Below, piece after piece: positions 1 through 64,000 of a stretch of DNA of 64,000 nt. The stretch is from IMG/VR virus record IMGVR_UViG_3300047160_005727, positions 1-64,000 of that record; one strand, given 5' to 3'. Within the stretch, counting starts at the first letter, position 1; each line of letters starts with the position of its first letter. The notes under the pieces were generated by a model. That model was given only the letters and a program-made list of their open reading frames with translations. It was not told the origin of the DNA and did no database searches. Position numbers and translations under genes: made by a program. Origin of the DNA: a virus.

Positions 1-1
1 G

Positions 2-3000
2 GGGCCTGGCGGCGGGCCGCCGTTGATATCTGGCGGATCGGGGCAGCCCTGGTACGCGGGCATCCGGAACGCGGCCGGAAAAGCACGGAGCATGTTCGGG
101 GGCGGGCCAGCAGGAGGAGCGGGGCCTGGAGTAGCACCACCCGGTCCTGTGGGCGGGCCAGCAGCAACCGGAGCGCCGCTGATCAGTGGCCGGGGCTCGC
201 CGATGTCGGCGAGACAGCTGGGCAGAACCGCCCTCGACTTCGCCAAGAAGCATCCCGTACCACTCGCGGCTGCGGCTTCGAGTGTGCCGCTTTACATGGG
301 TGGCAAAGCGATCGCCGATGCCTCGGCTGCTGCTTCGGATCGAGCAGCCCAGGCCAATGCGGCTCCGATACCTACGGTACCCCAGCCGCCCCCGCCCAAG
401 TCGGACATGATCGAACAGGGTGGCGCCGCGGTCAAGAACTGGATGGGAAACAACTGGCAGTGGGCCTTGCCCCTCGGCCTCGGGGTCGGCGGGGTTGGCC
501 TGTACCTGAAGAACCAGGCTGATCGCCGCCGCGAAGAAGAGGAAGAAGAGCTACTCCAGGGCATGCGGCCCAAGATCGGCATGGTCAAGCTGGCCCAGGA
601 GTTTCCCGTGCAGGTCGGCTTCCTGGCCCGCTGCGGCGAGCGGAAGCTCACTGGGCGTGAAGTTCGAGCGGCCGTCGAGAAGTGTGCAGCTCTTTCTGAT
701 GGCCTGGCCGAAGACTGGATACGTTTTTTCGACGTTGCGGCGAAGTATGAGGCCGAGACTTCGTCGGGGATGGAGAAGACCGCGTTTCCCCTCTTCCCGA
801 TGACAGCCGGTTTCAATGCGACAGCGAACCAGGCAGCCGGACAAGCGCCCAAGCCACCACTACCGACAGCGACCCCGCCGCCGCAGAAGTTCGAGCCAGC
901 CACGGGCGGATCTCATGCCCAGATGAAAGCCAACGCGCAGCCACTGCCGAGCTACGCCGAATACAGGCAGCCAAGGCCACCTGCTGGGACACCACCGGTA
1001 CAGCCCGCACCGCAGAAGTTCACACCGACCACCGGCGGCGCCCAGGCTCAGATGCAAGCCAACGCGCAGCCCATACCAGGTAATGAGCAGTACCGTCAGC
1101 CTAGAGTACCAGCACCGGCCGCACCGGGATCGAAAGCCGTTGCCGCAGGCGGGGCTCCGCAGCCGCAAACGCAACCGCCACCTCCGCCGCCGCCAGGACA
1201 ACCAACACCACCGGCAGCGCCTCAGGCGCCCAAGCCCTACATGACGAACACGCAGCAGCTCATGGCCAATGCTGCCTCGGACAAGGTGATCGCAGCCCGC
1301 GCGCAGTGGATGAACGAACTCAACCAGGCAAGTCGTCGAGGGGACATGGCCGAGGTCAAGCGCCTGACTGCGCAAGGCGCTCCCAAAGGCGAAGCAATGG
1401 GTGCTGCCGGCGCCAACCGGGCCGTGCTCTCAGGGCCGGCGGCACTCCAGCGCCGGAACCTGGTCGAGTCTCGAGATGAAGAAGCTGCCGACCAGGCTCG
1501 TGGGGCCTTCTGGAACTCGATGGCCCGCAACAAGTGGATGCCCACTCGAGAAGATGTCGAACAGGGCATGGCCAAGCAGACCCGGCTGATCAACCGGGGT
1601 ATGGATCCCACGACGGCGGCCAAGGGCGACTGGACTTCGAGTGCTACCGATCCGACGCTGGGATCATACTTTGGTGGCTTCTCTCAGGGTCTCGCTAGTG
1701 CACCGGCTTCGCTGATCAGTACGGCAGGTAATGCGCTGTGGGATACAGGGCGTGGCCTGGCTGGCCAGGGCTTCGACTACTCGAACACCGCAGGTGCCGC
1801 GCGCGACTTCTTCGCCCCGGTAGCTCGTGGGTTTGGTGCCCAGACCGAGAGCGGTGCACCTCTGGGGCCGCAGGTCAACAAGACCTTCTTCCAGGACACC
1901 ACGCCGGGCTGGGCCGATCAGCTGCATGAGTACGCCGGCCAGGAAGGGGGCAACCCGATCTTGAAGGGCATGGCCGGGTTTGCCGAGACACCGACACGCT
2001 GGGCCGGGCCGATCATCAGTGCCGCGATGCTATCCCGTATGCCACTGAGCGCTCCGGGTCATTTGGGAGTGCCAGCTAGTGTTGCCAGTGGGCTAACGAA
2101 CTGGCTTGGCCCAACAACCTTTCTTGGCAGGGCAGCGACCAATATGGGGATACCCCTGAGCGCTGGCGCAGGCGGTAGCCTGATCGGCATGCATTCGTTT
2201 GGTAACGCCTTGGGCCAGTTCGGTGGCGGAGCACAGCAGGCGTACCAGCAGGAGATGGCGGCCAAGGCCATGAAGGACCCGGCGTCATACGAGAAGGCGT
2301 TCCCGCAGCCCCAGAGCATCGATGACTACAAGACCTGGTCTGCCAACATGTGGGAGAGCCAGCGGAACAACATCAATGCCCAGCGCGAGGCCGAAGGCTA
2401 CGGCCCGATGAACGCGGCCGAGGAGGCGCTGCACAAACAGGAGGTCATGGGCAAGTACGACGCCAAGAACGAACAGCTGCACAACGAGCGGATCGCCAAG
2501 ACAGTTCCGGGCTTCACCAACCCCGATGGCAGCTTCAACCCCAATGGCAGGCTTGATCCCAGTAAAGACCCGACCTTCAACCCGGACAAGGTCGCTGACT
2601 GGATGAATGCCGTACCAGGACGGGCTCAGGCGATCAACCATATCGGCGAACAGGCATCGACTGCCTTCACCAAGGACATCAACAAGATGCCCCAGGAGAT
2701 GCAGGCCCGGCTCAGTCAGCCTAACGCCAAGCCAACCGAGGCGGACCTGGCGTTCATGAAGCAGAACGGGATCGATCCCCAAGCGCTTGCCCAAAACGGC
2801 GAGCGCGCCGGCAGAGCCAATGCGTTACTGCAAGCCCAGGAGCTGGGCGGCAGCGTCAAGGATGTGATCAACAACAACCAGACGCCGCAGAAGATGGTCG
2901 AGACCGCTGAGAACAACCCGTCGGTGCGTGAAGGCGCCGAACAGCGTTCCCAGCAGACCGGCGAGGGCTTCATGGCCTCGCTCTCGAAGATGTGGACGGA

Positions 3001-3595
3001 CATGGGGCCGATGGGACAGATCCTGGCCGTGGGCGGGTTGGCTCTCGGCGCCATCGGACTCATGGGTGCCTTCTCGGGCGAAGGCGGTCTAGGCTCGATG
3101 CTGATGGGCTTGATCGGTGGCGGCGGTTTGCTGCTGGGGCTCAACAAGGGGAACATTCTGCCGCAGGGCATGAGCGACGTCATCAACCCGATCTTGCAGT
3201 CGATCGGGCTGGGCGATCTGGCCGGCGGACAAGCATCTGCCGCAGCACCGCAAACAGGACCTGGCGGCGAGCCGCTCGTGACAGCACCTGGCGGCGGGCC
3301 GAACACTCCAGGGCCGGCTTCCGGTGCACTGGGTATCATCAACGATCCAGCAGCACGGGCCAAGCTCATGCAGTCACCGCAGGCAGAACAGGATAAAGCG
3401 CTCGCAGAAGCCTACAAGGCTGATCCTACCCTGCGTGCCCAGCTGGATCAGGCGGCCGGCATGTGGGGAGACACCGAAGGCATGGGCATCCAGCGCAACA
3501 TCGTCAGAAACAAGATGCGGCAGCGGCTGGGGCCACAGACAAGCGAGCAGGAGATACAGGGCTTGATCAACGCCGCTCGACGAGCACCGAGGTAA
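2..3595 (+). CDS. Large Gly/Pro/Ala-rich virion-internal (possible ejection) protein, 5'-truncated by the window edge
   Basis: Frame is open to the left edge. Hydrophobic Gly-rich segments (WALPLGLGVGGVGLYL; ILAVGGLALGAIGLMG), K-x-A motifs (VKLAQ, EKCAA, EKTAF), GFLARCGERKLT motif and an internal ~36-aa duplication. Confidence 0.75.
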   Translation, partial: GPGGGPPLISGGSGQPWYAGIRNAAGKARSMFGGGPAGGAGPGVAPPGPVGGPAATGAPLISGRGSPMSARQLGRTALDFAKKHPVPLAAAASSVPLYMGGKAIADASAAASDRAAQANAAPIPTVPQPPPPKSDMIEQGGAAVKNWMGNNWQWALPLGLGVGGVGLYLKNQADRRREEEEEELLQGMRPKIGMVKLAQEFPVQVGFLARCGERKLTGREVRAAVEKCAALSDGLAEDWIRFFDVAAKYEAETSSGMEKTAFPLFPMTAGFNATANQAAGQAPKPPLPTATPPPQKFEPATGGSHAQMKANAQPLPSYAEYRQPRPPAGTPPVQPAPQKFTPTTGGAQAQMQANAQPIPGNEQYRQPRVPAPAAPGSKAVAAGGAPQPQTQPPPPPPPGQPTPPAAPQAPKPYMTNTQQLMANAASDKVIAARAQWMNELNQASRRGDMAEVKRLTAQGAPKGEAMGAAGANRAVLSGPAALQRRNLVESRDEEAADQARGAFWNSMARNKWMPTREDVEQGMAKQTRLINRGMDPTTAAKGDWTSSATDPTLGSYFGGFSQGLASAPASLISTAGNALWDTGRGLAGQGFDYSNTAGAARDFFAPVARGFGAQTESGAPLGPQVNKTFFQDTTPGWADQLHEYAGQEGGNPILKGMAGFAETPTRWAGPIISAAMLSRMPLSAPGHLGVPASVASGLTNWLGPTTFLGRAATNMGIPLSAGAGGSLIGMHSFGNALGQFGGGAQQAYQQEMAAKAMKDPASYEKAFPQPQSIDDYKTWSANMWESQRNNINAQREAEGYGPMNAAEEALHKQEVMGKYDAKNEQLHNERIAKTVPGFTNPDGSFNPNGRLDPSKDPTFNPDKVADWMNAVPGRAQAINHIGEQASTAFTKDINKMPQEMQARLSQPNAKPTEADLAFMKQNGIDPQALAQNGERAGRANALLQAQELGGSVKDVINNNQTPQKMVETAENNPSVREGAEQRSQQTGEGFMASLSKMWTDMGPMGQILAVGGLALGAIGLMGAFSGEGGLGSMLMGLIGGGGLLLGLNKGNILPQGMSDVINPILQSIGLGDLAGGQASAAAPQTGPGGEPLVTAPGGGPNTPGPASGALGIINDPAARAKLMQSPQAEQDKALAEAYKADPTLRAQLDQAAGMWGDTEGMGIQRNIVRNKMRQRLGPQTSEQEIQGLINAARRAPR

Positions 3596-3598
3596 GTC

Positions 3599-3919
3599 AT
3601 GGATATCTGGGACAAGTTTCTTGGAGCAACGGCGCCCAGTATAGTGGGCGTGACCAGGCCGCTGATCACGGGCACCATCCTGGACGACCCCATCGAGCGA
3701 GCCCGGCTCATGAAGCTGCCGCCTGATGAGCAGACTCTGATGCTCAAGCAGGCTCTCGATGCGGCGCCCGAGTACCGCGAGCAGCTGGCTCAAGCATCGG
3801 CTGCCTGGGGCACCTGGAAGCAGATGTGGGTCGTGAAGAGCGTGCGGCAGGCGCTGGGACAACAGACAACCAAGGAAGAGATGCAGGCCCTGATCGAAGC
3901 CTTCAGACGCCTGCCATAA
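3599..3919 (+). CDS. Hypothetical protein, stand-alone paralog of the C-terminal domain of the upstream protein
   Basis: ILDDPIERARLM...REQLAQASAAWG...QALIEAFRRLP aligns with IINDPAARAKLM...RAQLDQAAGMWG...QGLINAARRAP. Confidence 0.8.
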   Translation: MDIWDKFLGATAPSIVGVTRPLITGTILDDPIERARLMKLPPDEQTLMLKQALDAAPEYREQLAQASAAWGTWKQMWVVKSVRQALGQQTTKEEMQALIEAFRRLP

Positions 3920-3931
3920 GGATAGACTCAC

Positions 3932-4177
3932 ATGGATCCGATCCCGTATGATCCCGTCACCTGCGTGACGGCCGCCGAGTTGCGCAGCAAGGGTGTTGCT
4001 GTCACTTCAGACATTCCGGACCACGCATGGATACCCAAGAAGGCGGTCGAGCCTGTCGAGAAGCGTATTCCCAGCGACGATGGCGAGCCGCTCTACAGCT
4101 TCGACGTCATCTTTCACGCCCCGTTCACATGGCAGGAGGATCCAACCCATGATCAAGTTTGCCGTCATGACCCCTAG
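3932..4177 (+). CDS. Small hypothetical protein
   Basis: 81-aa ORF with AAGGA upstream, packed between neighbours. Confidence 0.65.
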   Translation: MDPIPYDPVTCVTAAELRSKGVAVTSDIPDHAWIPKKAVEPVEKRIPSDDGEPLYSFDVIFHAPFTWQEDPTHDQVCRHDP

Positions 4178-5357
4178 CCTGTGCCAGCCCGGTGGCGCCG
4201 AGCGGGTGATCTTGATCCAGGCCCGCTACGGCGACCCGACCCGGATGCAGTGCACAGGCATCGCACTCTCGGGTTACGGCGGACTTGATGAAGCACTGGG
4301 CCGCGATCTGTGCCGCTACACCACGATCCACGGGGACATGCCGCGGGGACGATGGCAGCGGCCCAAGGCGCCCATGGTGCAGACGACGTACAAGAACCTC
4401 AACGAAGCTGTTCTGTATGTCTGCAAAGAAGCCGACGTGTTGCTCACCTGGGGCGGGCTGTCGATGTCCAAGTTCACCGCCGGGCTCAAGCTGCCAGTAG
4501 TCTGCTGCTCGCACACGGATCGTGAAGTCGACAGCAACGAGATCTCGGGGATCACTCACCTGGTGTCGGTGTCGGAGACAGGCCGGCGCTACTTCGACAT
4601 GGCACTGAAGAAAGCCTACGGCGCCAACTTCCCGCCCGTGGCCGTGATCCCCAACGGCATCGAAGTCGATCGGGTCATGCCCCGGCGTGGCCGCGAGTGG
4701 CAGCGCCGGGAGTGGGGTGTCGGCCCGGATGACAAGGTCTTGCTCTACCTGGGCCGGCAGGCCATGTCCAAGAACCCCTGGGCGGCTGTCGAGGTTCTCT
4801 CGAAGCTCCCCGAGAACTACAAGCTCATGATGATCGGCAACCAGTCGTTTGCGCCCAGCGTGCCGATGCCCCGAGTGGTCGAGCTGGTGAATAAGCTGGG
4901 GCTCCAGGATCGCGTGAAGTTCTCGCCGCCCGTGGCGTTCGTCGGCGACGTGCTGGCTGGGGCTGACTGTCTGCTGCACCTGACTCTGAGCGAAGCCGAC
5001 AGCCTGGCGATCAAGGAAGCGTTCATGGCCAGGCTTCCCGTGGTGTGCACTCCGATCGGGGCGATCCCCGAGCTGGAGAAAGAGTTCGGCCAGGTCACCT
5101 GGAACGTCGCTCTCCGTCCGGCCGACGGCGAAGTCAAGGAGCTTGGCCCAGGTACTTACGGAGCTGTGCCGGCTGACCCGCTGTCGCTGAAGATCGATCC
5201 TGATGAAGCTGTGGCACAGATCGGCCGGGCTTTATCCGATGAGGCCAAGCCGATCTGCGATCGGATCCACATGATAGCCATGGAGCGCTGGACGGGCACT
5301 GCGATGTGCGACCGCTGGGCTTCCTACCTGGAGGAGGTCGTCGCGTCATGGAAGTGA
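4149..5357 (+). CDS. Glycosyltransferase, GT4 (GT-B) family
   Basis: GGAER, VSVSE, VIPNGIE, LYLGR...KNP and EADSLAIKEAFMARLPVV motifs. GGAGGA RBS precedes the ATG at 4149. Confidence 0.88.
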   Translation: MIKFAVMTPSLCQPGGAERVILIQARYGDPTRMQCTGIALSGYGGLDEALGRDLCRYTTIHGDMPRGRWQRPKAPMVQTTYKNLNEAVLYVCKEADVLLTWGGLSMSKFTAGLKLPVVCCSHTDREVDSNEISGITHLVSVSETGRRYFDMALKKAYGANFPPVAVIPNGIEVDRVMPRRGREWQRREWGVGPDDKVLLYLGRQAMSKNPWAAVEVLSKLPENYKLMMIGNQSFAPSVPMPRVVELVNKLGLQDRVKFSPPVAFVGDVLAGADCLLHLTLSEADSLAIKEAFMARLPVVCTPIGAIPELEKEFGQVTWNVALRPADGEVKELGPGTYGAVPADPLSLKIDPDEAVAQIGRALSDEAKPICDRIHMIAMERWTGTAMCDRWASYLEEVVASWK

Positions 5358-6439
5358 CAACTTATGCTCCCGCTGACTGGCGGATCAGCGGCCACAAGGG
5401 CGGCGACTTTGAAACACCCCCGCAGCTCAAGCCACTCACATTGCCCCGCGAGATCGTCTTCCCGATGGGGCCGGAACTCAAGGAGTACTACGAGTGGTAC
5501 AAGTTCGACCATCACATCAGCTCGATCATCAACCTGGCCAGAGGGCTCGCCGATGATGTCTGGCGGCTGAAGGATCAAAAGCCGGGGGGAAACTACAAGC
5601 GGTCTTGCCCCGAGATCGTGGTGGATGGCTCGACGCCGACTGTCATCAAGGAGTCCGAAGACCTGAAGCCTGTCGACTGGTCGAGCTTCTCCTGCCTGGT
5701 AGATGGCACCGAGGTGATCTTCGACACCAGCGACTGGCACGTCGTCAACGGCGACTCGGTGAACCACAAGCACTGGCTCCGCATGCGCTACATCTCGAGT
5801 CACCGGGTGACACCTTCCCTGGGGCCGTTCGTGATCGAGACATTCCAGGACTGGGCTCACTACGAGGTCGCCCAGCGCGAGATCCGCGAGAAGCGTGATC
5901 CCATGACGGTCACGAAGATCCTGAACAACCAGCCGCTGGGCTGCGACTTCGACAGCCGTTACCGGCGCCGGCTCATGGTTCGAGGGATGCTGCATAGCTC
6001 GTTCGGCGATCGGGCCGACTTCGACTGGACGCCGCCCGACCAGTTCTATGCCAAGGCCGAGAAAGCCCTGTGTTATGTCTCGGTGCCGGGCTCGTACCAG
6101 AACAGTCTGGATCGGGGCCAGCTCCAGATGATGGGCCTGGGCATCCCCACGATCTCGCCGATCGTCTACGAGCAGTGCTGCTACGGCATGCTCCAGCCCG
6201 GTATTCACTATCTGGCCTGCCGGCACGACTACAAAGATATCCCTGATCTGGTCGCGTGGTGCGAGAAGAACCGTGCCGAGGCTGCTGCCATGGGGCACAA
6301 CGCCTGGCTGTTCTTCCAGGAGTTCTGCACCCCGCTGGCATGCTGGTCTTACGTCAAGGACAGGATCGATAACGGATCGTGGTACACCCGTGATACACTG
6401 GATAACGATCTGTCGCCGCCCGGACTGTACAAGCCATGA
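5348..6439 (+). CDS. Glycosyltransferase-like protein (CgeB/Glyco_trans_1_2 or GT90-like C-terminal domain)
   Basis: C-terminal MGLGIPTISP...LQPGIHYLAC..DY.D....V.W......A..MGHNA pattern. GGAGG RBS precedes ATG 5348. Confidence 0.7.
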   Translation: MEVTTYAPADWRISGHKGGDFETPPQLKPLTLPREIVFPMGPELKEYYEWYKFDHHISSIINLARGLADDVWRLKDQKPGGNYKRSCPEIVVDGSTPTVIKESEDLKPVDWSSFSCLVDGTEVIFDTSDWHVVNGDSVNHKHWLRMRYISSHRVTPSLGPFVIETFQDWAHYEVAQREIREKRDPMTVTKILNNQPLGCDFDSRYRRRLMVRGMLHSSFGDRADFDWTPPDQFYAKAEKALCYVSVPGSYQNSLDRGQLQMMGLGIPTISPIVYEQCCYGMLQPGIHYLACRHDYKDIPDLVAWCEKNRAEAAAMGHNAWLFFQEFCTPLACWSYVKDRIDNGSWYTRDTLDNDLSPPGLYKP

Positions 6440-6478
6440 GGGCACCTGACATGTTGCATGGGAAAGCGGGGCTTATGA

Positions 6479-6820
6479 ATGCTCAGCCTGGAAGTGAAGT
6501 TACAGCAAAAGTTGGACGAAGCTAACAAGGAGATCGTTCGGCTCAAGGCACTGGTTACTGACCTCCAGCACGAACTGGTCAACATCGAGAAAGATCGGGC
6601 TCGCGATATCGCGGCGTGGTATCGGTCTTACGTATTCGCGGATCGCCAGGCGCGCCTGGAACCGCTCACCGAGTTCAGCAAGGCTGACCTGCAAGGTGTC
6701 AGTGTCAGGCGGGCCACGGGGATCATTTTGGCAAATGATGACCCACGGCACATCCGCGCGCAAATTCTGGGACGGGGTAAATGGCGGATCAATGGCCGAC
6801 CTAGACACATCAACAGTTAG
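6479..6820 (+). CDS. Hypothetical coiled-coil protein
   Basis: 113-aa ORF with a heptad-like N-terminus (LQQKLDEANKEIVRLKALVTDLQHEL). Confidence 0.6.
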   Translation: MLSLEVKLQQKLDEANKEIVRLKALVTDLQHELVNIEKDRARDIAAWYRSYVFADRQARLEPLTEFSKADLQGVSVRRATGIILANDDPRHIRAQILGRGKWRINGRPRHINS

Positions 6821-6849
6821 GTGACGGCTGCCGCCTTCGACGCTACAAT
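6821..6849 (+). promoter_or_regulatory. Sigma70-like promoter GTGACG-N17-TACAAT
   Basis: Exact 17-bp spacing at the start of a 330-bp intergenic region. Confidence 0.5.
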
Positions 6850-6855
6850 GCGGAG

Positions 6856-7134
6856 CGGTTGAGCCACTTACGGCTTTGCTACCAGATATGTCGTGGGGAA
6901 CGAAGTTGGCCGCGACACCGGCCGGTTAGGGGGCCCTGGGTGGAACCACGGAATGGACTACCTGGGCTTTGGCAACCATGCTCTGACGTAGGTCGATGCG
7001 TGGGAGGAGAGCGACGGCTGTGTCCATAGATGCCGCGCCAGGCTTTCTCTTTTACAATGAGATAGCTCCGCTGAAAGGCGGACGGACCTGGGGGTAGGGG
7101 ATCCCAGGGGCTTCGATCCCCTGACATATCGGTA
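6856..7134 (+). ncRNA. Candidate structured non-coding RNA or long structured leader
   Basis: No credible ORF. Closing stem TACCAGATATGTC (6880-6892) pairs with GACATATCGGTA (7123-7134). Internal hairpins include TCCGC-TGAAAG-GCGGA, CCTGGG...CCCAGG and CCATGC...GCGTGG. Confidence 0.5.
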
Positions 7135-7150
7135 ATGACACGGAGGTCAG

Positions 7151-7582
7151 ATGGACAGTCTTCCCAGTCTCGCGAACATCTACCAGCTCATCGGCTTCAT
7201 CGTGGTGGCCGGGCTTCAGATCTACACGCGGGTGATGGTGGGCCGGCTGGCCAAGAACCAGGAGGTTCTTATCGCCCGGCACGATGCTAGCCGTGCTGAA
7301 GTGCTGCGGCTTTCCGAGCACGCCTATGATCTGATGGCGCATCAGGAGCATATCCGGATCGAAGATGCCAAGGCGACGATCATCGCTGCGCTCCGGGTCG
7401 CTTACTTCCAGGGTCAGGCCGATGCCGGGACCGATCACGTGTTTCCCGAGGAGCGAGCCAAGAACGCCGCCGAGACGCTGGTCAACATTGCTGCCCAGGC
7501 CGTCCGCAACGGGCACGGCAAAGCCAAGGTGAACCCGCCTGACGAAGGCAGCTCCCCGACGATCCGGTCTACGCCGCAATGA
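7151..7582 (+). CDS. Hypothetical membrane protein with a single N-terminal TM segment (holin-like possible)
   Basis: Hydrophobic segment IYQLIGFIVVAGLQIY; GGAGG RBS. Confidence 0.7.
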   Translation: MDSLPSLANIYQLIGFIVVAGLQIYTRVMVGRLAKNQEVLIARHDASRAEVLRLSEHAYDLMAHQEHIRIEDAKATIIAALRVAYFQGQADAGTDHVFPEERAKNAAETLVNIAAQAVRNGHGKAKVNPPDEGSSPTIRSTPQ

Positions 7583-7594
7583 CACGGAGGTCGC

Positions 7595-10500
7595 ATGTCT
7601 CTTACACTCAACCCGGCGAACCTGGCCCGGCGCGAAGCGGCCGAGGCCGGTGACTACTATCAGGTAGGCCAGGCATACGGCTTCCTGGTCAAGTCGGCTG
7701 CCAGACCGGTTGCAGCGCCGGTGTTGCACGGAAGACTGATCGTGACCCCACACAAGTGGGGCATGATCCTGGTGCCGAACTCCTTGATACGCGGCGTATT
7801 CGATGCCATCGACGAGCCCGGCGTCGAGCTACCGCTGCGCGACGGTGTCCTGAAGGGGCACATCTCCGTCTTCAGGCCCGAAGAGATCGACAAGATCGGC
7901 GGCGAGAACAAGATCAGTGAGCGAGGCCATCCGTTCTCGTACCAGCTTGGCCCCTTGATGGAAGTCGATCCCAAGGGCTGGGAGGAGATGTCCAAAGCCT
8001 GGTTCATCAAGGTCATGTCCCCTGAGCTGAAGGCGCTGCGCAGGAGCTACGGCCTCTCCCCGCTCCCTAACAACGATCACGAGTTTCACATTACGGTGGC
8101 TGTCAGGCGCAAGAACGTGCTGGGGGCCGGGGCGACCTCGAAGGCAGCGGCAGCCGACGAAGATGACGATGAAGATGTACATAGTGGCCTTAGCGACGAT
8201 GTACATCAAAGCGAGGAAGAAGAGGACAGCGGCGCGGACAATGACGACGGTAAAGTCAGGGTCAAGATCCCCCTGTCGATCCAGCGCATCTGCATAACCC
8301 GCATCTCTTTAGCGAAGCCAAACGGAAAGGAAAAAGGAGAGGACAGCGCGGACAGCGGACTTGACGACTTCATGGACATGCTCAGGAGCAAGTCCGGCTC
8401 CGTGAAGGAGGCCGCCGGCCTGGCTGATGCTTTTAAGGGAATGGGCAAAGGACTGGGTCAGGCAGTGCTCGGTGCCGGGCGAAGCGCCTTGCAGCGAGTC
8501 GGCTCGTCGCCGGTGGCGGGTAGCCTGGCATCGCTGGGCAAGCAGTTCGCAGCCGCCCCAGCAGCAATGACAAGACAGGCTCTCGGCAATACGGCCCGGT
8601 TCGTGGCCAGCGTACCTGCGGGTCAGAACTTCACCGGGCAGGCCGGCGCCGGGGCGCTCTCCCGTGCCGGTACCACACTCAAGAACCTGGGCCGGATCGC
8701 CGTCGCGCCCCGTTATCCCGGACTTGACCGGCCCGTCGGCGTGACTTCGATGAACCGGCCGTTTGATGCCACTCGGGCCATGCTCGGCAATATTGGCCGC
8801 AAGGGAAGCATCGGTGCCATGGGGCTCTCTGGCGTGGCGATCGGCAACGCCGCTCTCAGGACTTATCCGAACTGGGTCGGCCAGCATATTGCCGACGCAA
8901 CCGGCCAGGGTGAGAACGCCGAGAACATCAAGGCAACGATGCGATCAGAAGCTCCTGGGTTCTACGGCCACATGATCAAGGACACCTTGACCAACTCCCA
9001 GGAGCCTGCCTCGAAGTTCGTGCGCGGGGTCATCGGCGACATCGCTGTGCCGACCATTCGCAACGACATCTATAACGCCCGCCAGACCAAGCCTTGGCTG
9101 ATGGGCGCGATCGATACGCTGCGATCGACAACTCCTGCCGGCTGGCTGGCAACCCAGGGGCTCAAGGCGTTCGGCTCCGAGACGCCGCCGGATATCGCCG
9201 GCGCAGTCCAGCAACATGCTCCCGGACTGCTCGCAGGGACAGCTGAGAACCCTGAAGCGGTGGCGGCCAGCCCGTATGCGGGCCTGATCAAGAGCATGAC
9301 TCCGGCTGTGGCCCCGCAGACGGCCGGACAACCTTCGGCTGCTGAAGGGGTAGCTCACTACATCCGGACGACGAACCCGGAGAACGCGCGCGAGCGCTAC
9401 AACCAGATGCGGCGGCTGCTGCCACAGATGCCGCTGGCCTCGATCGCAGGGAACATCAAGGCCGGATCTGCCCTCGAAGGGCTCACGCCGGTCTTGGCGG
9501 GCGCTGGCCTTGGCGGCCTGGCCGGAAACCTGTATGGCCGGTTCCGCGGATCGGAAGACCTGTGGAGCGACACGCTGGGTGGAGCTGCCGTCGGCGGGGC
9601 CGGTGGTGCCGCCTACAGTCTCGTCAACAAGGCACAAGGCGCACCGACGATACCGAAGCCGGTACCAAGACCTTACACGCCACCACCGGGATCGCAGCCC
9701 AAGAACCTGGTCGAGGCCGTCAAGCCCTATTACGCGAATGTTCCGGGCGGTGTCGAAGGAGCGATCGCGCGAGCGCAGGCGAACCAGGCGCCGGTCGAAA
9801 AGTCGCTGGCCATGGCTCCCTGGAAGGCCGAGGATATCCGGGCCAACATCCCGGTCTCGGAGATCACCAAGGATCAGGCTGCGGTCGATCCCCGTAGGCC
9901 ACCCGAGACCAGCGGTGCCACGCTCAAGGGTTGGTCCGAGTCCAACTTCGATGAGGCCGTGAGAAACCCCAACGCTCCCACGGCCAAGATCAAGATGATC
10001 ACGCCGCCCGACAGCCCCGAGGACAGCAGGCAGCTTCTGGAGCACGAGCTGACCCATGCGGGGATCCAGCTCACGCCGATGGCCCGGACGATACGTGAGA
10101 CAGGCAGGGCGCCCGAGGTCGATGAAAAGGCTCAGCACTCAGGCGCCGAGCTGGTACGACGGCTCGGTGGAACACCCAGCAGCAAAATGCTTGATCCGAA
10201 GTCGTTCGAGAACTACGCGACCTCGGCCCGCGAGCTTGATCCCCGGCTGGCTCAGATCAAGCGGTTCTACGCTGAGCACAGCGGCCAGGATGTGACGACG
10301 CCCGAAGAAGCCAAGAACGCCATGAACTGGTTCCGCGCCTGGATCAAGTCCCCGGAAGGTCAAGCCAGGGCCGGTGCGACAGGCCGGGACTGGGAGTCGC
10401 TCTTCCAGCTGCCCGAATGGCAACAGACTCTCGAGGGTGCGGCAGCCCGGCGCATGCCAGGACTGGTCGACATCAGCCGGCTCGATCCCAACCTGAAGGC

Positions 10501-12325
10501 GGCGGCCGATGCTGGTGTCCAGGATCTCCTCAAGGACTGGAAGCCTCCCGAGAAGAACCCGTTCGCCGGCTTTGAAGGCTTCGCCCAGACCTTCCACGCC
10601 AAGACCCCGCGGGAGCAGGCGATCGAGTCGCTGGGGCGGATCGCCTTGATGGCAGCGCCGCCCCTGGCGATGGCAGGCGGGCTAGCTCTGTGGCGCCCCT
10701 GGGAGCAGTCAGCACCTCCCAAGCCGGTGCGGCGCAGAATGCCGGTCGAGATGGCGAAGGTCGCAGGCGCGGCTGAAGAACACGGCATCGAGTTCGAGGG
10801 GAAGTATCCGTGGTCCTCGCCGGGAAAGCTGCATCGATGGTCGGTCGAACATCAGCTTTTCAACCAGGCATACGATCGGCACCATCAAGGCGGCAAAGTA
10901 CCCAAAAAGGAAGCGCTACGCCGCGCGGTGGAAGAGTACGACCAGACCGCAGACAAGATCAATGCGATAGGGCTGGGCGCATTCACTGGTGGCCTGGGTG
11001 GCTGGGGGCTGAACCGCGCGCTGGGCGGAGAGCACAACCTCGCTGCCCAGCTTGGTGGCGCTGCCCTGGGTGGCCTGGGTGGCTGGGGGCTGCACCACCT
11101 GGCGACGAAGTACGGCGAGACCAAGACCGCCGCCGTCTCGGACGTGATGAACTCGATCTACGCGCAGCTACCCCGGATCAGAGTGCCCGATACGGCCGTT
11201 GGAGCTGGTGTGGGAGCCCTCGGCGGCCTGGGGTACGACCTGATCCGGGGTGGAGATCCCAAGGCTCGCTGGCGGCAGCGCATCGGCCGGATCTTGACCG
11301 GGGCCGGTGCCGGCGCGCTGGCAGGCAATGTGATCGGCGATCGAACCCGCCGCTACATCTCGAACAGCTTCGTGCCCTTCAGCTATGAGAACAACCCGGC
11401 CCAGGCCCTCAAGCCGCGCAGCCTGTCGCACATCTGGAACGCGGCGATCCTGGACAAGCCGCAGTACCAGCAGGCCAACGAAGAAGGACTGAAGCGGCTC
11501 CAGGCGCAGGGCAAGCCGGTGGTTTCCGCCCTGACGAGCAAGGACTATGACTATCGCAAGGACACGCTGGAGAACTACATGCTGCCGGCACGGCGGGAGA
11601 TCTTCCGCCGCCAGCTGGGCGTACACACCGAGAACCCGCTCACCGACATCTGGAAGGAAGGCCCGAACGATCAGCTCTTCTTGAACCCCAAGAACCCCAA
11701 GTCGCTGGCCACGGCCCAGCGGTTCATGGGCTCGATGGCCGGCGGCATTCCCAAGGACATCTTCAGCGACGTGGGCGACGCGCGCCGTTACCTAAACGCC
11801 ATGAGCAGCGATAACGAAGATGCTGCCCTGTTCTCGTCGGCCGTGACCGGCGGGCAGCAGGTGCCGTTCAAGATGCTGCCGGGCGGCAAGGGCATCGAAG
11901 GCTCGGTCCTCGATCGCTGGGACTATACCCTCGATCCCAAGGAGCAAGCGTTCTTCAAAGACAATATCAAGAACATGCTCACGAACCCGAAATGGCGTCA
12001 GGCGAAATTCGCTCCCAAGGAGCCGCTCTCCGGTTACATGGACCCCGCCAAGATCAACGGTCCCAACTCGGATGCGTGGAAGGCGCTGGCCGCGCGCTGG
12101 GGCCTGGACAACCTGGTGTCGTACAAGCATCCCTGGATCACCCAGCGGTTTCGCATCGAGCCCAACCCTGAGCCGGTAAAGCGAAACGCGCAGGGCTTTA
12201 TGCCGTTTGGAACACCGCAACAGATCCAGCTGTTGTCGCCGACCGGCGAGAACTGGGGTGATCCGATCACTCAAGCGGGGCATGCCGAGTTCAAGAAGCA
12301 CCCGTCGGTGATACCAGCACTATGA
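7595..12325 (+). CDS. Polyvalent polyprotein: 2H phosphoesterase, acidic tract, glycine-zipper modules and zincin metallopeptidase
   Basis: Two HxS/T motifs (GHISV at 7859, FHITV at 8087). HExxH (EHELTHAG, ~10040) with a downstream Glu (SARELDPR). GGLGGWGL glycine zippers. Modules are separated by K-x-A motifs. Confidence 0.8.
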   Translation: MSLTLNPANLARREAAEAGDYYQVGQAYGFLVKSAARPVAAPVLHGRLIVTPHKWGMILVPNSLIRGVFDAIDEPGVELPLRDGVLKGHISVFRPEEIDKIGGENKISERGHPFSYQLGPLMEVDPKGWEEMSKAWFIKVMSPELKALRRSYGLSPLPNNDHEFHITVAVRRKNVLGAGATSKAAAADEDDDEDVHSGLSDDVHQSEEEEDSGADNDDGKVRVKIPLSIQRICITRISLAKPNGKEKGEDSADSGLDDFMDMLRSKSGSVKEAAGLADAFKGMGKGLGQAVLGAGRSALQRVGSSPVAGSLASLGKQFAAAPAAMTRQALGNTARFVASVPAGQNFTGQAGAGALSRAGTTLKNLGRIAVAPRYPGLDRPVGVTSMNRPFDATRAMLGNIGRKGSIGAMGLSGVAIGNAALRTYPNWVGQHIADATGQGENAENIKATMRSEAPGFYGHMIKDTLTNSQEPASKFVRGVIGDIAVPTIRNDIYNARQTKPWLMGAIDTLRSTTPAGWLATQGLKAFGSETPPDIAGAVQQHAPGLLAGTAENPEAVAASPYAGLIKSMTPAVAPQTAGQPSAAEGVAHYIRTTNPENARERYNQMRRLLPQMPLASIAGNIKAGSALEGLTPVLAGAGLGGLAGNLYGRFRGSEDLWSDTLGGAAVGGAGGAAYSLVNKAQGAPTIPKPVPRPYTPPPGSQPKNLVEAVKPYYANVPGGVEGAIARAQANQAPVEKSLAMAPWKAEDIRANIPVSEITKDQAAVDPRRPPETSGATLKGWSESNFDEAVRNPNAPTAKIKMITPPDSPEDSRQLLEHELTHAGIQLTPMARTIRETGRAPEVDEKAQHSGAELVRRLGGTPSSKMLDPKSFENYATSARELDPRLAQIKRFYAEHSGQDVTTPEEAKNAMNWFRAWIKSPEGQARAGATGRDWESLFQLPEWQQTLEGAAARRMPGLVDISRLDPNLKAAADAGVQDLLKDWKPPEKNPFAGFEGFAQTFHAKTPREQAIESLGRIALMAAPPLAMAGGLALWRPWEQSAPPKPVRRRMPVEMAKVAGAAEEHGIEFEGKYPWSSPGKLHRWSVEHQLFNQAYDRHHQGGKVPKKEALRRAVEEYDQTADKINAIGLGAFTGGLGGWGLNRALGGEHNLAAQLGGAALGGLGGWGLHHLATKYGETKTAAVSDVMNSIYAQLPRIRVPDTAVGAGVGALGGLGYDLIRGGDPKARWRQRIGRILTGAGAGALAGNVIGDRTRRYISNSFVPFSYENNPAQALKPRSLSHIWNAAILDKPQYQQANEEGLKRLQAQGKPVVSALTSKDYDYRKDTLENYMLPARREIFRRQLGVHTENPLTDIWKEGPNDQLFLNPKNPKSLATAQRFMGSMAGGIPKDIFSDVGDARRYLNAMSSDNEDAALFSSAVTGGQQVPFKMLPGGKGIEGSVLDRWDYTLDPKEQAFFKDNIKNMLTNPKWRQAKFAPKEPLSGYMDPAKINGPNSDAWKALAARWGLDNLVSYKHPWITQRFRIEPNPEPVKRNAQGFMPFGTPQQIQLLSPTGENWGDPITQAGHAEFKKHPSVIPAL

Positions 12326-15300
12326 GCGACCCGTTCAGCCTACCGACCTGGCAGGAGATATTTCAGGAAGCAGCCATCGAGCTGATGCCTGAGCTGGTCA
12401 AGACCGCCAAGAAGAAAAAGAAGCCAAAGCCGCCAGCCCTGCTTGCCGAAGACGAGAAGATCCGGGCCAACAAGAAGAAGCCCGAGAACCAACAGCCGCA
12501 CAAGTTCGAGGCTGCCGAGTGGACCCACGGTAATGGCCATCCCCGCTGTATCCGCTGTGGGGGTGAAGAGCCGGCGGGCGGCATGTGTGGTGACGGCCGG
12601 CCGATCCCGGAGGTCTTGAAGGTCGCAGCCGACTATGCGCCCGGGCTGCCCTCGAAGTCCGATATGGGTCACGCCAATAAGCTCCGCGTCGGCCAGATGC
12701 TCGACTACATAGTCCAGCAGCATGATGCCGAGCGCGCAGGCCGGCACTTCGATGTCCGGTTCGGTAACCCCGAGATGGGCTTGCTCTCCTGGGCCGCGCG
12801 CAAGGGGCTGCCCGAGCCCGGAGCCAAGCACCTTGCAGTCCAGCAACCCGTGCACAGACACGGCTACAAGGACTTCGAGGGTACGATCCCCGAGGGCTAT
12901 GGCGCCGGGACGGTCAAGAAGCACGACGAAGGTCAGGTGCTGATAACCAAGGTAACGCCCGAGTCTATTCACTTCACGACGGCTCACCCGAGGCACCCCG
13001 AGCGGTTCGTGCTGGCGAGGCCCAAGGGCTGGGGCAACAAGAACTGGCTGATGATGAACACGACCCCCAGAGACGAAGTCCCTTACGAGAAGATCCGCTA
13101 CAAGAAGATCGCCCCCGAAGACGTCGAACCTCATCTCCAGAAGATGCAGGCCGGTGATACCGCCGAGGCCAAAGTCGATGGCGCCAGCCAGCTCGTGCAG
13201 CTGGCCAAGAACCACGCCGAGATGTTGAGCTTCCGGACCTCGAAGACCACGGGCCGGCCGATCTTCCACACCGAGCGCTTCTTCGGCGGCAGGCCCGAGA
13301 TCCCGGTGCCCAAGCACCTGGAGGGGTCGATCCTGAAAGGGGAGATGTACGCCGCCAAGGACAAGGGTGTTGGTACGCCCCAGGATGTTGGTATGTTACT
13401 GAACTCAGGCATCGCCCGGAGCCTTCAGCTCCAGAAGGAGAAGGGACTTGCCTTACGCAACATGCTCTATGATGTTCAACAATACGGTAAGAGGCCGATC
13501 GATCCGACCGTTACGCCGCGTATTGAACGGCGCAAGATGCTTGAGGAGATCGCCGGTCATCTGCCAAAGGACAAGTTTCATGTCTCAGAAGAAGCCCACG
13601 GCCCCGAAGAAGCAACCAAGCTCTGGAACAAGATCAGGTCGGGTAAACATCCCCTTACACAAGAGGGCGCTGTCCTCCACCCAGCAGTTGGTATCCCAAG
13701 CAAAGCAAAGTTGGTCGAGGACTATGACGTTCATTTGCGGGGTACTTTCCCGGGTGAAGGCAAGCGTCAGCAAACTGTGGGCGGGTTTGTGTACTCGCAC
13801 AAGCCGACTGGGCCGATCGCTGGCAAGGTCGGTACGGGCTTTAGCGATGAGTTCTTGAAGGACGTAGCCGGGGATCCAGAGGCTTACATTGGCCGTGTGG
13901 CACGGTTACGATCGCAACAGAAGTTACCGTCAGGTGCGCTTCGAGCCCCTAGCTTTATAGCTTTACATGAAGACTACCCAGATAAGCCCAGGGGATCATT
14001 TCGGAAGACTGGAAGTTCTAGCGCGCGCACCGGACAGGGAAGGGAACCGAAACAGTTGGTGGACTTGCCGCTGTGCCTGCGGAACGGTGAAGGACATCAG
14101 AAGCTGTCGACTGACCGGCGGGCACCCAACGCGCTCATGTGGTTGCTTGAAAAGCGAGCAGAAGCGAGCACAGCTCCAGACCCACGGCATGTCCGACACA
14201 CCGGTATACGCGGTCTGGCGCAACATGATCCAGCGATGTACCGACAAGGGGAGCAAGGACTATCCCCGATGGGGAGGCCGGGGCATAACGGTATGTCCCC
14301 AGTGGCGGGACTTCACAGTCTTCTTCAGGGACATGGGGCTGCCGCCGCCGGGCATGACCATCGAACGGAAAGAGAACAATGGCCCCTACTCCCCGGAGAA
14401 TTGCCACTGGGCAACCAAGTCGGCGCAGGCACGGAACAGGCGGAACAACCGGCGCCTGACCGTGAACGGTCTGACGCTGCCAGTGTCAGCGTGGGCAGAA
14501 CGGAACGGCGTACCCTTCCGCACGATCCTGAAAAGGCTGTTTCGGGGATATTCGGACTCGGAGGCGGTGGCAACGAAGTCGTTCAGGGGACGCAACGGGG
14601 CGTCTCCACCAAGGTTGGTGCAGCCAAACTAGCCAGCTTCTTCGGCTATGGTCAGCCGGCTCCGGGCGGTGCCTTGACCGTGCCGGACTACGAGCTTCCC
14701 GGCGAGCGTATCAAGCGAAAGCGGCCGGCGGCTGTGATAGCTGCCCCGCCGCCGACGTGGATGGAGACGCTACGCAACTCGCTCTGGGGCAACCCCAACG
14801 CCCTGGTGCCCGACGTCATCAAGCAGATCGAAGAGGAGGAAGAGGGCGGGGGCATGATCCCCAAGGTCGGTGCGGCCAAGTGTCCGCCCGGCGAATGCTG
14901 CCCGAAGTGCGGAGCCCGGCTTGAATGCGATCCTGACAGCGGCAAGTGCAACCGGTGTGGCCATCTCTGGGGCGAGAAAGCCGCTGCCTACACGACGGAG
15001 AACACGAGTACCCTCCCCGATGGCCGCACACTCAATATCGACGCGCTGAATGACCGGGCCAAGAACCGGTCTGTCGAACGGATCCCCCTGGCCGATCTGG
15101 CGAAGCCCAACCGTTCTTCCAGTACCGGCTTCTCGAAGAAGCGATATGCCAAGCTCGATATGAACAAGCCAATTCTCGTCGGCACCGACGGTACGCTCTA
15201 TGACGGCCGCCACCGGCTAGCCCGGCATCTCGATGAAAGCAAGTCGCATATCCGTGCGCGCCGTGTCACCGACAAGGATATCGATGCCGTGACGGTAACT

Positions 15301-17946
15301 CATGCGCCGAAAGGTGACCGGATCGATGAAAGCCGGATCGAGATGCTCCCGGAGAAAGCTGCTGCGATCATTGATGACCTCAAACGAGCCAAGGCCCAAA
15401 GCGATCGAGGCAATTATTCCGAGAAGCATCGTATCCTCGCGAAGCTGCTCAGCGAACGCCCTAATGAGTTCATCCAGGACTCATCCGGGCGGGGCATGAT
15501 CGGGCTGACACACACAACAGGCTTCCGTTTACATGCACCAGCTACGCTGGTGCGCAGTAAGCTCATCAAGGCGGCCGACTTGCTCCCGTGGGTAAACCTC
15601 CAGGAACAGCAGAAGCGGGTCGCTAAGCGTGTAGGCGAAGGTCAGAATTTGTTGGTCTATCACGGGCTCGGAAGCGGTAAGAGCCTCGCGAGCCTGGCGG
15701 CTGCTGAAGGTGTCGGCGGACCATATACCGCGATCGTTCCAGCATCGCTCAAACCAAACTACCTTAAAGAAATACATAAATTTACTACTGAGACATCACC
15801 ATCAGAAGTAATGTCTTATACTGGGGTTGGGTTAGGCAAACAGCCCAAGATCACGCCCAATACGATCATCATGGACGAATGCCTTCCTACTGGGACACCG
15901 GTTGATGGAAGACCGATCGAAACCTACGGTATCGGCGATCTTGTCTGGAGCATCGATCATGTGACGAGTCGGATCGAACGGCGATCAGTGATACGCACAG
16001 CAGTACGGTATACCGATGAGATCGCAGTTATTGAATTCGCAAGCGGACGTCAGCTGGTTTGTACACCCAACCATTCGATCTACACGCAGCGAGGCTACAT
16101 AGCCACCGAAGACTTGATCGAAGGTGATAACGGTTATACACTCTACGGAAACGCTGTCCCCTTCGATCAAGGAGAAGACGATGCCGCAGTGGATCGAGGC
16201 CGTATGCGGGATGTGCGGAAAGACATTCTTGGCATTCAAGTCGCCGTCCAAGATGGTGAAGCATTGCTCCAAAACATGCCGGGAAAAAGTTCGAGTTATC
16301 GCCATGAAGGCCATGAGCGACGCGACCCGCGATCAGCGTATACAGCGAATGACCAGCAACAACCCCATGGCGGATGCGGCGTGTCGTCAGCGTGTATCGA
16401 CGACAATGCGAGAGCGGGGATACAAGCCTCGCGTGCGTGGCGGCAATGGCGCCGGACCAACGGAGCAGGAAGTGGCCGTGGCCACGGCACTCAGCTGGCC
16501 GACGAATGTCGTGGTCGTAACTGGGCTGAGTTATCGTCCTTGGCATTACAAGGTCGATGTCGGGAACCCGGATCTGAAGATAGCCATCGAGATCGATGGT
16601 CGGTGCCACAATTCGTCAAAGCGGCGAGAGGCAGACAGAAGGAAGGATACCTTCTTGCGATCGATCGGGTGGTCAGTGTTGCGGTTTACAAACAAGGATG
16701 TGGACCAGAATTTGACTGGCTGTGTCCAGATGGTCTTGTCCACGATCTCACTGTCGACGGCAACCACAATTTCTTCGCCGATGGCTACCTAGTTCATAAC
16801 TCCCAGCGCATCCGTAACCCGGGCTCGGCCGGCACGCGCGCGGCGATGGATCTGGCCATGAAGGCCAAGCACCGGATCTTGCTCTCGGGTACGCCGATCG
16901 TGAACCAGCCCAGCGACCTGGCCGTGCCGCTGTCGATCCTGACCGGCAACGAGATGAGCCCGGCTGCCTTCAACCAGAAGTTCGTCGGCAGCAAGACGGT
17001 CAGTCCCGGCTGGATGGGATGGTTCCAGGGCGTCAAGCCGGTCAAGACCCCGACACTCCAGAACGAAGACGATCTCGAGCGACTGCTCGAAGGGCATGTC
17101 GACTACCAGGCGTCGCGTGCGCCTGAAGGTGTCAAAACTAAAGACGAACGAGTCGAGGTGGATCTTAGTCCCGAACAGCAGAATTTCTACAAACTCATGT
17201 GGGGTAAGCTACCGTGGATGCTTCGCTGGAAGCTGTCCAATGACTATCCACTGGACAAGAATGAGCTGGCTCACCTGTCAGCGTTCATGACCGGTCCGCG
17301 GCAGGCTGCCCTGTCGCTGTATCCCTATCACTCGTCCAAAGATCCGATGCATGCGTTTGGCACGTCGTCCAAGCTCCAAGCGGCCATGGGCAGTCTGAAG
17401 GAGACCCTGGCGAAAGATCCGCGAGCCAAGGCCATCGTCTACTCGAACTTCATCGATGCCGGCCTGACGCCCTACGCTGCCGCCCTCGAACATGAAGGCA
17501 TCCCGTATGGGCAGTTCCACGGTCAGATGAACGACGAAGACCGCAAGCGAACCCTGGACGAATATAACGCCGGTAAGCGTCGCGTGCTCCTGATCGGTCC
17601 CGCTGGCGCCGAGGGGATCTCGGCCAAGGGTACACAGCTCATTCAGCTTCTTGATCCGCACTGGAACGAAGCCCGACTGGGTCAAGCGCGCGGCCGCGGG
17701 CTGCGGTTCGATAGTCATGAGGGTTTGCCCGAAGAGCTACGCGATGTGAGAATACAGCGGTTCGTGGCCAAGATGCCGCCGCCCGGCTGGCTGGGCAGCA
17801 TGTTCGGCCAGAAGCCCCGGCCATCGGCGGATGAGGTGCTCGAACGGCAGTCGCAGCGCAAGGAAGAACTCAACGAGCAGTTCCGGGATGTCCTGCGCCG
17901 GGTGGGCTCGCCTGACTACCGCCGGCCGTGGCATCTCTTCGGCTGA
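12322..17946 (+). CDS. Polyvalent polyprotein: LigD-type 3'-phosphoesterase, ATP-dependent DNA ligase, Zn ribbon, ParB-like domain and intein-containing SF2 (SNF2/D6-D11-like) helicase
   Basis: PE domain: QQHDAERAGRHFDVRF...LLSWA.RKG...HLAVQ...H.Y.DFEGTIPEGYGAGTV. Ligase motifs: AKVDG, KGEMY, LYDV, QEGAV, KAK, GKVGTGFSD, LRAPSF. ParB-like: PILV...LYDGRHR. Helicase: YHGLGSGKS, IVPASL, DE|SQ, LSGTP, HWN..R.GQARGRGLR.DSH. Confidence 0.9.
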   Translation: MSDPFSLPTWQEIFQEAAIELMPELVKTAKKKKKPKPPALLAEDEKIRANKKKPENQQPHKFEAAEWTHGNGHPRCIRCGGEEPAGGMCGDGRPIPEVLKVAADYAPGLPSKSDMGHANKLRVGQMLDYIVQQHDAERAGRHFDVRFGNPEMGLLSWAARKGLPEPGAKHLAVQQPVHRHGYKDFEGTIPEGYGAGTVKKHDEGQVLITKVTPESIHFTTAHPRHPERFVLARPKGWGNKNWLMMNTTPRDEVPYEKIRYKKIAPEDVEPHLQKMQAGDTAEAKVDGASQLVQLAKNHAEMLSFRTSKTTGRPIFHTERFFGGRPEIPVPKHLEGSILKGEMYAAKDKGVGTPQDVGMLLNSGIARSLQLQKEKGLALRNMLYDVQQYGKRPIDPTVTPRIERRKMLEEIAGHLPKDKFHVSEEAHGPEEATKLWNKIRSGKHPLTQEGAVLHPAVGIPSKAKLVEDYDVHLRGTFPGEGKRQQTVGGFVYSHKPTGPIAGKVGTGFSDEFLKDVAGDPEAYIGRVARLRSQQKLPSGALRAPSFIALHEDYPDKPRGSFRKTGSSSARTGQGREPKQLVDLPLCLRNGEGHQKLSTDRRAPNALMWLLEKRAEASTAPDPRHVRHTGIRGLAQHDPAMYRQGEQGLSPMGRPGHNGMSPVAGLHSLLQGHGAAAAGHDHRTEREQWPLLPGELPLGNQVGAGTEQAEQPAPDRERSDAASVSVGRTERRTLPHDPEKAVSGIFGLGGGGNEVVQGTQRGVSTKVGAAKLASFFGYGQPAPGGALTVPDYELPGERIKRKRPAAVIAAPPPTWMETLRNSLWGNPNALVPDVIKQIEEEEEGGGMIPKVGAAKCPPGECCPKCGARLECDPDSGKCNRCGHLWGEKAAAYTTENTSTLPDGRTLNIDALNDRAKNRSVERIPLADLAKPNRSSSTGFSKKRYAKLDMNKPILVGTDGTLYDGRHRLARHLDESKSHIRARRVTDKDIDAVTVTHAPKGDRIDESRIEMLPEKAAAIIDDLKRAKAQSDRGNYSEKHRILAKLLSERPNEFIQDSSGRGMIGLTHTTGFRLHAPATLVRSKLIKAADLLPWVNLQEQQKRVAKRVGEGQNLLVYHGLGSGKSLASLAAAEGVGGPYTAIVPASLKPNYLKEIHKFTTETSPSEVMSYTGVGLGKQPKITPNTIIMDECLPTGTPVDGRPIETYGIGDLVWSIDHVTSRIERRSVIRTAVRYTDEIAVIEFASGRQLVCTPNHSIYTQRGYIATEDLIEGDNGYTLYGNAVPFDQGEDDAAVDRGRMRDVRKDILGIQVAVQDGEALLQNMPGKSSSYRHEGHERRDPRSAYTANDQQQPHGGCGVSSACIDDNARAGIQASRAWRQWRRTNGAGSGRGHGTQLADECRGRNWAELSSLALQGRCREPGSEDSHRDRWSVPQFVKAARGRQKEGYLLAIDRVVSVAVYKQGCGPEFDWLCPDGLVHDLTVDGNHNFFADGYLVHNSQRIRNPGSAGTRAAMDLAMKAKHRILLSGTPIVNQPSDLAVPLSILTGNEMSPAAFNQKFVGSKTVSPGWMGWFQGVKPVKTPTLQNEDDLERLLEGHVDYQASRAPEGVKTKDERVEVDLSPEQQNFYKLMWGKLPWMLRWKLSNDYPLDKNELAHLSAFMTGPRQAALSLYPYHSSKDPMHAFGTSSKLQAAMGSLKETLAKDPRAKAIVYSNFIDAGLTPYAAALEHEGIPYGQFHGQMNDEDRKRTLDEYNAGKRRVLLIGPAGAEGISAKGTQLIQLLDPHWNEARLGQARGRGLRFDSHEGLPEELRDVRIQRFVAKMPPPGWLGSMFGQKPRPSADEVLERQSQRKEELNEQFRDVLRRVGSPDYRRPWHLFG
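13967..14632 (+). CDS. HNH homing endonuclease overprinted in the +1 frame inside the 12322-17946 ORF
   Basis: FGRLEV...W.CRCACG...RSCGC...W.NM.QRC...YPRWGGRGITVC..W..F..F..DMG......TIER..NNG.YSPENC.WAT...Q.RN, a typical phage HNH family pattern. Confidence 0.88.
   Translation: MKTTQISPGDHFGRLEVLARAPDREGNRNSWWTCRCACGTVKDIRSCRLTGGHPTRSCGCLKSEQKRAQLQTHGMSDTPVYAVWRNMIQRCTDKGSKDYPRWGGRGITVCPQWRDFTVFFRDMGLPPPGMTIERKENNGPYSPENCHWATKSAQARNRRNNRRLTVNGLTLPVSAWAERNGVPFRTILKRLFRGYSDSEAVATKSFRGRNGASPPRLVQPN
15880..16800 (+). mobile_element. Intein (307 aa) inserted in the Walker B motif of the helicase
   Basis: IMDE|CLPTGTPV start, block B CTPNHSIYT, block F/G VHDLTVDGNHNFFADGYLVHN|SQ with a +1 Ser. 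Confidence 0.93.
16181..16792 (+). CDS. DUF559/Vsr-like endonuclease with an N-terminal Zn finger, nested in the +1 frame inside the intein
   Basis: AAGGAG RBS at 16169-16174 and ATG at 16181. CGMCGK...HCSKTC; PTEQE; YKVDVG...KIAIEIDGRCH...DRRKDTFLRSIGWSVLRF. Confidence 0.88.
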   Translation: MPQWIEAVCGMCGKTFLAFKSPSKMVKHCSKTCREKVRVIAMKAMSDATRDQRIQRMTSNNPMADAACRQRVSTTMRERGYKPRVRGGNGAGPTEQEVAVATALSWPTNVVVVTGLSYRPWHYKVDVGNPDLKIAIEIDGRCHNSSKRREADRRKDTFLRSIGWSVLRFTNKDVDQNLTGCVQMVLSTISLSTATTISSPMAT

Positions 17947-17957
17947 TCGGAGGACAC

Positions 17958-19424
17958 ATGGATCCGCTGTTCACACCTGTCACCAACAAGCCGTTCACGA
18001 GCGTGCTGGCCGAGGACGTGACCTACGATCCCAACCAGAGCGCGCTCATGAACGTGGGGCACAACCTGGCGCGGGCCGGTGACAAGGTCATCATGCGCAA
18101 CCGCTGGCAGGATCGTGCCATCCAGATGGAACAGGCGATGGAGAAGCTCCGCCAGGAGCAGGCGATCGCCCGGCGGCGCGCAGCCATGCTGAAGATCGGC
18201 CGGCTCCAGGAGCAGCTGGGTGCGATCGTCGACGAGCATGACTACGATGCCTGGCGGAAGGTGCCGGAGATGGTCGTTGCCCTCTTCAAGAAGGCAGCCC
18301 CGATCGCGTGCCGGCTGGCTGCCTGGGCCGACCGGGCGGCAGGCCCGGAAGATCGGCTGTGGTGGCACGGTGACTCCAACACAGCCTGGGCCGAGATCGC
18401 CGACACGGAGAAGCGGGCTGACTGGGAGGCCCTGCCTGATGTTCCCGGTGTTCCTGGTCTGGCTCTGTTCATCGAGCCCTTCCCTCCACCACCAGTCGAA
18501 GGCTGGCTCATGGTCAAGGCTGCCGACGGCTACCTCGAACCACTCGCCAAACCGCACCATCAGATCCAGCAGATGATGGCGGCTCCGTTCGGCGCCAAGC
18601 CAAACGGCCTGACCTCGGCGATCCTCAACGGCGTGCTCGGCGGCGGCCTGGGTTACGGTGCCGGTTGGCTGGCCGACCAGTTCTTGCCGGAAGAGCACTT
18701 CCAGAAAGGCCGGCTGGCCAAGACCCTGGGGCTCGCCGGTGCCGGTCTAGGTGCCATTCCGGGCCTGTGGCGCTACTCGGCCGAGGTTCGAGGCCAGAAC
18801 TACCCGCCTTACAACGGCGGGCCTGGCCCGCTGCCGAGGATACCCCACAAAGACATCCCCAACCCGTGGGGTTATCCGGGTTCGCTGCACCCGGATACCG
18901 ATCTCAGCCCGCAGCTGCCGCCTCCGCCGCCCAAGAACCCGCTCCAGCCGTTCGGGACGACCTCGCCGTTCGATGCCAACGGAACCAAGCTGGCCTCGGT
19001 GCACCCGTGGCTCCACAAGGCGGCTGAAGACTACGGCACGGGCGCCATGTTCCTCCAGACCATCCCGGTGGATGCATTCAACCAGGCTATCTGGAACGAC
19101 GTGGAACACCCGCCCAACCGGTTTGGCACCAAGAGCCCCTGGGGCAACAACGAGCAGCCCATGGGTACGCCGCCTTACGCGGCAGCAGCCATCTCGGGCT
19201 TGCTGGCGGGCACGGCGCAAGCGGTCGGCTCAGGAGCCGTCAGTCCGCTTCAGGTCGCAGCAGCGGCGGCTATGGGGGCTGGAAAGGGCTGGGTTACCGG
19301 CATGGCAGCCGGTAAGATCCTGGGTGCTATGGCCGGGTTGAAACCCGAGTCGCAGCAGAAGCTCCAGAGCCTGGGGCTCTGGGGCGGGCTGATCACCGGC
19401 GTGGCCAACTCGCTCTATCGCTGA
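17958..19424 (+). CDS. Virion-associated protein with glycine-zipper membrane segments
   Basis: GGAGGA RBS; GVLGGGLGYGAGW and GLWGGLITG segments; several K-x-A motifs. Confidence 0.75.
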   Translation: MDPLFTPVTNKPFTSVLAEDVTYDPNQSALMNVGHNLARAGDKVIMRNRWQDRAIQMEQAMEKLRQEQAIARRRAAMLKIGRLQEQLGAIVDEHDYDAWRKVPEMVVALFKKAAPIACRLAAWADRAAGPEDRLWWHGDSNTAWAEIADTEKRADWEALPDVPGVPGLALFIEPFPPPPVEGWLMVKAADGYLEPLAKPHHQIQQMMAAPFGAKPNGLTSAILNGVLGGGLGYGAGWLADQFLPEEHFQKGRLAKTLGLAGAGLGAIPGLWRYSAEVRGQNYPPYNGGPGPLPRIPHKDIPNPWGYPGSLHPDTDLSPQLPPPPPKNPLQPFGTTSPFDANGTKLASVHPWLHKAAEDYGTGAMFLQTIPVDAFNQAIWNDVEHPPNRFGTKSPWGNNEQPMGTPPYAAAAISGLLAGTAQAVGSGAVSPLQVAAAAAMGAGKGWVTGMAAGKILGAMAGLKPESQQKLQSLGLWGGLITGVANSLYR

Positions 19425-19425
19425 G

Positions 19426-19454
19426 TTGCGTGCCGTCATGTAACGCAGTATCCT
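19426..19454 (+). promoter_or_regulatory. Sigma70-like promoter TTGCGT-N17-TATCCT
   Basis: 17-bp spacing in the intergenic gap ahead of the 19477 cassette. Confidence 0.45.
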
Positions 19455-19476
19455 GCAACGGGAAGGAGTCCCCGCT

Positions 19477-20067
19477 ATGGGTAGACCAAAGTCCGGTTCG
19501 GCAGCGAAGAAACCGGTCATGCCGAGGCGCCGTCAGGGCGGGCCACCGTCACGGGCGTCGGTCACCAAGATCATTCTCGATGACCTGACCAGTCCGATGA
19601 CGCCGGCCGATGCTGCCGAGCTGTTTGCCGTCGCGGTCATGGATAACCTCAAGGCAATGGCGCCCGAGATCATTGCCAAGTTCGATCGCTCCTGGTTCGA
19701 CGTGTTCGTCGATCTGGCGATCGCAGTCGTCAACCGCTGCGATGAAGACGATCTCAGGAAGACACTCGACCAGATGGCCGAGGAGGACAGTGAAGGCACC
19801 GACGGACTGACCACCCGGATCATCCGTCGCCGGTTCGCGCGCAGTCTGCCCAAGGAAGCTGTCGCCCAGCTCGACGATACCGGACGGTACTGGCTGTCCC
19901 TGGCCGCCATTGCAGCGTTCCGGGGAGTCGGTGCGGATGATGAGCTGTGGGAGGCACTGTGGGGTCGCAAGACCGGCTGGTTTCCCGTGCGTATGCTCGC
20001 CAGAGAAGCGCCGGGAACTAAACCGATCGGTCCGGATGGCGTGGTTGAACCAGACGAGGAAGAGTAG
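19477..20067 (+). CDS. Hypothetical protein
   Basis: AAGGAG RBS; 196 aa. Confidence 0.7.
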   Translation: MGRPKSGSAAKKPVMPRRRQGGPPSRASVTKIILDDLTSPMTPADAAELFAVAVMDNLKAMAPEIIAKFDRSWFDVFVDLAIAVVNRCDEDDLRKTLDQMAEEDSEGTDGLTTRIIRRRFARSLPKEAVAQLDDTGRYWLSLAAIAAFRGVGADDELWEALWGRKTGWFPVRMLAREAPGTKPIGPDGVVEPDEEE

Positions 20068-20137
20068 AGAGCCGGTCGCGGTACCGGCTGATCAACCGAC
20101 AAGTCAACTTGTAGGGCGGATGCCCACCGAGGGCCGT

Positions 20138-21145
20138 ATGAACAGGATGTTCCAAAAGGCCATCGGCGTACTCATTGTCACGCTGACCGGCCTCTTCGTT
20201 GGTCCCCAAGAGAAGCAGAAAACGGACCCATTGGGTCCGAATTCTGCCCAGGCCACTCCTGCGCAAACCAAGAAGGAGCGCGAACATGAGCCATTGGCTG
20301 AACCAGCAGAGGCGATCCCGCAAGCGAAAACGCCGCAGCCAGCACCAGCGAAAAAGGTGGTCGCATCCGAGCCCCAAGAACTCCGAGCGCTGGCCCGCGC
20401 TGTCATTACCACCTGGAACGGAGACGAAGTCCCCAAGCTCTGGCCAGCAGGCGTCCCCCTCGACCTGACATCGATCAGATCGGTAGCCGGCGATCACCCG
20501 CAGTCGATCCGGTGGGACATCTTTCCTGAGTGGGTCGACAAGTACAGCCGCCGGCTCCTGAACGGCAAGCAGGTCTCGATCGCGACCGGCACCAAGCCCA
20601 AGACGGTCAAGGTCACGCTCTACGTGGCCAAGGACGACACGTTCGACATGACGTCGATCGTGGTGTCGATCAAGCCCGATCCGCTGGAGCCTGGCAATGA
20701 TGATCGCCCGACGCCGCCAACACCCCCGGAGCCGAAGCCGCCCGAGCCCGACGAGCCCAAGCCGCCCAAGCCGCCGCCACCGATGTCGGACCTGGCCAAG
20801 CAGGTTCACGCGGTCGCGCTTCGTGACATCCCCGAGATCAATGCCCATCGCAGCACTGTTCATGCCCTGGCTGAGTCTCATGAACGTATCGCTAATGACA
20901 TCTCGCAGGCTGTGGCCGGCGTTCCCAACTATGCGAACCTGAAGACGCCACAGGGGATCATCGACGCCACCGTGAAGTCCAACCGGGAGGCCGTGGGCGA
21001 TGAACGTGAAACATACGTCCCGTTCTTCACGGCGCTCAACAATGAAGTCCTGAAGCCCCTGGTGGATACCAAACTTTCCACAGCTGGCGGGCACATCGAG
21101 GTCTGGAAGGATATCGCTACCGGACTACGCGCGGCTGCGCCGTGA
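20138..21145 (+). CDS. Membrane-anchored or secreted protein with a beta-rich domain and Pro-rich linker
   Basis: N-terminal hydrophobic AIGVLIVTLTGLFV; PTPPTPPEPKPPEP linker; helical C-terminal domain. Confidence 0.72.
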   Translation: MNRMFQKAIGVLIVTLTGLFVGPQEKQKTDPLGPNSAQATPAQTKKEREHEPLAEPAEAIPQAKTPQPAPAKKVVASEPQELRALARAVITTWNGDEVPKLWPAGVPLDLTSIRSVAGDHPQSIRWDIFPEWVDKYSRRLLNGKQVSIATGTKPKTVKVTLYVAKDDTFDMTSIVVSIKPDPLEPGNDDRPTPPTPPEPKPPEPDEPKPPKPPPPMSDLAKQVHAVALRDIPEINAHRSTVHALAESHERIANDISQAVAGVPNYANLKTPQGIIDATVKSNREAVGDERETYVPFFTALNNEVLKPLVDTKLSTAGGHIEVWKDIATGLRAAAP

Positions 21146-21159
21146 CATGGAGGTCTGTG

Positions 21160-22080
21160 ATGCCAAACTTCGAGAAGCATTTCGGCCGCGTCGAAGACCT
21201 GGCGATGGTCGCGCGCGAAGTCGACGTGGCCATGAAGGCGCTGGCACAGCCGCTCTTCTACGCGGCGGCATATCCGATCAAAGACAGTGGCAGTGGTAAG
21301 GTTGTGCTGCTCTACGCGTTCTTGAGACAGCACTTCGGCGGCAAGTTCCCCATTCACACTCAGACCATCGGCGACTGCGTGAGCCATGGCTGGAGTCTGG
21401 GTGTCGATATTCTCAAGGCGGCTCAGATCCAGGCCGGAGCCAAGGAAGAGTTCCCTGGCGAAACAGCCACTGAGATCACCTATGCTGGCAGCCGCGTCGA
21501 GATCGGCAAGGGCGCCTGCGGTCATCAGGACGGCTCGGTCGGTGCCTGGGCAGCCCAGTTCGTTGTCCAGTACGGTACGCTGATCCGCGGCAAGTACGGA
21601 TCGCTCGATCTGACAACCTACAACGGACAGACAGCCAAGAAGCTGGGTGCTCCCAACGCCGGTGTCCCTGATCCGCTGGAGCCCCAGGTTAAAGAACACC
21701 CGGTCAAGACCACTTCGTTGGTCCGCAACTACCCGGAGGCTCGAGACGCGATCGCCAACGGCTATCCAGTGCCGGTCTGCTCGACAGTCGGTTTCGATGT
21801 CCCCAAGCGGGATGAGAAGGGCTTCGCCAAGCGCAAGGGGAGCTGGCCGCATTGCATGCTCTTCGCCGGCGTGGATGACGCCGATCCGCGTCCTGGTCTG
21901 CTGTGCATCAACAGCTGGGGGCCAAGCTGGATCGGCGGGCCCAAGCGGCATGAGCAGCCCGACGGCAGCTTCTGGGTCGATGCCGATACGGTCGACCAGA
22001 TGCTCCGCGAAGGCGACAGCTTTGCCATCTCGGGCTATCTCGGTTATCCAGCCCAGGAGCTGGAGTACATGCTGATCTGA
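21160..22080 (+). CDS. Papain-like (C1) cysteine peptidase
   Basis: QTIGDCVSHGW (catalytic Gln/Cys), WPHCM (His), INSWG (Asn); GGAGG RBS. Confidence 0.88.
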   Translation: MPNFEKHFGRVEDLAMVAREVDVAMKALAQPLFYAAAYPIKDSGSGKVVLLYAFLRQHFGGKFPIHTQTIGDCVSHGWSLGVDILKAAQIQAGAKEEFPGETATEITYAGSRVEIGKGACGHQDGSVGAWAAQFVVQYGTLIRGKYGSLDLTTYNGQTAKKLGAPNAGVPDPLEPQVKEHPVKTTSLVRNYPEARDAIANGYPVPVCSTVGFDVPKRDEKGFAKRKGSWPHCMLFAGVDDADPRPGLLCINSWGPSWIGGPKRHEQPDGSFWVDADTVDQMLREGDSFAISGYLGYPAQELEYMLI

Positions 22081-22091
22081 AGGAGTTCGTC

Positions 22092-22385
22092 ATGCCTGAG
22101 CCCCGCGTAGTGATGAACCATCTCATCGGCCGCCCCAGGGCGCGCCAGGTGCACGGGCCTCGCCATGTACCACCGCAAATGCCGATGTGGCCGCAGCCAG
22201 AGCCAGTCGGCGCGCCTCCCAGTCCGGACGACGTCGGTTGCGGCAGTGTTGACGTCAGTGCGTCCGGCGCCGGGATAGTCTCCACCATCACGACCGGGTA
22301 CAGTGTGCTTAACCCCGAATTCGCTGGCATCGTGCTGGCGACTCCAGGGGAGGACGGATCCCAACCGGAGGAGCCGCCATGCTGA
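22092..22385 (+). CDS. Small Pro-rich hypothetical protein
   Basis: AAGGAG RBS; coupled to neighbouring genes. Confidence 0.55.
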   Translation: MPEPRVVMNHLIGRPRARQVHGPRHVPPQMPMWPQPEPVGAPPSPDDVGCGSVDVSASGAGIVSTITTGYSVLNPEFAGIVLATPGEDGSQPEEPPC

Positions 22386-23128
22386 ACGCGCTTGTTCTTG
22401 CCATGGCCCTGACAGGTCAGACACAGCCGCCCAACTACGATCTGATCACAGAGACCGCGCCGACACTTCACACATCCAAGGGTTCATTCAGTGACCCGAA
22501 GATCAGCGAACTGGCCAACGCCCGCGCCAAGGTTCGGGAAGCGACCCGCGTCCTGAACTCAGCCCGCAAAGAAGTCAGCGAGCTATCACAAGAAGTCGCC
22601 GAGGAGTCCAGGCCAAGGGCACGAGTCGAGTACTCGGACGGCACCATGTCGCCCTGGGTCAGTTACGCGCCAGAGGTCAATACCACCACCGATCCACTGG
22701 CGATCCGGAGTTACCGGTTGCCATCGACTGCGATCACTTACCAGTCAGGAGCGCCGGTCACTTACCGGATGGCGTCGTCACCTGTTACCTATTCGACGAC
22801 AGCTCCGATGGCCAGCACCAGCTGCTACTCATCGGCCTACTCGTCGTCTCAGAGCGTTTACTCATCGCCTCCGGTTACCACCGTCATGATGTCTCCGGTT
22901 ACCACGTACATGTCAGCGGCCCCGGTCACTTACTCGGCAGCTCCGATGATGTACTCGTCGATGCCGGCAAGCTACGGGTCGGGCATGACCACGATGCGCG
23001 CCAAGAGCCGGATGGGCCTCTTCGGCAACATGCGAAGCTCGATGAAGGCGACGTCGTACGGGAGCGGCGGCGGAATGTTCTCAAGTTTCTTCGGGGCTGG
23101 TGGCCACATGTGTGTGGGCGGCACCTGA
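22379..23128 (+). CDS. Secreted Ser/Thr/Tyr/Met-rich low-complexity protein
   Basis: Signal-like MLNALVLAMALTGQ; repeated PVTY units; GGAGGAG RBS. Confidence 0.7.
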   Translation: MLNALVLAMALTGQTQPPNYDLITETAPTLHTSKGSFSDPKISELANARAKVREATRVLNSARKEVSELSQEVAEESRPRARVEYSDGTMSPWVSYAPEVNTTTDPLAIRSYRLPSTAITYQSGAPVTYRMASSPVTYSTTAPMASTSCYSSAYSSSQSVYSSPPVTTVMMSPVTTYMSAAPVTYSAAPMMYSSMPASYGSGMTTMRAKSRMGLFGNMRSSMKATSYGSGGGMFSSFFGAGGHMCVGGT

Positions 23129-23197
23129 TCATAGAAGTATGCCGGCGGTCGCCGGCCTTGTCAGGGCGTTACGCGGCGTATCGTCAGGGAGGATGAG

Positions 23198-23680
23198 ATG
23201 AACAGGCATGGAAGGCGAGCGATGGCGGCGATGGGGAAGATCAGTTTGGCGCCCGCCGTGCGCACCTCGTCCAACAAGAAGGTCTTCGACTACAGACAGA
23301 CTAAGTTCTGGGCTGAACGCGGTCTGATCCATACGGTTCTCGAGACCAATGGCGAGTACACCACCTGTTCGGTCAGGGAATGGCTGGAACGAGCCAGGGC
23401 ACTGTCCAAGCAGGCGTGGCGAGAGAAGTACCACGACGAGCGCGAGAAGCTCGTCACGCTGGTCGAGACCATGGTCAAGGTGGCCAAGCAAGCCAAGGCC
23501 CAGGGCGATCCGCACACCCGCGAGGGTGTGAACGAAGCCGTACGCCGGCTGCCGACCCAGGTTCTGCTCCCCGAGGTCGTGTACAGCTACCAGGGCACGC
23601 ACCGGCGAGCTGATACGGCAGCTCCCAAGACTTCGCTCGTGCTGCCCGGCGACGCCAACTTCAAGAAACCAGGAGAGTAA
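23198..23680 (+). CDS. Hypothetical protein
   Basis: GGAGG RBS; 160 aa. Confidence 0.7.
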   Translation: MNRHGRRAMAAMGKISLAPAVRTSSNKKVFDYRQTKFWAERGLIHTVLETNGEYTTCSVREWLERARALSKQAWREKYHDEREKLVTLVETMVKVAKQAKAQGDPHTREGVNEAVRRLPTQVLLPEVVYSYQGTHRRADTAAPKTSLVLPGDANFKKPGE

Positions 23681-23683
23681 CCG

Positions 23684-24106
23684 ATGACGCCCAGGGAAGG
23701 GTTCAAGTATGGCTTCCTTCTTCGCTGTGCCGAGGAAGGGCTGACTGTCAAGCAAGCGGAAGCCCGCGCAGTCCGCGCGCTGGAGAAGCGCGGCGGCGAG
23801 GTCTGGGACACGATCAAGGGTGTCGGCGGCGCGGCCAAGGACCTCATCATGGGGCCGGGGCTCGGCTCGATGAAGACCATACTTGGCTACGGTATTCCTA
23901 TTGGCCTTGGCGCCGCAGCGATCGGTGGCGGCGGTCTTGGGTACGGTCTAGCCAAGATGCAGGAAGGGGACATCGACCCGGCGGATGTCCAGCGTGAAGA
24001 GCTGATCAACGCTTACCGCACGCAGGCTGAGCTGGCTCGTCGCAAGTCGATCATGGATGCCGCGCAGCTGGCACGGCCTCGACCCAGATCACACGTCGGT
24101 ATCTAG
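23684..24106 (+). CDS. Virion-associated glycine-zipper protein
   Basis: GFLLRCAEEGLT motif shared with the first ORF; Gly-rich TM segment IGLGAAAIGGGGLGYGL. Confidence 0.75.
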   Translation: MTPREGFKYGFLLRCAEEGLTVKQAEARAVRALEKRGGEVWDTIKGVGGAAKDLIMGPGLGSMKTILGYGIPIGLGAAAIGGGGLGYGLAKMQEGDIDPADVQREELINAYRTQAELARRKSIMDAAQLARPRPRSHVGI

Positions 24107-24114
24107 GGGGCATC

Positions 24115-24528
24115 ATGGGTCTGGTAGAAAAGTTCAGCAACGAGCAGTCAAAGGCTCGCCACGGCGACATCCTGACGTGGCCTGGTACTGATGCTGGCTT
24201 TCCCATTCTGGGCCGCGTCCCCACCGGGATGATGAAGCAGCAAGAGTATGAAGAGCTAGACCACAAGTTCACGTTTCATGCTCGCTGGTTCACGATGTGG
24301 GAGCAGGACGACGCCAACGAGTATCACTACGTGCAGGAGCGGGCAGCCAACGGCTGGTTCAAGGTTCTCGACCGTGAGAAGATCTATGACCCCATCAAAC
24401 GCAACTACCGGATCTATCTCGAATGGCTCCAGGTCTACGGGGTCGCTCCTTCGACGCCTACAGATGGTATCCACAACCTGACCGCACGAGGGCAGGGCAT
24501 GCTCTTCGACATGCTGCAAGGAGGCTGA
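24115..24528 (+). CDS. Hypothetical protein
   Basis: 137-aa aromatic-rich globular ORF within the operon. Confidence 0.72.
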   Translation: MGLVEKFSNEQSKARHGDILTWPGTDAGFPILGRVPTGMMKQQEYEELDHKFTFHARWFTMWEQDDANEYHYVQERAANGWFKVLDREKIYDPIKRNYRIYLEWLQVYGVAPSTPTDGIHNLTARGQGMLFDMLQGG

Positions 24529-24529
24529 G

Positions 24530-26506
24530 ATGCCCGATGATCTTTTTACCAACCCCCTGGTAGGTGTCCCCAACCAGAACCAGGTCGATACCGTCAACAA
24601 GATCCTGGGATGGGGTGGTCTGGCGCTGGCCGGCGGTGCCGCAGCGCGTGGTCTGACCGGGCTCGGTCAGTTCTTCGGCCGCGAGACGGGTGGTGAGCCC
24701 AAGACGCCGATGCGGCAGTCGTTTGTGCGGATCCCGGTGCCGGTCAAGGTGAAGACCCGCGCCGAGCGCGATGCCATGCTTGCGCAGGCCCAGGAAGAGA
24801 TCGACAAGGAAGCGGCATTCGCCAAGCTGGCCGAGGACTCCTTCGGGGCGACTATCGCCCATTTGGGCGGTCTACTTCGCGAACCCCACGAGCAGGTAGG
24901 CTTGCTACGCAAGACACTCAGCGGCTGGGGTGAGCCTGGTATGGCGCAGAAGCCATGGACCTACATAGCTGCGCCGCTTGCTATCGGTGGTGGGCTTTAC
25001 GGTGGCTGGAAGCTGACCGACTATCTGCTCAACAAGACCCGCTCGGCCGAACAGGAAAGCGAGCTGGAGTCTGCGCGCAAGGAATACGAGTCGGCTCTGG
25101 CCGGTCGGCGAAAGCTGGCGTCGGCCGAGCCAGATCCGCTCGATGATCTGGCTGCTGAGTACGAGAAGCGGGCGCTTGTCAACGAACTTGCGGGTATTGG
25201 CCTGGGCGCTGCCGGACTCACAGCCTTGCTTTCTGGGCTGGGCACCTACCGCTGGACGAGATCACTGGCCGAGGACAAGGCTGTCGAAGAAGCGGTACGT
25301 CGCCGGCAGGCCCAGCTTGCCGAGCAGTCACCCAGTCCGATCATGGCGGTCCCGACGCCGGTGCCGATCTACGAGCCTCGCAAGCCAGCCTGGCATCGCC
25401 TGCTTGGTCACGGTGACGACACGGACAAAGGTCTGGCCGGCGAGGGCGATCGTCCCATGCGGTTCGGCGAGCACAAAGCGGCCATGGCCAAGGAAGCTGC
25501 CGAGGTTGTCCACGGTGGTCCGATCTCGAGCTGGACTGGTGCCACGCTGGGGCGTGCTGGTGCCACGCTTGCCGGGCTCCCGGTATTAACTATGGACACG
25601 CTGCGCAGCCCCGAGTACCCCGAGCGGTTCAAGGAGCACGAGAAGCTCGTCAAGCAGTTCGAGAAGGTCCGGCCGCAGCAGCTTTCCGATGTCAAGGTTC
25701 GGCTGGGCGGCACCGACACGATCGATGACATCATCAGGACCTGGCAAAACCGGCGGACCGGTCCCATCGGTAAGGTTCTGGGTACGCTCGGGGCGCCGAT
25801 GGGCAACCTGCGGTCAACACTGATGCGAAGTCCGCACTACAACCCATACTCGAACGCCGTGGTTCAGTTCGCGCATAGCAAGCCGATCACGCAGCACGAG
25901 CTGGGTCATGCTATCGACTTCAACCAGGTGGAGCCCTCCAAGAACTTCTGGCAGCGCCAGCTTCAGGGTACGGGCCGTGATCTTTATGGGCTGGCTTACA
26001 GCGCGATCCCGTTCGCCAACCTGTGGCATGAAGCCCAGGCCAACAACCAGAGCCGGCTGGCGCTGGAAGACATCTACAAGAAGAACCCGGCCAAGCTGCG
26101 AGCTGAAGAAGTCGAACGGTTGAAAGTCCTGCCGGCCGGTTACGGATCGTACGTCGGCGGCAACCTGCTGGGTGCCCCTGGTGCTACCATAGGCTCGCTC
26201 GCCGGCAAGGGCCTTGGTATGGGCTTGAGCGCCATTCATGCCGCTGGCAAGGACGAGCCGGTCAAGAAGCCGAAGAAGTCGGAGCCCGATCACAAGAAGG
26301 CTGCCAGCATCAACCAAGCTGCCGATGACTTCCTGGGCCGGATGCGATCCAACCAGATGGCCGTCTGGAACCGGCTGATGACGCCGACTGATGGCAAGCC
26401 GGCCAAGCCCGCGAAACCGGCCGAACCACTTCCACCCCGCCTTCCCACCCTGGCTGGACTGGGCGGCGGTACAGCGCAGCATTTACCGGTAACTGACGCG
26501 AGGTGA
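24530..26506 (+). CDS. Multi-module virion protein: TM/glycine-zipper modules plus a zincin metallopeptidase
   Basis: QHELGHAID (HExxH) with HEAQAN as likely third ligand; K-x-A motifs between modules. Confidence 0.78.
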   Translation: MPDDLFTNPLVGVPNQNQVDTVNKILGWGGLALAGGAAARGLTGLGQFFGRETGGEPKTPMRQSFVRIPVPVKVKTRAERDAMLAQAQEEIDKEAAFAKLAEDSFGATIAHLGGLLREPHEQVGLLRKTLSGWGEPGMAQKPWTYIAAPLAIGGGLYGGWKLTDYLLNKTRSAEQESELESARKEYESALAGRRKLASAEPDPLDDLAAEYEKRALVNELAGIGLGAAGLTALLSGLGTYRWTRSLAEDKAVEEAVRRRQAQLAEQSPSPIMAVPTPVPIYEPRKPAWHRLLGHGDDTDKGLAGEGDRPMRFGEHKAAMAKEAAEVVHGGPISSWTGATLGRAGATLAGLPVLTMDTLRSPEYPERFKEHEKLVKQFEKVRPQQLSDVKVRLGGTDTIDDIIRTWQNRRTGPIGKVLGTLGAPMGNLRSTLMRSPHYNPYSNAVVQFAHSKPITQHELGHAIDFNQVEPSKNFWQRQLQGTGRDLYGLAYSAIPFANLWHEAQANNQSRLALEDIYKKNPAKLRAEEVERLKVLPAGYGSYVGGNLLGAPGATIGSLAGKGLGMGLSAIHAAGKDEPVKKPKKSEPDHKKAASINQAADDFLGRMRSNQMAVWNRLMTPTDGKPAKPAKPAEPLPPRLPTLAGLGGGTAQHLPVTDAR

Positions 26507-26513
26507 TCATGCC

Positions 26514-29500
26514 ATGCCGAGCGTCCTCGGGGAGTCAGCACTTGGGCCAATACATCACGTCCCGCGCGATGGCGATGGCGACGGCCATGTCCATGATGGA
26601 ACGACGAAGGAGCACACAGTCTCGCGTTCGCCAGCGCTTCCGAAGCACGAAGCTAACGGGCTGCGGTCTTTCGGCGACTCTGACTCTATCCGAGCCCGGA
26701 TCCATGACCGAGTCCGTGAAGCTGCCAGTAACATCCCACCCATCACCAACCAGCGACACACCCTGACTCTCGAGGACGTCGGCTACGAAGGTGCCACCCA
26801 GCACGGTATCAACGACTGGAAGAAAGCTATCCTGGGCGGGCGTAGCTTGGGCTCGCGGCTCCGCGGCACCTGGGTGCTGACCGATAACGACACTGGCAAG
26901 GTCATCGAGAAGAAGCGATCGACCGTGGCCACGGTCCCCTACATGACCAGCCACGGCACGTTCGTCCAGAACGGCACCGAGTACACCCTGTCGCACCAGC
27001 TCAGGCTCCGGCCCGGTGTGTTTACCCGCGTGCAGCAGAATGGCGAGCTGGAAGCCCATGTCAACGTGATGCCGGGCAAGGGTGTCGCTCACCGCATCTT
27101 TATGGAGCCGGACACAGGCGTCTTCCGGCTCAAGGTCGGCCAGTCCAAGATGCCCCTGACGTCGGTCCTGCGCGCGATGGGCGCCAGCGACCGGCAGTTG
27201 CACGACGCCTGGGGTGACAACTACCAGGCCAACATGCTCAAGGACGACCCGTCCGTCATCGGCAAGCTGCACTCCCGGCTGGTTCGCAAGCCTGACTCGA
27301 CTAAGACCCCCGAGCAGGAAGTCCGTGAGTCGTTCGAGGGAATGGGGCTCGATCCCGAGGTCACCAAGCGCACTCTGGGCAAGCCCTACGATCGTGTCTC
27401 GCTCGACCAGATGCTGGATACCACCAAGAAGCTCATGGCCATCAACAAGGGTGAGGCCGAAACCGACGATCGCGACCACCTGGCCTACATGACTGCTCTG
27501 GGACCGGAAGACCTGATGGCCGAGCGGGTCGGCAAAGACCGCATGCTCTTGGGGAAGGTTCTTTGGAAAGCATCGATGACTGGCGGGCTCAAGCATGTCC
27601 AGCCGGACTTGCTCACTCGCGGCATCAACGCGGCCATCATGAGCAGCGGGCTCGGCCAGCCTACCGAGGGCATCAACCCGGCCATGATCTTCGACCAGCA
27701 GGCCCGGATCAGCCGGCTGGGCGTGGGCGGTATCCCATCGGTCGACTCGGTCCCGGCTGAAGCTCGTAACGTCCAGCCTTCGCACTTCGGTCTGATCGAT
27801 CCGCTGGTCACTCCCGAGAGCTTGCACGTCGGCATCGATAGCCGGGTGGCCCAGGGAACCATGAAGGGTGACGACGGTCGGCTCTACACGCCGTTCCGGA
27901 ACGTGAAGACTGGCCGTATGGAGCACCGGAGCGCCCAGGACCTGGCTGATGCTGTCATTGCTTTTCCAGGTGAACTGAACACCCTCAAGCCTCATGTCTC
28001 GGCGCTGGTGGGCGGCAAGATCCGGGACGTGCCCCGGAACCAGGTGCAGTACGAGCTGCCCAACATGGACGACGCCTTCAGCTCGATCTCGAACCTGGTG
28101 CCCCTCAAGTCCACTGTGAAAGGCCAGCGCGAGGTCATGGCCGGCCGCATGATCACCCAGGCGCTGCCGGTGTCGAACCCGCAGGCCCCGATGCTGCAAG
28201 CCGGCATCCAGGGCAGTAACGACAGCTACGAGTCCCGCTACGGCAAGCACATGGGTGCCTTGCACAGTGATGTCGGCGGCACCGTGGAGCATGTGGACAA
28301 GGACAAGGGCACGATCACGGTTCGCGGCGATGACGGGCAGCTGCGCAAGCACGAGCTTTATGTCAACTATCCCTATAACAGGAAGACTTATATCCATCAG
28401 ACACCAACCGTCGGGGTTGGGGACCGGGTCAACAAGGGTAGTCTGCTGGCCCGGTCTAACTACACCGACGAGCATGGCGTGGCTGCCCTGGGCCAGAACG
28501 CCCGCGTGGCCTACATTCCGTTCCGCGGACAGAACTTCGAGGACGCGATCGTTATCAGTGAGTCGATGGCCAAGCGGATGTCCTCGGAGCACATGTACCA
28601 GCACTCGCTCGACGCGGAAGAGGGGCTCAAGCCCAGCAAGAAGGCCCATGTCTCGATCTTCCCCGGGCGCTACGACAAGAAGATGCTGGAGACCATCGAC
28701 AACGAGGGCGTGGTCAAGCCCGGCACGATCGTCAACCACGGCGATCCGCTGATCCTGGCGGTCAAGGAACGTGAACGTACCCACGGAGCTATCAGCCGGG
28801 GCCGGTCGGCCTCCTGGGCCGATCACTCGAAGACCTGGGACCATCATGCTCCCGGTGAAGTGACTGACGTCGAGAAGACGCCCAACGGCATCGTGGTCTC
28901 GGTCAAGAGTACCAACCCGATGGAAGTCGGCGACAAGATGTCCGGCAGGTACGGGGACAAGGGAGTGGTTTCGTCGATCGTGCCCGACCACGAGATGCCC
29001 CACGACAGCCAGGGACGACCGTTCGAGGTGTTGTTGAACCCGCTGGGTATCATCTCCCGGACGAACCCGGCACAGAACATCGAGACGGCGTTGGGCAAGA
29101 TCTCCGAGAAGACGGGCCGGCCTTACCGGGTCGTCGACTTCGACAACAACCGTGACTATACCGAGTGGGCCATCGAAGAGCTGGCCAAGCATGGCATGAA
29201 GTCGACCGACACGATCCACGATCCGAGTTCGGGCCGGGATATCCCCAAGGTGCTTACTGGCAGCCGCTGGTTCATGAAGCTGCACCATACCAGCGAGTCC
29301 AAGGCCCAGGGCCGTGGCACCGGTGGCTACACGGCCGAGGGTACACCAGCGCGCGGCGGCGAAGCCGGCTCCAAGCGGATCTCTCTGATGGACATCAACG
29401 CGCTCTTGTCGCACGGAGCGACCGAAGTCCTGCGTGATGCTGGCGCAGTCCGGGGTCAGGCCCATCCGGAATTCTGGCAGCAGTTCATGGCCGGCCAGCC

Positions 29501-30983
29501 GATGCCTACCCCCAAGAGGCCGATGGTCTACGACAAGTTTATTAACTTGCTCAAGGCTGGCGGCATTAACGTGGTACGCCAGGGCACCAGGCTCAATGTC
29601 ATGGCCCTGTCTAACAAAGACGTCAACGAGCTGGCCGGCGATCGGGAGATCAAGCACGCCGACACGGTGGACTGGAAAGGGGGCATGAAGCCCCTGAAGG
29701 GTGGCCTGTTCGACGAAGCCCTGACCGGCGGCCACGGCGGTAACCGGTGGTCCTACATCAAGCTGGCCGAGCCCTTGCCCAACCCAGCCATGGAAGAGCC
29801 GATCCGCCGGATGCTGGGGCTCACCCAGGACAAGTTCATGAGCGTGCTGTCGGGCAAGGAGCAGCTCAACGGGCGTACGGGCTCGGAAGCCATATCCCGG
29901 GCGCTGGACGACATCGACATCGACAAGTCGATCGACCAGGCCAGGGCGGACATCCGGTCGGGCCGCAAGGGAGCGCGCGACGCGGCTGTGCGCAAGCTCG
30001 GCTATCTGAAGTCGGCCAAGCAGTATGGGCTGCACCCTCGCGACTGGATGCTGGACAAGGCCCCCGTGCTGCCGCCGGCTTTCAGGCCCGTCTCGACCAT
30101 GGCCGGCAGCAAGCTGCCGCTGGTGGCCGACGCCAACTATCTCTACAAGGAGCTGATCGAGGCCAGGGATAACCTGCGCGAGATGAAGGGTAAGGTTGGC
30201 GACGTATCCGAAGAACGGCAGGCTGCCTACGATGCCCTGAAAGCTGTAACCGGCCTGGGCGATCCGCTCCACCCCAAGAACAAGGAAAAGGGTGTCCGGG
30301 GCATGCTCAAGCAGGTCTTCGGCAACAGCCCCAAGTCGGGCATCGTCCAGCGCAAGCTGCTGGCTAGTGCGACCGACCTGGTGGGCCGAGCTACCATCGT
30401 GCCCAACCCCGATCTCGACATGGACCAGGTTGGGCTCCCGGAGAACCGGGCCTGGGATGTCTACCAGCCCTTCATCGTTCGCCGGCTGGTGCGCAGAGGT
30501 ATGAACCGGATCGACGCTGTTCGAGCTGTTCGGGACCGCCGGCCCGAAGCTCGTGAAGCAATGGTCACCGAGATGGATGCCCGGCCGGTCATCATCAACC
30601 GGGCTCCGGTACTTCACCGGTACGGCATCATGGCCTTCAGGCCCAGGCTCGAGAAGGGCGATACGTTGCACGTATCCCCACTGATCGTTTCGGGGTTCAA
30701 TGCTGACTTCGACGGCGATGCCATGCAGTATCACGTGCCGGTCACCGATGAGGCAGTCCGGGACGCCTACGAGAAGATGTTACCCTCCAGGAATTTATTA
30801 GCTGCTGCCTCATTTAAGGTTCACATTTTGCCTTCCAGAGAATATGCTGGCGGTCTCTATGCAGCATCATCGGCGAAGTCTGATAAACGGCCAAGAGTCT
30901 TTGCCACCAAAGCAGATGCGATGGCTGCCTATCGACGTGGCGACATCAATGTTGATCAGCCCATCGAGATCGTCCAGCACTAA
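26514..30983 (+). CDS. rpoB-rpoC(N): Phage multisubunit RNA polymerase: beta subunit fused to the N-terminal (catalytic) half of beta'
   Basis: Beta motifs: VQPSHFGLIDPLVTPES, NFEDAIVISE, GDKMSGRYGDKG, LNPLGIISR, MKLHH. Beta' motifs: GGLFD, VLPPAFRP, NRAPVLHR, NADFDGD (30699-30719). Confidence 0.95.
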   Translation: MPSVLGESALGPIHHVPRDGDGDGHVHDGTTKEHTVSRSPALPKHEANGLRSFGDSDSIRARIHDRVREAASNIPPITNQRHTLTLEDVGYEGATQHGINDWKKAILGGRSLGSRLRGTWVLTDNDTGKVIEKKRSTVATVPYMTSHGTFVQNGTEYTLSHQLRLRPGVFTRVQQNGELEAHVNVMPGKGVAHRIFMEPDTGVFRLKVGQSKMPLTSVLRAMGASDRQLHDAWGDNYQANMLKDDPSVIGKLHSRLVRKPDSTKTPEQEVRESFEGMGLDPEVTKRTLGKPYDRVSLDQMLDTTKKLMAINKGEAETDDRDHLAYMTALGPEDLMAERVGKDRMLLGKVLWKASMTGGLKHVQPDLLTRGINAAIMSSGLGQPTEGINPAMIFDQQARISRLGVGGIPSVDSVPAEARNVQPSHFGLIDPLVTPESLHVGIDSRVAQGTMKGDDGRLYTPFRNVKTGRMEHRSAQDLADAVIAFPGELNTLKPHVSALVGGKIRDVPRNQVQYELPNMDDAFSSISNLVPLKSTVKGQREVMAGRMITQALPVSNPQAPMLQAGIQGSNDSYESRYGKHMGALHSDVGGTVEHVDKDKGTITVRGDDGQLRKHELYVNYPYNRKTYIHQTPTVGVGDRVNKGSLLARSNYTDEHGVAALGQNARVAYIPFRGQNFEDAIVISESMAKRMSSEHMYQHSLDAEEGLKPSKKAHVSIFPGRYDKKMLETIDNEGVVKPGTIVNHGDPLILAVKERERTHGAISRGRSASWADHSKTWDHHAPGEVTDVEKTPNGIVVSVKSTNPMEVGDKMSGRYGDKGVVSSIVPDHEMPHDSQGRPFEVLLNPLGIISRTNPAQNIETALGKISEKTGRPYRVVDFDNNRDYTEWAIEELAKHGMKSTDTIHDPSSGRDIPKVLTGSRWFMKLHHTSESKAQGRGTGGYTAEGTPARGGEAGSKRISLMDINALLSHGATEVLRDAGAVRGQAHPEFWQQFMAGQPMPTPKRPMVYDKFINLLKAGGINVVRQGTRLNVMALSNKDVNELAGDREIKHADTVDWKGGMKPLKGGLFDEALTGGHGGNRWSYIKLAEPLPNPAMEEPIRRMLGLTQDKFMSVLSGKEQLNGRTGSEAISRALDDIDIDKSIDQARADIRSGRKGARDAAVRKLGYLKSAKQYGLHPRDWMLDKAPVLPPAFRPVSTMAGSKLPLVADANYLYKELIEARDNLREMKGKVGDVSEERQAAYDALKAVTGLGDPLHPKNKEKGVRGMLKQVFGNSPKSGIVQRKLLASATDLVGRATIVPNPDLDMDQVGLPENRAWDVYQPFIVRRLVRRGMNRIDAVRAVRDRRPEAREAMVTEMDARPVIINRAPVLHRYGIMAFRPRLEKGDTLHVSPLIVSGFNADFDGDAMQYHVPVTDEAVRDAYEKMLPSRNLLAAASFKVHILPSREYAGGLYAASSAKSDKRPRVFATKADAMAAYRRGDINVDQPIEIVQH

Positions 30984-30995
30984 TGGAAGGGTCAA

Positions 30996-31604
30996 GTGGC
31001 AACCTCAACGGAACGAGCCAGGGCTCGTCGAGCCGCTGGTCTTTGCATCACCTGCCTGAAGAAGCACAAGTCCGGTCGAGCCCGCTGCCAGAAGTGTCAT
31101 GACAGATGTCTGGCTGCACAACGTAAGTCTCGTCGTGAACGGACTGCTCGTAATATCTGTCCCTGCGGCAAACCGCCAGTGGCGGGTAAGCGACTTTGCA
31201 AGAAATGTCAGAAGGTACAGGTCACTATCACCAGAGCACGAATGAAGCGCTATCGTGCCGCCGGCCTATGTTGTTGCGGTAAGCCTCCGGTTACTGGTAA
31301 GAAGTCGTGTGGTGCCTGTCTGGAAACCTTCAGGCGAGCGCATCAGAAACTTCGAGATGAAGTCTTCGCCGCCTATGGTGGTTACATCTGCAAGTGCTGT
31401 GACGAGACCATACCCGAGTTCCTTGAACTTGATCATATCGACAATAACGGCGGGAGCCATCGCCGCAAGATCGGATCCGGTATGATGTATCGTTGGTTGA
31501 AGACGCACGGCTTCCCGCCCGGCTATCAGGTACTCTGCTCGAACTGTCACTTCGCGCGGCATCGTCATGGCCGTTGTCCGCATGAAGCCCTTAAGCTAAG
31601 ATAA
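30996..31604 (+). CDS. Free-standing HNH endonuclease with Cys-rich repeats
   Basis: Repeated CxxC units, then CKCC.E...LELDHIDNNG...YRWL...GFP.GYQVLCSNCH. Lower GC than flanking genes. Confidence 0.85.
   Translation: MATSTERARARRAAGLCITCLKKHKSGRARCQKCHDRCLAAQRKSRRERTARNICPCGKPPVAGKRLCKKCQKVQVTITRARMKRYRAAGLCCCGKPPVTGKKSCGACLETFRRAHQKLRDEVFAAYGGYICKCCDETIPEFLELDHIDNNGGSHRRKIGSGMMYRWLKTHGFPPGYQVLCSNCHFARHRHGRCPHEALKLR
31574..31602 (+). promoter_or_regulatory. Sigma70-like promoter TTGTCC-N17-TAAGAT
   Basis: 17-bp spacing at the 3' end of the HNH gene, ahead of 31654. Confidence 0.4.
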
Positions 31605-31653
31605 CGGCGAGCACGGTTCGAGGACCGATCAACCTACAACAAGGACGTGAGCC

Positions 31654-32403
31654 ATGGCCGTGACCCCGCTTATCAACCCGCATCTGCGAGCCGTAGCACG
31701 GTGGCGAGTCGGCAGTGATGTCCTGGACGACAGCGAGTTCGAGAAGACCGCACAGCCCCCCGGCGACCCGACTGCCGGTGGTGGAGCGCCGCCTGCGCCG
31801 ATGCCAGATCCTGCGGCTATGGCTGCTGGTGGCGGTGGTGCGCCTCCGCCGCCCGGCGGCCCGCTTGATCCGGCGACACTGGCTCAGATCACCCAGGCGG
31901 TCCACGGCTCTGGCGGCGGCCCTGGCGGACCCCATGGTAAGGGCGGCGGCAAGAAGGCTGAGCAACAGCTCCTGGATACCAAGCTGTGGACGATCCAGTT
32001 CCTACTGGTGAAGATCTGTGAGAACCTCCAGATCCAGGTACCGCCTTCGATCGTGGTCGGCCCGCCGCCCGATCAGATGATGATGCAACAGGCACAGCAA
32101 GAGCAGGCAGCCCCTGGCGGTGGCGGCGCCAACATCGAAGGAGCCGGCGGGGGTGGAGGTGGCCCGGCCGGACCTGGCCCGATCCCGCCATTGACAGCTG
32201 ACCAAGGCCCGATCGGCGGCGCGCCTGGCGGTGGCGGCATGAAGGCAGGTTCCGCCATCAGTAACCTGTCCAACCTGATCGATACTGGCCGCAGGTCGTT
32301 TGACGTCGGCTCCGAGTATGCGCTCGACTCGCTGCGTGAAGTCCGTAGCAAGGCAGCGGCCATGGCTGCTCTTTCGAGATCACTCAAGAACGGTGCTGCA
32401 TGA
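31654..32403 (+). CDS. Pro/Gly-rich virion-associated protein
   Basis: FEKTAQ and RSKAAA motifs; low-complexity Pro/Gly tracts around a short helical core. Confidence 0.7.
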   Translation: MAVTPLINPHLRAVARWRVGSDVLDDSEFEKTAQPPGDPTAGGGAPPAPMPDPAAMAAGGGGAPPPPGGPLDPATLAQITQAVHGSGGGPGGPHGKGGGKKAEQQLLDTKLWTIQFLLVKICENLQIQVPPSIVVGPPPDQMMMQQAQQEQAAPGGGGANIEGAGGGGGGPAGPGPIPPLTADQGPIGGAPGGGGMKAGSAISNLSNLIDTGRRSFDVGSEYALDSLREVRSKAAAMAALSRSLKNGAA

Positions 32404-32654
32404 TCCTGGAGATACTCGACGGTCTGGGGCATCCCATTGTGATCCCGGCCACCCGCGTGGTGATCAAGAGCTACAACGGGACACCTCTGGCTGCGGCTGT
32501 GGAATGGGAAGGCAGCGAGGACGGGACGCACATCACGGTAGCTCACGCCAACGATAAGAACTTCAACCAGGTCCTGGCCAACCTCGGCCTCGACCGGGTC
32601 AAGGTCGATACGGTTACGCCCAAAGCTCTCAGCGACTACGCCTGGCGGGTTTGA
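32400..32654 (+). CDS. Small hypothetical protein
   Basis: ATGA overlap with the upstream stop; 84 aa. Confidence 0.72.
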   Translation: MILEILDGLGHPIVIPATRVVIKSYNGTPLAAAVEWEGSEDGTHITVAHANDKNFNQVLANLGLDRVKVDTVTPKALSDYAWRV

Positions 32655-32682
32655 GCTAAAGATCGGGCGTTTTCTTGTCATA
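32655..32682 (+). promoter_or_regulatory. Bipartite motif GCTAAA-N15-TGTCATA, copy 1
   Basis: Identical boxes recur at 33337 and 34051, each at the start of a unit. Confidence 0.65.
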
Positions 32683-32689
32683 TAGAAGT

Positions 32690-33066
32690 GTGGGACGCCT
32701 ATGTCGTTTCCACCTGCCAGCTCCTGTTCCCTTTTCATGGGAGTCTGTGGCAGTAGCCGATCCTTGGTACGTCACGCTCGTTGCGTACGTATCGCCAAGG
32801 TCACGGCAACGGGAAAAGGGCCGGAAAGCTACCGGAGCTGGTTCGGGTTTAGCGACTCTCGGACAGGAGAGGAAGTACCCGAGGCAATATGACTGTGTCG
32901 CCTGGTTGACTTTGTGCTGGGGATCGCCGCGTCTAGTCAACGCGGAACACTCCTACAAGGTCAAGACCCGGCCATCCGTAGCAAGACTGCGGAGCGGACC
33001 AGGATGGTTCATGCAACACGGTGGGTACCCGTGCGCTGCGGAAGGGGCTGTCTCCCCTTCTTTTTT
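32690..33066 (+). ncRNA. Candidate structured RNA A
   Basis: Lies between the promoter motif and an intrinsic terminator. Stems: CCTTGG/CCAAGG, GTTGACT/AGTCAAC, CCATCC/GGATGG, TCCGTAG/CTGCGGA, CACGG/CCGTG. Confidence 0.5.
33041..33066 (+). terminator. Intrinsic terminator
   Basis: GAAGGGG-CTGTCT-CCCCTTC followed by T6. Confidence 0.8.
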
Positions 33067-33084
33067 CACTTGCCCATGAAGTGA

Positions 33085-33322
33085 TGTAGCTGGTTGACTT
33101 TCTTGTGTGACATCTTTGAGCTGCCCGGCACCCCCGCACGTCCGCGTGGGGCCCATTACGCCGACGTGGTGGACGCACCACGACGAAGACGGATGGATCA
33201 GTCCAAGGCCAGGCTACCTGCGACAAGACCGCAGGATGGTCGGAGGGGAGGTTCCCTGACCCGACAAGCGACATGGTGATATTCCATGCAACGCGGAAAA
33301 AGGCTAACAACCTTTTTTTTTT
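33085..33322 (+). ncRNA. Candidate structured RNA B, related to RNA A
   Basis: Stems: CGTGGTG/CACCACG, CCTGCG/CGCAGG, GTCGG/CCGAC, CATGG/CCATG. Shares four colinear motifs with RNA A and ends in T10. Confidence 0.5.
33297..33322 (+). terminator. Terminator-like hairpin with T-run
   Basis: AAAAAGG-CTAACAA-CCTTTTT with a T10 run; the stem is weak. Confidence 0.5.
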
Positions 33323-33336
33323 ACCTATCAGCGGAT

Positions 33337-33364
33337 GCTAAAACTTGGCGCCGGTTCTGTCATA
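33337..33364 (+). promoter_or_regulatory. Bipartite motif GCTAAA-N15-TGTCATA, copy 2
   Basis: Upstream of the 33494 ORF. Confidence 0.65.
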
Positions 33365-33493
33365 TACCAATGCAGTGCAGCTATGATCTGGGCTGATCAC
33401 CTGGATCGTCAAGTAGCTGTGTTGTACGGCGTGGGGTAGCACCTTGCCCCACGTCGTTTCGTTTACCATCAACAGGAGTAATGGAGGAGCGTA

Positions 33494-33925
33494 ATGACTA
33501 CAGAGGGAAACGGTATCGCGCGAATGGAGCAGGAGACAGTGGTGCATAAGCTATCGGACTGGTTGTTGCGGCAGCCAGGGCCATCGAAGCCGTACGTCGA
33601 AGCCGTGACCGGGCCGACGGAAGGCTTCAACATCGAGGGGACGTTTGCAGGGAAACCGATCTACGTGTTATGCAGCGGTGGCCCGCTGAACGAGCGCGAG
33701 GGAACGGAAGAATGGGCGACCCTGGACGGGATCATGGCCAAGGCCCTGTCCATGATGGAAGCCTACCGTGAAGATATCTGGCTCGCGGTCCCCAACTCTC
33801 CGGCGTTCGAGGCAGCAGCACGTAGTGCTGCTGCTAACCTGGAACTGGCCAAGCCCTGGCAGGCCATCGCGCTTGTCGGGCCAGGTGGGCAAGTGCGGTT
33901 CATCCAACGGCCGAAGACGGCGTAA
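33494..33925 (+). CDS. Hypothetical protein, possibly a degenerate PD-(D/E)XK nuclease fold
   Basis: GGAGGAG RBS; E..V...L..WL...G...FNIEG.....IYVLCSGG...IWLAVP...IALV pattern. Confidence 0.7.
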   Translation: MTTEGNGIARMEQETVVHKLSDWLLRQPGPSKPYVEAVTGPTEGFNIEGTFAGKPIYVLCSGGPLNEREGTEEWATLDGIMAKALSMMEAYREDIWLAVPNSPAFEAAARSAAANLELAKPWQAIALVGPGGQVRFIQRPKTA

Positions 33926-34024
33926 CGGATGTGACGGATGTAACGGTTGCAAGCGACAGCAAGCGACTGCAAGCGACTGCAAACGACAGCAAGTGACAGC
34001 AAATGTCGCAACCGTTACATCCGT
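33922..34024. repeat. Five 10-bp tandem repeats enclosed by a perfect 17-bp inverted repeat
   Basis: ACGGATGTAACGGTTGC (33934-33950) / GCAACCGTTACATCCGT (34008-34024). AARYGACWGC x5 (33951-34000). 9-bp GTRACGGWT x3 (33922-33948). Confidence 0.9.
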
Positions 34025-34050
34025 ACTTTTTTCCTGTTTTTTGGCTGTTT

Positions 34051-34079
34051 GCTAAAGCCACGGGCCATTCCGTGTCATA
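34051..34079 (+). promoter_or_regulatory. Bipartite motif GCTAAA-N16-TGTCATA, copy 3
   Basis: Upstream of the 34155 ORF. Confidence 0.65.
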
Positions 34080-34154
34080 AACTGTGAGGGGTATCATATC
34101 GCTTGATACCGATGGGAACCGTAGCAAGGGCCTGGCCCTTGAAAGGAGTTTTGA

Positions 34155-35087
34155 ATGGCTTCGGTTCAGAGAGTCACTGTCATGGTCGAACGCGATGGTA
34201 TAGGTGTCGAGACCATCACGTTCGAGCGAGGCGGCGACACGAGGATCACTTTGGACCTGTTCGAGAAGCGGTCTGTTTGCTTCTCGGTAAGCAGTCTGGA
34301 TGCCGGTTCTAATGCTCGACCACCGTTGCAAGAGGAACGGATAGCAGAGCCGGCACCCGTGTCGGAAGCAGTGAAAAGCCCGCCGTCATCATCCACACCA
34401 TCCCCGGTCGTTGAACCGGTGGAACCGCCCATGAATGGTGAAGTTCTACATGCGACACCAACAACGCATCTTGAAGGTGCGACTGCGGCCTCGCAAAAGG
34501 CAGCAGAGGGCGAGCGCTGGAAACACTACGATGATGACGATGAGCTATCGGATGATGATCTATCGCGGAAGGCTTCACCGAACTCGAAGGCTACCATGGC
34601 CACGGCGCTGAAGAGCAGGGGCAAGCCCAAGGATCAGCGACGTAGCAATGAGCACCCCGAGTACTACAGGAACCACCACGACTATCGTGGGCCAGACGGT
34701 AGATCGTGGCAGAAGCGCCCCGAGACGCTGACTGCCGAGCCGTTGGCTGTCGAACTGTCGACTCCTGAGTCACCTCCTATGGAGGACTCTGGATCGGCAA
34801 CGGTGGGTGCGGCGCTCTTGGATCCGGTGAAGCCTGGGGTATCCGCGTTCGCTTCGCTGGCTGCCGCGCCGGCTCCTGCTCCGAAGGCGTTCTTGCCGGG
34901 CACGCCCGAGTTCGTGCCCAGGCGGAAGCATCGGGACAGGAAACGAAAGAAGAAGACCAGCCGCAGAAACCAGGGCTGGTACAAGAACAAGTTGCGGGAT
35001 ATCGGGGGCAAGCTCCGATCGTCTCTTGATCTCTTGGGGGACCGTAAGGTTCTGCTTCCGATCGACATTCCTACGCCTTCGTCGTAA
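34155..35087 (+). CDS. Largely disordered hypothetical protein with acidic and basic tracts
   Basis: AAAGGAG RBS; DDDDELSDDD and RRKHRDRKRKKK tracts. Confidence 0.7.
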   Translation: MASVQRVTVMVERDGIGVETITFERGGDTRITLDLFEKRSVCFSVSSLDAGSNARPPLQEERIAEPAPVSEAVKSPPSSSTPSPVVEPVEPPMNGEVLHATPTTHLEGATAASQKAAEGERWKHYDDDDELSDDDLSRKASPNSKATMATALKSRGKPKDQRRSNEHPEYYRNHHDYRGPDGRSWQKRPETLTAEPLAVELSTPESPPMEDSGSATVGAALLDPVKPGVSAFASLAAAPAPAPKAFLPGTPEFVPRRKHRDRKRKKKTSRRNQGWYKNKLRDIGGKLRSSLDLLGDRKVLLPIDIPTPSS

Positions 35088-35090
35088 GTT

Positions 35091-35138
35091 ATGGGGGGAT
35101 GGGACGGCCTGCGGGCTGCCCTCCCCCATCCTTTTTTT
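35091..35138 (+). terminator. Intrinsic terminator
   Basis: GGATGGG...CCCATCC stem followed by T7. Confidence 0.7.
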
Positions 35139-35156
35139 AACTATCAGGCGGCAGGG

Positions 35157-37133
35157 ATGCTCAAGACGACCCTCGGTCAGATGATGCTGAACGATCAGCT
35201 CCCCGAGGACATGCGGGACTACACCCGCACCCTGGATAAGAAGGGTATCCAGAAGCTGTTCCAGGAAGTTGCCGAGCGGTATCCCGACAGATACCGAGAA
35301 GTGGCCAAGCGGCTCTCCGACATGGGCCGTGATGTTGCCTACTCTACCGGCGGCTTCTCTCCTAGCCTGGAAGACATGCGGCCCAGCAAAGCGGCTGAGC
35401 GCATCAAGGAACAGATCCGCCGGCACGTTCAGCTGATCCAGGCTGACAACCGGATGGATGACGAGCGCAAGTCACAGGCGATCGTTGCTGCCGTGGAAGA
35501 GCGGCAGAAGGAGATGGAGGATGCCGTCTTCGAGGAAGCCAAGGCATCTGGCAACCCCTATGCGCACCAGGTGGTTTCCGGTGCGCGGGGCAGCAAGCTC
35601 AACCTGAAGTCATTGCTGGGCTCGGACATGCTCTACGTCGATCACCACGATCGGCCGATCCCGGTGCCAGTGCTTAACGCATATCCGCGTGGGCTCTCGC
35701 CAGTCGAGTACTGGGCCGGTGCCTTCGGGGCTCGCAAGGGCGTCGCGGCCACCAAGTTCGCCACTCGAGATGCCGGCTCGCTGGCCAAGCAGCTCAACCA
35801 GGTTGCTCACCGGCTGATCATCACGGGCCATGACGACCCGAACGAAGACACATCCACGATCCGCGGGCTGCCGACGGCGACTGATGATCCCGACAATGAG
35901 GGGGCCTTGCTGGCTCATCCGGCCGGGCCGTATGGCCGGAACACGATCTTGACTCCCAAGATCCTCAAGGACCTCCAGACCAAAGGGCATGGCAAGATCC
36001 TGGTTCGATCACCCCTGGTAGGCGGACCGGCTCACGGTGGGGTTTTCGCCCGCGATGTCGGTGTCCGGGAGCGGGGCGGTCTGGCGCCCATGGGTGACTA
36101 TGTCGGTCTGGCTGCTGCGCAAGCTCTCTCCGAGAAGCTATCCCAGGGGCAGCTGTCAGCCAAGCATACCGGCGGTGTCGCCGGTGCCGACAAAGCTGTC
36201 TCCGGCTTTGCTCTTATCAACCAATTGATCCAGGTACCGAAAACTTTTACGGGCGGCGCTACCCATGCCCAGCTCGACGGCAAGATCACGTCGATCGAAG
36301 ATGCCCCCCAGGGTGGCAAGTATGTCAACGTCGGCAGCGAGCAGCACTACATACCGCACGGGCTCGACCCGACCGTCAAGATCGGTGACTCGGTCGAGGC
36401 CGGCGATACCATTTCAGGGGGCCTGCCCAACCCCGCAGAGATGGTCAAGCACAAGGGCATCGGCGAGGGTCGCCGCCATTTTGTCAAGGCGTTCGGGGAT
36501 GCCTACCGGGGCTCGGACATGGGTGCACACCGGCGAAACATCGAGCTTCTGGCCAGGGGCTTGATCGATCATGTTCGGGTAACGGACGAGTTTGGTGATC
36601 ATGTAGAGGACGACATCGTGCCGTACTCGACCATCGAGAAGAGCTGGAACCCGCGCGCGGGTTCCAAAGTGGTCGGACTGTCGTCGGCTGTGGGTAAGTA
36701 CCTCGAACGTCCTGTCCTGCATCACAGCATTGGCACCAGGGTCAAGCCCGGGATGCTTCCCGAACTCAAAGAGTTCGGGGTCAATAACCTGGAGGTTCAT
36801 GATGAACCTCCGCCGTTTGAGCCGACGATGATCCGGGGCCAGTACAACCTCCAGCACGACCCCGACTGGATGACCCGGCATATCGGTTCCGGACTGGAGA
36901 AAGCCACCCTCCAGGCAGCTCACCGGGGCTCCAGTAGCGATATCGCTGGTACGAGCTATGTCCCTGCACTGGCAGAACGTACGCACTTCGGCAGGCAGGG
37001 TCCGACCCAGGGTTGGCACCCGGAGGCGCAGCATTGGGACGACGATGACGATAATATAGGCCACGACGATACGCCAAAAGTGCGGCCCCATACGCCAGCC
37101 GGCGCCAGGACCGCTACCTGGCGGTCTGACTGA
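35157..37133 (+). CDS. rpoC(C): Phage RNA polymerase beta' C-terminal half
   Basis: TTLGQ, SGARGS, bridge helix GLSPVEYW..AFGARKG...T.DAG.L...L, trigger loop GLAAAQALSE..SQ....KHTGG, HRRNIELLAR. Confidence 0.92.
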   Translation: MLKTTLGQMMLNDQLPEDMRDYTRTLDKKGIQKLFQEVAERYPDRYREVAKRLSDMGRDVAYSTGGFSPSLEDMRPSKAAERIKEQIRRHVQLIQADNRMDDERKSQAIVAAVEERQKEMEDAVFEEAKASGNPYAHQVVSGARGSKLNLKSLLGSDMLYVDHHDRPIPVPVLNAYPRGLSPVEYWAGAFGARKGVAATKFATRDAGSLAKQLNQVAHRLIITGHDDPNEDTSTIRGLPTATDDPDNEGALLAHPAGPYGRNTILTPKILKDLQTKGHGKILVRSPLVGGPAHGGVFARDVGVRERGGLAPMGDYVGLAAAQALSEKLSQGQLSAKHTGGVAGADKAVSGFALINQLIQVPKTFTGGATHAQLDGKITSIEDAPQGGKYVNVGSEQHYIPHGLDPTVKIGDSVEAGDTISGGLPNPAEMVKHKGIGEGRRHFVKAFGDAYRGSDMGAHRRNIELLARGLIDHVRVTDEFGDHVEDDIVPYSTIEKSWNPRAGSKVVGLSSAVGKYLERPVLHHSIGTRVKPGMLPELKEFGVNNLEVHDEPPPFEPTMIRGQYNLQHDPDWMTRHIGSGLEKATLQAAHRGSSSDIAGTSYVPALAERTHFGRQGPTQGWHPEAQHWDDDDDNIGHDDTPKVRPHTPAGARTATWRSD

Positions 37134-37229
37134 CGGTATGATGTGAGCGAGACCTTTTGCCTTGTACGGAGACACCGACCTATGGCAGCATCCAAGAGAC
37201 CGCGACCGAAGAACAAAGACGGCTCAGAC

Positions 37230-37493
37230 ATGAGCACCAAGGACCTGATCCAGGCCGCAGAGGACGCGCAGGCAGCTTTCGACGATGCTTCTGCCCAGTT
37301 CGGAGCGGCGGCACAGCAGGTGCAGCAAGCTCAGACCATCCTCACAGCCGCTAACCAGGCCGTTCACGATGATCTTGCCGAAAACGGTGCGTGCGTCATC
37401 GTCGATGACACGACTTCTCCAGTCACGGTCACGATGTACACCGCCAATGATCCTGACAGCTTCACGGCCACGCCGATCCGCGTTGCGGAATGA
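37230..37493 (+). CDS. Small hypothetical protein, paralog 1
   Basis: AVHDDL.ENG.C..VD..T.P.TVT.Y...DPDSF.AT.IRVA shared with the next ORF. Confidence 0.75.
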   Translation: MSTKDLIQAAEDAQAAFDDASAQFGAAAQQVQQAQTILTAANQAVHDDLAENGACVIVDDTTSPVTVTMYTANDPDSFTATPIRVAE

Positions 37494-37505
37494 TCGGAGG
37501 GTGTC

Positions 37506-37781
37506 GTGCGTGGTAACGGACTGACCACCAAACAGCTGATCGACGCCGCACTGCGAGCCCAGTCGGCGTACAGCTGGTCTGTCATCGTGCTTGGACGGGT
37601 GGCACAGGCTGTCAGGGCAGCCTTTGTCACCGTCCAGGCAACGAGCAAGGCCGTTCACGATGATCTTGAGGAAAACGGGCCGTGCTGCGTCGTGGACAAC
37701 TCGACCAACCCACCCACAGTGACAGCCTATATTCCTGCTGACCCCGACTCATTCATGGCTACTCAGATCCGGGTAGCCTGA
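37506..37781 (+). CDS. Small hypothetical protein, paralog 2
   Basis: GGAGG RBS and GTG start; paralog of the preceding ORF. Confidence 0.75.
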   Translation: MRGNGLTTKQLIDAALRAQSAYSWSVIVLGRVAQAVRAAFVTVQATSKAVHDDLEENGPCCVVDNSTNPPTVTAYIPADPDSFMATQIRVA

Positions 37782-37804
37782 GACTATTTCGGAAGGAGTC
37801 GGTC

Positions 37805-38356
37805 GTGACCCCGCGAGAGCTAGGACGGCAAGCCGCTCTCTTGCACCTGAAAATGGCCGCAGCCTCGGCGACAACATCATCATCGAGCAGCAGTCCCAGT
37901 CTCAGCACCTCCGGTACTGGAACTCCGACTAGCACTGGAGGTGCAGCTTCGGCAACGACGCTCGGCGCCAAGCCGGGGAACATTGCTCCGGCACCGGCGG
38001 TCCCAAATGTCACGCCGCAGCCTGGCGCAGCGCCGGGTGGCAGTGTGACCCAACCATCGCTCGCAACAACACGACCTGCGCCACCGGCTCCAGCCCCGGC
38101 AGCCCCGGCCGGCGGACTCGGCGCCGGAGCCGGCGCCAGCGCTGGAGGCGGACTCGGCGGTATGCTTGGCGGACTGATGAACCCACAGATGCTCGGACAG
38201 CTGATGGCAGGCCCGCTCAAGGGGCCTGCTGAACAGTTTCTGGGAATGGGTGGCTTTCCGCTTCTGGCTGGTGGAAGCAATGCGCTGCTTCGCGGAGGTC
38301 AAGATATCGGTAATATCATGAAGGGGTCGATCGGTAACGTGAAAGCCGGAGCGTAG
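37805..38356 (+). CDS. Low-complexity virion-associated protein
   Basis: MTPRELGRQAALLHLKMAA leader followed by Ser/Thr/Pro/Gly tracts; AAGGAG RBS. Confidence 0.72.
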   Translation: MTPRELGRQAALLHLKMAAASATTSSSSSSPSLSTSGTGTPTSTGGAASATTLGAKPGNIAPAPAVPNVTPQPGAAPGGSVTQPSLATTRPAPPAPAPAAPAGGLGAGAGASAGGGLGGMLGGLMNPQMLGQLMAGPLKGPAEQFLGMGGFPLLAGGSNALLRGGQDIGNIMKGSIGNVKAGA

Positions 38357-38427
38357 ATGGAGTAGGCCCAGCGAACGCGGGGGCGAACGCTGGGCCCTGA
38401 CGACAACCTGTGCAAGAGGTCATCGTC

Positions 38428-39180
38428 ATGCCTGAGTCTATTGCGAGTGTGAGACGGCGTCGACAAAAGCGGTTGCTGGCTGGACTGTGCGTACGTTGCG
38501 GCGATCGGCCGCCAATACTAGGGATGACCAAGTGTGATAAGTGTCGGGAGAGTAGTCTGGCATGCTATGCAAGGCAAGTCGCTCGGGGTAAATGTACGGG
38601 GTGTGGCGGTAAGACTTCCGGGCGGGTCCATTGCGAAGACTGTAGACGCAGAGAACGGGATAAAGAAATACAACGGATCAAAGCCGGACTCTGTGCTGAC
38701 TGTCGGAACCACCATGATGGAAAGACAAGACGATGTGAAACTTGTCGCACTAGAAAGCGAGTCGCTGATCAACAGCAACGCGATAGGGTCTTCGCGGCTT
38801 ATGGCGGCTATCACTGCAACTGCCCTGGTTGCAACGAGACTGAGCCGGTCTTTCTCGAGATCGATCATATCGAAGGTGGTGGCAACAAGCACCGTAGAGC
38901 GGTCGGGCGAAGCAACCTTTATCGGTGGCTCTGCAAGAACAAATTTCCTCCCGGTTTTCAAGTCCTATGTGCTAACTGCAACCGTGGCAAATACCGCCTC
39001 GGAGTCTGCCCTCATCAGCTGAGCAAGGAGGCTCGTCCATGCCTGCCGCAACCATCAGTCGCAGCCGCTCCGAGATCGTCCAGCGGCGCGAGCTACTCGT
39101 CAAGGTCGCTGACGGGGCCGGGGACGGCCAAGACCAGGCGTTCGAGCAGGCATTCGCCAACTTGGCTCACGCCTACCTGA
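38428..39180 (+). CDS. Free-standing HNH endonuclease with Cys-rich repeats, paralog of 30996; the tail overlaps the next gene
   Basis: VFAAYGGY.C.CPGC.E...FLEIDHIEGGG..HRR...LYRWL....FPPGFQVLCANCN. Confidence 0.85.
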   Translation: MPESIASVRRRRQKRLLAGLCVRCGDRPPILGMTKCDKCRESSLACYARQVARGKCTGCGGKTSGRVHCEDCRRRERDKEIQRIKAGLCADCRNHHDGKTRRCETCRTRKRVADQQQRDRVFAAYGGYHCNCPGCNETEPVFLEIDHIEGGGNKHRRAVGRSNLYRWLCKNKFPPGFQVLCANCNRGKYRLGVCPHQLSKEARPCLPQPSVAAAPRSSSGASYSSRSLTGPGTAKTRRSSRHSPTWLTPT

Positions 39181-41633
39181 AAGACCGGGCTCCCGGTCTG
39201 CTCGACTACGAGGTCGGGTTCCAGCTCCTCGATCGCAACGAGGACAACTCGAAGGCCATTGGCGTTCGAGGCTTCAAGGTCGGCTCCCAGATCCTGTTCG
39301 CCCCGGTATTCTTCATCGATGGCGACCTGAAGGGTCATGAGCTGCTGTACATCAAGAACGATGATCAATTCGTGCCGCTGAAAGAGAACTGGATCAACTA
39401 TCTCCTCCAGAAGAAGCCCATGACTTTGGGCGACGGGATACACAGAGACACTCGCCGAGTCGGCGTACGACGGCCTACTCTGGGCCGGCTGGTGCACTCG
39501 CCCAGCAAGTACGCTTCTACCATGCCGGGCTGGCTCCAGGATGGCCTGCCCGGACTGGCTTACGCGGCAACGACCAACCCGTTTACTGATCTCCGCTACA
39601 AGGGCATGCGCGAGGTACCCGATCTGCTCAAGGAAGGCGGGATCAAGACCGTGCGAGCCCTGCTGAAGTATGCCCAGGCGTACCCGGCGATCGCACGTGG
39701 CCTCGATGAGTTCTACGATATGAAGGTGATCGGTGGCTTGCTGGCCGATCTCAAGCGCGAGAAGGCCGCAGCGGCGATCACCAGTGTCCTGTCCGGACTG
39801 GATGTAGCTCCGCGTCGCGCGCTGCCAGGCTGGGCACGCGGTCCGTCAGTGCTGGGTGACCTTGAGCCGTACAACCCGATCAAGACCGGGGCACTCCAGG
39901 TCTACAACTATGACCGTGCCGGTGGCAGCAAGGCACGGGCTACCGAGGGCCTGGACGAGATCGACAGCGAGAAGCTGCTCCGAGATGCGATCCTGATCAA
40001 GGACGAGCGGAAGCAGGACGAAGGGATCTCGGTCCCGTACAAGGTTCTGACCAAGCGGAACCTGGTCAACCCCGACCAGACCGGGCTCTACGACGTCATG
40101 GTCAAGCCGGACGTCTTCGAGAAGATGCTGGTGGTCATTGGCCCGTATGGTGCCGACGGCCGCAAGGGTTTCTGCACGGTCGCCCGCGTCGAAGGCGATC
40201 CCAAGGGCTGGATCAACATCCACCCGTCCTATGTCGTGGTCTCGAAGCAGTACTCCGATGATGACTGGAAGAAGTGGACTGACGGTCTGCCCGATGCCGA
40301 CAGTCTGACCGAGGATAGCGATGGCCAATACATGGTCATCGGAGCCGACAAGGCCGATGCTACCCTGCCGTTCATCGTCCAGGGCACCATCGGCGATCCC
40401 GAGGGCTACAAGCTCTTCAACGTCCGCTTCGATATGTTCTCGGGGCGGCCTCGCCCGTCAGCCATGCGCGGCATGACACTATGGGGCTACTACGAGAGCC
40501 GGATCACGGACAACTCGGAAGTCTACGATCGCTGGGCCGACGGCGAGCGGTTGCACGTTGGCCCCCGGCTGGGTGCCGAGATGCGGAGCCGGCGCGGCGA
40601 CGTGTTCGTGCCCCAGGGCTCCAAGCTGTTCAAGGTCGAGATGGCCGACTACGACGACGATCAGTGGGATCCGCCAGAAGAGAACCTGATGAAGCCCATC
40701 AGGCCGATCAAGAGCCTTACCGGCGGCAAGGGCGAGAGCAAGACGCCGCCGATCGCGCCCTCCCACTTCATCGACATCGAGATGGGCATGTGGCACGAGA
40801 AGGTGGGTGAAGAGGTCCGGGTGCGGACCGATCGGCTGGGTATGACTATCCCGCATGACCGGCTCGTGATCCGGTTCGACGGCAGCAGTGCCAACATCGA
40901 CGGCGGTGGCTACCTGACCGAGAAGCAGGCGATCGTGCATCTGGTGCGTGACAAGGGGTTCACCGAGAAGGTTGCCCGTGCCTTGCTTGCCGAGGCTCAG
41001 GGCAACTTCGCCAAGAAGACTGGCCCGATGGCCGAGTTCCGCGTCGAGTATGCTCCCTGGGTCAAGTGGGCCATGAACAAGCGGGCTGCCAACCCCTATC
41101 TGCTGGACGACAGTCCGATCGCACCGGCCATTCCGGATCCCCGGTATGACCAGGACTCGTACATGGGCTCGTACGTGCCGTCGCAGAAGCCGCAGGAAGA
41201 CTTCCTGCCGGTTGACGGCATGCGCGCTGACCCGGCCAACCGCGAGCTGTACCGTCCCACCGTCGAGCCCGACCCCTATGCAGCTCACGCCGCGACGGAA
41301 GCCGCCGCCAAGGGGCAGCGGGAGATCTTCGACACATCGATCCTGGGTGGGCTGCTGAAGACCACTCGAGACGATCAGCTCACCGATCGCTACCTGGGCG
41401 ATCTGATGAAGGGCATGGACCGCATCGGCCGGATCCTGTTTCAGCTTTACTGGCACCGTGACTCGTTCGAGGAGCGGTACGGCAAGCAGCACGTTCCCGA
41501 GCTGGAAGACATGCTCCGGAACTCGTTCGAGGATATCGGCGATCTGGTGCTCGATCTGAAGCAGAAGACGATCGAGCCCGATCCTGAGTCGGCCGGCCAG
41601 CGGATCGACTTCAAGAGCGACACGAACGACTAG
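39039..41633 (+). CDS. Large virion or head-assembly protein of unknown function
   Basis: 864 aa; GGAGG RBS; K-x-A motifs (VKVAD, SKYAS, EKAAA, NKRAA); first gene of the head operon. Confidence 0.8.
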   Translation: MPAATISRSRSEIVQRRELLVKVADGAGDGQDQAFEQAFANLAHAYLKDRAPGLLDYEVGFQLLDRNEDNSKAIGVRGFKVGSQILFAPVFFIDGDLKGHELLYIKNDDQFVPLKENWINYLLQKKPMTLGDGIHRDTRRVGVRRPTLGRLVHSPSKYASTMPGWLQDGLPGLAYAATTNPFTDLRYKGMREVPDLLKEGGIKTVRALLKYAQAYPAIARGLDEFYDMKVIGGLLADLKREKAAAAITSVLSGLDVAPRRALPGWARGPSVLGDLEPYNPIKTGALQVYNYDRAGGSKARATEGLDEIDSEKLLRDAILIKDERKQDEGISVPYKVLTKRNLVNPDQTGLYDVMVKPDVFEKMLVVIGPYGADGRKGFCTVARVEGDPKGWINIHPSYVVVSKQYSDDDWKKWTDGLPDADSLTEDSDGQYMVIGADKADATLPFIVQGTIGDPEGYKLFNVRFDMFSGRPRPSAMRGMTLWGYYESRITDNSEVYDRWADGERLHVGPRLGAEMRSRRGDVFVPQGSKLFKVEMADYDDDQWDPPEENLMKPIRPIKSLTGGKGESKTPPIAPSHFIDIEMGMWHEKVGEEVRVRTDRLGMTIPHDRLVIRFDGSSANIDGGGYLTEKQAIVHLVRDKGFTEKVARALLAEAQGNFAKKTGPMAEFRVEYAPWVKWAMNKRAANPYLLDDSPIAPAIPDPRYDQDSYMGSYVPSQKPQEDFLPVDGMRADPANRELYRPTVEPDPYAAHAATEAAAKGQREIFDTSILGGLLKTTRDDQLTDRYLGDLMKGMDRIGRILFQLYWHRDSFEERYGKQHVPELEDMLRNSFEDIGDLVLDLKQKTIEPDPESAGQRIDFKSDTND

Positions 41634-41644
41634 GAGCTGCACCG

Positions 41645-42142
41645 ATGGCCGATACCAGTTCGCAAGGGACTAACCAGTTTCCTGTCGCCGTTACCGGCGG
41701 CCAGATCGTCCGTCTTGCGCTTGGTGCACCGGCGATGGGCTTGATCATGAAGGCCACGATCGTGCAGCTCAACGCAGATGGGAGCGCGATCGCTGATGGC
41801 AACGCCGCGCTGGGTGGCTTCTCATATACGTTCTTTGATGCGGGTATTGCCTGTCCTCCTGGGGTAACGAACATATCCGATGAGGCCACTACGCCTCTCG
41901 TTACCGCCGCCGCAGAGGCCCAACACCAGATCTCACCAACCAAGACAGTACCGTCTGGTAAAAGCCGCTTTCTACTTGCAGACGGTACCGACGGGACTTT
42001 CTCACAGATCGGCATTCCCTACATCAACCGGGATGGCAGCTTATCGAGTGCTCAGCCCGTGATCTACCTGAAGCTGGTAGCACCGGGCAGCGGACCCAAG
42101 ACCTTCGGTGTTTTCATGGGGATCCAGCACTACCGCGGCTGA
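41645..42142 (+). CDS. Hypothetical beta-rich structural protein
   Basis: AGGAG RBS; 165 aa. Confidence 0.7.
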   Translation: MADTSSQGTNQFPVAVTGGQIVRLALGAPAMGLIMKATIVQLNADGSAIADGNAALGGFSYTFFDAGIACPPGVTNISDEATTPLVTAAAEAQHQISPTKTVPSGKSRFLLADGTDGTFSQIGIPYINRDGSLSSAQPVIYLKLVAPGSGPKTFGVFMGIQHYRG

Positions 42143-42161
42143 TACGCGGCGTAACAAAGTC

Positions 42162-43124
42162 ATGATCCACAACTACTCAGCACGAAACCCTCGCAGACCA
42201 GTCGACTGGAGATGGAAGCGCGCCGGACTGGCCGCTGGTGGCGGGTATCCGCTGTCGCGACGGCGGGACAATGACGCGTGGATCGCCCGCGCGGCACGGT
42301 TCATCAAGGAACATGAAGAATGCAAGACTGAGCAGGATCTTGCCGTGCTGGAGGATAAGTACCCGGTCCTCTATTGGGCTTATGATATCTGGTTTACCCA
42401 GAACGAGGGCGGCAACCCGGTCAAGAGCGAGGTCGAGGCCAGGTTGCTGGCTGATGACGACCCGCACAACATCGCCCGTCGCGTGCGGACTGAAGTCGAT
42501 GTTATTGATGCTTACGAGCACATTTTTTTCAACGTCAGCGAAAGTTTGGGCAACCGCGGCTATCTCATGCATTGCGTCCTCGGGCCGGCGGTTCATCTGG
42601 GTTTCCAGACCAGCGAATACGATATGATCTGGAAGCTGTTCGCACTTCTGGGTGGACCACTGGCTGTTGACCTTATGGTCGATCAGTCGGTAGGTCATGC
42701 CCGGCCCGACCGTGCCAGCGATCTGAAGTACTTCGTCGCCGACGTCGCCCAGAACGATCTGCGCCGCGTGGCGATGCTCGCTTTGAAGACCTTGCGCATT
42801 AACAACTTCAACGCCGTCGAGATCATTGACCGGTTCTTGAAGCTAGTCGAGCTGGAACGGACTGGCGGCGGTGCCGGCGGTGGTGCCAACGAGGCATTCA
42901 AGCAGAATGTTCATACCATGCTTGTCGGGCTGCCGTTCACGGTCGGCCGGCGGCTGGGGCGTGTGGACGTGACTCCGATCGGCCGTTACGATGATCTGGC
43001 GGCCGAACTTCGCTACGAAGAGGTTATGGCGATCGCGGCCGGCCAGATCATCCCCGCACAAAGTATGCTGGAGATGCTGGCATTTCCATCGGCTAATGGG
43101 TCCATCACGGAGGCTACGGACTAA
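42162..43124 (+). CDS. Hypothetical protein (head module)
   Basis: Helical ~320-aa ORF coupled to the next gene by a TAATG overlap. Confidence 0.75.
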   Translation: MIHNYSARNPRRPVDWRWKRAGLAAGGGYPLSRRRDNDAWIARAARFIKEHEECKTEQDLAVLEDKYPVLYWAYDIWFTQNEGGNPVKSEVEARLLADDDPHNIARRVRTEVDVIDAYEHIFFNVSESLGNRGYLMHCVLGPAVHLGFQTSEYDMIWKLFALLGGPLAVDLMVDQSVGHARPDRASDLKYFVADVAQNDLRRVAMLALKTLRINNFNAVEIIDRFLKLVELERTGGGAGGGANEAFKQNVHTMLVGLPFTVGRRLGRVDVTPIGRYDDLAAELRYEEVMAIAAGQIIPAQSMLEMLAFPSANGSITEATD

Positions 43125-44497
43125 TGCCAAGGACTATGCCCCGAATGACCAAAGAGGGCGAGGCGCGACTGCGAGCTGCCCTCGACGCCGTTGTTGACAT
43201 GGTCAACAGCGGCGAAGCCCCTGACGATGCCATCGTCAAGGTGGCGTCCGAACAGGCGATCCAACCTGGCCACGTCGGTCTGATGGTGCACGCCTACAAT
43301 ACTGGTCGCACCACCAGGCATCGCGAGTCACACTCTTCACTGCTCGACAAGGCAGCCGACTTTCCCATCGCTGATGCACCAGCGATCCTTGAACGGCTGT
43401 ATCCGTCCAGGGTCAAGTCAGCTGCTGCGATCGAGCGCGAGTCCGGAGTGCACATCGACTACACCATGTCGCCGGCCTGGTACACCCGTGCCTCCCATGC
43501 CACCGGAATGGAGAAGGCAGCCGAGGCGGTTGACTGGAAGATGTCTGACCGGCAGGTTACGGCCTATCCGACTGTCCGTGATCTGGAGGCCGGCGATCGG
43601 ATCAAGGTCGCCCGGCAGAAGGCTGCCAGGGCCGAGGAGGAGGACAGGCTGCAAGCCTCGCGCATCCAGAACGACATCATGGCCGGCTTCGCCAAGCTGG
43701 CCGAGTACTTCGCCGGCTACACCAACCTGACGCTGCACGACGTCCGCGACAACGTCGAGACCCTGTACGGCAACGAGGGTATGGCGGTCCTGCGGCAGCT
43801 GGACCGCACCCGGCCCAACCTGGTGAAGCGGGCCTCGACCGGTAGGTTCCATTCGGCGGCGGCCGAGCCCTACCAGACCATCGGTCATCTGGTCAAGCTG
43901 GCCGGCCAGCTCCGGCAGATGATCGCCTGCAACGAGAAGCGTGCCGCCGAGCGTGCCGCAGCACTGGAGGAACTTGAGCGCCCTTTCGTACCCGCCCCTC
44001 GCCAGTCACTTCTCGATCCGCTGTCCTTACCTATGACTAAGCGGGCCATCGGCGAGGGGCTTCTTGGTGGTATCAATGACATAGTCGGCAGCGAGTTCAT
44101 CCAGCCGACGATCGAGCAGTTGCGTCCGACCGACAAGGACAAGCTCGTCCAGAAGAAGCTCGAACAGATCGCTACCCCGCAGCACGAGCAACAGCTTCGA
44201 GACATCAGGACACGGGCGATGCTCGAAGACATGCTGTCCAATGATCCGGTCATTCAGGGACATGATCGCGACGACGTACTCAGTGCCTTCAATGAAGTCA
44301 GTCAGCTGGCTCCGCGGGCTAGCCAGCAGCCTCTGTTGATGAACGCCATGTTGCGGACGCGGCTCCAGCAAGGTAGCCTCGATCCGTTCCAGACGGGCGA
44401 ACTGGTCAAGACCGAGCAAGGGTTGAAAAACATCGGTAGCGTTCCCGCACCACCAGGAGCCAAGAGTGGACCGCCATCAGCCAGCGTTCTGGCTTAG
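43124..44497 (+). CDS. Head-associated protein with many K-x-A motifs
   Basis: KVA, KAA, KSA, KLA and KRA occur repeatedly; GGAGG RBS. Confidence 0.8.
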   Translation: MPRTMPRMTKEGEARLRAALDAVVDMVNSGEAPDDAIVKVASEQAIQPGHVGLMVHAYNTGRTTRHRESHSSLLDKAADFPIADAPAILERLYPSRVKSAAAIERESGVHIDYTMSPAWYTRASHATGMEKAAEAVDWKMSDRQVTAYPTVRDLEAGDRIKVARQKAARAEEEDRLQASRIQNDIMAGFAKLAEYFAGYTNLTLHDVRDNVETLYGNEGMAVLRQLDRTRPNLVKRASTGRFHSAAAEPYQTIGHLVKLAGQLRQMIACNEKRAAERAAALEELERPFVPAPRQSLLDPLSLPMTKRAIGEGLLGGINDIVGSEFIQPTIEQLRPTDKDKLVQKKLEQIATPQHEQQLRDIRTRAMLEDMLSNDPVIQGHDRDDVLSAFNEVSQLAPRASQQPLLMNAMLRTRLQQGSLDPFQTGELVKTEQGLKNIGSVPAPPGAKSGPPSASVLA

Positions 44498-45671
44498 TCA
44501 GGATCCGGCAGGCGCTGCCGACTTCCTGGCACGCACGGCTGTGGCCAGCCGTGTCGTGGGTGGGTTCGTCAAGACAGCGCAGGGGCCGGCGCCACCGCCA
44601 CCACCGGCAGCAGGCGGATCATCTCCTTGGACGAACGCGCTGACCAACGCTGCCATCGGTGCCGGCGTCGGTGGACTGGGCGGGCTCGGGATGGGCCTGT
44701 TCTCGAAGCGTCGGAAGAACCCGATGACATCGGCACTTACTGGGGCTCTTCTGGGTGGTACTCTTGGCGCTGCTGTTCCTGCGGCGTATGAAGGGCTCAA
44801 GGGTCTGAGCGCGCCGGCCTACAACAGCGGTAATGCAGCCCTGGATGCCCGGCGAGCTGCGGCCTTCGATGCGGCACCAGGCTACATGAAGGCTATCTAC
44901 AAGATCACTGGTGGTGCCCCGGAGATCGACTCCGGAGCGCCACTTCCAGAGCAGCAAACGCAGCTTCAGCGGACTCAGGCTAACACTGGCTGGAGCGATA
45001 TTGCGAAGCAAACTGCCAAAGAAACCCTCGGCGGGGCAACCGGTGCTGCCAAGGGTTATGCTGCGGACAACCCGGCCACGGCCGCGTATCATGGTGCCGT
45101 CGGGACGGCCCAGGGCTTGTATGCTGCCAGGACGGCTGCGGCAAAGAGGTGGCAGCAGGTGCAAGCTGGTGTTCAGGGTACCAAGATCGATATGGGCACA
45201 CCTCCTGGTCCGAGAGGGAGTAAAGGCGCGGGCGGAAAAGCGCCGGCTGATCCGGGGCTTGCACGGCTCAAAGCGTACGTGGATACAGCCTCGCCTGATG
45301 TTGGTCGCGTACCTGGGACTAACCTGCGCATGTCAGGATGGAACCCATTCCGCAGATGGAACGAAGCCAACCTCGGCCGTGAACTGGGAAGAGTTCAGGC
45401 TGGTGCCACCATGACAGGCCCACGTTTCGGACCTATTGCCGGTAACGCCGCCACAGGCCAGGTCAAACTTCCTGGAATGGGAGCGTCAGCCGTCAACGCG
45501 ATGCAGCAGGCCGGCAGGGACGCGATAGCTGCGAGGGCTGGAAAGGGAATGATCGGTAAGGGTATGCGTGGCGGTGGCAAGGTGATAGGTACGACACTAA
45601 TGTATGCTGCACCACATGCCCTGCCTTGGGCGTACAACACGGTAAAAGACTGGTGGAACGGGGCCCAGTAA
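44466..45671 (+). CDS. Glycine-zipper virion-internal protein
   Basis: AIGAGVGGLGGLGMGL...ALTGALLGGTLG follows FVKTAQ. Confidence 0.72.
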   Translation: MDRHQPAFWLSQDPAGAADFLARTAVASRVVGGFVKTAQGPAPPPPPAAGGSSPWTNALTNAAIGAGVGGLGGLGMGLFSKRRKNPMTSALTGALLGGTLGAAVPAAYEGLKGLSAPAYNSGNAALDARRAAAFDAAPGYMKAIYKITGGAPEIDSGAPLPEQQTQLQRTQANTGWSDIAKQTAKETLGGATGAAKGYAADNPATAAYHGAVGTAQGLYAARTAAAKRWQQVQAGVQGTKIDMGTPPGPRGSKGAGGKAPADPGLARLKAYVDTASPDVGRVPGTNLRMSGWNPFRRWNEANLGRELGRVQAGATMTGPRFGPIAGNAATGQVKLPGMGASAVNAMQQAGRDAIAARAGKGMIGKGMRGGGKVIGTTLMYAAPHALPWAYNTVKDWWNGAQ

Positions 45672-45672
45672 C

Positions 45673-47172
45673 ATGATGCTCAAGTGCTCCGGCATCAATG
45701 CCTACAACTTCGGTGAGCCGACCATGACCCTGGTCAGGCTGCGCCGCGACGGACGGCTGGGGCCAAATGATCGTTCAGTGCTCGTGAAGCGTGCCGGTGT
45801 TGAGTTCGTCGATCGGCTGCGGCATATCAAGCTAGCCGAGGATGAAGTGCCGGTGCACATCATCGGTCTGGGTGCCACCGAGGACTACGGTCCGAACCGC
45901 AACGGCGACGGCTTTGATCGCGATGAGTGCCGCAAGCATCACGGGACGTTCCAGAAGTTCGGTCGGTTTTACCGCAACCACATCAACAAAGATCCCGACA
46001 AGAGCTACGGCCGTTTTCTGGACACGGCTTTTAACGAGCCCATGAAGCGGATCGAGCTGCTGGCCGGTCTGAATGGCAGCGAGAAAGCTGCCAAGGCCAA
46101 CGGCGGTCTGGTGGCCGACAAGGAGATGGAGCTGTTGGAAGCCGGTAAAGATATCCCGACTTCCATGGCCTGCAAGGTAGCTCACGACATTTGCTCGGGC
46201 TGCGGCAACAAGGCCCGCACCCGCCAGGAATACTGCGACGGCGCTCTGTGCAAGTACGGCGGGCTCAAGGACAACATCGGTCGGACGTTCGATGACGGTC
46301 ATGTGCTTCATGCCAGGAACCCGAACCCGGTTTGGTTCGACGACTCACACGTCCACAAACCGGCTGACCGGATCGCCTGGAGCCTGGGTCGCCTGGAGAA
46401 GTCCGCTTCGACAGGTGGCCGGGTTATCGGCTTGGGCGGCGCTGCCCTCGCCGATGAGATCGGTCTGACGATGCCCCTCGAACTGATGGTCGACCCGTTC
46501 ATGCCGAGCTGGGTCGCGCAGCACGTCAAGACAGCCCAGCTGCTGGCTGATGCCGAGAAGCGGGTTGAAGGCGAAGGCCCGACCAATAGCGATCGTGCCT
46601 TCGACTATGAAGTGCAGGGGCCGGTCCGGGACTTTCCGGATGACCTGCATACCAGGAACCGGCTCGAACACATGCTTGGTGCCCTGGCAAACGAGAAAGT
46701 TGCATTGCCGCTGCGAGACTTTCTGGTATTAGTAGCTGGTGATGAGAAGCAGGCCAGTGATGCTTACGCAGATGTTGCCGCACAACTGCCGGGCATCTAT
46801 GGTAGACTAACCCGGAGCCCGACCCTGGATACCCAGGTGCGGGACAGCATCTATGTTTTCAACGGCCATGCGGCCCATCCGCCGCTGGCCATGCAGACCT
46901 GGGCGTCCAAGCTAGCCATGACCCACGGGCTACAACAGAAGCATGTTCAGGACCGTGTGCACACGCACGCGATCCGCAGTTTGCCCGTTCCGCGGCATCG
47001 CGGCCAGGGCGAGGAAATGCTCAAGCAGGCGTCCGATATGGGCGGTGCTGAGCGGCTTGCGAGGCAGTATGCTCTCTACAAACTTGCACTGGCGTCGGCG
47101 CTCCGGGCGACCGACGAACGTACTTTCCCCTTGACATCCACTTTACTGGTGCGCCAGAACTACGTAAGCTGA
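45673..47172 (+). CDS. Probable prohead (maturation) protease with Zn-binding insert and C-terminal extension
   Basis: NRNGDGF, FYRNH (candidate His), PTSMAC (candidate Ser), then CSGC...C..C. Lies upstream of the scaffold-like and capsid genes. Confidence 0.65.
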   Translation: MMLKCSGINAYNFGEPTMTLVRLRRDGRLGPNDRSVLVKRAGVEFVDRLRHIKLAEDEVPVHIIGLGATEDYGPNRNGDGFDRDECRKHHGTFQKFGRFYRNHINKDPDKSYGRFLDTAFNEPMKRIELLAGLNGSEKAAKANGGLVADKEMELLEAGKDIPTSMACKVAHDICSGCGNKARTRQEYCDGALCKYGGLKDNIGRTFDDGHVLHARNPNPVWFDDSHVHKPADRIAWSLGRLEKSASTGGRVIGLGGAALADEIGLTMPLELMVDPFMPSWVAQHVKTAQLLADAEKRVEGEGPTNSDRAFDYEVQGPVRDFPDDLHTRNRLEHMLGALANEKVALPLRDFLVLVAGDEKQASDAYADVAAQLPGIYGRLTRSPTLDTQVRDSIYVFNGHAAHPPLAMQTWASKLAMTHGLQQKHVQDRVHTHAIRSLPVPRHRGQGEEMLKQASDMGGAERLARQYALYKLALASALRATDERTFPLTSTLLVRQNYVS

Positions 47173-47224
47173 GTCTTTGCACTCGGGCACGGCTGCTGCA
47201 TCGGTCAAAGGAGTGACCCCACTC

Positions 47225-48520
47225 ATGTCAACTCTGAAAACTTCGCGAAACGCGGTCTTCTCCAGCCTTCGCTCGTTCTTCGACGAGATCGATGGCGAGA
47301 AACAGGCTGCTGAGAAGCAGGGTGCCCCACTGAGCGAGCCAGGCTCGCGTGGCGGCGAAACGACCCATCCGTCCAAGAACGTCGACGACGGGCTCATCCC
47401 TCTTCAAGAGGGCGCCCGGTTCAAGGAGAACACGTCGGACGTCAAGGAAGAGATCGGCGCGGCGTCGGTCGAGAACGCCAAGGACCCCGGCGGTCAGATG
47501 CAACACGAGTTGCAAGTCGGCGTCCGGCACGCTCCGACCGGCGAAGACCCATCCGTTGAGGATGACTTCAAGGGGAACAAGGAAGATCCCGGCACGTCGT
47601 CGGTCATGAAAGCCGATGACGGCGAGAAGTATGGTGAGTGGGACTTCAAGAAACTTGCCGCCGCGATCGGCAACCTCGGCAACGAGATCATGGCCGACCT
47701 GGGGCACGGCAAGCTCGTCGAGAAGCAGGCGACCCCGGCTGGCAATGGCACGGTTCACAGCCGTGGTCAGACGTTCAAGGTCAACAACCCGCCGCCGGCT
47801 CAACCCACTGAGCCGCCCGCCGAGGTTGACGAAGAGACCAAGCAGGCCGCTGCCGCCGGCTACAAGCTGGCTGCCGCGATGGGACTGGACGGCGACGGCG
47901 CTGACGCCCAGGTCTCCCTGATGGTCGAGACCATCATCAAGGAAGCCCAGGCTCAGGCAGACGGGCTGGCGCAGTTCATCGACGCCTATGCGCGTACCGT
48001 CAAGCAGGCTGCCGATCCAGCAGCTACCGAAGCCGAAGATCACATGGCACCGGGCGGACCTCCTCCACCCGGTGCCGACCCGTCCGCTGGCGGCGATGGC
48101 GCTGGCGGTCCGCCGCCTGATGGCGGCGGCCAGGATCCGATGGAGATCCTGTCGCAACTGCCGCCGGAAGTGCTCCAGCAGCTCGTTGCTGCCGTTCAGC
48201 AAGGTGGGCTTGTTCCGGGTGGTGGCGGCGGTCCAGGCGGCCCTCCGGGCGGTCCTGGAGGCGGTCCGCCCGATACAGGCGGTGATCCAACCGAGAACCT
48301 GAGCGGTGCCATGCACGAGATGGGCGTCTCGCCCGACGAGCTGGCAGCAGCCGCTCCCAAGGTTGCCGCCGATCAGCGTGAGACCTTGTTGAAGATCGCT
48401 AACACGGTCAAGACCAAGCGGCGTTCGGGCCAGCTGGGCTACAAGGTAGCCTCGACCCCTTACGACCAACAGGTCAGGGCTGAAATGCGGCAGTACCTCG
48501 CCGAGGTCATCGGCGCCTGA
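47225..48520 (+). CDS. Probable scaffolding protein
   Basis: Acidic and low complexity, with about 10 K-x-A motifs; between protease and capsid genes; AAAGGAG RBS. Confidence 0.65.
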   Translation: MSTLKTSRNAVFSSLRSFFDEIDGEKQAAEKQGAPLSEPGSRGGETTHPSKNVDDGLIPLQEGARFKENTSDVKEEIGAASVENAKDPGGQMQHELQVGVRHAPTGEDPSVEDDFKGNKEDPGTSSVMKADDGEKYGEWDFKKLAAAIGNLGNEIMADLGHGKLVEKQATPAGNGTVHSRGQTFKVNNPPPAQPTEPPAEVDEETKQAAAAGYKLAAAMGLDGDGADAQVSLMVETIIKEAQAQADGLAQFIDAYARTVKQAADPAATEAEDHMAPGGPPPPGADPSAGGDGAGGPPPDGGGQDPMEILSQLPPEVLQQLVAAVQQGGLVPGGGGGPGGPPGGPGGGPPDTGGDPTENLSGAMHEMGVSPDELAAAAPKVAADQRETLLKIANTVKTKRRSGQLGYKVASTPYDQQVRAEMRQYLAEVIGA

Positions 48521-48536
48521 TCACGGAGGAGAATTT

Positions 48537-48962
48537 ATGGCTGCGGCCCGTACCCGACCCAGGACTGTTCCCGAGAAGGTTCTCGAGTTCGTCGACATGT
48601 CCGCCGCAATGGCGGAGAAGGCGGCCGGGGTTCTCTCGAAGCAGGAACAAATGGAAAAGCAGGCTGCCGATCTGATCCCCACGGCCGTCGACGAGCTACT
48701 CAAAGCCAAGCTCATCGAGCCCGAGGAGAAGCAGGCGGCACTCGACGCACTCAAGGATCCGGTGCGAACGCTCCAGATCCTGATCAAGACCGCGCGTGCC
48801 AAGCACGACGACAACTCATTCACGCTCGGTCGACCGGACACCAACGGTCATGCCGAGAAGCGAGCCAACGCCGGGCCAGGCCCCTATGCCGGGCGTCGTT
48901 ACGGTGAGGCCGAGGAGCCCGAGAGCTTTCGCGTGTTCCGCAACAGGCTCATGGGTAACTAA
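48537..48962 (+). CDS. Small helical head-assembly protein
   Basis: EKQAA x2, IKTA, EKRA. Confidence 0.72.
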   Translation: MAAARTRPRTVPEKVLEFVDMSAAMAEKAAGVLSKQEQMEKQAADLIPTAVDELLKAKLIEPEEKQAALDALKDPVRTLQILIKTARAKHDDNSFTLGRPDTNGHAEKRANAGPGPYAGRRYGEAEEPESFRVFRNRLMGN

Positions 48963-49007
48963 GGGGACGGATACCGAAGAACCTTCAAGGAGGTAAAAGG
49001 AACTCAC

Positions 49008-49646
49008 ATGTCGACCTACACTGGCCCAACCCTGATGTTCCAGCACTGCCTTGATGAACTCAAGGGGTGGCCCGATGAGTCTGCGCTCGACTTCGACGCG
49101 TACCTGTCGACCAACGTGACAGTCGACCCGGTTTACGGCGGTAGCTGCGTCCACGTCAACCAGTCCGGTCAGTTCGAGCTAGGTGTCGGCGCTGGTCCTG
49201 GCGACATGGGGATCTTCCTGCTTCAGGGATCCCATGAGCTTGACGTGGCCAACCCTGGCGGCAACAACTGGACGCCCATCGCACCGGCCGGACCCAACGG
49301 CAACCCGATCGGCAAGATGTCAGGACTGGTCGCCACCGGCGCCTACGAGCTGGAGACGACCGAGTTCGACCCGACGACCACCATCTTCGGTGGCGCCAAT
49401 GTCCATCCCAACATCGTCCCTGGTCAGATGCTGACTGCACCGACCGAGGCCGCGATCACCACCGGCACTGACAAGAGCATGGCCGGCAAGCTCTTCGCTT
49501 TCGCCAACTGGCCGGGCGGTGCCGGAGATGCGGTGATCGCCAAGAACTATCCGGTTTGTGCAGTGTGCAGCCGGGTAACTCACTGGAACCATCACCGCGT
49601 GCCGGTCACGTCGTTCTGGCCGGTTTATCTGCCCAAGCAGTCCTGA
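49008..49646 (+). CDS. Probable capsid decoration/cement protein
   Basis: Beta-rich, Gly-rich 212-aa ORF immediately upstream of the major capsid gene. Confidence 0.6.
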   Translation: MSTYTGPTLMFQHCLDELKGWPDESALDFDAYLSTNVTVDPVYGGSCVHVNQSGQFELGVGAGPGDMGIFLLQGSHELDVANPGGNNWTPIAPAGPNGNPIGKMSGLVATGAYELETTEFDPTTTIFGGANVHPNIVPGQMLTAPTEAAITTGTDKSMAGKLFAFANWPGGAGDAVIAKNYPVCAVCSRVTHWNHHRVPVTSFWPVYLPKQS

Positions 49647-49700
49647 GTCCATCGTTACTGTTCGCTATGGAAACCATCCCCTTCACGGAGGAGACCTAAA

Positions 49701-50645
49701 GTGGCAGCCGGCAACGCCGTCATGACCAGGTCAGAAGTGCAGCTCATGAACGAGACGCTCTTCTCGCACCTGACGAACCCCGGGATGATCAAGACCGCCA
49801 TCGACGCAGTGAACGACTTCACTCGCATAAAGATGCGTGAAGATGGGTTCGCTCGTCGTGTCATGCCCCCACTCCAGATCGCCAACGACGAGCTGGATCG
49901 CCAGGTCGACACCGACAAGCCCGTCAAGGTGGTCGACAAAGAGCCCGACAGCCCGGCCGCGATCTCGATCCCGTTCGCGACGCTGCCGACCAACGTCTAC
50001 ATCCGAGGCCCGCGTTACCGCGTTGCGTTCGACCGCATCGTGACCCCGCGGTTCACCAAGGACGTCGACGAACTCCGTACCTGGATCATGGATATCCGGC
50101 AGGTTTTGTCGGACAATGCCATCAAGGACATGCTAGCGGAGGAGGACTCTAAACTCATAGGAGCAACCAACTTAGCGTTGGTCGCCCATGACACGCCGGT
50201 GCCTTGGTCGCAGATGCCACAGTGGGTCACGATCCATGGCGGCATCACTCGTGACTCCGTCCTCGACTCGCTGAAGATCATGCCGAGCACGGACGCGAGA
50301 CTTGAAGTCGCCACGGTGTTGATCAACAACGTGACGATCAAGGAAGTCATGAAGTGGGGCCGTGACGAGATGGGCGGTGACTTCAGCCAGGACGTTCTCC
50401 GGAACGGCTGGTCGGAAACCGACTTCCTCGACAAGCGCTGGATCATCACGATCAAGCACGACTTGGTTCCAAATGACAGCATATTCATGTATGCTGATCC
50501 GAAGTTCATAGGCAAAATGTATATTCTCGAAGATACTACAATGTATATCAAGAGAGAAGCATATTTGCTTGAGTTCTTCGCCTACGAAACACTGGGCGGA
50601 ACCATCGGCCACACCGGCGGGTTGGCTCGGGCAGACTTCGCCTGA
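49701..50645 (+). CDS. Major capsid protein (HK97 fold, compact)
   Basis: 314 aa; REDGFARRVMPP...FDRIVTPRF...DIRQV.....KDM..EED...; IKTA near the N-terminus; strong RBS; head-module synteny. Confidence 0.8.
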   Translation: MAAGNAVMTRSEVQLMNETLFSHLTNPGMIKTAIDAVNDFTRIKMREDGFARRVMPPLQIANDELDRQVDTDKPVKVVDKEPDSPAAISIPFATLPTNVYIRGPRYRVAFDRIVTPRFTKDVDELRTWIMDIRQVLSDNAIKDMLAEEDSKLIGATNLALVAHDTPVPWSQMPQWVTIHGGITRDSVLDSLKIMPSTDARLEVATVLINNVTIKEVMKWGRDEMGGDFSQDVLRNGWSETDFLDKRWIITIKHDLVPNDSIFMYADPKFIGKMYILEDTTMYIKREAYLLEFFAYETLGGTIGHTGGLARADFA

Positions 50646-50705
50646 GCATCTTTTGATCTGTTTACGGTTACTTCACGCGGAACTTGATCTACCAGGGAGG
50701 GCAAC

Positions 50706-51125
50706 ATGGCCGAGGGGCAGAACCAGGACCAAGCACAGGTTCCGGTGCCGAGGCCCGACGCGGCGTACGACTTCTTGTACAGCCAGATCCACGCCCCGGT
50801 ATTCTTCAACAAGCTCGCCCAGGACTACGGCATCGTTCCGCAGAACGATACCGAGGCCATTCAGCTCCTGGATATGGCCGCTGATCTGTTTGCAGCCGGC
50901 CAGCAAGAGCAGCAGAAACAGGCCAGTGCTCAGGGCACCTTCATCAACCAGGCCCACCAGAGCCTCCAGATGCTTCTGGGCAAGACGGGTGGTGCCCGAG
51001 ACGTCAATGCTCCGGCCAACGACCGTCTGGTCAAGCAAGCGGCGGCTGAGCTGACCAGGAACCCTTACGTCCGGGCCGCCGCCCTGTCGTATCAGTTGCA
51101 CCTGGCTCAACAACAGCAAGGATGA
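50706..51125 (+). CDS. Head-associated hypothetical protein
   Basis: FFNKLAQ, QKQAS, VKQAA; GGAGG RBS. Confidence 0.75.
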   Translation: MAEGQNQDQAQVPVPRPDAAYDFLYSQIHAPVFFNKLAQDYGIVPQNDTEAIQLLDMAADLFAAGQQEQQKQASAQGTFINQAHQSLQMLLGKTGGARDVNAPANDRLVKQAAAELTRNPYVRAAALSYQLHLAQQQQG

Positions 51126-51154
51126 GCCGGGCTCAAGGATAAGGAGATATCGCC

Positions 51155-51580
51155 ATGCCTACCGCTGAACCACGAGCTGGTATTAGCCCGACGCCTGTGG
51201 CGTACAGCCTCTACTCGACCGTCTTGAACTCGAGTGGGGTTGAAGCGGTCTTCAGCTTCATTCCACCCCACGGCAGGCGGATGGCTGCCAGTGAGCAACT
51301 GACGGTGGCTGGTAACATCATCGACCGGCTTGCCGTCAAGACCTCGAACCGTCAGTTCAAGGCGTTTGAGGCTGCTATCAGCAGCGGTGTGCTGACTCTT
51401 GTCTCGACACCTGGTGTGTTCGTGTATAACGGCACCAAGCCCCAGGTCATCTCTGGCGGCACCGGCTCGCTCGGCATGGTCGATCCGATCTTCTTCGTGC
51501 CAGGCAGCAACCCGCCTGTGACGCCTATGGTTGATGAAGAGGAAGAAGCTAAGGCCGAGAAGTCAACTGCGCGCAAGTAG
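51155..51580 (+). CDS. Hypothetical structural protein
   Basis: AAGGAG RBS; 141 aa. Confidence 0.72.
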   Translation: MPTAEPRAGISPTPVAYSLYSTVLNSSGVEAVFSFIPPHGRRMAASEQLTVAGNIIDRLAVKTSNRQFKAFEAAISSGVLTLVSTPGVFVYNGTKPQVISGGTGSLGMVDPIFFVPGSNPPVTPMVDEEEEAKAEKSTARK

Positions 51581-51626
51581 CACACCGGGATGAGGGACTG
51601 CCGCGGTTCGCCGCGGAGCACGCAGG

Positions 51627-52895
51627 ATGCATATCACCGTCATCACGCCCACGCACGAAGTGACCTGGTTGGGCGATGCGTGGGCGAGTCTGCGATCGCA
51701 GACCTATGATGACTGGGACTGGCTGATCCTGCCCAACGGTGGCGCCAGGGTTACCTCGGACATCAGTTCAGACCGCCGCGTTGGCGTACTGCCCGAGGAC
51801 TGGACTACGACCGGAAACGTCGGGGCCTTGAAGCGGCAGCTCTGCAACCACGCTGCCGGCCCTGTGATCGTCGAGCTGGATCATGACGACATCCTGACGC
51901 CTGACTGCCTGGCCGAGGTTGCAGCGGTCATTGGCGACCCCGAGGAGCCATCGTTCGTCTACTCGGACTTCGTCCAGTTCTGGCCTGATCACAACAGCCA
52001 TGTCTTCAGCGCTGACTGGGGCTGGGAAACCTACCCGTTCGAGTTCGGTGGTCGGAGCTACACGGCAACGCGGGCATTCGATGCAACAGCCGCCAGCCTG
52101 CGCCAGATCTATTTTGCACCCAACCATGTGCGTGCCTGGACCAAGGCGGCTTACGGGCTCGTCGGCGGCCATGACCCGGAGCTGCCTGTCTGCGACGACC
52201 ACGACCTAGTTTGCCGGCTCTATCTGGCTCAGGTGCCGTTCCATCACATTCCCAAGGTACTTTACCTGTACCGGGAGCGAGCCCACGCCGTGCCCTCGCA
52301 GAACAGCTACCGCAGCTTCCAAGGCGATGGCACACTCGAGAAGGTGCACCATCGCAACCAGAACCGGTATACCTGGCGGCTGGCTCACGAATGGTGCCGC
52401 CGGGCCGGCCTGTCGATGTACGATCTGGGCGGCCGCATCGACTGCCCCGAAGGCTACAAGTCAGTCGACCGCTTCGATGCCGATGTCTGCTGCGACGTGA
52501 CCGAGGGGTTGCCGTTCGAGGACAACTCGGTGGGCATCTTCCGGGCGGCTGACTTCCTGGAGCACATTCCCAGGGAGCACGTCATTCCGTTCATGAACGA
52601 CATGTGGCGATGCCTGGCGCCTGGTGGCTGGGTCATCAGCCGTACACCCTCTACGGGCGGCAAGGGAGCCTTCTGCGACCCGACTCACGCTTCGTTCTGG
52701 AACGATCTGTCCTTCCGTTATTACTGCGATCGTCGATACGCTGCGTATGTGCCGGAGATCAAGTGCCGCTTCCAGGCGGTGCGGGTCTGGGAGTGCTATC
52801 CTAACAACTGGCACAAGAAGCAAGAGCTGAAGTACGTGTATGCCGACTTGATGGCCTTGAAAGGTCAGCGACACCCAGGCTTGCAGCTGATCTAG
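51627..52895 (+). CDS. GT2 glycosyltransferase fused to a class I SAM methyltransferase-like domain
   Basis: ITVITPT...SLRSQTY, ELDHDDIL (DxD), CDDHDL; then DLGG, GLPFEDNSV, DFLEHI, WRCLAPGG, DPTH. Confidence 0.88.
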   Translation: MHITVITPTHEVTWLGDAWASLRSQTYDDWDWLILPNGGARVTSDISSDRRVGVLPEDWTTTGNVGALKRQLCNHAAGPVIVELDHDDILTPDCLAEVAAVIGDPEEPSFVYSDFVQFWPDHNSHVFSADWGWETYPFEFGGRSYTATRAFDATAASLRQIYFAPNHVRAWTKAAYGLVGGHDPELPVCDDHDLVCRLYLAQVPFHHIPKVLYLYRERAHAVPSQNSYRSFQGDGTLEKVHHRNQNRYTWRLAHEWCRRAGLSMYDLGGRIDCPEGYKSVDRFDADVCCDVTEGLPFEDNSVGIFRAADFLEHIPREHVIPFMNDMWRCLAPGGWVISRTPSTGGKGAFCDPTHASFWNDLSFRYYCDRRYAAYVPEIKCRFQAVRVWECYPNNWHKKQELKYVYADLMALKGQRHPGLQLI

Positions 52896-52909
52896 TCAAG
52901 CCGTAGAAT
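52881..52909 (+). promoter_or_regulatory. Sigma70-like promoter TTGCAG-N17-TAGAAT
   Basis: 17-bp spacing ahead of the 52970 gene. Confidence 0.5.
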
Positions 52910-52969
52910 TTGCGCCTGGGGCCCTGTCGTAGGCTCACACGGACGTCGTCCGAGGAAAGGGAGTTCCCA

Positions 52970-53524
52970 ATGGCAGCAACTGTCACGATCATGCGATGGA
53001 CCGGAGCCGCCGGTTCGCCGACCAAGACCGACATCATCAACACGCTCGCCGGGAATACCCGGGCCAACGCCATCGACCAGGCCACATCGGCCGATACAAC
53101 CTATCCCGTCCAGATCCCGACCTCGGGCACCAACTGTAGCTTCTGGGTATCCACCCGGTTGAGTTGCAGCGTCACGCCGGCCAACTTGATCAACAACCTG
53201 CGCTGGTTCTCGGATGGCGGCAACAACTTCGGCGGCGGCATCACTGCCATCGTCGGCAAGGCTGCGGCCTATACGCAGGCCACTGGCTCAAACGGTGTGT
53301 CCGGAAACCCGCTTACCACGGCTGCCTACGCCGGGCTCACATCGCCGGTAGATCCATTCACTACCTACCCGCCCGGAAGCCCATTTGCGCTGACCGGTTC
53401 GCTGAATAACCCGACTACCGGTGACTTCGGTGACTTCGTGGTATATCAGATAGTCGTCGCGACCAGCGCGTTGCCTGGAGCCACGACACAGGAAACGTGG
53501 ACGTGGAAATATGATGAGCAATAG
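52970..53524 (+). CDS. Virion structural protein (Thr-rich, ending in W.YDE)
   Basis: AAAGGGAG RBS; beta-rich. Confidence 0.7.
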   Translation: MAATVTIMRWTGAAGSPTKTDIINTLAGNTRANAIDQATSADTTYPVQIPTSGTNCSFWVSTRLSCSVTPANLINNLRWFSDGGNNFGGGITAIVGKAAAYTQATGSNGVSGNPLTTAAYAGLTSPVDPFTTYPPGSPFALTGSLNNPTTGDFGDFVVYQIVVATSALPGATTQETWTWKYDEQ

Positions 53525-53538
53525 GTAGGTAGTATTTT

Positions 53539-54021
53539 ATGGGTCGGATCGAATACATTGCGGGGCTGTTCGACGGCGAGGGGACATTTTCGATCCAGTT
53601 ACAGCTCGACGTCAGTAAGAAGGGGGTTCAGACTGTTCATTTCACCCCTCGGATGACGATGACTCTGCACTATGGGACTGAAGTTCTTGATGAGCTAGTT
53701 GGTGTTCTTGGTGGTACGATCTATCCTTACAAGAACGGAGCCCGTCGGTGGTCCCTGGGTAGACGAGATGAGGTGACCGCAGCTGCCAAGTTGCTTCTTC
53801 CGCATTTGAGGATCAAGCAGCGGATCGCCGAACAGTTTCTCGAAGCCCTTGCGATCTTCCCGACTGAGCGGGCCGACTTTCGTCGAGGCAAGCGGGCGTG
53901 GACGCTGGAAATGACGTTACGGGTAGCTAGGATAGCGCTGACACTCAACCCATACAAGAAGAGTCCAAAAGGCATTGAGTACTTGAAGGTGCTTGAGGCC
54001 GCATACAAAGGAGTAGCATGA
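53539..54021 (+). CDS. Free-standing single-motif LAGLIDADG homing endonuclease
   Basis: YIAGLFDGEGTF...LGGTIY...LLPHLRIK. Confidence 0.88.
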   Translation: MGRIEYIAGLFDGEGTFSIQLQLDVSKKGVQTVHFTPRMTMTLHYGTEVLDELVGVLGGTIYPYKNGARRWSLGRRDEVTAAAKLLLPHLRIKQRIAEQFLEALAIFPTERADFRRGKRAWTLEMTLRVARIALTLNPYKKSPKGIEYLKVLEAAYKGVA

Positions 54022-54674
54022 TGCCTGACCCACGACACCCGCAGCAGCCTCGCCCGCCGAGACATCCGGCGCCGCAGCCGCAGCGAGGTCAGCCCGCGCA
54101 GCCAGCGCCAGTTCCTACCAAGCCCTCAGCGATGCGGCCGGTTCGGCAGCTTGCTCCGTCCGAAGAGGCCCCGCCCCTCGAGAAGCAGCGGAAGCTCAAG
54201 AAGGGCGAAAGCTACTGGGTCGTAGGTCAACGGCATCTGGAGAGGCCACTCAAGGGCAAGATCGTCCGGCTGTCCAACGAACCAGGCAAGGCGATCGGTA
54301 TCGAGTTCGATCAGCCGATCGGCGGGCTCGACAAGGAAGGGCAGCTCTGGGGCGTCAACCATACCTGCGATGGTCATGGCAAGCAGGGGCACTGCCTTTA
54401 TGTTCGCCCCGACCAGGTTCTCGATGAAAAAGAGATGGCGAGCTTCAACGCGCGTCAAGCCGAGGCGAGAGCCGCCGAGACGAAGTGGGAAGAATTTGAT
54501 GAGCTAACTGTTGGCCCGACAGCTCCACCGTCGGTTCCGGCGGAACCGGCCCCGAACGGGCACAGCGAGAAGATGACGATCGGTCCTGGCGACGTCGGCA
54601 AGCTCGAACTCAAGAAGGAAGAAGACAAAGACGAGGACGAAGACGAAGAGGACGAAGAGGACGACGACAAGTAA
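54018..54674 (+). CDS. Hypothetical protein with an SH3/CAP-Gly-like core and acidic tail
   Basis: GKIV...IGIEFD.PIG...HTCDG.GK.GHC.YV. Confidence 0.65.
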   Translation: MMPDPRHPQQPRPPRHPAPQPQRGQPAQPAPVPTKPSAMRPVRQLAPSEEAPPLEKQRKLKKGESYWVVGQRHLERPLKGKIVRLSNEPGKAIGIEFDQPIGGLDKEGQLWGVNHTCDGHGKQGHCLYVRPDQVLDEKEMASFNARQAEARAAETKWEEFDELTVGPTAPPSVPAEPAPNGHSEKMTIGPGDVGKLELKKEEDKDEDEDEEDEEDDDK

Positions 54675-54753
54675 CCACCGCACATAGGACCGGCTGGTAC
54701 CGAATACCATTGCTGCCAGCCATCCGCAGGTCCCACCCGGGAGAGGCAATACA

Positions 54754-55557
54754 ATGTCTTTCACCTGGGCCGCCTTTTACCGCGACGGCGGCCATGCGCT
54801 TCAGCGCAAGAACGACAAGCTCCACCTCGATACCGCTGTGCTCAAGAGCATTCAGCTCTTCGACCACAGCGGTCGTCCTTTCATCGAGCAGCTCTTCGAG
54901 CCCCAGCAGCGGGCGATCTATCACGTCCTGCCGCACACGCCGCTGACCGGCGCTCCCTGCCACATGCTGGGCTGGCAAGAGACCCTCAAGCGCGATGGTC
55001 GTGACATCAGTATGCAGCACATTGCCTACATCTCGGAAGATGGTCGGATCATCATGGCCGGCCGCTACGATGAAGGTCTGCCCTGGTTTGCCGTGGTTCG
55101 TGACGTCAACCCTGGCATGCCCGACCTGAGCTGGGTTGCCTACTACGAAGACGGGCAAGTTGACCCGATGTACGAGCCTCGCACCCACCATGAGATCAGT
55201 GCCGCGCAGATCGATCGAGGGCGGCTGCTCTCGATGGTCTTCTACGGCAACCAGGGCCTACCCTGGTTCGAGCAGTACTTCGATCGCGGTCAGCGGATGA
55301 TCTTCCGGCGGCGGAACTTCATGTCCACTGGCGAGCTGATAGCTGGACAACCACCGGTCATCAACATGCTGGGCTGGCAGTTCTCGGCCCAGACTCCTGA
55401 CGGTCGTGATAGCAACGTCCAGCACATCGCTTACGTCATCGGCGATGAGTCGATCATCATGGCTGGCGCCTTCCAGGAGAAACATCCCTGGTTCTACAGT
55501 CCGCAGCTCGTTGCTACCGATACCTGGGAGATCGGTTCGCCGATGCCCGGTGCCTAG
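54754..55557 (+). CDS. Hypothetical protein made of two internal repeats
   Basis: W.A.Y.DG...EQ.F...QR.I...MLGWQ...DGRD...QHIAY....IIMAG...PWF occurs twice. Confidence 0.78.
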   Translation: MSFTWAAFYRDGGHALQRKNDKLHLDTAVLKSIQLFDHSGRPFIEQLFEPQQRAIYHVLPHTPLTGAPCHMLGWQETLKRDGRDISMQHIAYISEDGRIIMAGRYDEGLPWFAVVRDVNPGMPDLSWVAYYEDGQVDPMYEPRTHHEISAAQIDRGRLLSMVFYGNQGLPWFEQYFDRGQRMIFRRRNFMSTGELIAGQPPVINMLGWQFSAQTPDGRDSNVQHIAYVIGDESIIMAGAFQEKHPWFYSPQLVATDTWEIGSPMPGA

Positions 55558-55586
55558 CCGGCCGGTGATCCAAGGAGGGATCGCGC

Positions 55587-56780
55587 ATGGCCTACCTGAC
55601 CAAGACGGACCGGATCATGGAGCAGGCCGCCGCGCCAGGGACCGGCAACGTGACCCTGGGCGGTGCCGTGACCGGGTTCCGCACCTTCGCGTCGGTTTTG
55701 AACTCGGCCAACCCTGACACCTGCGCCTACCTGATCGAGGCCGTGGATGCCAACGGGATCCCGACGGGACCGTGGGAGCGCGGTTTCGGCACCCTGACGG
55801 CTGCAACCACTTTCGTCCGCACGGTCGTGCTCGAGTCGATGCAGGGTCCTGGCAGTGCCGTCAACTTTACGACCGGCATCCGGATCAGCAGTGTTCCGAT
55901 GACCGAGACGACCCAGTTCTATCCGCAGCCAGGTGGCCGGCTGACCCTGTCAGCTACCCTTCCGGTGGCTGAAGTCGGCGGCGGTAGTACCATGCTGTAC
56001 TACTTGCCGTATCTGCACGACAGGGTTCCCCTCTGGAACGGCTACGCCATCCAGGTCGTCAGCGTTACCAACGGTGTATCTCTCAACCTCACTTCCGTCG
56101 GGCTCGCGATCAATTCGGTCTATGACGTCTTCGGCTTCATCTCGGCGACGGGGGCCATGAACCTGGAGGTACTGGTCTGGACAGATCTGCACAACCGGGC
56201 AACGAACATCACCGTACAGAACGGTCTTCCCTGCAAGCAGACCGACGCCACCCGGCTCTATCTGGGTACCTTCTACACGCCGTCCGGAAACCAGATCTAC
56301 GACGTTGGTACAGGCGTCGGGTCAGGCGGTCAGCCCAAGCGCTATCTGTGGAACTATTACAACCGGGTGCAGCGCCACATCGTCATGTATGACAACACCG
56401 CCAGCTGGAGCTGGGCCACCAACGCGTGGCGAGTCATGCGGGGCCTGACACCACCCAACGGTACCGTCGAGATGGTGCGTGGGAACAACGACGACGAAGT
56501 CATACTGTACGCTACGCTCGCGTGTAACCCTCCCGTCAACTGTACCGGATATGTCTGTTTCAGTCTGGACTCCGCTACCGCGACTACCGGCCCATGCTCC
56601 TACGGGATGATAACCAACAACGCGACCTACAACCTGGCCAAGCAGATCACTGCGGTATACACGGGGTACCCCGGTATTGGCTACCACTACATGGGCTGCA
56701 TGGAAAATAGCTATGGAGGCACGGTGAGCTTCGGTGGGAACTGGGGCGGGAATGGTATTGCCGGGATCGTGTGGGCATAA
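55587..56780 (+). CDS. Tail fibre/receptor-binding-like protein, paralog 1
   Basis: Conserved N-terminus DRIME.A..PGTG.VTLGGAV.GFRTFAS shared by three tandem genes. Confidence 0.72.
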   Translation: MAYLTKTDRIMEQAAAPGTGNVTLGGAVTGFRTFASVLNSANPDTCAYLIEAVDANGIPTGPWERGFGTLTAATTFVRTVVLESMQGPGSAVNFTTGIRISSVPMTETTQFYPQPGGRLTLSATLPVAEVGGGSTMLYYLPYLHDRVPLWNGYAIQVVSVTNGVSLNLTSVGLAINSVYDVFGFISATGAMNLEVLVWTDLHNRATNITVQNGLPCKQTDATRLYLGTFYTPSGNQIYDVGTGVGSGGQPKRYLWNYYNRVQRHIVMYDNTASWSWATNAWRVMRGLTPPNGTVEMVRGNNDDEVILYATLACNPPVNCTGYVCFSLDSATATTGPCSYGMITNNATYNLAKQITAVYTGYPGIGYHYMGCMENSYGGTVSFGGNWGGNGIAGIVWA

Positions 56781-56792
56781 AGGGCTCTGTCG

Positions 56793-57983
56793 ATGGCGTA
56801 CAGAACGCTAGGCACAGATCGGATCATGGAGGTCGCTTCTGCGCCCGGCACCGGCAGCGTGACCCTGGGCGGTGCTGTATGCGGCTTCCGCACTTTTGCC
56901 AGTGTTCTGGCCTCGGCCGACACTGTCGGCTACTTCATCGAGGGCGTAGACGCCACCGGGACTACCGCAGCGCCGTGGGAGCGAGGCTTCGCCACGTTTA
57001 CCAGCGCCTCGAACACCTTGGCCCGGTCGATCGTGATCGAGTCATCTGCTGGTAGCGGCGTCACTGCCAATTTCACGGGCAACGTCCGGGTTGGCGTCGC
57101 TCCGATGACCGAGACGACCCAGTTCTATCCGCAGCCGGGCGGCCGGCTGAGCGTCATCTCGGGGAACCCATACGGCGACGGTTCAACGACAGGGAACCTG
57201 ATCTGGTATTTGCCCTTCATGCACGACAAGTGCCCTGTCTGGAACAACGGCGGCATCCAGGTCCTGACGATCCCCGCGGCCGGAGTATCCCTCAACATCG
57301 CCGGGTGTGGGGCCGGAACATGCTGGGATGTTTTCGCCTACAACAATGCCGGGGCGCTCGGGCTAACGATGCTTGCCTGGGCCAGCCTTACGGGTAGGTC
57401 CACTAACGTGACCTACCAGAACGGCTTCCTGTGTCTTCAGACCCAGGCAGCCAACCGTTATCTGGGCAGCTTCTACACAACTGCCGGCGGTACGGTCTAT
57501 GACACCCTGAATGTTGCCGGTGGCACTGGCCAGCCAGCCAAGCGGCTGCTCTGGAACATGTATAACCGGATATCGAGGCCGGCCTACATGTACGACACGA
57601 CTGCTAGCTGGAACCCTGTCGGCTCCTGGCGACCCATCCGGGGCGCGGTAGTTCCCAACGCCTGTGTCGAGGTGATGCGGGGGTTAGACGAAGATGCGGT
57701 CATAGCGCTCGGCCTGGTATCCGGTCAGGCTCCGAACGGTCCAGGCTTCTTCGGCTCCGTCGCCCTTGATAGTGCCACCGCCACTACACCGGTGGGTTGG
57801 GGTCAGGTCAATAATGGCAACCCCGGGACCGTCCAGAGTCAGATCGCTATTCCATATGCGGGGTTGCCCGGTCTCGGCTACCACTACCTGATCCTGTGTG
57901 ACAACGGTGGTACCTCTGCCACCATCTCAGTCATTGGCTGGCAGAGCGGATCATGCTCCCTTATTGGAACTGTACGCTCCTAG
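56793..57983 (+). CDS. Tail fibre/receptor-binding-like protein, paralog 2
   Basis: Same N-terminus; also FYPQPGGRL, HD..P.WN, KRLLWN.YNR, PGLGYH. Confidence 0.72.
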   Translation: MAYRTLGTDRIMEVASAPGTGSVTLGGAVCGFRTFASVLASADTVGYFIEGVDATGTTAAPWERGFATFTSASNTLARSIVIESSAGSGVTANFTGNVRVGVAPMTETTQFYPQPGGRLSVISGNPYGDGSTTGNLIWYLPFMHDKCPVWNNGGIQVLTIPAAGVSLNIAGCGAGTCWDVFAYNNAGALGLTMLAWASLTGRSTNVTYQNGFLCLQTQAANRYLGSFYTTAGGTVYDTLNVAGGTGQPAKRLLWNMYNRISRPAYMYDTTASWNPVGSWRPIRGAVVPNACVEVMRGLDEDAVIALGLVSGQAPNGPGFFGSVALDSATATTPVGWGQVNNGNPGTVQSQIAIPYAGLPGLGYHYLILCDNGGTSATISVIGWQSGSCSLIGTVRS

Positions 57984-57996
57984 AGCGGGGTCGCTG

Positions 57997-59202
57997 ATGG
58001 CATCCTACAGGTTTAACAAGGTAGACCGGGTGCTGGAAACCGCGACGTCGCCGGGCACAGGCAACGTGTCATTGGGTGGTGCTGTGCCTGGGTTTCGTAC
58101 TTTCGCGTCCCTTCTGGGCGCAGGCGACACCTGTGCTTATACCATCGAGAACGTGGATGCCAACGGCAACCCGAACGGGGGTTGGGAACGCGGCTTCGGT
58201 ACGTTTCAAAGCGGTCCGGTCCTGGCCCGAACGACCATCATCGAGTCGTCTGCCGGCGGTACTACTGCCGTCAATTTCGCCGGGAATGTTCGGGTCGGTA
58301 TCACGATGATGTCGGACACGGTTGTGTGCTACCCGACGCCGGGTGGCCGGCTAACTGGGGTGTCAGGCGGCCCGGTCGGCGATACCCCTACCACCGGTAA
58401 CAATGCGATCTATTACGTGCCTTACATGCACGACAGGATCCCCGTCTGGAACGGTGCCGGCATGCAGATCATGCAGATCCCCGCAGCCGGACTGACCATC
58501 AACGTCGCCAGCATGGCGGCCGGTACGGCCTGGGATGTCTTCGCCTATCCTTCCGGCATGAACCTCGCGCTGGAGACGGCTCAGTGGACCAGTCCTACGT
58601 CTCGGGGCAGCTTCAGCATAGTTTGGTCCAGCAACGGCGGCTACATAGCCAAAAGTACTGATGCAACCCGCCGATGGATAGGCAGCTTCTACATAGATAC
58701 TGCGGGCACGATCTATGATGTCGCGGCTACCGGCAGTAGCAATTCCCAGCCTGCCAAGCGGCTTCTCTTTAACGCGTATAACCGGGTGGCGAAAGCGGCC
58801 TACATGCAGGACTCCGGCGCCAACTGGAGCGGCGGCGCTACCGGCAACTGGCGGGTCATTCGAGGCCAGACGATCCCGGCGGCCTCGATCCAGTTATTCC
58901 AGGGGTTGGGGGACGAGTCGGTCTATGTGGCCGGCTCGCTTGGCGTACAGTGCGCGTCCGGCGTGTGGGCTAACGGCGGCATCGGCCTGGATGGGACCTC
59001 TGTTCCTGGCAACTCGGGCTGGGGTGACTTCTATACCAGCTTTGAAGCCACTCAGGGGGTTATCACCTTCTCTTATTCGGGGCAGCCCGGTCTGGGCTAC
59101 CACACCCTGACTCTGCTCGAAGGTGCAGCTGCTGCCTCTCCTTATCCGACCTTCGGCTGGGCCTTCGGGGGAGTCGGCATGTGGGGAGTCGTGCGTTGTT
59201 AG
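57997..59202 (+). CDS. Tail fibre/receptor-binding-like protein, paralog 3
   Basis: Same conserved blocks as paralogs 1 and 2. Confidence 0.72.
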   Translation: MASYRFNKVDRVLETATSPGTGNVSLGGAVPGFRTFASLLGAGDTCAYTIENVDANGNPNGGWERGFGTFQSGPVLARTTIIESSAGGTTAVNFAGNVRVGITMMSDTVVCYPTPGGRLTGVSGGPVGDTPTTGNNAIYYVPYMHDRIPVWNGAGMQIMQIPAAGLTINVASMAAGTAWDVFAYPSGMNLALETAQWTSPTSRGSFSIVWSSNGGYIAKSTDATRRWIGSFYIDTAGTIYDVAATGSSNSQPAKRLLFNAYNRVAKAAYMQDSGANWSGGATGNWRVIRGQTIPAASIQLFQGLGDESVYVAGSLGVQCASGVWANGGIGLDGTSVPGNSGWGDFYTSFEATQGVITFSYSGQPGLGYHTLTLLEGAAAASPYPTFGWAFGGVGMWGVVRC

Positions 59203-59220
59203 TCAGGGAATAACAAGACG

Positions 59221-62200
59221 ATGTTTTCCGCTTCACCCTTCTCACGACAGCCATCGTCTTCGTTGCCCAACGACGGCCCGTATGGTGCGCCGACTGATCC
59301 CAACCTGATCTCCTACTGGAAGCTGGACGAGTCCGCGACCGGCGCGATCGCGCACGACTACGGCAAGGCGATGGCCCACGCCACCGATACTTCGGCCGCC
59401 ACGACGGTATCCACGACATCGCCGGTTGCGGCACCGGTCAATAACTTCGTCGATCCGTCGGGCCGTTACTTCCCGAGCAACACCAACAATGGCTTGAATG
59501 CCGGAACGCCAGCAGCACACCTGATCGCCGACAACTTCACCGTCGGGTTTTGGTGCCGTGTTACCAGTCTTGCCGGCAACAACACCATGTGTCCCATCTC
59601 GAAGTGGGACTATACCGCGCCTTTTGCTGGCTGGTCGTTCGTCGTAAATACCTCCGTCTCCAACATCGGCTATCCCGACTTCATCGTCGGTAGTAGCTCG
59701 ACCCTCTATCACTGTCTCGCCAATGGCCCACTCACGGTCAACGTCTGGACTCACGTTTGCGGCGTGCAGCGGAACGGTACTCGGTACATCTACATCAACG
59801 GGATCAAGCAGGCTGCGAGCAACAGCCAGGCGTTGGTGGTCGTAGGCTCGACTCTGCCGACGTACATCGCCCAGATGAGTACCAGGAACTATGGCTGGTA
59901 CGGCGACCTCGATGACATTCGCTGGTACGGCATCGCGCTCACTGATGACCAGATCTACAGCCTTGGTCATGGCAATGATCCGTACCTGACCACGATCACG
60001 ACCAGGACGCACACGACCGATGCTGTCAAGTACCTGACAACAGCCGAGACGCATACCACCGACACTGCGAACCTCCTGACGTCGACGAAGGCGCATACTA
60101 CCGACTTTTCGGTGCAAGCTCTCGGGGTGCCCCGGTCGCATTCCACTGACTGCCGGGTCGTCGATAGCAGGCTGGTCTCCTACTGGCCGCTGGACGAGGC
60201 TGCGGCTGGCAACACCGCGATGGACTACGGCTGGGCCGGCGCCAATGCTACCGATGGCTCAAGTACCGTAGGCCCCTCGACAACTGCGCCGATCGCGGCA
60301 CCAACTAACTTCACCAACCCTCGCGGCCGACTCTTCCCGGGCACTACTGCTGGCATCCTGAATGCTGGGGCTCCTGCGGCCCACAAGATCACTGATAACT
60401 TCACCGTGGCGTTCTGGTGCCGGACCACCAACAGCGCCACATCGAAGGCTGCCATCACGCGGCTGGATAACACAGCGGGCGCTACCGGCGGCTGGGTTGT
60501 GTACCTCGGTACCTCGTTTCCAGCCGCGGCTATCTGCCAAGTTGGCACTGGTTCGACTTATACCAGCATCACATCTGCCAACCTCATTCAGTCTGGTGTC
60601 TGGACTCATGTCGCTTTCAAGCAGACGTCTGGCACCCGCCAGATGTATGTCAACGGCGTCAAGTCGGGCGCATCTGCCGTTACTGCGTACAACCAGCCTG
60701 GCGCGACCGTAGCGACCCAGATCGGTGCGTACTGGACTGGCGGCTCATCAACCTTCAACGGCGACCTCGATGATGTTCGCTACTACAACGTAGCCCTCAC
60801 TGACGATCAGATCACCAGCTTGGGCGCTGGTAATGATCCGTTTCTGGTCACGACCACAACTAGGACCCACACCACTGATATCAGGCGGTACCAGACGACC
60901 AGCAAGACCCACACCACTGATATCAGGCGGTACCAGACGACCAGCAAGACCCACAGCACTGATATACGGGTCTACCAGACAGTCAGCAAGGCCCACGGTA
61001 CTGATATCAAACTCTGGCGGTCAGTCAGTCCGGCTCACAGCACTGATATCAAACTCTGGCGGTCAGTCAGTCCGGCTCACGGTACTGATATCAGACTCTG
61101 GTGGTCGGTCAGTCCGGCTCACAGCACTGATATCAAACTCTGGCGGTCAGTCAGTCCGGCTCACAGCACTGACACTCAGCTTCGATCCATACTGACCGTC
61201 ACGATAACCCACAGCACCGACACGCGGGTCTACCAGACAGTATCCAAAGCTCACAACACTGACACACGTGTTTATCAGACAGTATCAAAAGCTCACAGCA
61301 CCAACACACTGGTCTACCAGTCGGTGCAGAAGGCTCACAGCACTGACACATGGCTGTCGCAGCTAGTAACGAGGTCAATAACACATGCCACTGACACTCG
61401 GCTGTGCTGGGCACAGCTCGTCTCCTGGTGGAAGCTCGATGAAGCGACAAACGGCGCGGTTGCGATCGACTACGGGTGGGCTGCCGCCAACGCTACTGAC
61501 ACCGGCGGCACGACCATCTCGACACCGGCGCCGACCACCTTCGCCAACCCCAATGCTCGCCACCTCCCGGGTGCCCCCACCTATCTGAATGCCGGTACTC
61601 CAGCGGCGCACATCATCAACGACAATTTCACTGTGGCGCTCTGGGTACGACCTTCCGCTTCGCTCACAACTAGCTACGGCCTAATAGGGCGGTGGAACAA
61701 CACGTCCGGTAGCTTTGGCGGTTGGGTCGTCCAGAACAGCAGTACTGCGGTCCAGTTGATGGTTGGCACAGGCGGGAGTGCCAGCCCCGTAAACTCGAAT
61801 GCCGCGCTGACGATCGGCACCTGGACCCACGTTGCCTTCAAGCAGACATCCGGTACCCGTCAGATCTACATCAACGGCATCAAGTCAGGCTTACCCACCT
61901 CCGTTGCATGGCAGCAGCCCGGTCCGACCTATCCAACGCTCCTCGGCAATACGTTTACCGCTGGAACACCATGGAAGGGCGACCTCGATGATGTCCGCTA
62001 CTACAACGTAGCCCTCACTGACGATCAGATCAGCAGCTTGGGTGCCGGCAACGAGCCATACCTGGTTACAACTTCAACCAAGACGCATACCACCGACAGC
62101 TACCTGCTCCTGTCGCCGATCAAGACCCACACCACCGATATCGACCTGGCCACGGTGGTGTTCAAGACCCATACCACCGACACGCGGGTCTACCAGTCGG

Positions 62201-62649
62201 TGCAGAAGACCCACACCACTGACACGCGGGTCTACCAGTCGGTGCAGAAGACCCACACCACCGACACGCGGGTCTACCAGACTGTCAGCAAAGCCCACAA
62301 CACCGACACGCGGGTCTACCAGACTGTCAGCAAAGCCCACAGCACCAACACCTGGCTCTCGCAGCTTGGCACTGTTGTCATCTACCACACCACCGATACC
62401 GACTTCAAAGGATCGGTGACCTGGACCCACACAACCGACACGAGAGTCTACAAGTCAGTCAGCAAGGCCCACAACACTGACACGCGGGTCTACCAGACCT
62501 ACAGTAGGGCTCACAGCACCGATACTGCCATCCCGCACACATTTACCGTGACCCATTCCACCAACTCCTTCCTCAAGATCGGGATCGTGGGGTCACGATC
62601 CCGTACCCAACGCATCGGTACGCGAACCCTAGCCTTCAACGAGAGGTGA
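59221..62649 (+). CDS. Adhesin/fibre with three LamG (ConA-like) domains separated by 14-aa HxTD repeat stalks
   Basis: 3x L.SYW.LDE...NFTV..W...WTHV...YINGxK...GDLDD.RYY..ALTDDQI, interspersed with (T/A)HxTD repeats. Confidence 0.88.
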   Translation: MFSASPFSRQPSSSLPNDGPYGAPTDPNLISYWKLDESATGAIAHDYGKAMAHATDTSAATTVSTTSPVAAPVNNFVDPSGRYFPSNTNNGLNAGTPAAHLIADNFTVGFWCRVTSLAGNNTMCPISKWDYTAPFAGWSFVVNTSVSNIGYPDFIVGSSSTLYHCLANGPLTVNVWTHVCGVQRNGTRYIYINGIKQAASNSQALVVVGSTLPTYIAQMSTRNYGWYGDLDDIRWYGIALTDDQIYSLGHGNDPYLTTITTRTHTTDAVKYLTTAETHTTDTANLLTSTKAHTTDFSVQALGVPRSHSTDCRVVDSRLVSYWPLDEAAAGNTAMDYGWAGANATDGSSTVGPSTTAPIAAPTNFTNPRGRLFPGTTAGILNAGAPAAHKITDNFTVAFWCRTTNSATSKAAITRLDNTAGATGGWVVYLGTSFPAAAICQVGTGSTYTSITSANLIQSGVWTHVAFKQTSGTRQMYVNGVKSGASAVTAYNQPGATVATQIGAYWTGGSSTFNGDLDDVRYYNVALTDDQITSLGAGNDPFLVTTTTRTHTTDIRRYQTTSKTHTTDIRRYQTTSKTHSTDIRVYQTVSKAHGTDIKLWRSVSPAHSTDIKLWRSVSPAHGTDIRLWWSVSPAHSTDIKLWRSVSPAHSTDTQLRSILTVTITHSTDTRVYQTVSKAHNTDTRVYQTVSKAHSTNTLVYQSVQKAHSTDTWLSQLVTRSITHATDTRLCWAQLVSWWKLDEATNGAVAIDYGWAAANATDTGGTTISTPAPTTFANPNARHLPGAPTYLNAGTPAAHIINDNFTVALWVRPSASLTTSYGLIGRWNNTSGSFGGWVVQNSSTAVQLMVGTGGSASPVNSNAALTIGTWTHVAFKQTSGTRQIYINGIKSGLPTSVAWQQPGPTYPTLLGNTFTAGTPWKGDLDDVRYYNVALTDDQISSLGAGNEPYLVTTSTKTHTTDSYLLLSPIKTHTTDIDLATVVFKTHTTDTRVYQSVQKTHTTDTRVYQSVQKTHTTDTRVYQTVSKAHNTDTRVYQTVSKAHSTNTWLSQLGTVVIYHTTDTDFKGSVTWTHTTDTRVYKSVSKAHNTDTRVYQTYSRAHSTDTAIPHTFTVTHSTNSFLKIGIVGSRSRTQRIGTRTLAFNER
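60865..61400 (+). repeat. Coding 42-bp tandem repeat block (about 13 units)
   Basis: THTTDIRRYQTTSK, AHSTDIKLWRSVSP and AHNTDTRVYQTVSK units; neighbours are near-identical in DNA. Confidence 0.88.
62083..62565 (+). repeat. Coding 42-bp tandem repeat block (about 12 units)
   Basis: THTTDTRVYQSVQK-type units. Confidence 0.88.
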
Positions 62650-62652
62650 TCT

Positions 62653-63216
62653 ATGAAAGAGCGCCAGCAACTGAGCACCAACTACCCGATCGGGTTCATG
62701 CTGGTGCTGAAGTCCGACCACATCACCGGGGCCGTTGGCAAGGCCAGCACGATAACCCTGACGATCTCCAAGAACGCCGCCCTGGGGTTCTCACCCCCGG
62801 CCGGCGCTCCTGGGACCATCATCACCGAAGTGGGCAACGGCTGGTACTACTGGAACCCGGTAGGAGCTGACCGGAGCGATCTTGGTGAGCTGCGGATCCA
62901 CGTCGATGAGCCCAGCTGTGATCCCTACGACGAGAAGTACGACATCGTCCAGTACGATCCGTACGCCTACGTCAGCCTGCCGGCCAGCGAGCGAACCTCG
63001 ATCGCCGATGCGATCTTGACCCGGGACTGGAGCCAGGTCACCGGCTGGGCAGCCCGCTCCTTGATCCAGGCCATGCGGCTGCTCCGCAACAAGTGGGGCG
63101 TCGACACGACTGGCAAGCTCACCGTCTGCATCGAGGACGACGCAACTACGGCATGGACCGGACAGCTCCAGAGTCAGCAGGGTGCCGATCCGATCGTTGG
63201 TCAGACCCCGCAGTAA
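62653..63216 (+). CDS. Virion structural protein
   Basis: GAGG RBS; ISKN...ITEVGNGWY pattern resembles baseplate/fibre N-terminal domains. Confidence 0.7.
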   Translation: MKERQQLSTNYPIGFMLVLKSDHITGAVGKASTITLTISKNAALGFSPPAGAPGTIITEVGNGWYYWNPVGADRSDLGELRIHVDEPSCDPYDEKYDIVQYDPYAYVSLPASERTSIADAILTRDWSQVTGWAARSLIQAMRLLRNKWGVDTTGKLTVCIEDDATTAWTGQLQSQQGADPIVGQTPQ

Positions 63217-63244
63217 CTTCAACCAGCTTGAAAGGAGGCAGCTC

Positions 63245-64000
63245 ATGTTCCGTTTCGGTGATCCGGGCGGCCGGATGTATCAGGTCGCTGGTACATCCGG
63301 TGCCAACATCCTGGCTCTCTGGACGCTCTCCGCCCAGATCGGCCAGTGGTCGGTTGTCGCAGGCGGCGGTCGCCTTCCTGGCAATACCTGCCTGCGCATG
63401 GCGGTCGCCGGCAACCCGGCACTCGTCAAGACGATGGACAGCCAGCCGACTTGGGGCATCGCGTTTGGGCTGAAGCAGTCGATCATCCAACCCAACGTCG
63501 CGATCCAGGTGTGCGGCTTCCAGGACGCAAGCACCGTTCAGATGGACCTGCGCACTAACCTCGACGGTACGCTCTCTGCGACCCGCAACGGGACCGTGCT
63601 GGGTACGTCGACAGTTGCGCTGGGAGCGAATGCCTGGAACCACATCGAGTACAAGGTCACGTTCCATTCGAGTGCCGGTGTTATCCAGCTATGGATCAAC
63701 GGCGTCCAGCAGTTTAACCTCACCGGCCAGAATACCCGCGCGACCGCGAACAACTCGGCGAACCAGGTCTTCATCGGCAACTTCAACGGCGGTAACGCGG
63801 CCAACTACGACTTCGATGATGTTATCGCTTATGACGCACAGCCCAACGACGCCAACGGCTTTGCCGACATCACCGGGCCGATCGGTGACTGCTCACTCAA
63901 CTGGCTGCTGCCCACGGGTGCCGGCTCGACAACACAGTGGACCCCTGACTCGGGCTCGAACTACGCACGGGTGAACGAGGCTACGCCCGATGGCGATACG
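63245..64000 (+). CDS. LamG/ConA-like virion protein, 3'-truncated and absent from the ORF track
   Basis: AAAGGAGG RBS and ATG 63245, open to the window end: MFRFGDPGG...AWNHIEYKVT...IQLWING...FDDV. Confidence 0.8.
   Translation, partial: MFRFGDPGGRMYQVAGTSGANILALWTLSAQIGQWSVVAGGGRLPGNTCLRMAVAGNPALVKTMDSQPTWGIAFGLKQSIIQPNVAIQVCGFQDASTVQMDLRTNLDGTLSATRNGTVLGTSTVALGANAWNHIEYKVTFHSSAGVIQLWINGVQQFNLTGQNTRATANNSANQVFIGNFNGGNAANYDFDDVIAYDAQPNDANGFADITGPIGDCSLNWLLPTGAGSTTQWTPDSGSNYARVNEATPDGDT

Follow-up and report, generated by a model that had tools for sequence, protein, structure and literature searches.

How is a phage RNA polymerase built when its beta subunit runs directly into beta', and beta' in turn breaks off and resumes in a separate gene 4.2 kb downstream? 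This arrangement lies within the window, a stretch of 64,000 nucleotides (positions 1 to 64,000 of IMG/VR virus record IMGVR_UViG_3300047160_005727) from a large uncultured soil phage, whose 141-kb record includes a capsid protein and a terminase. The locus raises the further questions of which partners the enzyme works with and whether it travels in the virion. The features that bear on its construction are as follows.

26514-30983, + strand: P0001, the beta::beta'-N fusion gene, a single open frame of 1489 aa with zero cysteine and with PF00562 and PF00623 in one ORF
26514-29573, + strand: beta portion of P0001 (residues 1-1020), from alignment to Thermus beta residues 100-1099
29574-30983, + strand: beta'-N portion of P0001 (residues 1021-1489), from its match to Taq beta' (E 3e-53)
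29700-29750, + strand: site of the deleted beta' zinc ribbon (GGLFDEALTGGHGGNRWSYIKL; GGLFDEALTGGHGGNRW), with ~7 replacement residues and no Cys
35091-37133, + strand: P0002, the beta'-C gene, 680 aa with zero cysteine (PF04998, E 2e-15)
35691-35795, + strand: bridge helix of P0002, from the beta' alignment
35826-35852 and 36003-36062, + strand: remnants of zinc site II in P0002, from the beta' alignment
36138-36185, + strand: trigger loop of P0002 with its His, from the beta' alignment

P0001 is confirmed as a complete bacterial-type beta fused to the N-terminal half of beta'. The protein starts with an N-terminal extension (~70 aa) that is poorly conserved; residues ~72-1020 then follow bacterial beta all the way to its C-terminus (PF00562, E 7.5e-54; Thermus beta, E 4e-72), the C-terminal helix FINLLKAGGINV occupying residues 1009-1020 (nt 29538-29573). 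Beta'-N opens with a joint of ~5 residues followed by the clamp, the beta C-terminus being joined to approximately residue 17 of beta'. Bacterial beta' aligns with residues 1044-1486, weakly over Taq residues 24-51 and strongly over Taq residues 192-569, and the clamp coiled-coil helices lie at nt 30126-30185. The preliminary description had beta running into beta' at about 29570-29600 and the fusion ending soon after NADFDGD; the single frame and the agreement of Pfam with the Thermus and Taq alignments uphold the former, and the latter is equally sound, as the motif, placed in the double-psi barrel at residues 1396-1402 (nt 30699-30719; PF00623, E 5.6e-23), is followed by a stop 87 aa later, so that beta' is cut just downstream of the barrel. 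The remainder restarts, as described, at TTLGQ 4.2 kb downstream, where the ORF at 35091-37133 aligns with bacterial beta' from nt 35166 to approximately residue 520 and ends in a recognisable region-H-like part. The true start of P0002 is probably the ATG at 35157 (M23), because nearly all relatives begin there. In relatives, unrelated domains are found fused to beta'-C.

The enzyme retains every catalytic element intact, namely the lysine motif of beta (GDK..G.KG; GDKMSGRYGDKG / GDKMSGRYGDKGVVS, residues 806-820, nt 28929-28973), NADFDGD, the bridge helix and the trigger-loop His (..LSAKHTGG..), whose retention had been noted earlier and which is invariant across alignment A2. The equivalent of Arg933 in P0002 is Ser. 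The equivalent of the rifampicin pocket, at nt 27642-27734, is strongly altered, which suggests insensitivity to rifampicin. Since the phage's own genome record is 68% complete, absences were argued from complete relatives: Arash and three 100%-complete relatives each have a single beta' barrel, and P0001 was matched once in its own genome. We are confident that P0001 and P0002 make up the catalytic core of the sole RNA polymerase of this phage, a bacterial-type two-barrel enzyme in two chains.

The fused and split layout recurs in 10/10 related IMG/VR loci, in four cultured phages (Salmonella phage Arash and Vibrio phages D69, D148 and D181, in which the fusion aligns in one piece over 95-97%) and in all of the best 120 of 1770 metagenomic matches, each a protein of ~1460-1490 aa carrying both PF00562 and PF00623; this recurrence excludes chance. 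This phage also shows the clade's cut of beta' between ..IEIV and TT(V/L)G, beta'-C being encoded by its own gene further downstream, and the layout is constant throughout a large clade of phages of ~180-235 kb. Judged by these matches, it is not unique to this phage, being shared with hundreds of uncultured phages and with Arash. We found no description of the two-gene layout in the searchable literature.

The 4.2 kb between the two genes holds the following.

30996-31604, + strand: free-standing HNH homing endonuclease, inserted just past the fusion gene (phrog_2255, E 1e-6)
31654-32403, + strand: conserved 249-aa ORF, with homologs in the same place in loci L005, L006, L008, L010 and L011
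32400-32654, + strand: conserved 84-aa ORF, found in L004-L006 and L008-L013
32698-35090, no strand assigned: lineage-specific filler of 2.4 kb, from tblastx, blastn and the GC3 profile

From comparison with these loci, the gap consists mostly of lineage-specific insertions. The HNH gene has flat GC3 and a paralogue at 38410-39180 (40% identical), and is missing from the corresponding place in L006 and L008. The filler, comprising a non-coding stretch (32655-33493), an ORF (33494-33925) and a low-complexity ORF (34155-35087), gave no homology by tblastx or blastn even in an 84%-identical relative, and no Rfam or tRNA match. Pfam, PHROG and Atlas offered no lead for the 249-aa ORF. In the IMG/VR relatives the 84-aa ORF invariably falls between the two RNAP genes, L007 being the sole related locus without it, and no homolog is detectable in the Arash-type phages (Arash, D69, D148 and D181). 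Its AF2 model (pLDDT 71) is a small beta sandwich with a helix, for which no PDB fold match was obtained (best Z 3.2). We regard its product as a candidate accessory protein of the polymerase.

Bacterial beta' carries a C4 zinc ribbon between GLFxxRIFG and RMGHIEL. The same short Cys-free replacement seen here is present in 119/120 fusion homologs and also in Arash and D69, and the signature of the Arash-like clade at the deletion, GGLFD...TGG..G..W, is present in P0001. At the second zinc site the four Cys positions of P0002 are D, G, F and D (GHDDPNED; VRSPLVGGPAHGGVFARDVG); these Cys are also absent in 150/150 best representatives. The loss of both zinc sites stands for this phage and its subclade but does not extend to the whole clade, as Arash, D69 and L007 keep site II. 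The ribbon deletion is clade-wide, and the loss of site II is derived in a large subclade.

The genome does not lack a sigma factor. The preliminary description had found no alpha, sigma or ribosomal gene nearby, which is correct within the window, but a sigma gene lies elsewhere in the genome:

86011-86832, strand not given, outside the window: sigma-70-family factor (Sigma70_r3, 28.7 bits against a cut-off of 25.3)

Its family profile matches SigA and RpoS at E 2e-13, the fold of its AF2 model (pLDDT 83) matches exclusively sigma factors, and the conserved factor, with regions 2-4, is single-copy in each of five genomes. Conversely, alpha (PF01193) and omega (PF01192) were detected in 0/5 phage genomes, three of them 100% complete, against 14/14 positive control genomes; this search covers phage-encoded subunits, and the core may make use of those of the host.

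Together, P0001, P0002 and the sigma factor (2432 aa) contain no cysteine, where 28.5 would be expected from the genome mean of 1.17% (Poisson P = 4e-13). Zero cysteine is likewise found in 91/97 fusion homologs, and the Arash fusion protein has just 1 Cys in 1525 aa. The capsid protein (49701-50645; a match to phrog_2522 and Arash gp226, with no Pfam match) and several head-module proteins of this phage likewise lack Cys, but ribonucleotide reductase and terminase contain it. Nevertheless, proteins outside the virion can be Cys-depleted too, and Cys content is normal in certain structural homologs, the gp222-like protein among them.

These observations can be accommodated in a mechanism. Sigma would probably dock on the retained clamp helices of beta' and thereby direct the phage core to phage promoters, while the covalent link between beta and beta' may stand in for the alpha-dimer assembly platform. 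On balance, we favor the view that enzyme and sigma would be packed inside the capsid and enter with the DNA, starting transcription without help from the host. Both zinc sites could have been lost through selection, acting on proteins that are packaged or ejected, against cysteine and metal dependence. Joined in one reading, these steps describe a self-sufficient sigma-70-dependent polymerase of two chains plus sigma, devoid of alpha, omega, zinc and cysteine, which would be packed in the capsid, co-delivered with the DNA and run the whole of phage transcription; being built without metal or thiols would adapt it to packaging and ejection, the beta-beta' link would take the place of the alpha platform, and the 84-aa protein might be a new small subunit holding the beta' halves together. 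We put forward this full combination tentatively, as a possibility that falls short of an even chance.

An alternative to packaging, which we consider rather unlikely, is that the enzyme is not a virion component, that early genes, both RNAP genes among them, are transcribed by a host RNAP that the phage sigma may redirect, and that the phage enzyme serves middle and late genes. Packaging had originally been suggested by the position of the locus among K-x-A proteins. That argument fails because, although K-x-A is enriched in the head-module ORFs at 39039-48962 (z 4-9), the polymerase shows no such enrichment (3 seen against 1.9 expected in P0001; 0 against 1.0 in P0002), a result that fits a non-virion enzyme. 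A review also states that, in phages lacking an RNAP, sigma-70-family factors normally work on the host core. Packaging is nonetheless plausible on other grounds, namely Arash proteomics and the Cys-free signature. Mass spectrometry of Arash virions placed the polymerase proteins among the most abundant, gp206 yielding the most spectra (3516, above the major capsid protein) and gp216 yielding 1210, and detected the sigma orthologue gp10 at 100% coverage (PMC10585845). The same proteome comprises 116 proteins including ribonucleotide reductases (PMC10585845); this shows that the particles were impure, and their abundance may be enough to account for the detection of the polymerase proteins, which under the non-virion alternative would be carry-over of an abundant protein accompanied by many obviously non-structural enzymes. 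Against that alternative stand the rank of gp206 and the coverage of gp10, the absence of Cys from RNAP and sigma as from the capsid protein, and the position of the RNAP genes within the head-gene region of both phages, where the order RNAP, gp222-like protein, capsid protein is collinear. A single RNAP per genome fits use from the start of infection, without proving such use. For this phage, we infer virion presence from homology and Cys-free composition.

A second alternative, which we hold to be very improbable, is that the 1489-aa product is a polyprotein cut by a phage protease into beta and beta'-N, the mature enzyme then having three chains as in other phage RNAPs. Several very long multi-domain ORFs in the genome, the fusion of unrelated domains to beta'-C in relatives and one I-K-H-A site near the joint (residue 1046) are compatible with this. 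However, that site is conserved in no relative, K-x-A is not enriched in P0001, uncleaved beta-beta' fusions occur naturally, as in the 2901-aa ORF of Helicobacter, and there is no linker at the joint because only ~5 residues separate two conserved helices. The long ORFs of this genome include one at 12322-17946 that combines a ligase-type phosphoesterase, an intein and an SNF2 helicase.

Trees that included cellular sequences, built without an archaeal or eukaryotic outgroup, recovered the RNAP clade as monophyletic on a very long stem. The capsid protein and terminase of the 141-kb virus record support the earlier attribution of the enzyme to a phage. The attachment point to bacteria varies by method, the clade being sister to Patescibacteria with FastTree and next to Campylobacterota in the PMSF tree. 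Given this shift and the composition of the trees, they do not show the lineage to be deep-branching, as had been proposed. Across 185,579 species genomes, none of the 80 best-matching loci was a close copy, identity to bacterial rpoBC being 25-35%. A further reading, that the genes were captured recently from host rpoB and rpoC, or are host contamination, and are now decaying, would explain why bacterial beta and beta' give the best matches beyond the clade, but is effectively refuted by this low identity without a close locus, the long stem of a monophyletic clade, the retention of all catalytic motifs over 31-84% divergence, a GC3 of 0.73-0.80 equal to that of other phage genes, and the capsid protein and terminase in the record.

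Compared with known systems, the enzyme shares its domain order, catalytic motifs and sigma-70-family partner with the bacterial core, from which it differs in lacking the zinc ribbon, site II, cysteine and encoded alpha and omega, and in its 25-35% identity. Helicobacter and Wolbachia also possess natural head-to-tail beta-beta' fusions (for example, the 2901-aa ORF of Helicobacter anseris), but here the fused beta' stops past the barrel and the remainder forms a second gene. In the cyanobacterial and plastid enzyme (gamma/RpoC1 and beta'/RpoC2), beta' is likewise two genes divided downstream of the barrel, although the cyanobacterial cut lies ~70 residues further on, as gamma aligns beyond the fusion end and RpoC2 only from residue 46 of P0002; in cyanobacteria beta is unfused and the zinc sites are kept, the opposite of this phage.

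The phiKZ-like RNAPs had been described as split differently, which is true of beta, split there and whole here, but not of beta': phage RNAPs commonly have beta' cut just after the barrel (at the identical position in RP13, ~30 aa upstream in IME392), and a split after the double-psi barrel has been stated for phiKZ/AR9 and cyanobacteria (PMC7598289). The phiKZ/AR9-type enzymes and those of Ralstonia phage RP13 and Escherichia phage IME392 are, as here, phage-encoded and without alpha or omega, and some are packaged in virions. Their beta is also divided, in two or three parts, giving 4-5 chains, whereas here it is whole and fused. Moreover, these phages have two RNAP sets (virion and non-virion) and no recognisable sigma-70 homolog, compared with one set and a clear sigma-70-family factor here. 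The mReC phages (Weinheimer and Aylward 2020, PMC7481178) are also uncultured Caudoviricetes from IMG/VR, with beta and beta' alignable with cellular sequences on a long separate branch; their beta (~1000-1560 aa) and beta' (~890-1390 aa) are separate, where ours are fused and split, and they carry a T4-type capsid protein (PF07068), for which the capsid protein of this phage has no match.

The closest likeness is to Arash, whose gp206 and gp216 (OQ632216.1) are annotated simply as beta and beta', with the fusion, split and zinc sites unmentioned (PMC10585845). Arash and D69 have AADYDGD in place of NADFDGD, and the portal gene lies just upstream of the Arash RNAP, where the upstream ORF of the window is not a homolog. 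Arash and the Vibrio phages nevertheless possess the same beta::beta'-N fusion (95-97% coverage, 31% identity; the Arash and D69 proteins compared were gp206 and 0261), the same cut of beta' before TT(V/L)G and the same deletion of the zinc ribbon, and Arash further shares with this phage an orthologous sigma factor, a single RNAP and the same order relative to the gp222-like and capsid genes.

A single unbroken frame (26514-30983) encodes a fusion protein of 1489 residues, in which residues ~72-1020 correspond to bacterial beta up to its final helix (PF00562, E 7.5e-54; Thermus beta, E 4e-72). The start of beta' (MALSNKDV, aligned with IALASPD in bacteria) lies about five residues past FINLLKAGGINV (nt 29538-29573), and the beta' portion comprises the coiled-coil of the clamp and then the catalytic barrel, where NADFDGD lies at nt 30699-30719 (alignment E 3e-53). 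The fusion protein ends 87 residues beyond NADFDGD, and beta' resumes at TTLGQ in a second ORF (beta'-C, 35091-37133, 680 aa) that contains the bridge helix, a trigger loop retaining its His and a C-terminus resembling region H. Thus, the fusion of beta to the N-terminal half of beta', the separate beta'-C and the retained trigger-loop His, all proposed in a preliminary description of this DNA, are borne out. Since nearly all relatives begin beta'-C at the equivalent of Met23, its true start is probably 35157. Within beta, the equivalent of rifampicin-binding cluster I (27642-27734, by alignment to Thermus beta) is heavily substituted, including at positions corresponding to E. coli F514, D516 and H526; this suggests that the phage RNAP may be naturally insensitive to rifampicin.

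The layout is widely distributed. The same fusion, with a separate beta'-C 1.2-4.2 kb downstream, is encoded by each of the ten IMG/VR loci related to the window (50-84% identity; contigs of up to 235 kb). A search with the junction region returned 1770 proteins at E <= 1e-10, the best 120 of which all hold beta and beta' barrel domains in a single protein, mostly of 1460-1490 aa; relatives of beta'-C number 3896 in the representative library. In the phage database, the arrangement also occurs in Salmonella phage Arash (gp206 and gp216) and in Vibrio phages D69, D148 and D181 (31% identity, 95-97% length). The Arash publication names gp206 and gp216 beta and beta' and makes no mention of a fusion (PMC10585845), and phage RNAP reviews of 2020, 2021 and 2026 do not describe the fused/split layout. 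Judged from these comparisons of sequence, the fused/split RNAP is real, functional-looking and evolutionarily fixed.

The preliminary description also held that both zinc sites were lost. This is correct for the window, where a short Cys-free stretch replaces the beta' N-terminal zinc ribbon and the four Cys of zinc site II, in beta'-C, are replaced by D, G, F and D. Across the clade of phages with this layout it extends only to the ribbon, whose deletion is common to the IMG/VR, metagenomic, Arash and Vibrio-phage relatives compared. Zinc site II is present in Arash, D69 and one IMG/VR locus (L007) and absent from the window, L004, L005, L006, L009 and, without exception, the 150 best representatives, where the pattern is x-G/S-Y/F-D. 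By this distribution, loss of the site is derived within the clade.

In the relatives L006-L013, D148 and D181, the RNAP genes carry insertions of ~1-2.3 kb at six or more different sites; in L007 and L008 these include in-frame inteins (Pfam intein and LAGLIDADG domains in metagenomic homologs), while the frame-changing insertions are suggestive of introns or endonuclease genes. In many relatives (e.g. L004:18627-22736 and L010:19397-23569), beta'-C bears a C-terminal extension of 300-1100 aa of variable content, which in L004 includes an acylphosphatase-like domain, a P-loop kinase and DUF5661. The RNAP genes of the window are uninterrupted and free of inteins, and its beta'-C has no such extension.

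Features near the RNAP genes and elsewhere in the phage genome (window coordinates unless stated)
30996-31604: free-standing HNH homing endonuclease, located precisely where the fusion gene ends; close relatives lack it at this place
31654-32403: 249-aa ORF, conserved between the RNAP genes in relatives
32400-32654: 84-aa ORF, between the RNAP genes in all related IMG/VR loci but L007
32655-33493: non-coding stretch
33494-33925: ORF within the intergenic filler
34155-35087: low-complexity basic ORF, ending one codon ahead of the first beta'-C ATG, in the same frame
38410-39180: HNH endonuclease paralogue, 40% identical to the copy at 30996-31604
49701-50645: phage major head protein (phrog_2522 match)
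86011-86832 of the full record, outside the window (L015:796-1614): sigma-70-family protein, 273 aa, 0 Cys (Pfam, profile and AF2 model)

In the 4.2 kb between the two RNAP genes, conservation with the nearest relatives is confined to 31638-32697, which contains the 249-aa and 84-aa ORFs. The former has no match in Pfam, PHROGs or the Atlas; the latter has no Pfam match and no Atlas lead, and the small ORFs of Arash and D69 include no homolog of it. The 84-aa protein is modelled as a small beta sandwich without a PDB match; its best fold hit, FHA-like at Z 3.2, is not meaningful. Both are possible candidate accessory proteins. The 2.4-kb segment that follows (32698-35090) has no homolog even in an 84%-identical relative, whose own filler is unrelated, and in L006 and L009 beta'-C comes directly after the small ORF. 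Both HNH genes have flat codon-position GC, and 26000-39500 yielded nothing from Rfam (E up to 0.1) or ARAGORN. A portal gene upstream of the RNAP, as in Arash, is ruled out, ORF 24530-26506 being without similarity to Arash gp204. In an 1874-aa ORF further upstream (12322-17946), a LigD-type 3'-phosphoesterase occurs together with intein signatures and an SNF2-family helicase. This helicase, the homolog of Arash gp217, may be an RNAP-associated ATPase; the gp217 gene directly follows that of beta'-C in Arash, and gp217 was detected in Arash virions.

The full record (G000; 141,143 bp, 68% complete by CheckV), which opens with the 64 kb of the window, is phage DNA rather than chromosome, because it encodes the major head protein and homologs of several Arash proteins: terminase, capsid protein, the structural proteins gp13, gp14, gp222 and gp236, and sigma gp10. 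The RNAP gene is near-identical in 24 soil-metagenome DNA sequencing runs, and no RNA run was found among those listed as containing it.

A concatenated beta and beta' tree of six clade members and 33 bacteria (nine named phyla and several unclassified lineages), built without an outgroup, recovered the clade as monophyletic (SH-aLRT 100) and separated by a very long branch from all bacteria sampled. Within it, Arash pairs with D69, and the window clusters with L009, L004 and L005. That the genes were recently captured from a known bacterium is excluded as far as sequence comparison reaches: in a search of 185,579 species genomes, identity was at most 35% in each of the 80 best loci. In the unrooted trees, the clade falls beside Patescibacteria with FastTree (0.93) and adjoins Campylobacterota under a site-heterogeneous model; in this outgroup-less setting, the data do not distinguish between a pre-bacterial origin and an ancient capture followed by fast evolution. 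Long-branch effects would dominate a tree of beta' alone with RP13, IME392 and Kleczkowskaviridae, since identity to these is ~23%.

The sigma-70-family protein is the orthologue of Arash gp10 and is single-copy in G000, in three 100%-complete relatives and in Arash. A search of G000 with PF04542 (sigma region 2) gave no match; the protein was found through gp10, Pfam region 3 (over cut-off, with a weak region 4 match) and a family profile matching SigA and RpoS over regions 2-4 (E 2e-13). Its AF2 model (pLDDT 83) has only sigma factors as fold matches. Each of these five genomes has a single beta' barrel and therefore one RNAP, and none matches the alpha dimerisation domain or omega, which were detected in 14/14 control genomes. 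In bacteria, sigma docks mainly on the coiled-coil of the beta' clamp; in the fusion protein, this element aligns well with bacterial beta', and the phage sigma would dock there on the phage core.

Together, the fusion protein, beta'-C and sigma contain no Cys in 2432 residues, where the mean of G000 ORFs (1.17%) predicts 28.5 (Poisson P = 4e-13). Cys is likewise missing from 91/97 full-length fusion homologs, and the four Cys of Arash beta'-C are its zinc ligands. Cys content is bimodal across G000 ORFs, and a number of large head-region proteins lack Cys like the capsid protein. The Cys-free set comprises RNAP, sigma, the capsid protein and ORFs 24530-26506, 47177-48520, 79063-82776 and 106246-107583, and ORFs 7595-12325, 39039-41633 and 23-3595 have 1-2 Cys per ~900-1600 aa. 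Terminase and ribonucleotide reductase are not Cys-free, and replication and metabolic enzymes contain 1-3%.

Virion packaging of the RNAP had been argued from a K-x-A motif, and that argument falls. The form [VELI]-K-x-A is 5-13 times over-represented (z 4.6-9.3) in five head-region ORFs (39039-48962), where it fits a prohead-protease or scaffold motif; the RNAP proteins show no enrichment, which rules it out as their packaging signal. Other evidence nevertheless makes packaging somewhat the better supported reading. In Arash virion mass spectrometry, gp206 gave 3516 spectra, the highest of all proteins, gp216 gave 1210 and sigma gp10 reached 100% coverage (PMC10585845). Furthermore, the order RNAP, gp222-like protein, capsid protein is conserved between the window phage and Arash, and the RNAP shares its Cys-free make-up with the capsid protein. 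Against this, the Arash virion sample also held metabolic enzymes (PMC10585845).

The window thus adds one further clade member, from soil, with both zinc sites gone and no inteins; its value is confirmatory. The clade raises the questions of how a bacterial-type core assembles without alpha, what the zinc sites do and whether a polymerase of 240 kDa can be packaged and ejected. These are directly testable, because members of the clade are very common in metagenomes of soil and water and some, Arash and the Vibrio phages, are in culture. For structural studies, its RNAP may also serve as a model enzyme that is compact and free of cysteine.

In the usual view, a multisubunit RNAP needs two structural zinc sites and, for its assembly, an alpha-like platform. 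Among phage RNAPs, a beta' divided past the barrel is already known and recurs; in the window, the split precedes the cyanobacterial gamma/beta' cut by ~70 residues. The window phage is not a member of the published mReC clade, in which beta and beta' are separate genes and the capsid is T4-type, whereas the window phage has fused/split genes and no T4-type capsid. To our knowledge, the phage enzymes characterised to date (phiKZ, AR9) are divided into many chains and work without a recognisable sigma. In contrast, the core of this clade can readily be aligned with bacterial RNAP and consists of two chains without metal sites or thiols, accompanied by a true sigma-70 relative.

Follow-up and report, generated by a model that had tools for sequence, protein, structure and literature searches.

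The small RNAs DicF, IpeX, AgvB and AsxR of lambdoid prophages are Hfq-dependent, base-pairing RNAs of 50-100 nt with known enterobacterial targets. The nut site of phage lambda (boxB) and the put site of phage HK022 work in cis, and neither is fused to a terminator; boxB has a pentaloop and is partnered by boxA. 6S RNA is an imperfect rod of ~180 nt whose large central bubble mimics an open promoter, and ToxI-like antitoxin RNAs consist of near-identical tandem repeats (about 36-45 nt) upstream of a ToxN-family toxin gene. The Pseudomonas phage PA5oct has four ncRNAs of about 236-619 nt that were annotated from RNA-seq (PMC7318152). Mining of IMG/VR intergenic regions has yielded 8,495 novel csRNAs, many of which include Rho-independent terminators; at least three unique IMG/VR regions were required in that survey, and its motifs average 67 nt (PMC10690425). 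Here we describe an ORF-free locus of an uncultured jumbo phage in which comparison of the copies identifies two units, B1 and B2, as paralogues of one structured-RNA family that also has one copy in a sister phage. It has no match in Rfam, and we regard it as a new, probably undescribed family.

The source record is a 141-kb IMG/VR jumbo phage with an estimated completeness of 68%, and the window, the whole stretch analysed here, is its first 64 kb (GC ~61%). Long ORFs taken as genes are on the + strand throughout. The record encodes its own multisubunit RNA polymerase, recognised with Pfam, and a single beta gene set is detectable both in it and in a complete relative (G002, contig 3300036846_000743, 226 kb, 100% complete). 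No cultured phage is close: the best tblastn identity to beta'-C among cultured phages is 25-28%. A 202-aa ORF at 30996-31604, immediately 3' of the beta-beta'N fusion gene, was matched by PHROG search to an HNH endonuclease family (E 1e-6) and may be a homing endonuclease inside the polymerase cluster. In G002 (C1:121480-123565, - strand), an Rpb2 domain-6 match is divided over adjacent open frames of 1202 and 683 aa, with profile positions 5-228 in one and 231-361 in the other; G002 may have a split or interrupted beta subunit where the window has a single 1489-aa fusion. An accessory cassette of ~2.4 kb (window 32655-35090) lies between an 84-aa gene and beta'-C and contains promoter-like sites, the RNAs, a repeat array with a 10-bp period and fast-evolving ORFs. 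The features discussed below are as follows.

26514-30983, + strand: beta plus beta'-N fusion, 1489 aa (Pfam).
32655-32684, + strand: promoter-like bipartite site P1, GCTAAA-N15-TGTCATATA (found by motif; putative promoter).
32687-32901, + strand: module A, the variable structured 5' part of the first putative transcript (found by folding).
32902-33067, + strand: B1, paralogue 1 (model R1 106.9 bits; nhmmer E 1e-3).
33069-33322, + strand: B2, paralogue 2 (model R1 112.3 bits; nhmmer E 1.1e-6).
33337-33366, + strand: second promoter-like copy (found by motif; assigned to the 143-aa ORF at 33494-33925, not to the RNAs).
33426-33457, + strand: strong leader hairpin of the 143-aa ORF (14 bp, -23.9 kcal/mol), at the downstream edge of the non-coding gap.
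35091-37133, + strand: beta'-C, 680 aa (Pfam).

Among the contigs compared, only this phage and its closest known relative carry the cassette. That relative is IMG/VR contig 3300047160_006395 (L003/L005, record G001), whose beta'-C is 79% identical. In all four other relatives (G002, L257, L258 and L259) the cassette is missing and the 84-aa gene abuts beta'-C with no gap; L257-L259 are more distant, with beta'-C 55-57% identical. The cassette is thus lineage-specific and splits an RNA-polymerase operon, and because this operon is contiguous in all four other relatives, the cassette was most likely inserted in the lineage of the window phage and G001. After its 84-aa gene, G001 has a homologous non-coding region made up of the same promoter-like site, a module A with its own terminator and a single, likewise terminated B unit. 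Compared with this sister phage, the window has an extra promoter-like site and the 143-aa ORF between the RNAs and the array; this ORF matches nothing in Pfam at E up to 1, and the RNA-carrying relative lacks it. Downstream of the RNAs, both phages have a proline-rich ORF, of 310 aa in the window (34155-35087) and of 377 aa in the relative (L005 6740-7873). The two have only a basic/aromatic segment of ~70 aa in common (32% identity, E 1e-6) and no family match, and their predicted products are fast-evolving cassette proteins. The window array consists of 5.4 copies of GCAAGCGACA with a 10-bp period (33949-34002, within 33922-34045) and is enclosed by a 15-nt inverted repeat, with T-runs after it. 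Its counterpart in L005 (6519-6580), directly 3' of the B terminator, has three copies of AGCGACA followed by three of CGTAGCAAAC. The array has a similar position in both phages, shortly before the promoter-like site that belongs to the homologous 310/377-aa ORF, which suggests that it is an operator.

The gap at 32655-33493 is non-coding. Codon-usage log-odds based on the phage's own usage are negative in all three + frames, and the candidate ORFs scored in the gap, two of them on the - strand, all fall between -0.27 and -0.36, compared with +0.07 to +0.33 for the flanking genes. These ORFs reach 134 aa (+) and 125 aa (-), and neither Pfam nor PHROG searches matched any of them. Six-frame peptides from the window region and from the relative's homologous region have only short nucleotide-driven matches in common, and inspection showed that the frames of 11 and 16 aa with a start inside helix P3 are missing from B1. 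An earlier note on this DNA had described ~630 bp without a convincing ORF, which the negative codon scores, the empty Pfam and PHROG searches and the lack of a conserved peptide bear out. Conserved small ORFs, named there as the competing explanation, were looked for against the related phage and none was found.

The region is best read as three modules (A, B1 and B2) rather than as two units. The terminator that was proposed to split it in two is present at 33040-33061; the first of the supposed units is a composite of module A and B1. Upstream of module A, site P1 consists of GCTAAA (32655-32660), a 15-nt spacer and TGTCATATA (32676-32684), and it overlaps the 84-aa gene at the stop codon. 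The motif has the form GCTAAA-N14-17-[TG]GTCATA, usually followed by AAGTG plus a 5' hairpin, and occurs in five strong copies in 141 kb, every one on the + strand (window 32655, 33337 and 34051; genome 105676 and 133900), with weaker ones at 104670 and 116823. Copies other than site P1 precede protein genes, whose leaders open with a hairpin. The related contig L005 has a promoter-like site at the same place, and the sister phage has at least six copies in total. The motif may be read by the host polymerase, since the beta'-C operon lies behind one copy and only one polymerase gene set was seen. Module A starts with a small hairpin (~32690-32714); its likeness to the relative's module A is confined to the first ~45 nt, with negative codon scores, and the relative's module A found no match in the 141-kb genome as an nhmmer query. 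There is no terminator between module A and B1, and the first transcript would therefore be ~380 nt long.

Both B units open with or contain an identical 12-nt motif and close with a terminator. The motif, CTGGTTGACTTT, is at 32902-32913 in B1 and at 33090-33101 in B2, with 12 of 12 positions identical as the earlier note had it, where ~0.01 such pairs are expected in 630 nt. The TTGACT within it was rejected as a sigma-70 promoter because no usable -10 element stands at 16-18 nt. In B1, hairpin P1 (32975-32993, loop GCAAGAC) is followed by P2 (32996-33010), P3 (33013-33039) and a terminator hairpin plus T-run (33040-33067). B2 has a variable 5' domain with hairpins at 33130-33190, then hairpin P1 (33217-33235, loop ACAAGAC), P2 (33238-33265) and P3 (33268-33294), and ends in a weak AU-rich terminator hairpin plus T10 (33295-33322). 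The B1 terminator hairpin is called with its T-run by the consensus scan, at -12.6 kcal/mol, and the relative's B terminator has -13.3 kcal/mol; that of B2 has -6.0 kcal/mol and fails the scan's GC criterion. The GC-rich hairpin and subsequent U-run of an intrinsic terminator are thus found, weakly for B2, and it is correct that a T-run after a hairpin ends each unit, the second being the weaker. Expression from a new promoter motif had also been proposed: the motif does lie directly upstream of the first unit, but B2 has no copy of its own.

The B units have a common core of ~110 nt, the 3' domain, in which hairpin P1, the variable hairpin P2, the interrupted helix P3, GGAA and the terminator follow in this order; the consensus fold has four helices. 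Hairpin P1 has 6 bp and a 7-nt loop that reads GCAAGAC, ACAAGAC or ACATGAC (consensus nCAWGAC), helix P3 has the form GCr-A-CAYGG, loop, CCRUG-Cnn-yGC, and P2 varies in length between copies. The loop of hairpin P1 is invariant at 5 of 7 positions and the 5' strand of its stem at 2 of 6, which, as far as three sequences can tell, is how a structural stem that presents a recognition loop should vary. The CAAGAC-loop hairpins described earlier accordingly fold on different stems, and CAGGATGGT does recur at 33000 and 33232. A GATGGTTCATGCAAC.CGG block is likewise present (33003 and 33278; 79% over 19 nt), but the counterparts given for it were mismatched: the alignment of CATGCAAC.CGG at 33010 with 33285 is off by one helix strand, because B1 33010 is in the 5' strand of P3, with its true counterpart at B2 33264 (CAAGCGACATGG), and B2 33285 is in the P3 3' strand. 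A long-range stem between the CTGGTTGACT motif and AGTC..AA..CCAG can be drawn in B1 and B2; it was discarded as inconsistent across folds and with the relative.

In statistics that cover three distinct copies from two genomes, with a structure derived from the very sequences counted, 95% of the 87 pair cells hold standard pairs, a share that falls to ~49% on sliding the 3' partners by 1-3 columns, and both sides are altered across the copies in 10 of the 29 pairs. At most 2 of 500 column shuffles match the observed cells paired, the two double-change counts or the covariation score, and 9 of 500 match the observed count of further pair types. The + strand pairs in 83 of 87 cells and the - strand in 71 of 87, a difference that is due mostly to G-U pairs in the terminator. 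Covariation across three copies is statistically weak and is supportive rather than proof. The genome of the window has nine hairpins with the loop of hairpin P1, B1 and B2 included, compared with ~3-4 expected; over two genomes these are too few to count as enrichment.

The third B copy comes from the closest related phage contig, where it occupies the corresponding locus. When this copy was used as a sequence-only nhmmer query against both strands of the 141-kb genome, it found exactly B2 (E 1.1e-6) and B1 (E 1e-3). The earlier proposal of a duplicated ncRNA family with compensatory changes is upheld in this way, by a relative's copy that picks out B1 and B2 and by helices that pair through double changes. 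A covariance model, R1, was built on the shared 3' domain of the three distinct copies, which score 107-116 bits by construction; it found nothing else above 14 bits in G000, G001 and G002. In 492 kb of metagenome, 619 kb of prokaryote and 42 kb of distant-relative loci, other stretches scored at most ~21 bits, with the lone exception of a 1.9-kb metagenome contig that contains the RNA region and is 99.9% identical to the window. This contig (L211, Ga0306926_10311265), from another sample, corresponds to window 31816-33765, from which it departs in one SNP within the 84-aa gene and in a B2 terminator tail of T9 instead of T10; on this near-identity, a second data set contains the phage too. 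It was also the only copy left after R1 filtering of 80 metagenome loci among the pattern matches listed. A degenerate DNA pattern matched the known relative alone in IMG/VR. In prokaryote genomes a strict pattern had no match and a loose one gave no covariance-model hit; matches to the latter lie mostly in one Pseudomonas gene, presumably, from its translation, for valyl-tRNA synthetase. Protein-guided searches of IMG/VR returned one RNA carrier (L005, record G001), four cassette-less relatives and one spurious match, and those of prokaryote genomes returned nothing. The neighbouring 84-aa protein has 24 relatives, some on contigs of 58-246 kb. The Rfam search recommended in the earlier note gave no family match: none of the 4227 models of Rfam 15 reached its gathering threshold anywhere in the window, and at E up to 10 only a chance-level wcaG (14 bits compared with a threshold of 42) appeared in 32600-33520 and only chance-level matches in the relative's region.

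We favour, with a probability of about one half, the reading that the B RNAs are released and act in trans, with the conserved loop of hairpin P1 contacting a partner. The 5' part of the cassette would give rise to two products. Transcript 1 would comprise module A and B1 in ~380 nt, with its 5' end closely following site P1 and its 3' end set by the intrinsic terminator at 33040-33067. The other product, B2 as an RNA of ~250 nt, would run to the T10-tailed hairpin at 33295-33322, and its transcription might come about through read-through, processing or an unrecognised promoter. Once released, the RNAs would act in trans, the hairpin P1 loop and its conserved 5' flank touching a protein or RNA partner. 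Transcription from site P1, termination and production of B2 are what we infer; trans action and the partner are guesses. Module A and the B 5' domains, which diverge fast, may carry little function. As to an RNA partner, antisense matches of the RNAs within the phage genome are at chance level, and with RNAduplex they pair with phage translation-initiation regions no better than shuffled RNAs. A more specific proposal is that the B RNAs form a new class of phage regulatory RNA which uses the P1 loop and its flank to bind an RNA polymerase, either the phage's streamlined beta-beta'N / beta'C enzyme or that of the host; the inserted promoter, RNAs and terminators would then have rewired expression of the phage polymerase, with a put- or 6S-like function in a new fold. 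We consider this quite improbable. The association with the RNA polymerase and the decoy role that had been suggested before gained no support in the analysis, and 6S RNA itself is rejected, as the MFE and consensus folds are series of short hairpins and there is no Rfam 6S match at E up to 10.

The main rival to release and action in trans is that the B units are cis-acting regulated terminators, nut/put-like or attenuator-like, which gate read-through from site P1 or from the beta-beta'N operon into the 143-aa and 310-aa ORFs and beta'-C, with a protein or the RNA itself modifying the elongating polymerase. Since relatives have this operon in one piece, the terminators of the cassette within it are bound to interrupt co-transcription of beta'-C. 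Protein-binding antitermination hairpins, too, have a conserved loop on a covarying stem immediately 5' of a terminator, and two such units stand in tandem. However, the next genes downstream have promoter-like copies of their own, no upstream segment complementary to the 5' strand of a terminator, as an antiterminator would be, was seen by eye in any copy, and in each unit the terminator is joined to the conserved core at a fixed spacing (GGAA), as for an RNA's own 3' end. These three points are the basis of our preference for released, trans-acting RNAs, and since the copies also have no boxA-like element in common, we hold regulation in cis to be tentative and on the unlikely side. A region with no RNA function, a decaying filler or the remnant of a dead gene with promoter and terminator elements, whose hairpins are ordinary GC-rich self-complementarity kept by recent duplication, would account for the modest whole-unit shuffle z-scores (-2.7 for A+B1 and -1.0 for B2) and for the lack of conservation of most of the region even in the closest relative. 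It is made doubtful by the 110-nt core, kept in three copies with pairing-preserving double changes and a conserved loop inside a region otherwise diverged beyond blastn detection, and no protein remnant was traced with peptides, Pfam or PHROG.

There is a slim chance that the RNAs are instead priming, activating or regulatory transcripts of the AGCGACA array with its 10-bp period, itself a possible origin, partition site or operator. The same core unit occurs near the RNAs in both phages (33949-34002; L005 6519-6580), and the 9-mer CAAGCGACA has just two occurrences in 141 kb, in B2 (33265) and in the array (33950). Yet this 9-mer is in one copy only, B1 and the relative having CATGCAACA, and a whole gene with a promoter-like site separates the RNAs from the array in the window. 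The array, moreover, is closely followed by the promoter-like site at 34051-34081, a position that would suit an operator of this site, and the coarse 1-kb GC-skew profile has no turning point near 33 kb. Least probable of all is a sponge for a CsrA/RsmA-type protein, one form of the sponge put forward in the earlier note, in which looped GGA motifs would titrate a host translational regulator. The window region is enriched in GGA (21 in 638 nt; z = 2.9, top 0.9% of genome windows), and CAGGAUG, present in both window copies, can be drawn in a hairpin loop (GACC-gCAGGAU-GGUC); but the relative's homologous region has 6 GGA in 462 nt, about background, and its site reads CAGGGCG. A sponge RNA of the CsrB/RsmY/RsmZ class was rejected since neither the enrichment nor the site is conserved in the relative, and Rfam gave no CsrB/RsmY/RsmZ match even at E up to 10.

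ORF-free stretches are many in jumbo phages and usually go unannotated; one of them here resolves into a defined RNA family, together with paralogues, a candidate promoter class, terminators and a cassette that divides an RNA-polymerase operon which would otherwise be contiguous. Should the RNAs be expressed, they would offer a handle on RNA-based regulation in a phage clade without a cultured member, and would illustrate how an essential operon can be re-partitioned by accessory 'RNA morons'. For now, the family is one more orphan structured RNA among the thousands predicted in phages, and its value is moderate.

Several described classes can be set aside. ARAGORN found no tRNA or tmRNA in the window, and at lowered thresholds its calls were inconsistent and not common to the copies. 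A CRISPR-repeat mimic is rejected on architecture and on the negative Rfam searches, and a ToxI-like RNA because the units are 170-250 nt long and diverged and Tandem Repeats Finder found no array in 32655-33493; the 143-aa ORF that follows them, moreover, matches no Pfam family at E up to 1 and has no counterpart in the RNA-carrying relative. The locus has in common with the 6S idea that its RNA genes are located among RNAP subunit genes. Like nut and put, it has conserved-loop hairpins downstream of a phage promoter(-like site) and upstream of terminators, and by analogy of location a link to RNA polymerase is plausible, although no boxA/boxB-like consensus is common to the three copies. It resembles the lambdoid small RNA cassettes in being made of accessory small RNA genes with a promoter(-like site) and an intrinsic terminator, some of them with several paralogues; unlike the lambdoid RNAs, its units are 170-380 nt long, no target was found for them in the phage genome and they have no sequence similarity to those RNAs (Rfam negative). 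With the csRNAs mined from IMG/VR the B RNAs share a conserved, covarying motif in uncultured phage contigs, but they occur in two or three IMG/VR contigs and have a 110-nt core. The B RNAs belong with the orphan phage-encoded small RNAs, and like the ncRNAs of PA5oct they are ORF-free, + strand units of a few hundred nt in a jumbo phage that resemble no known sequence. The PA5oct ncRNAs are defined by their transcripts, with no promoter, structure or paralogy described, and no sequence relation to them is expected; the window RNAs, by contrast, are known from sequence alone and come with a promoter-like site, terminators, two paralogues and a conserved structure.
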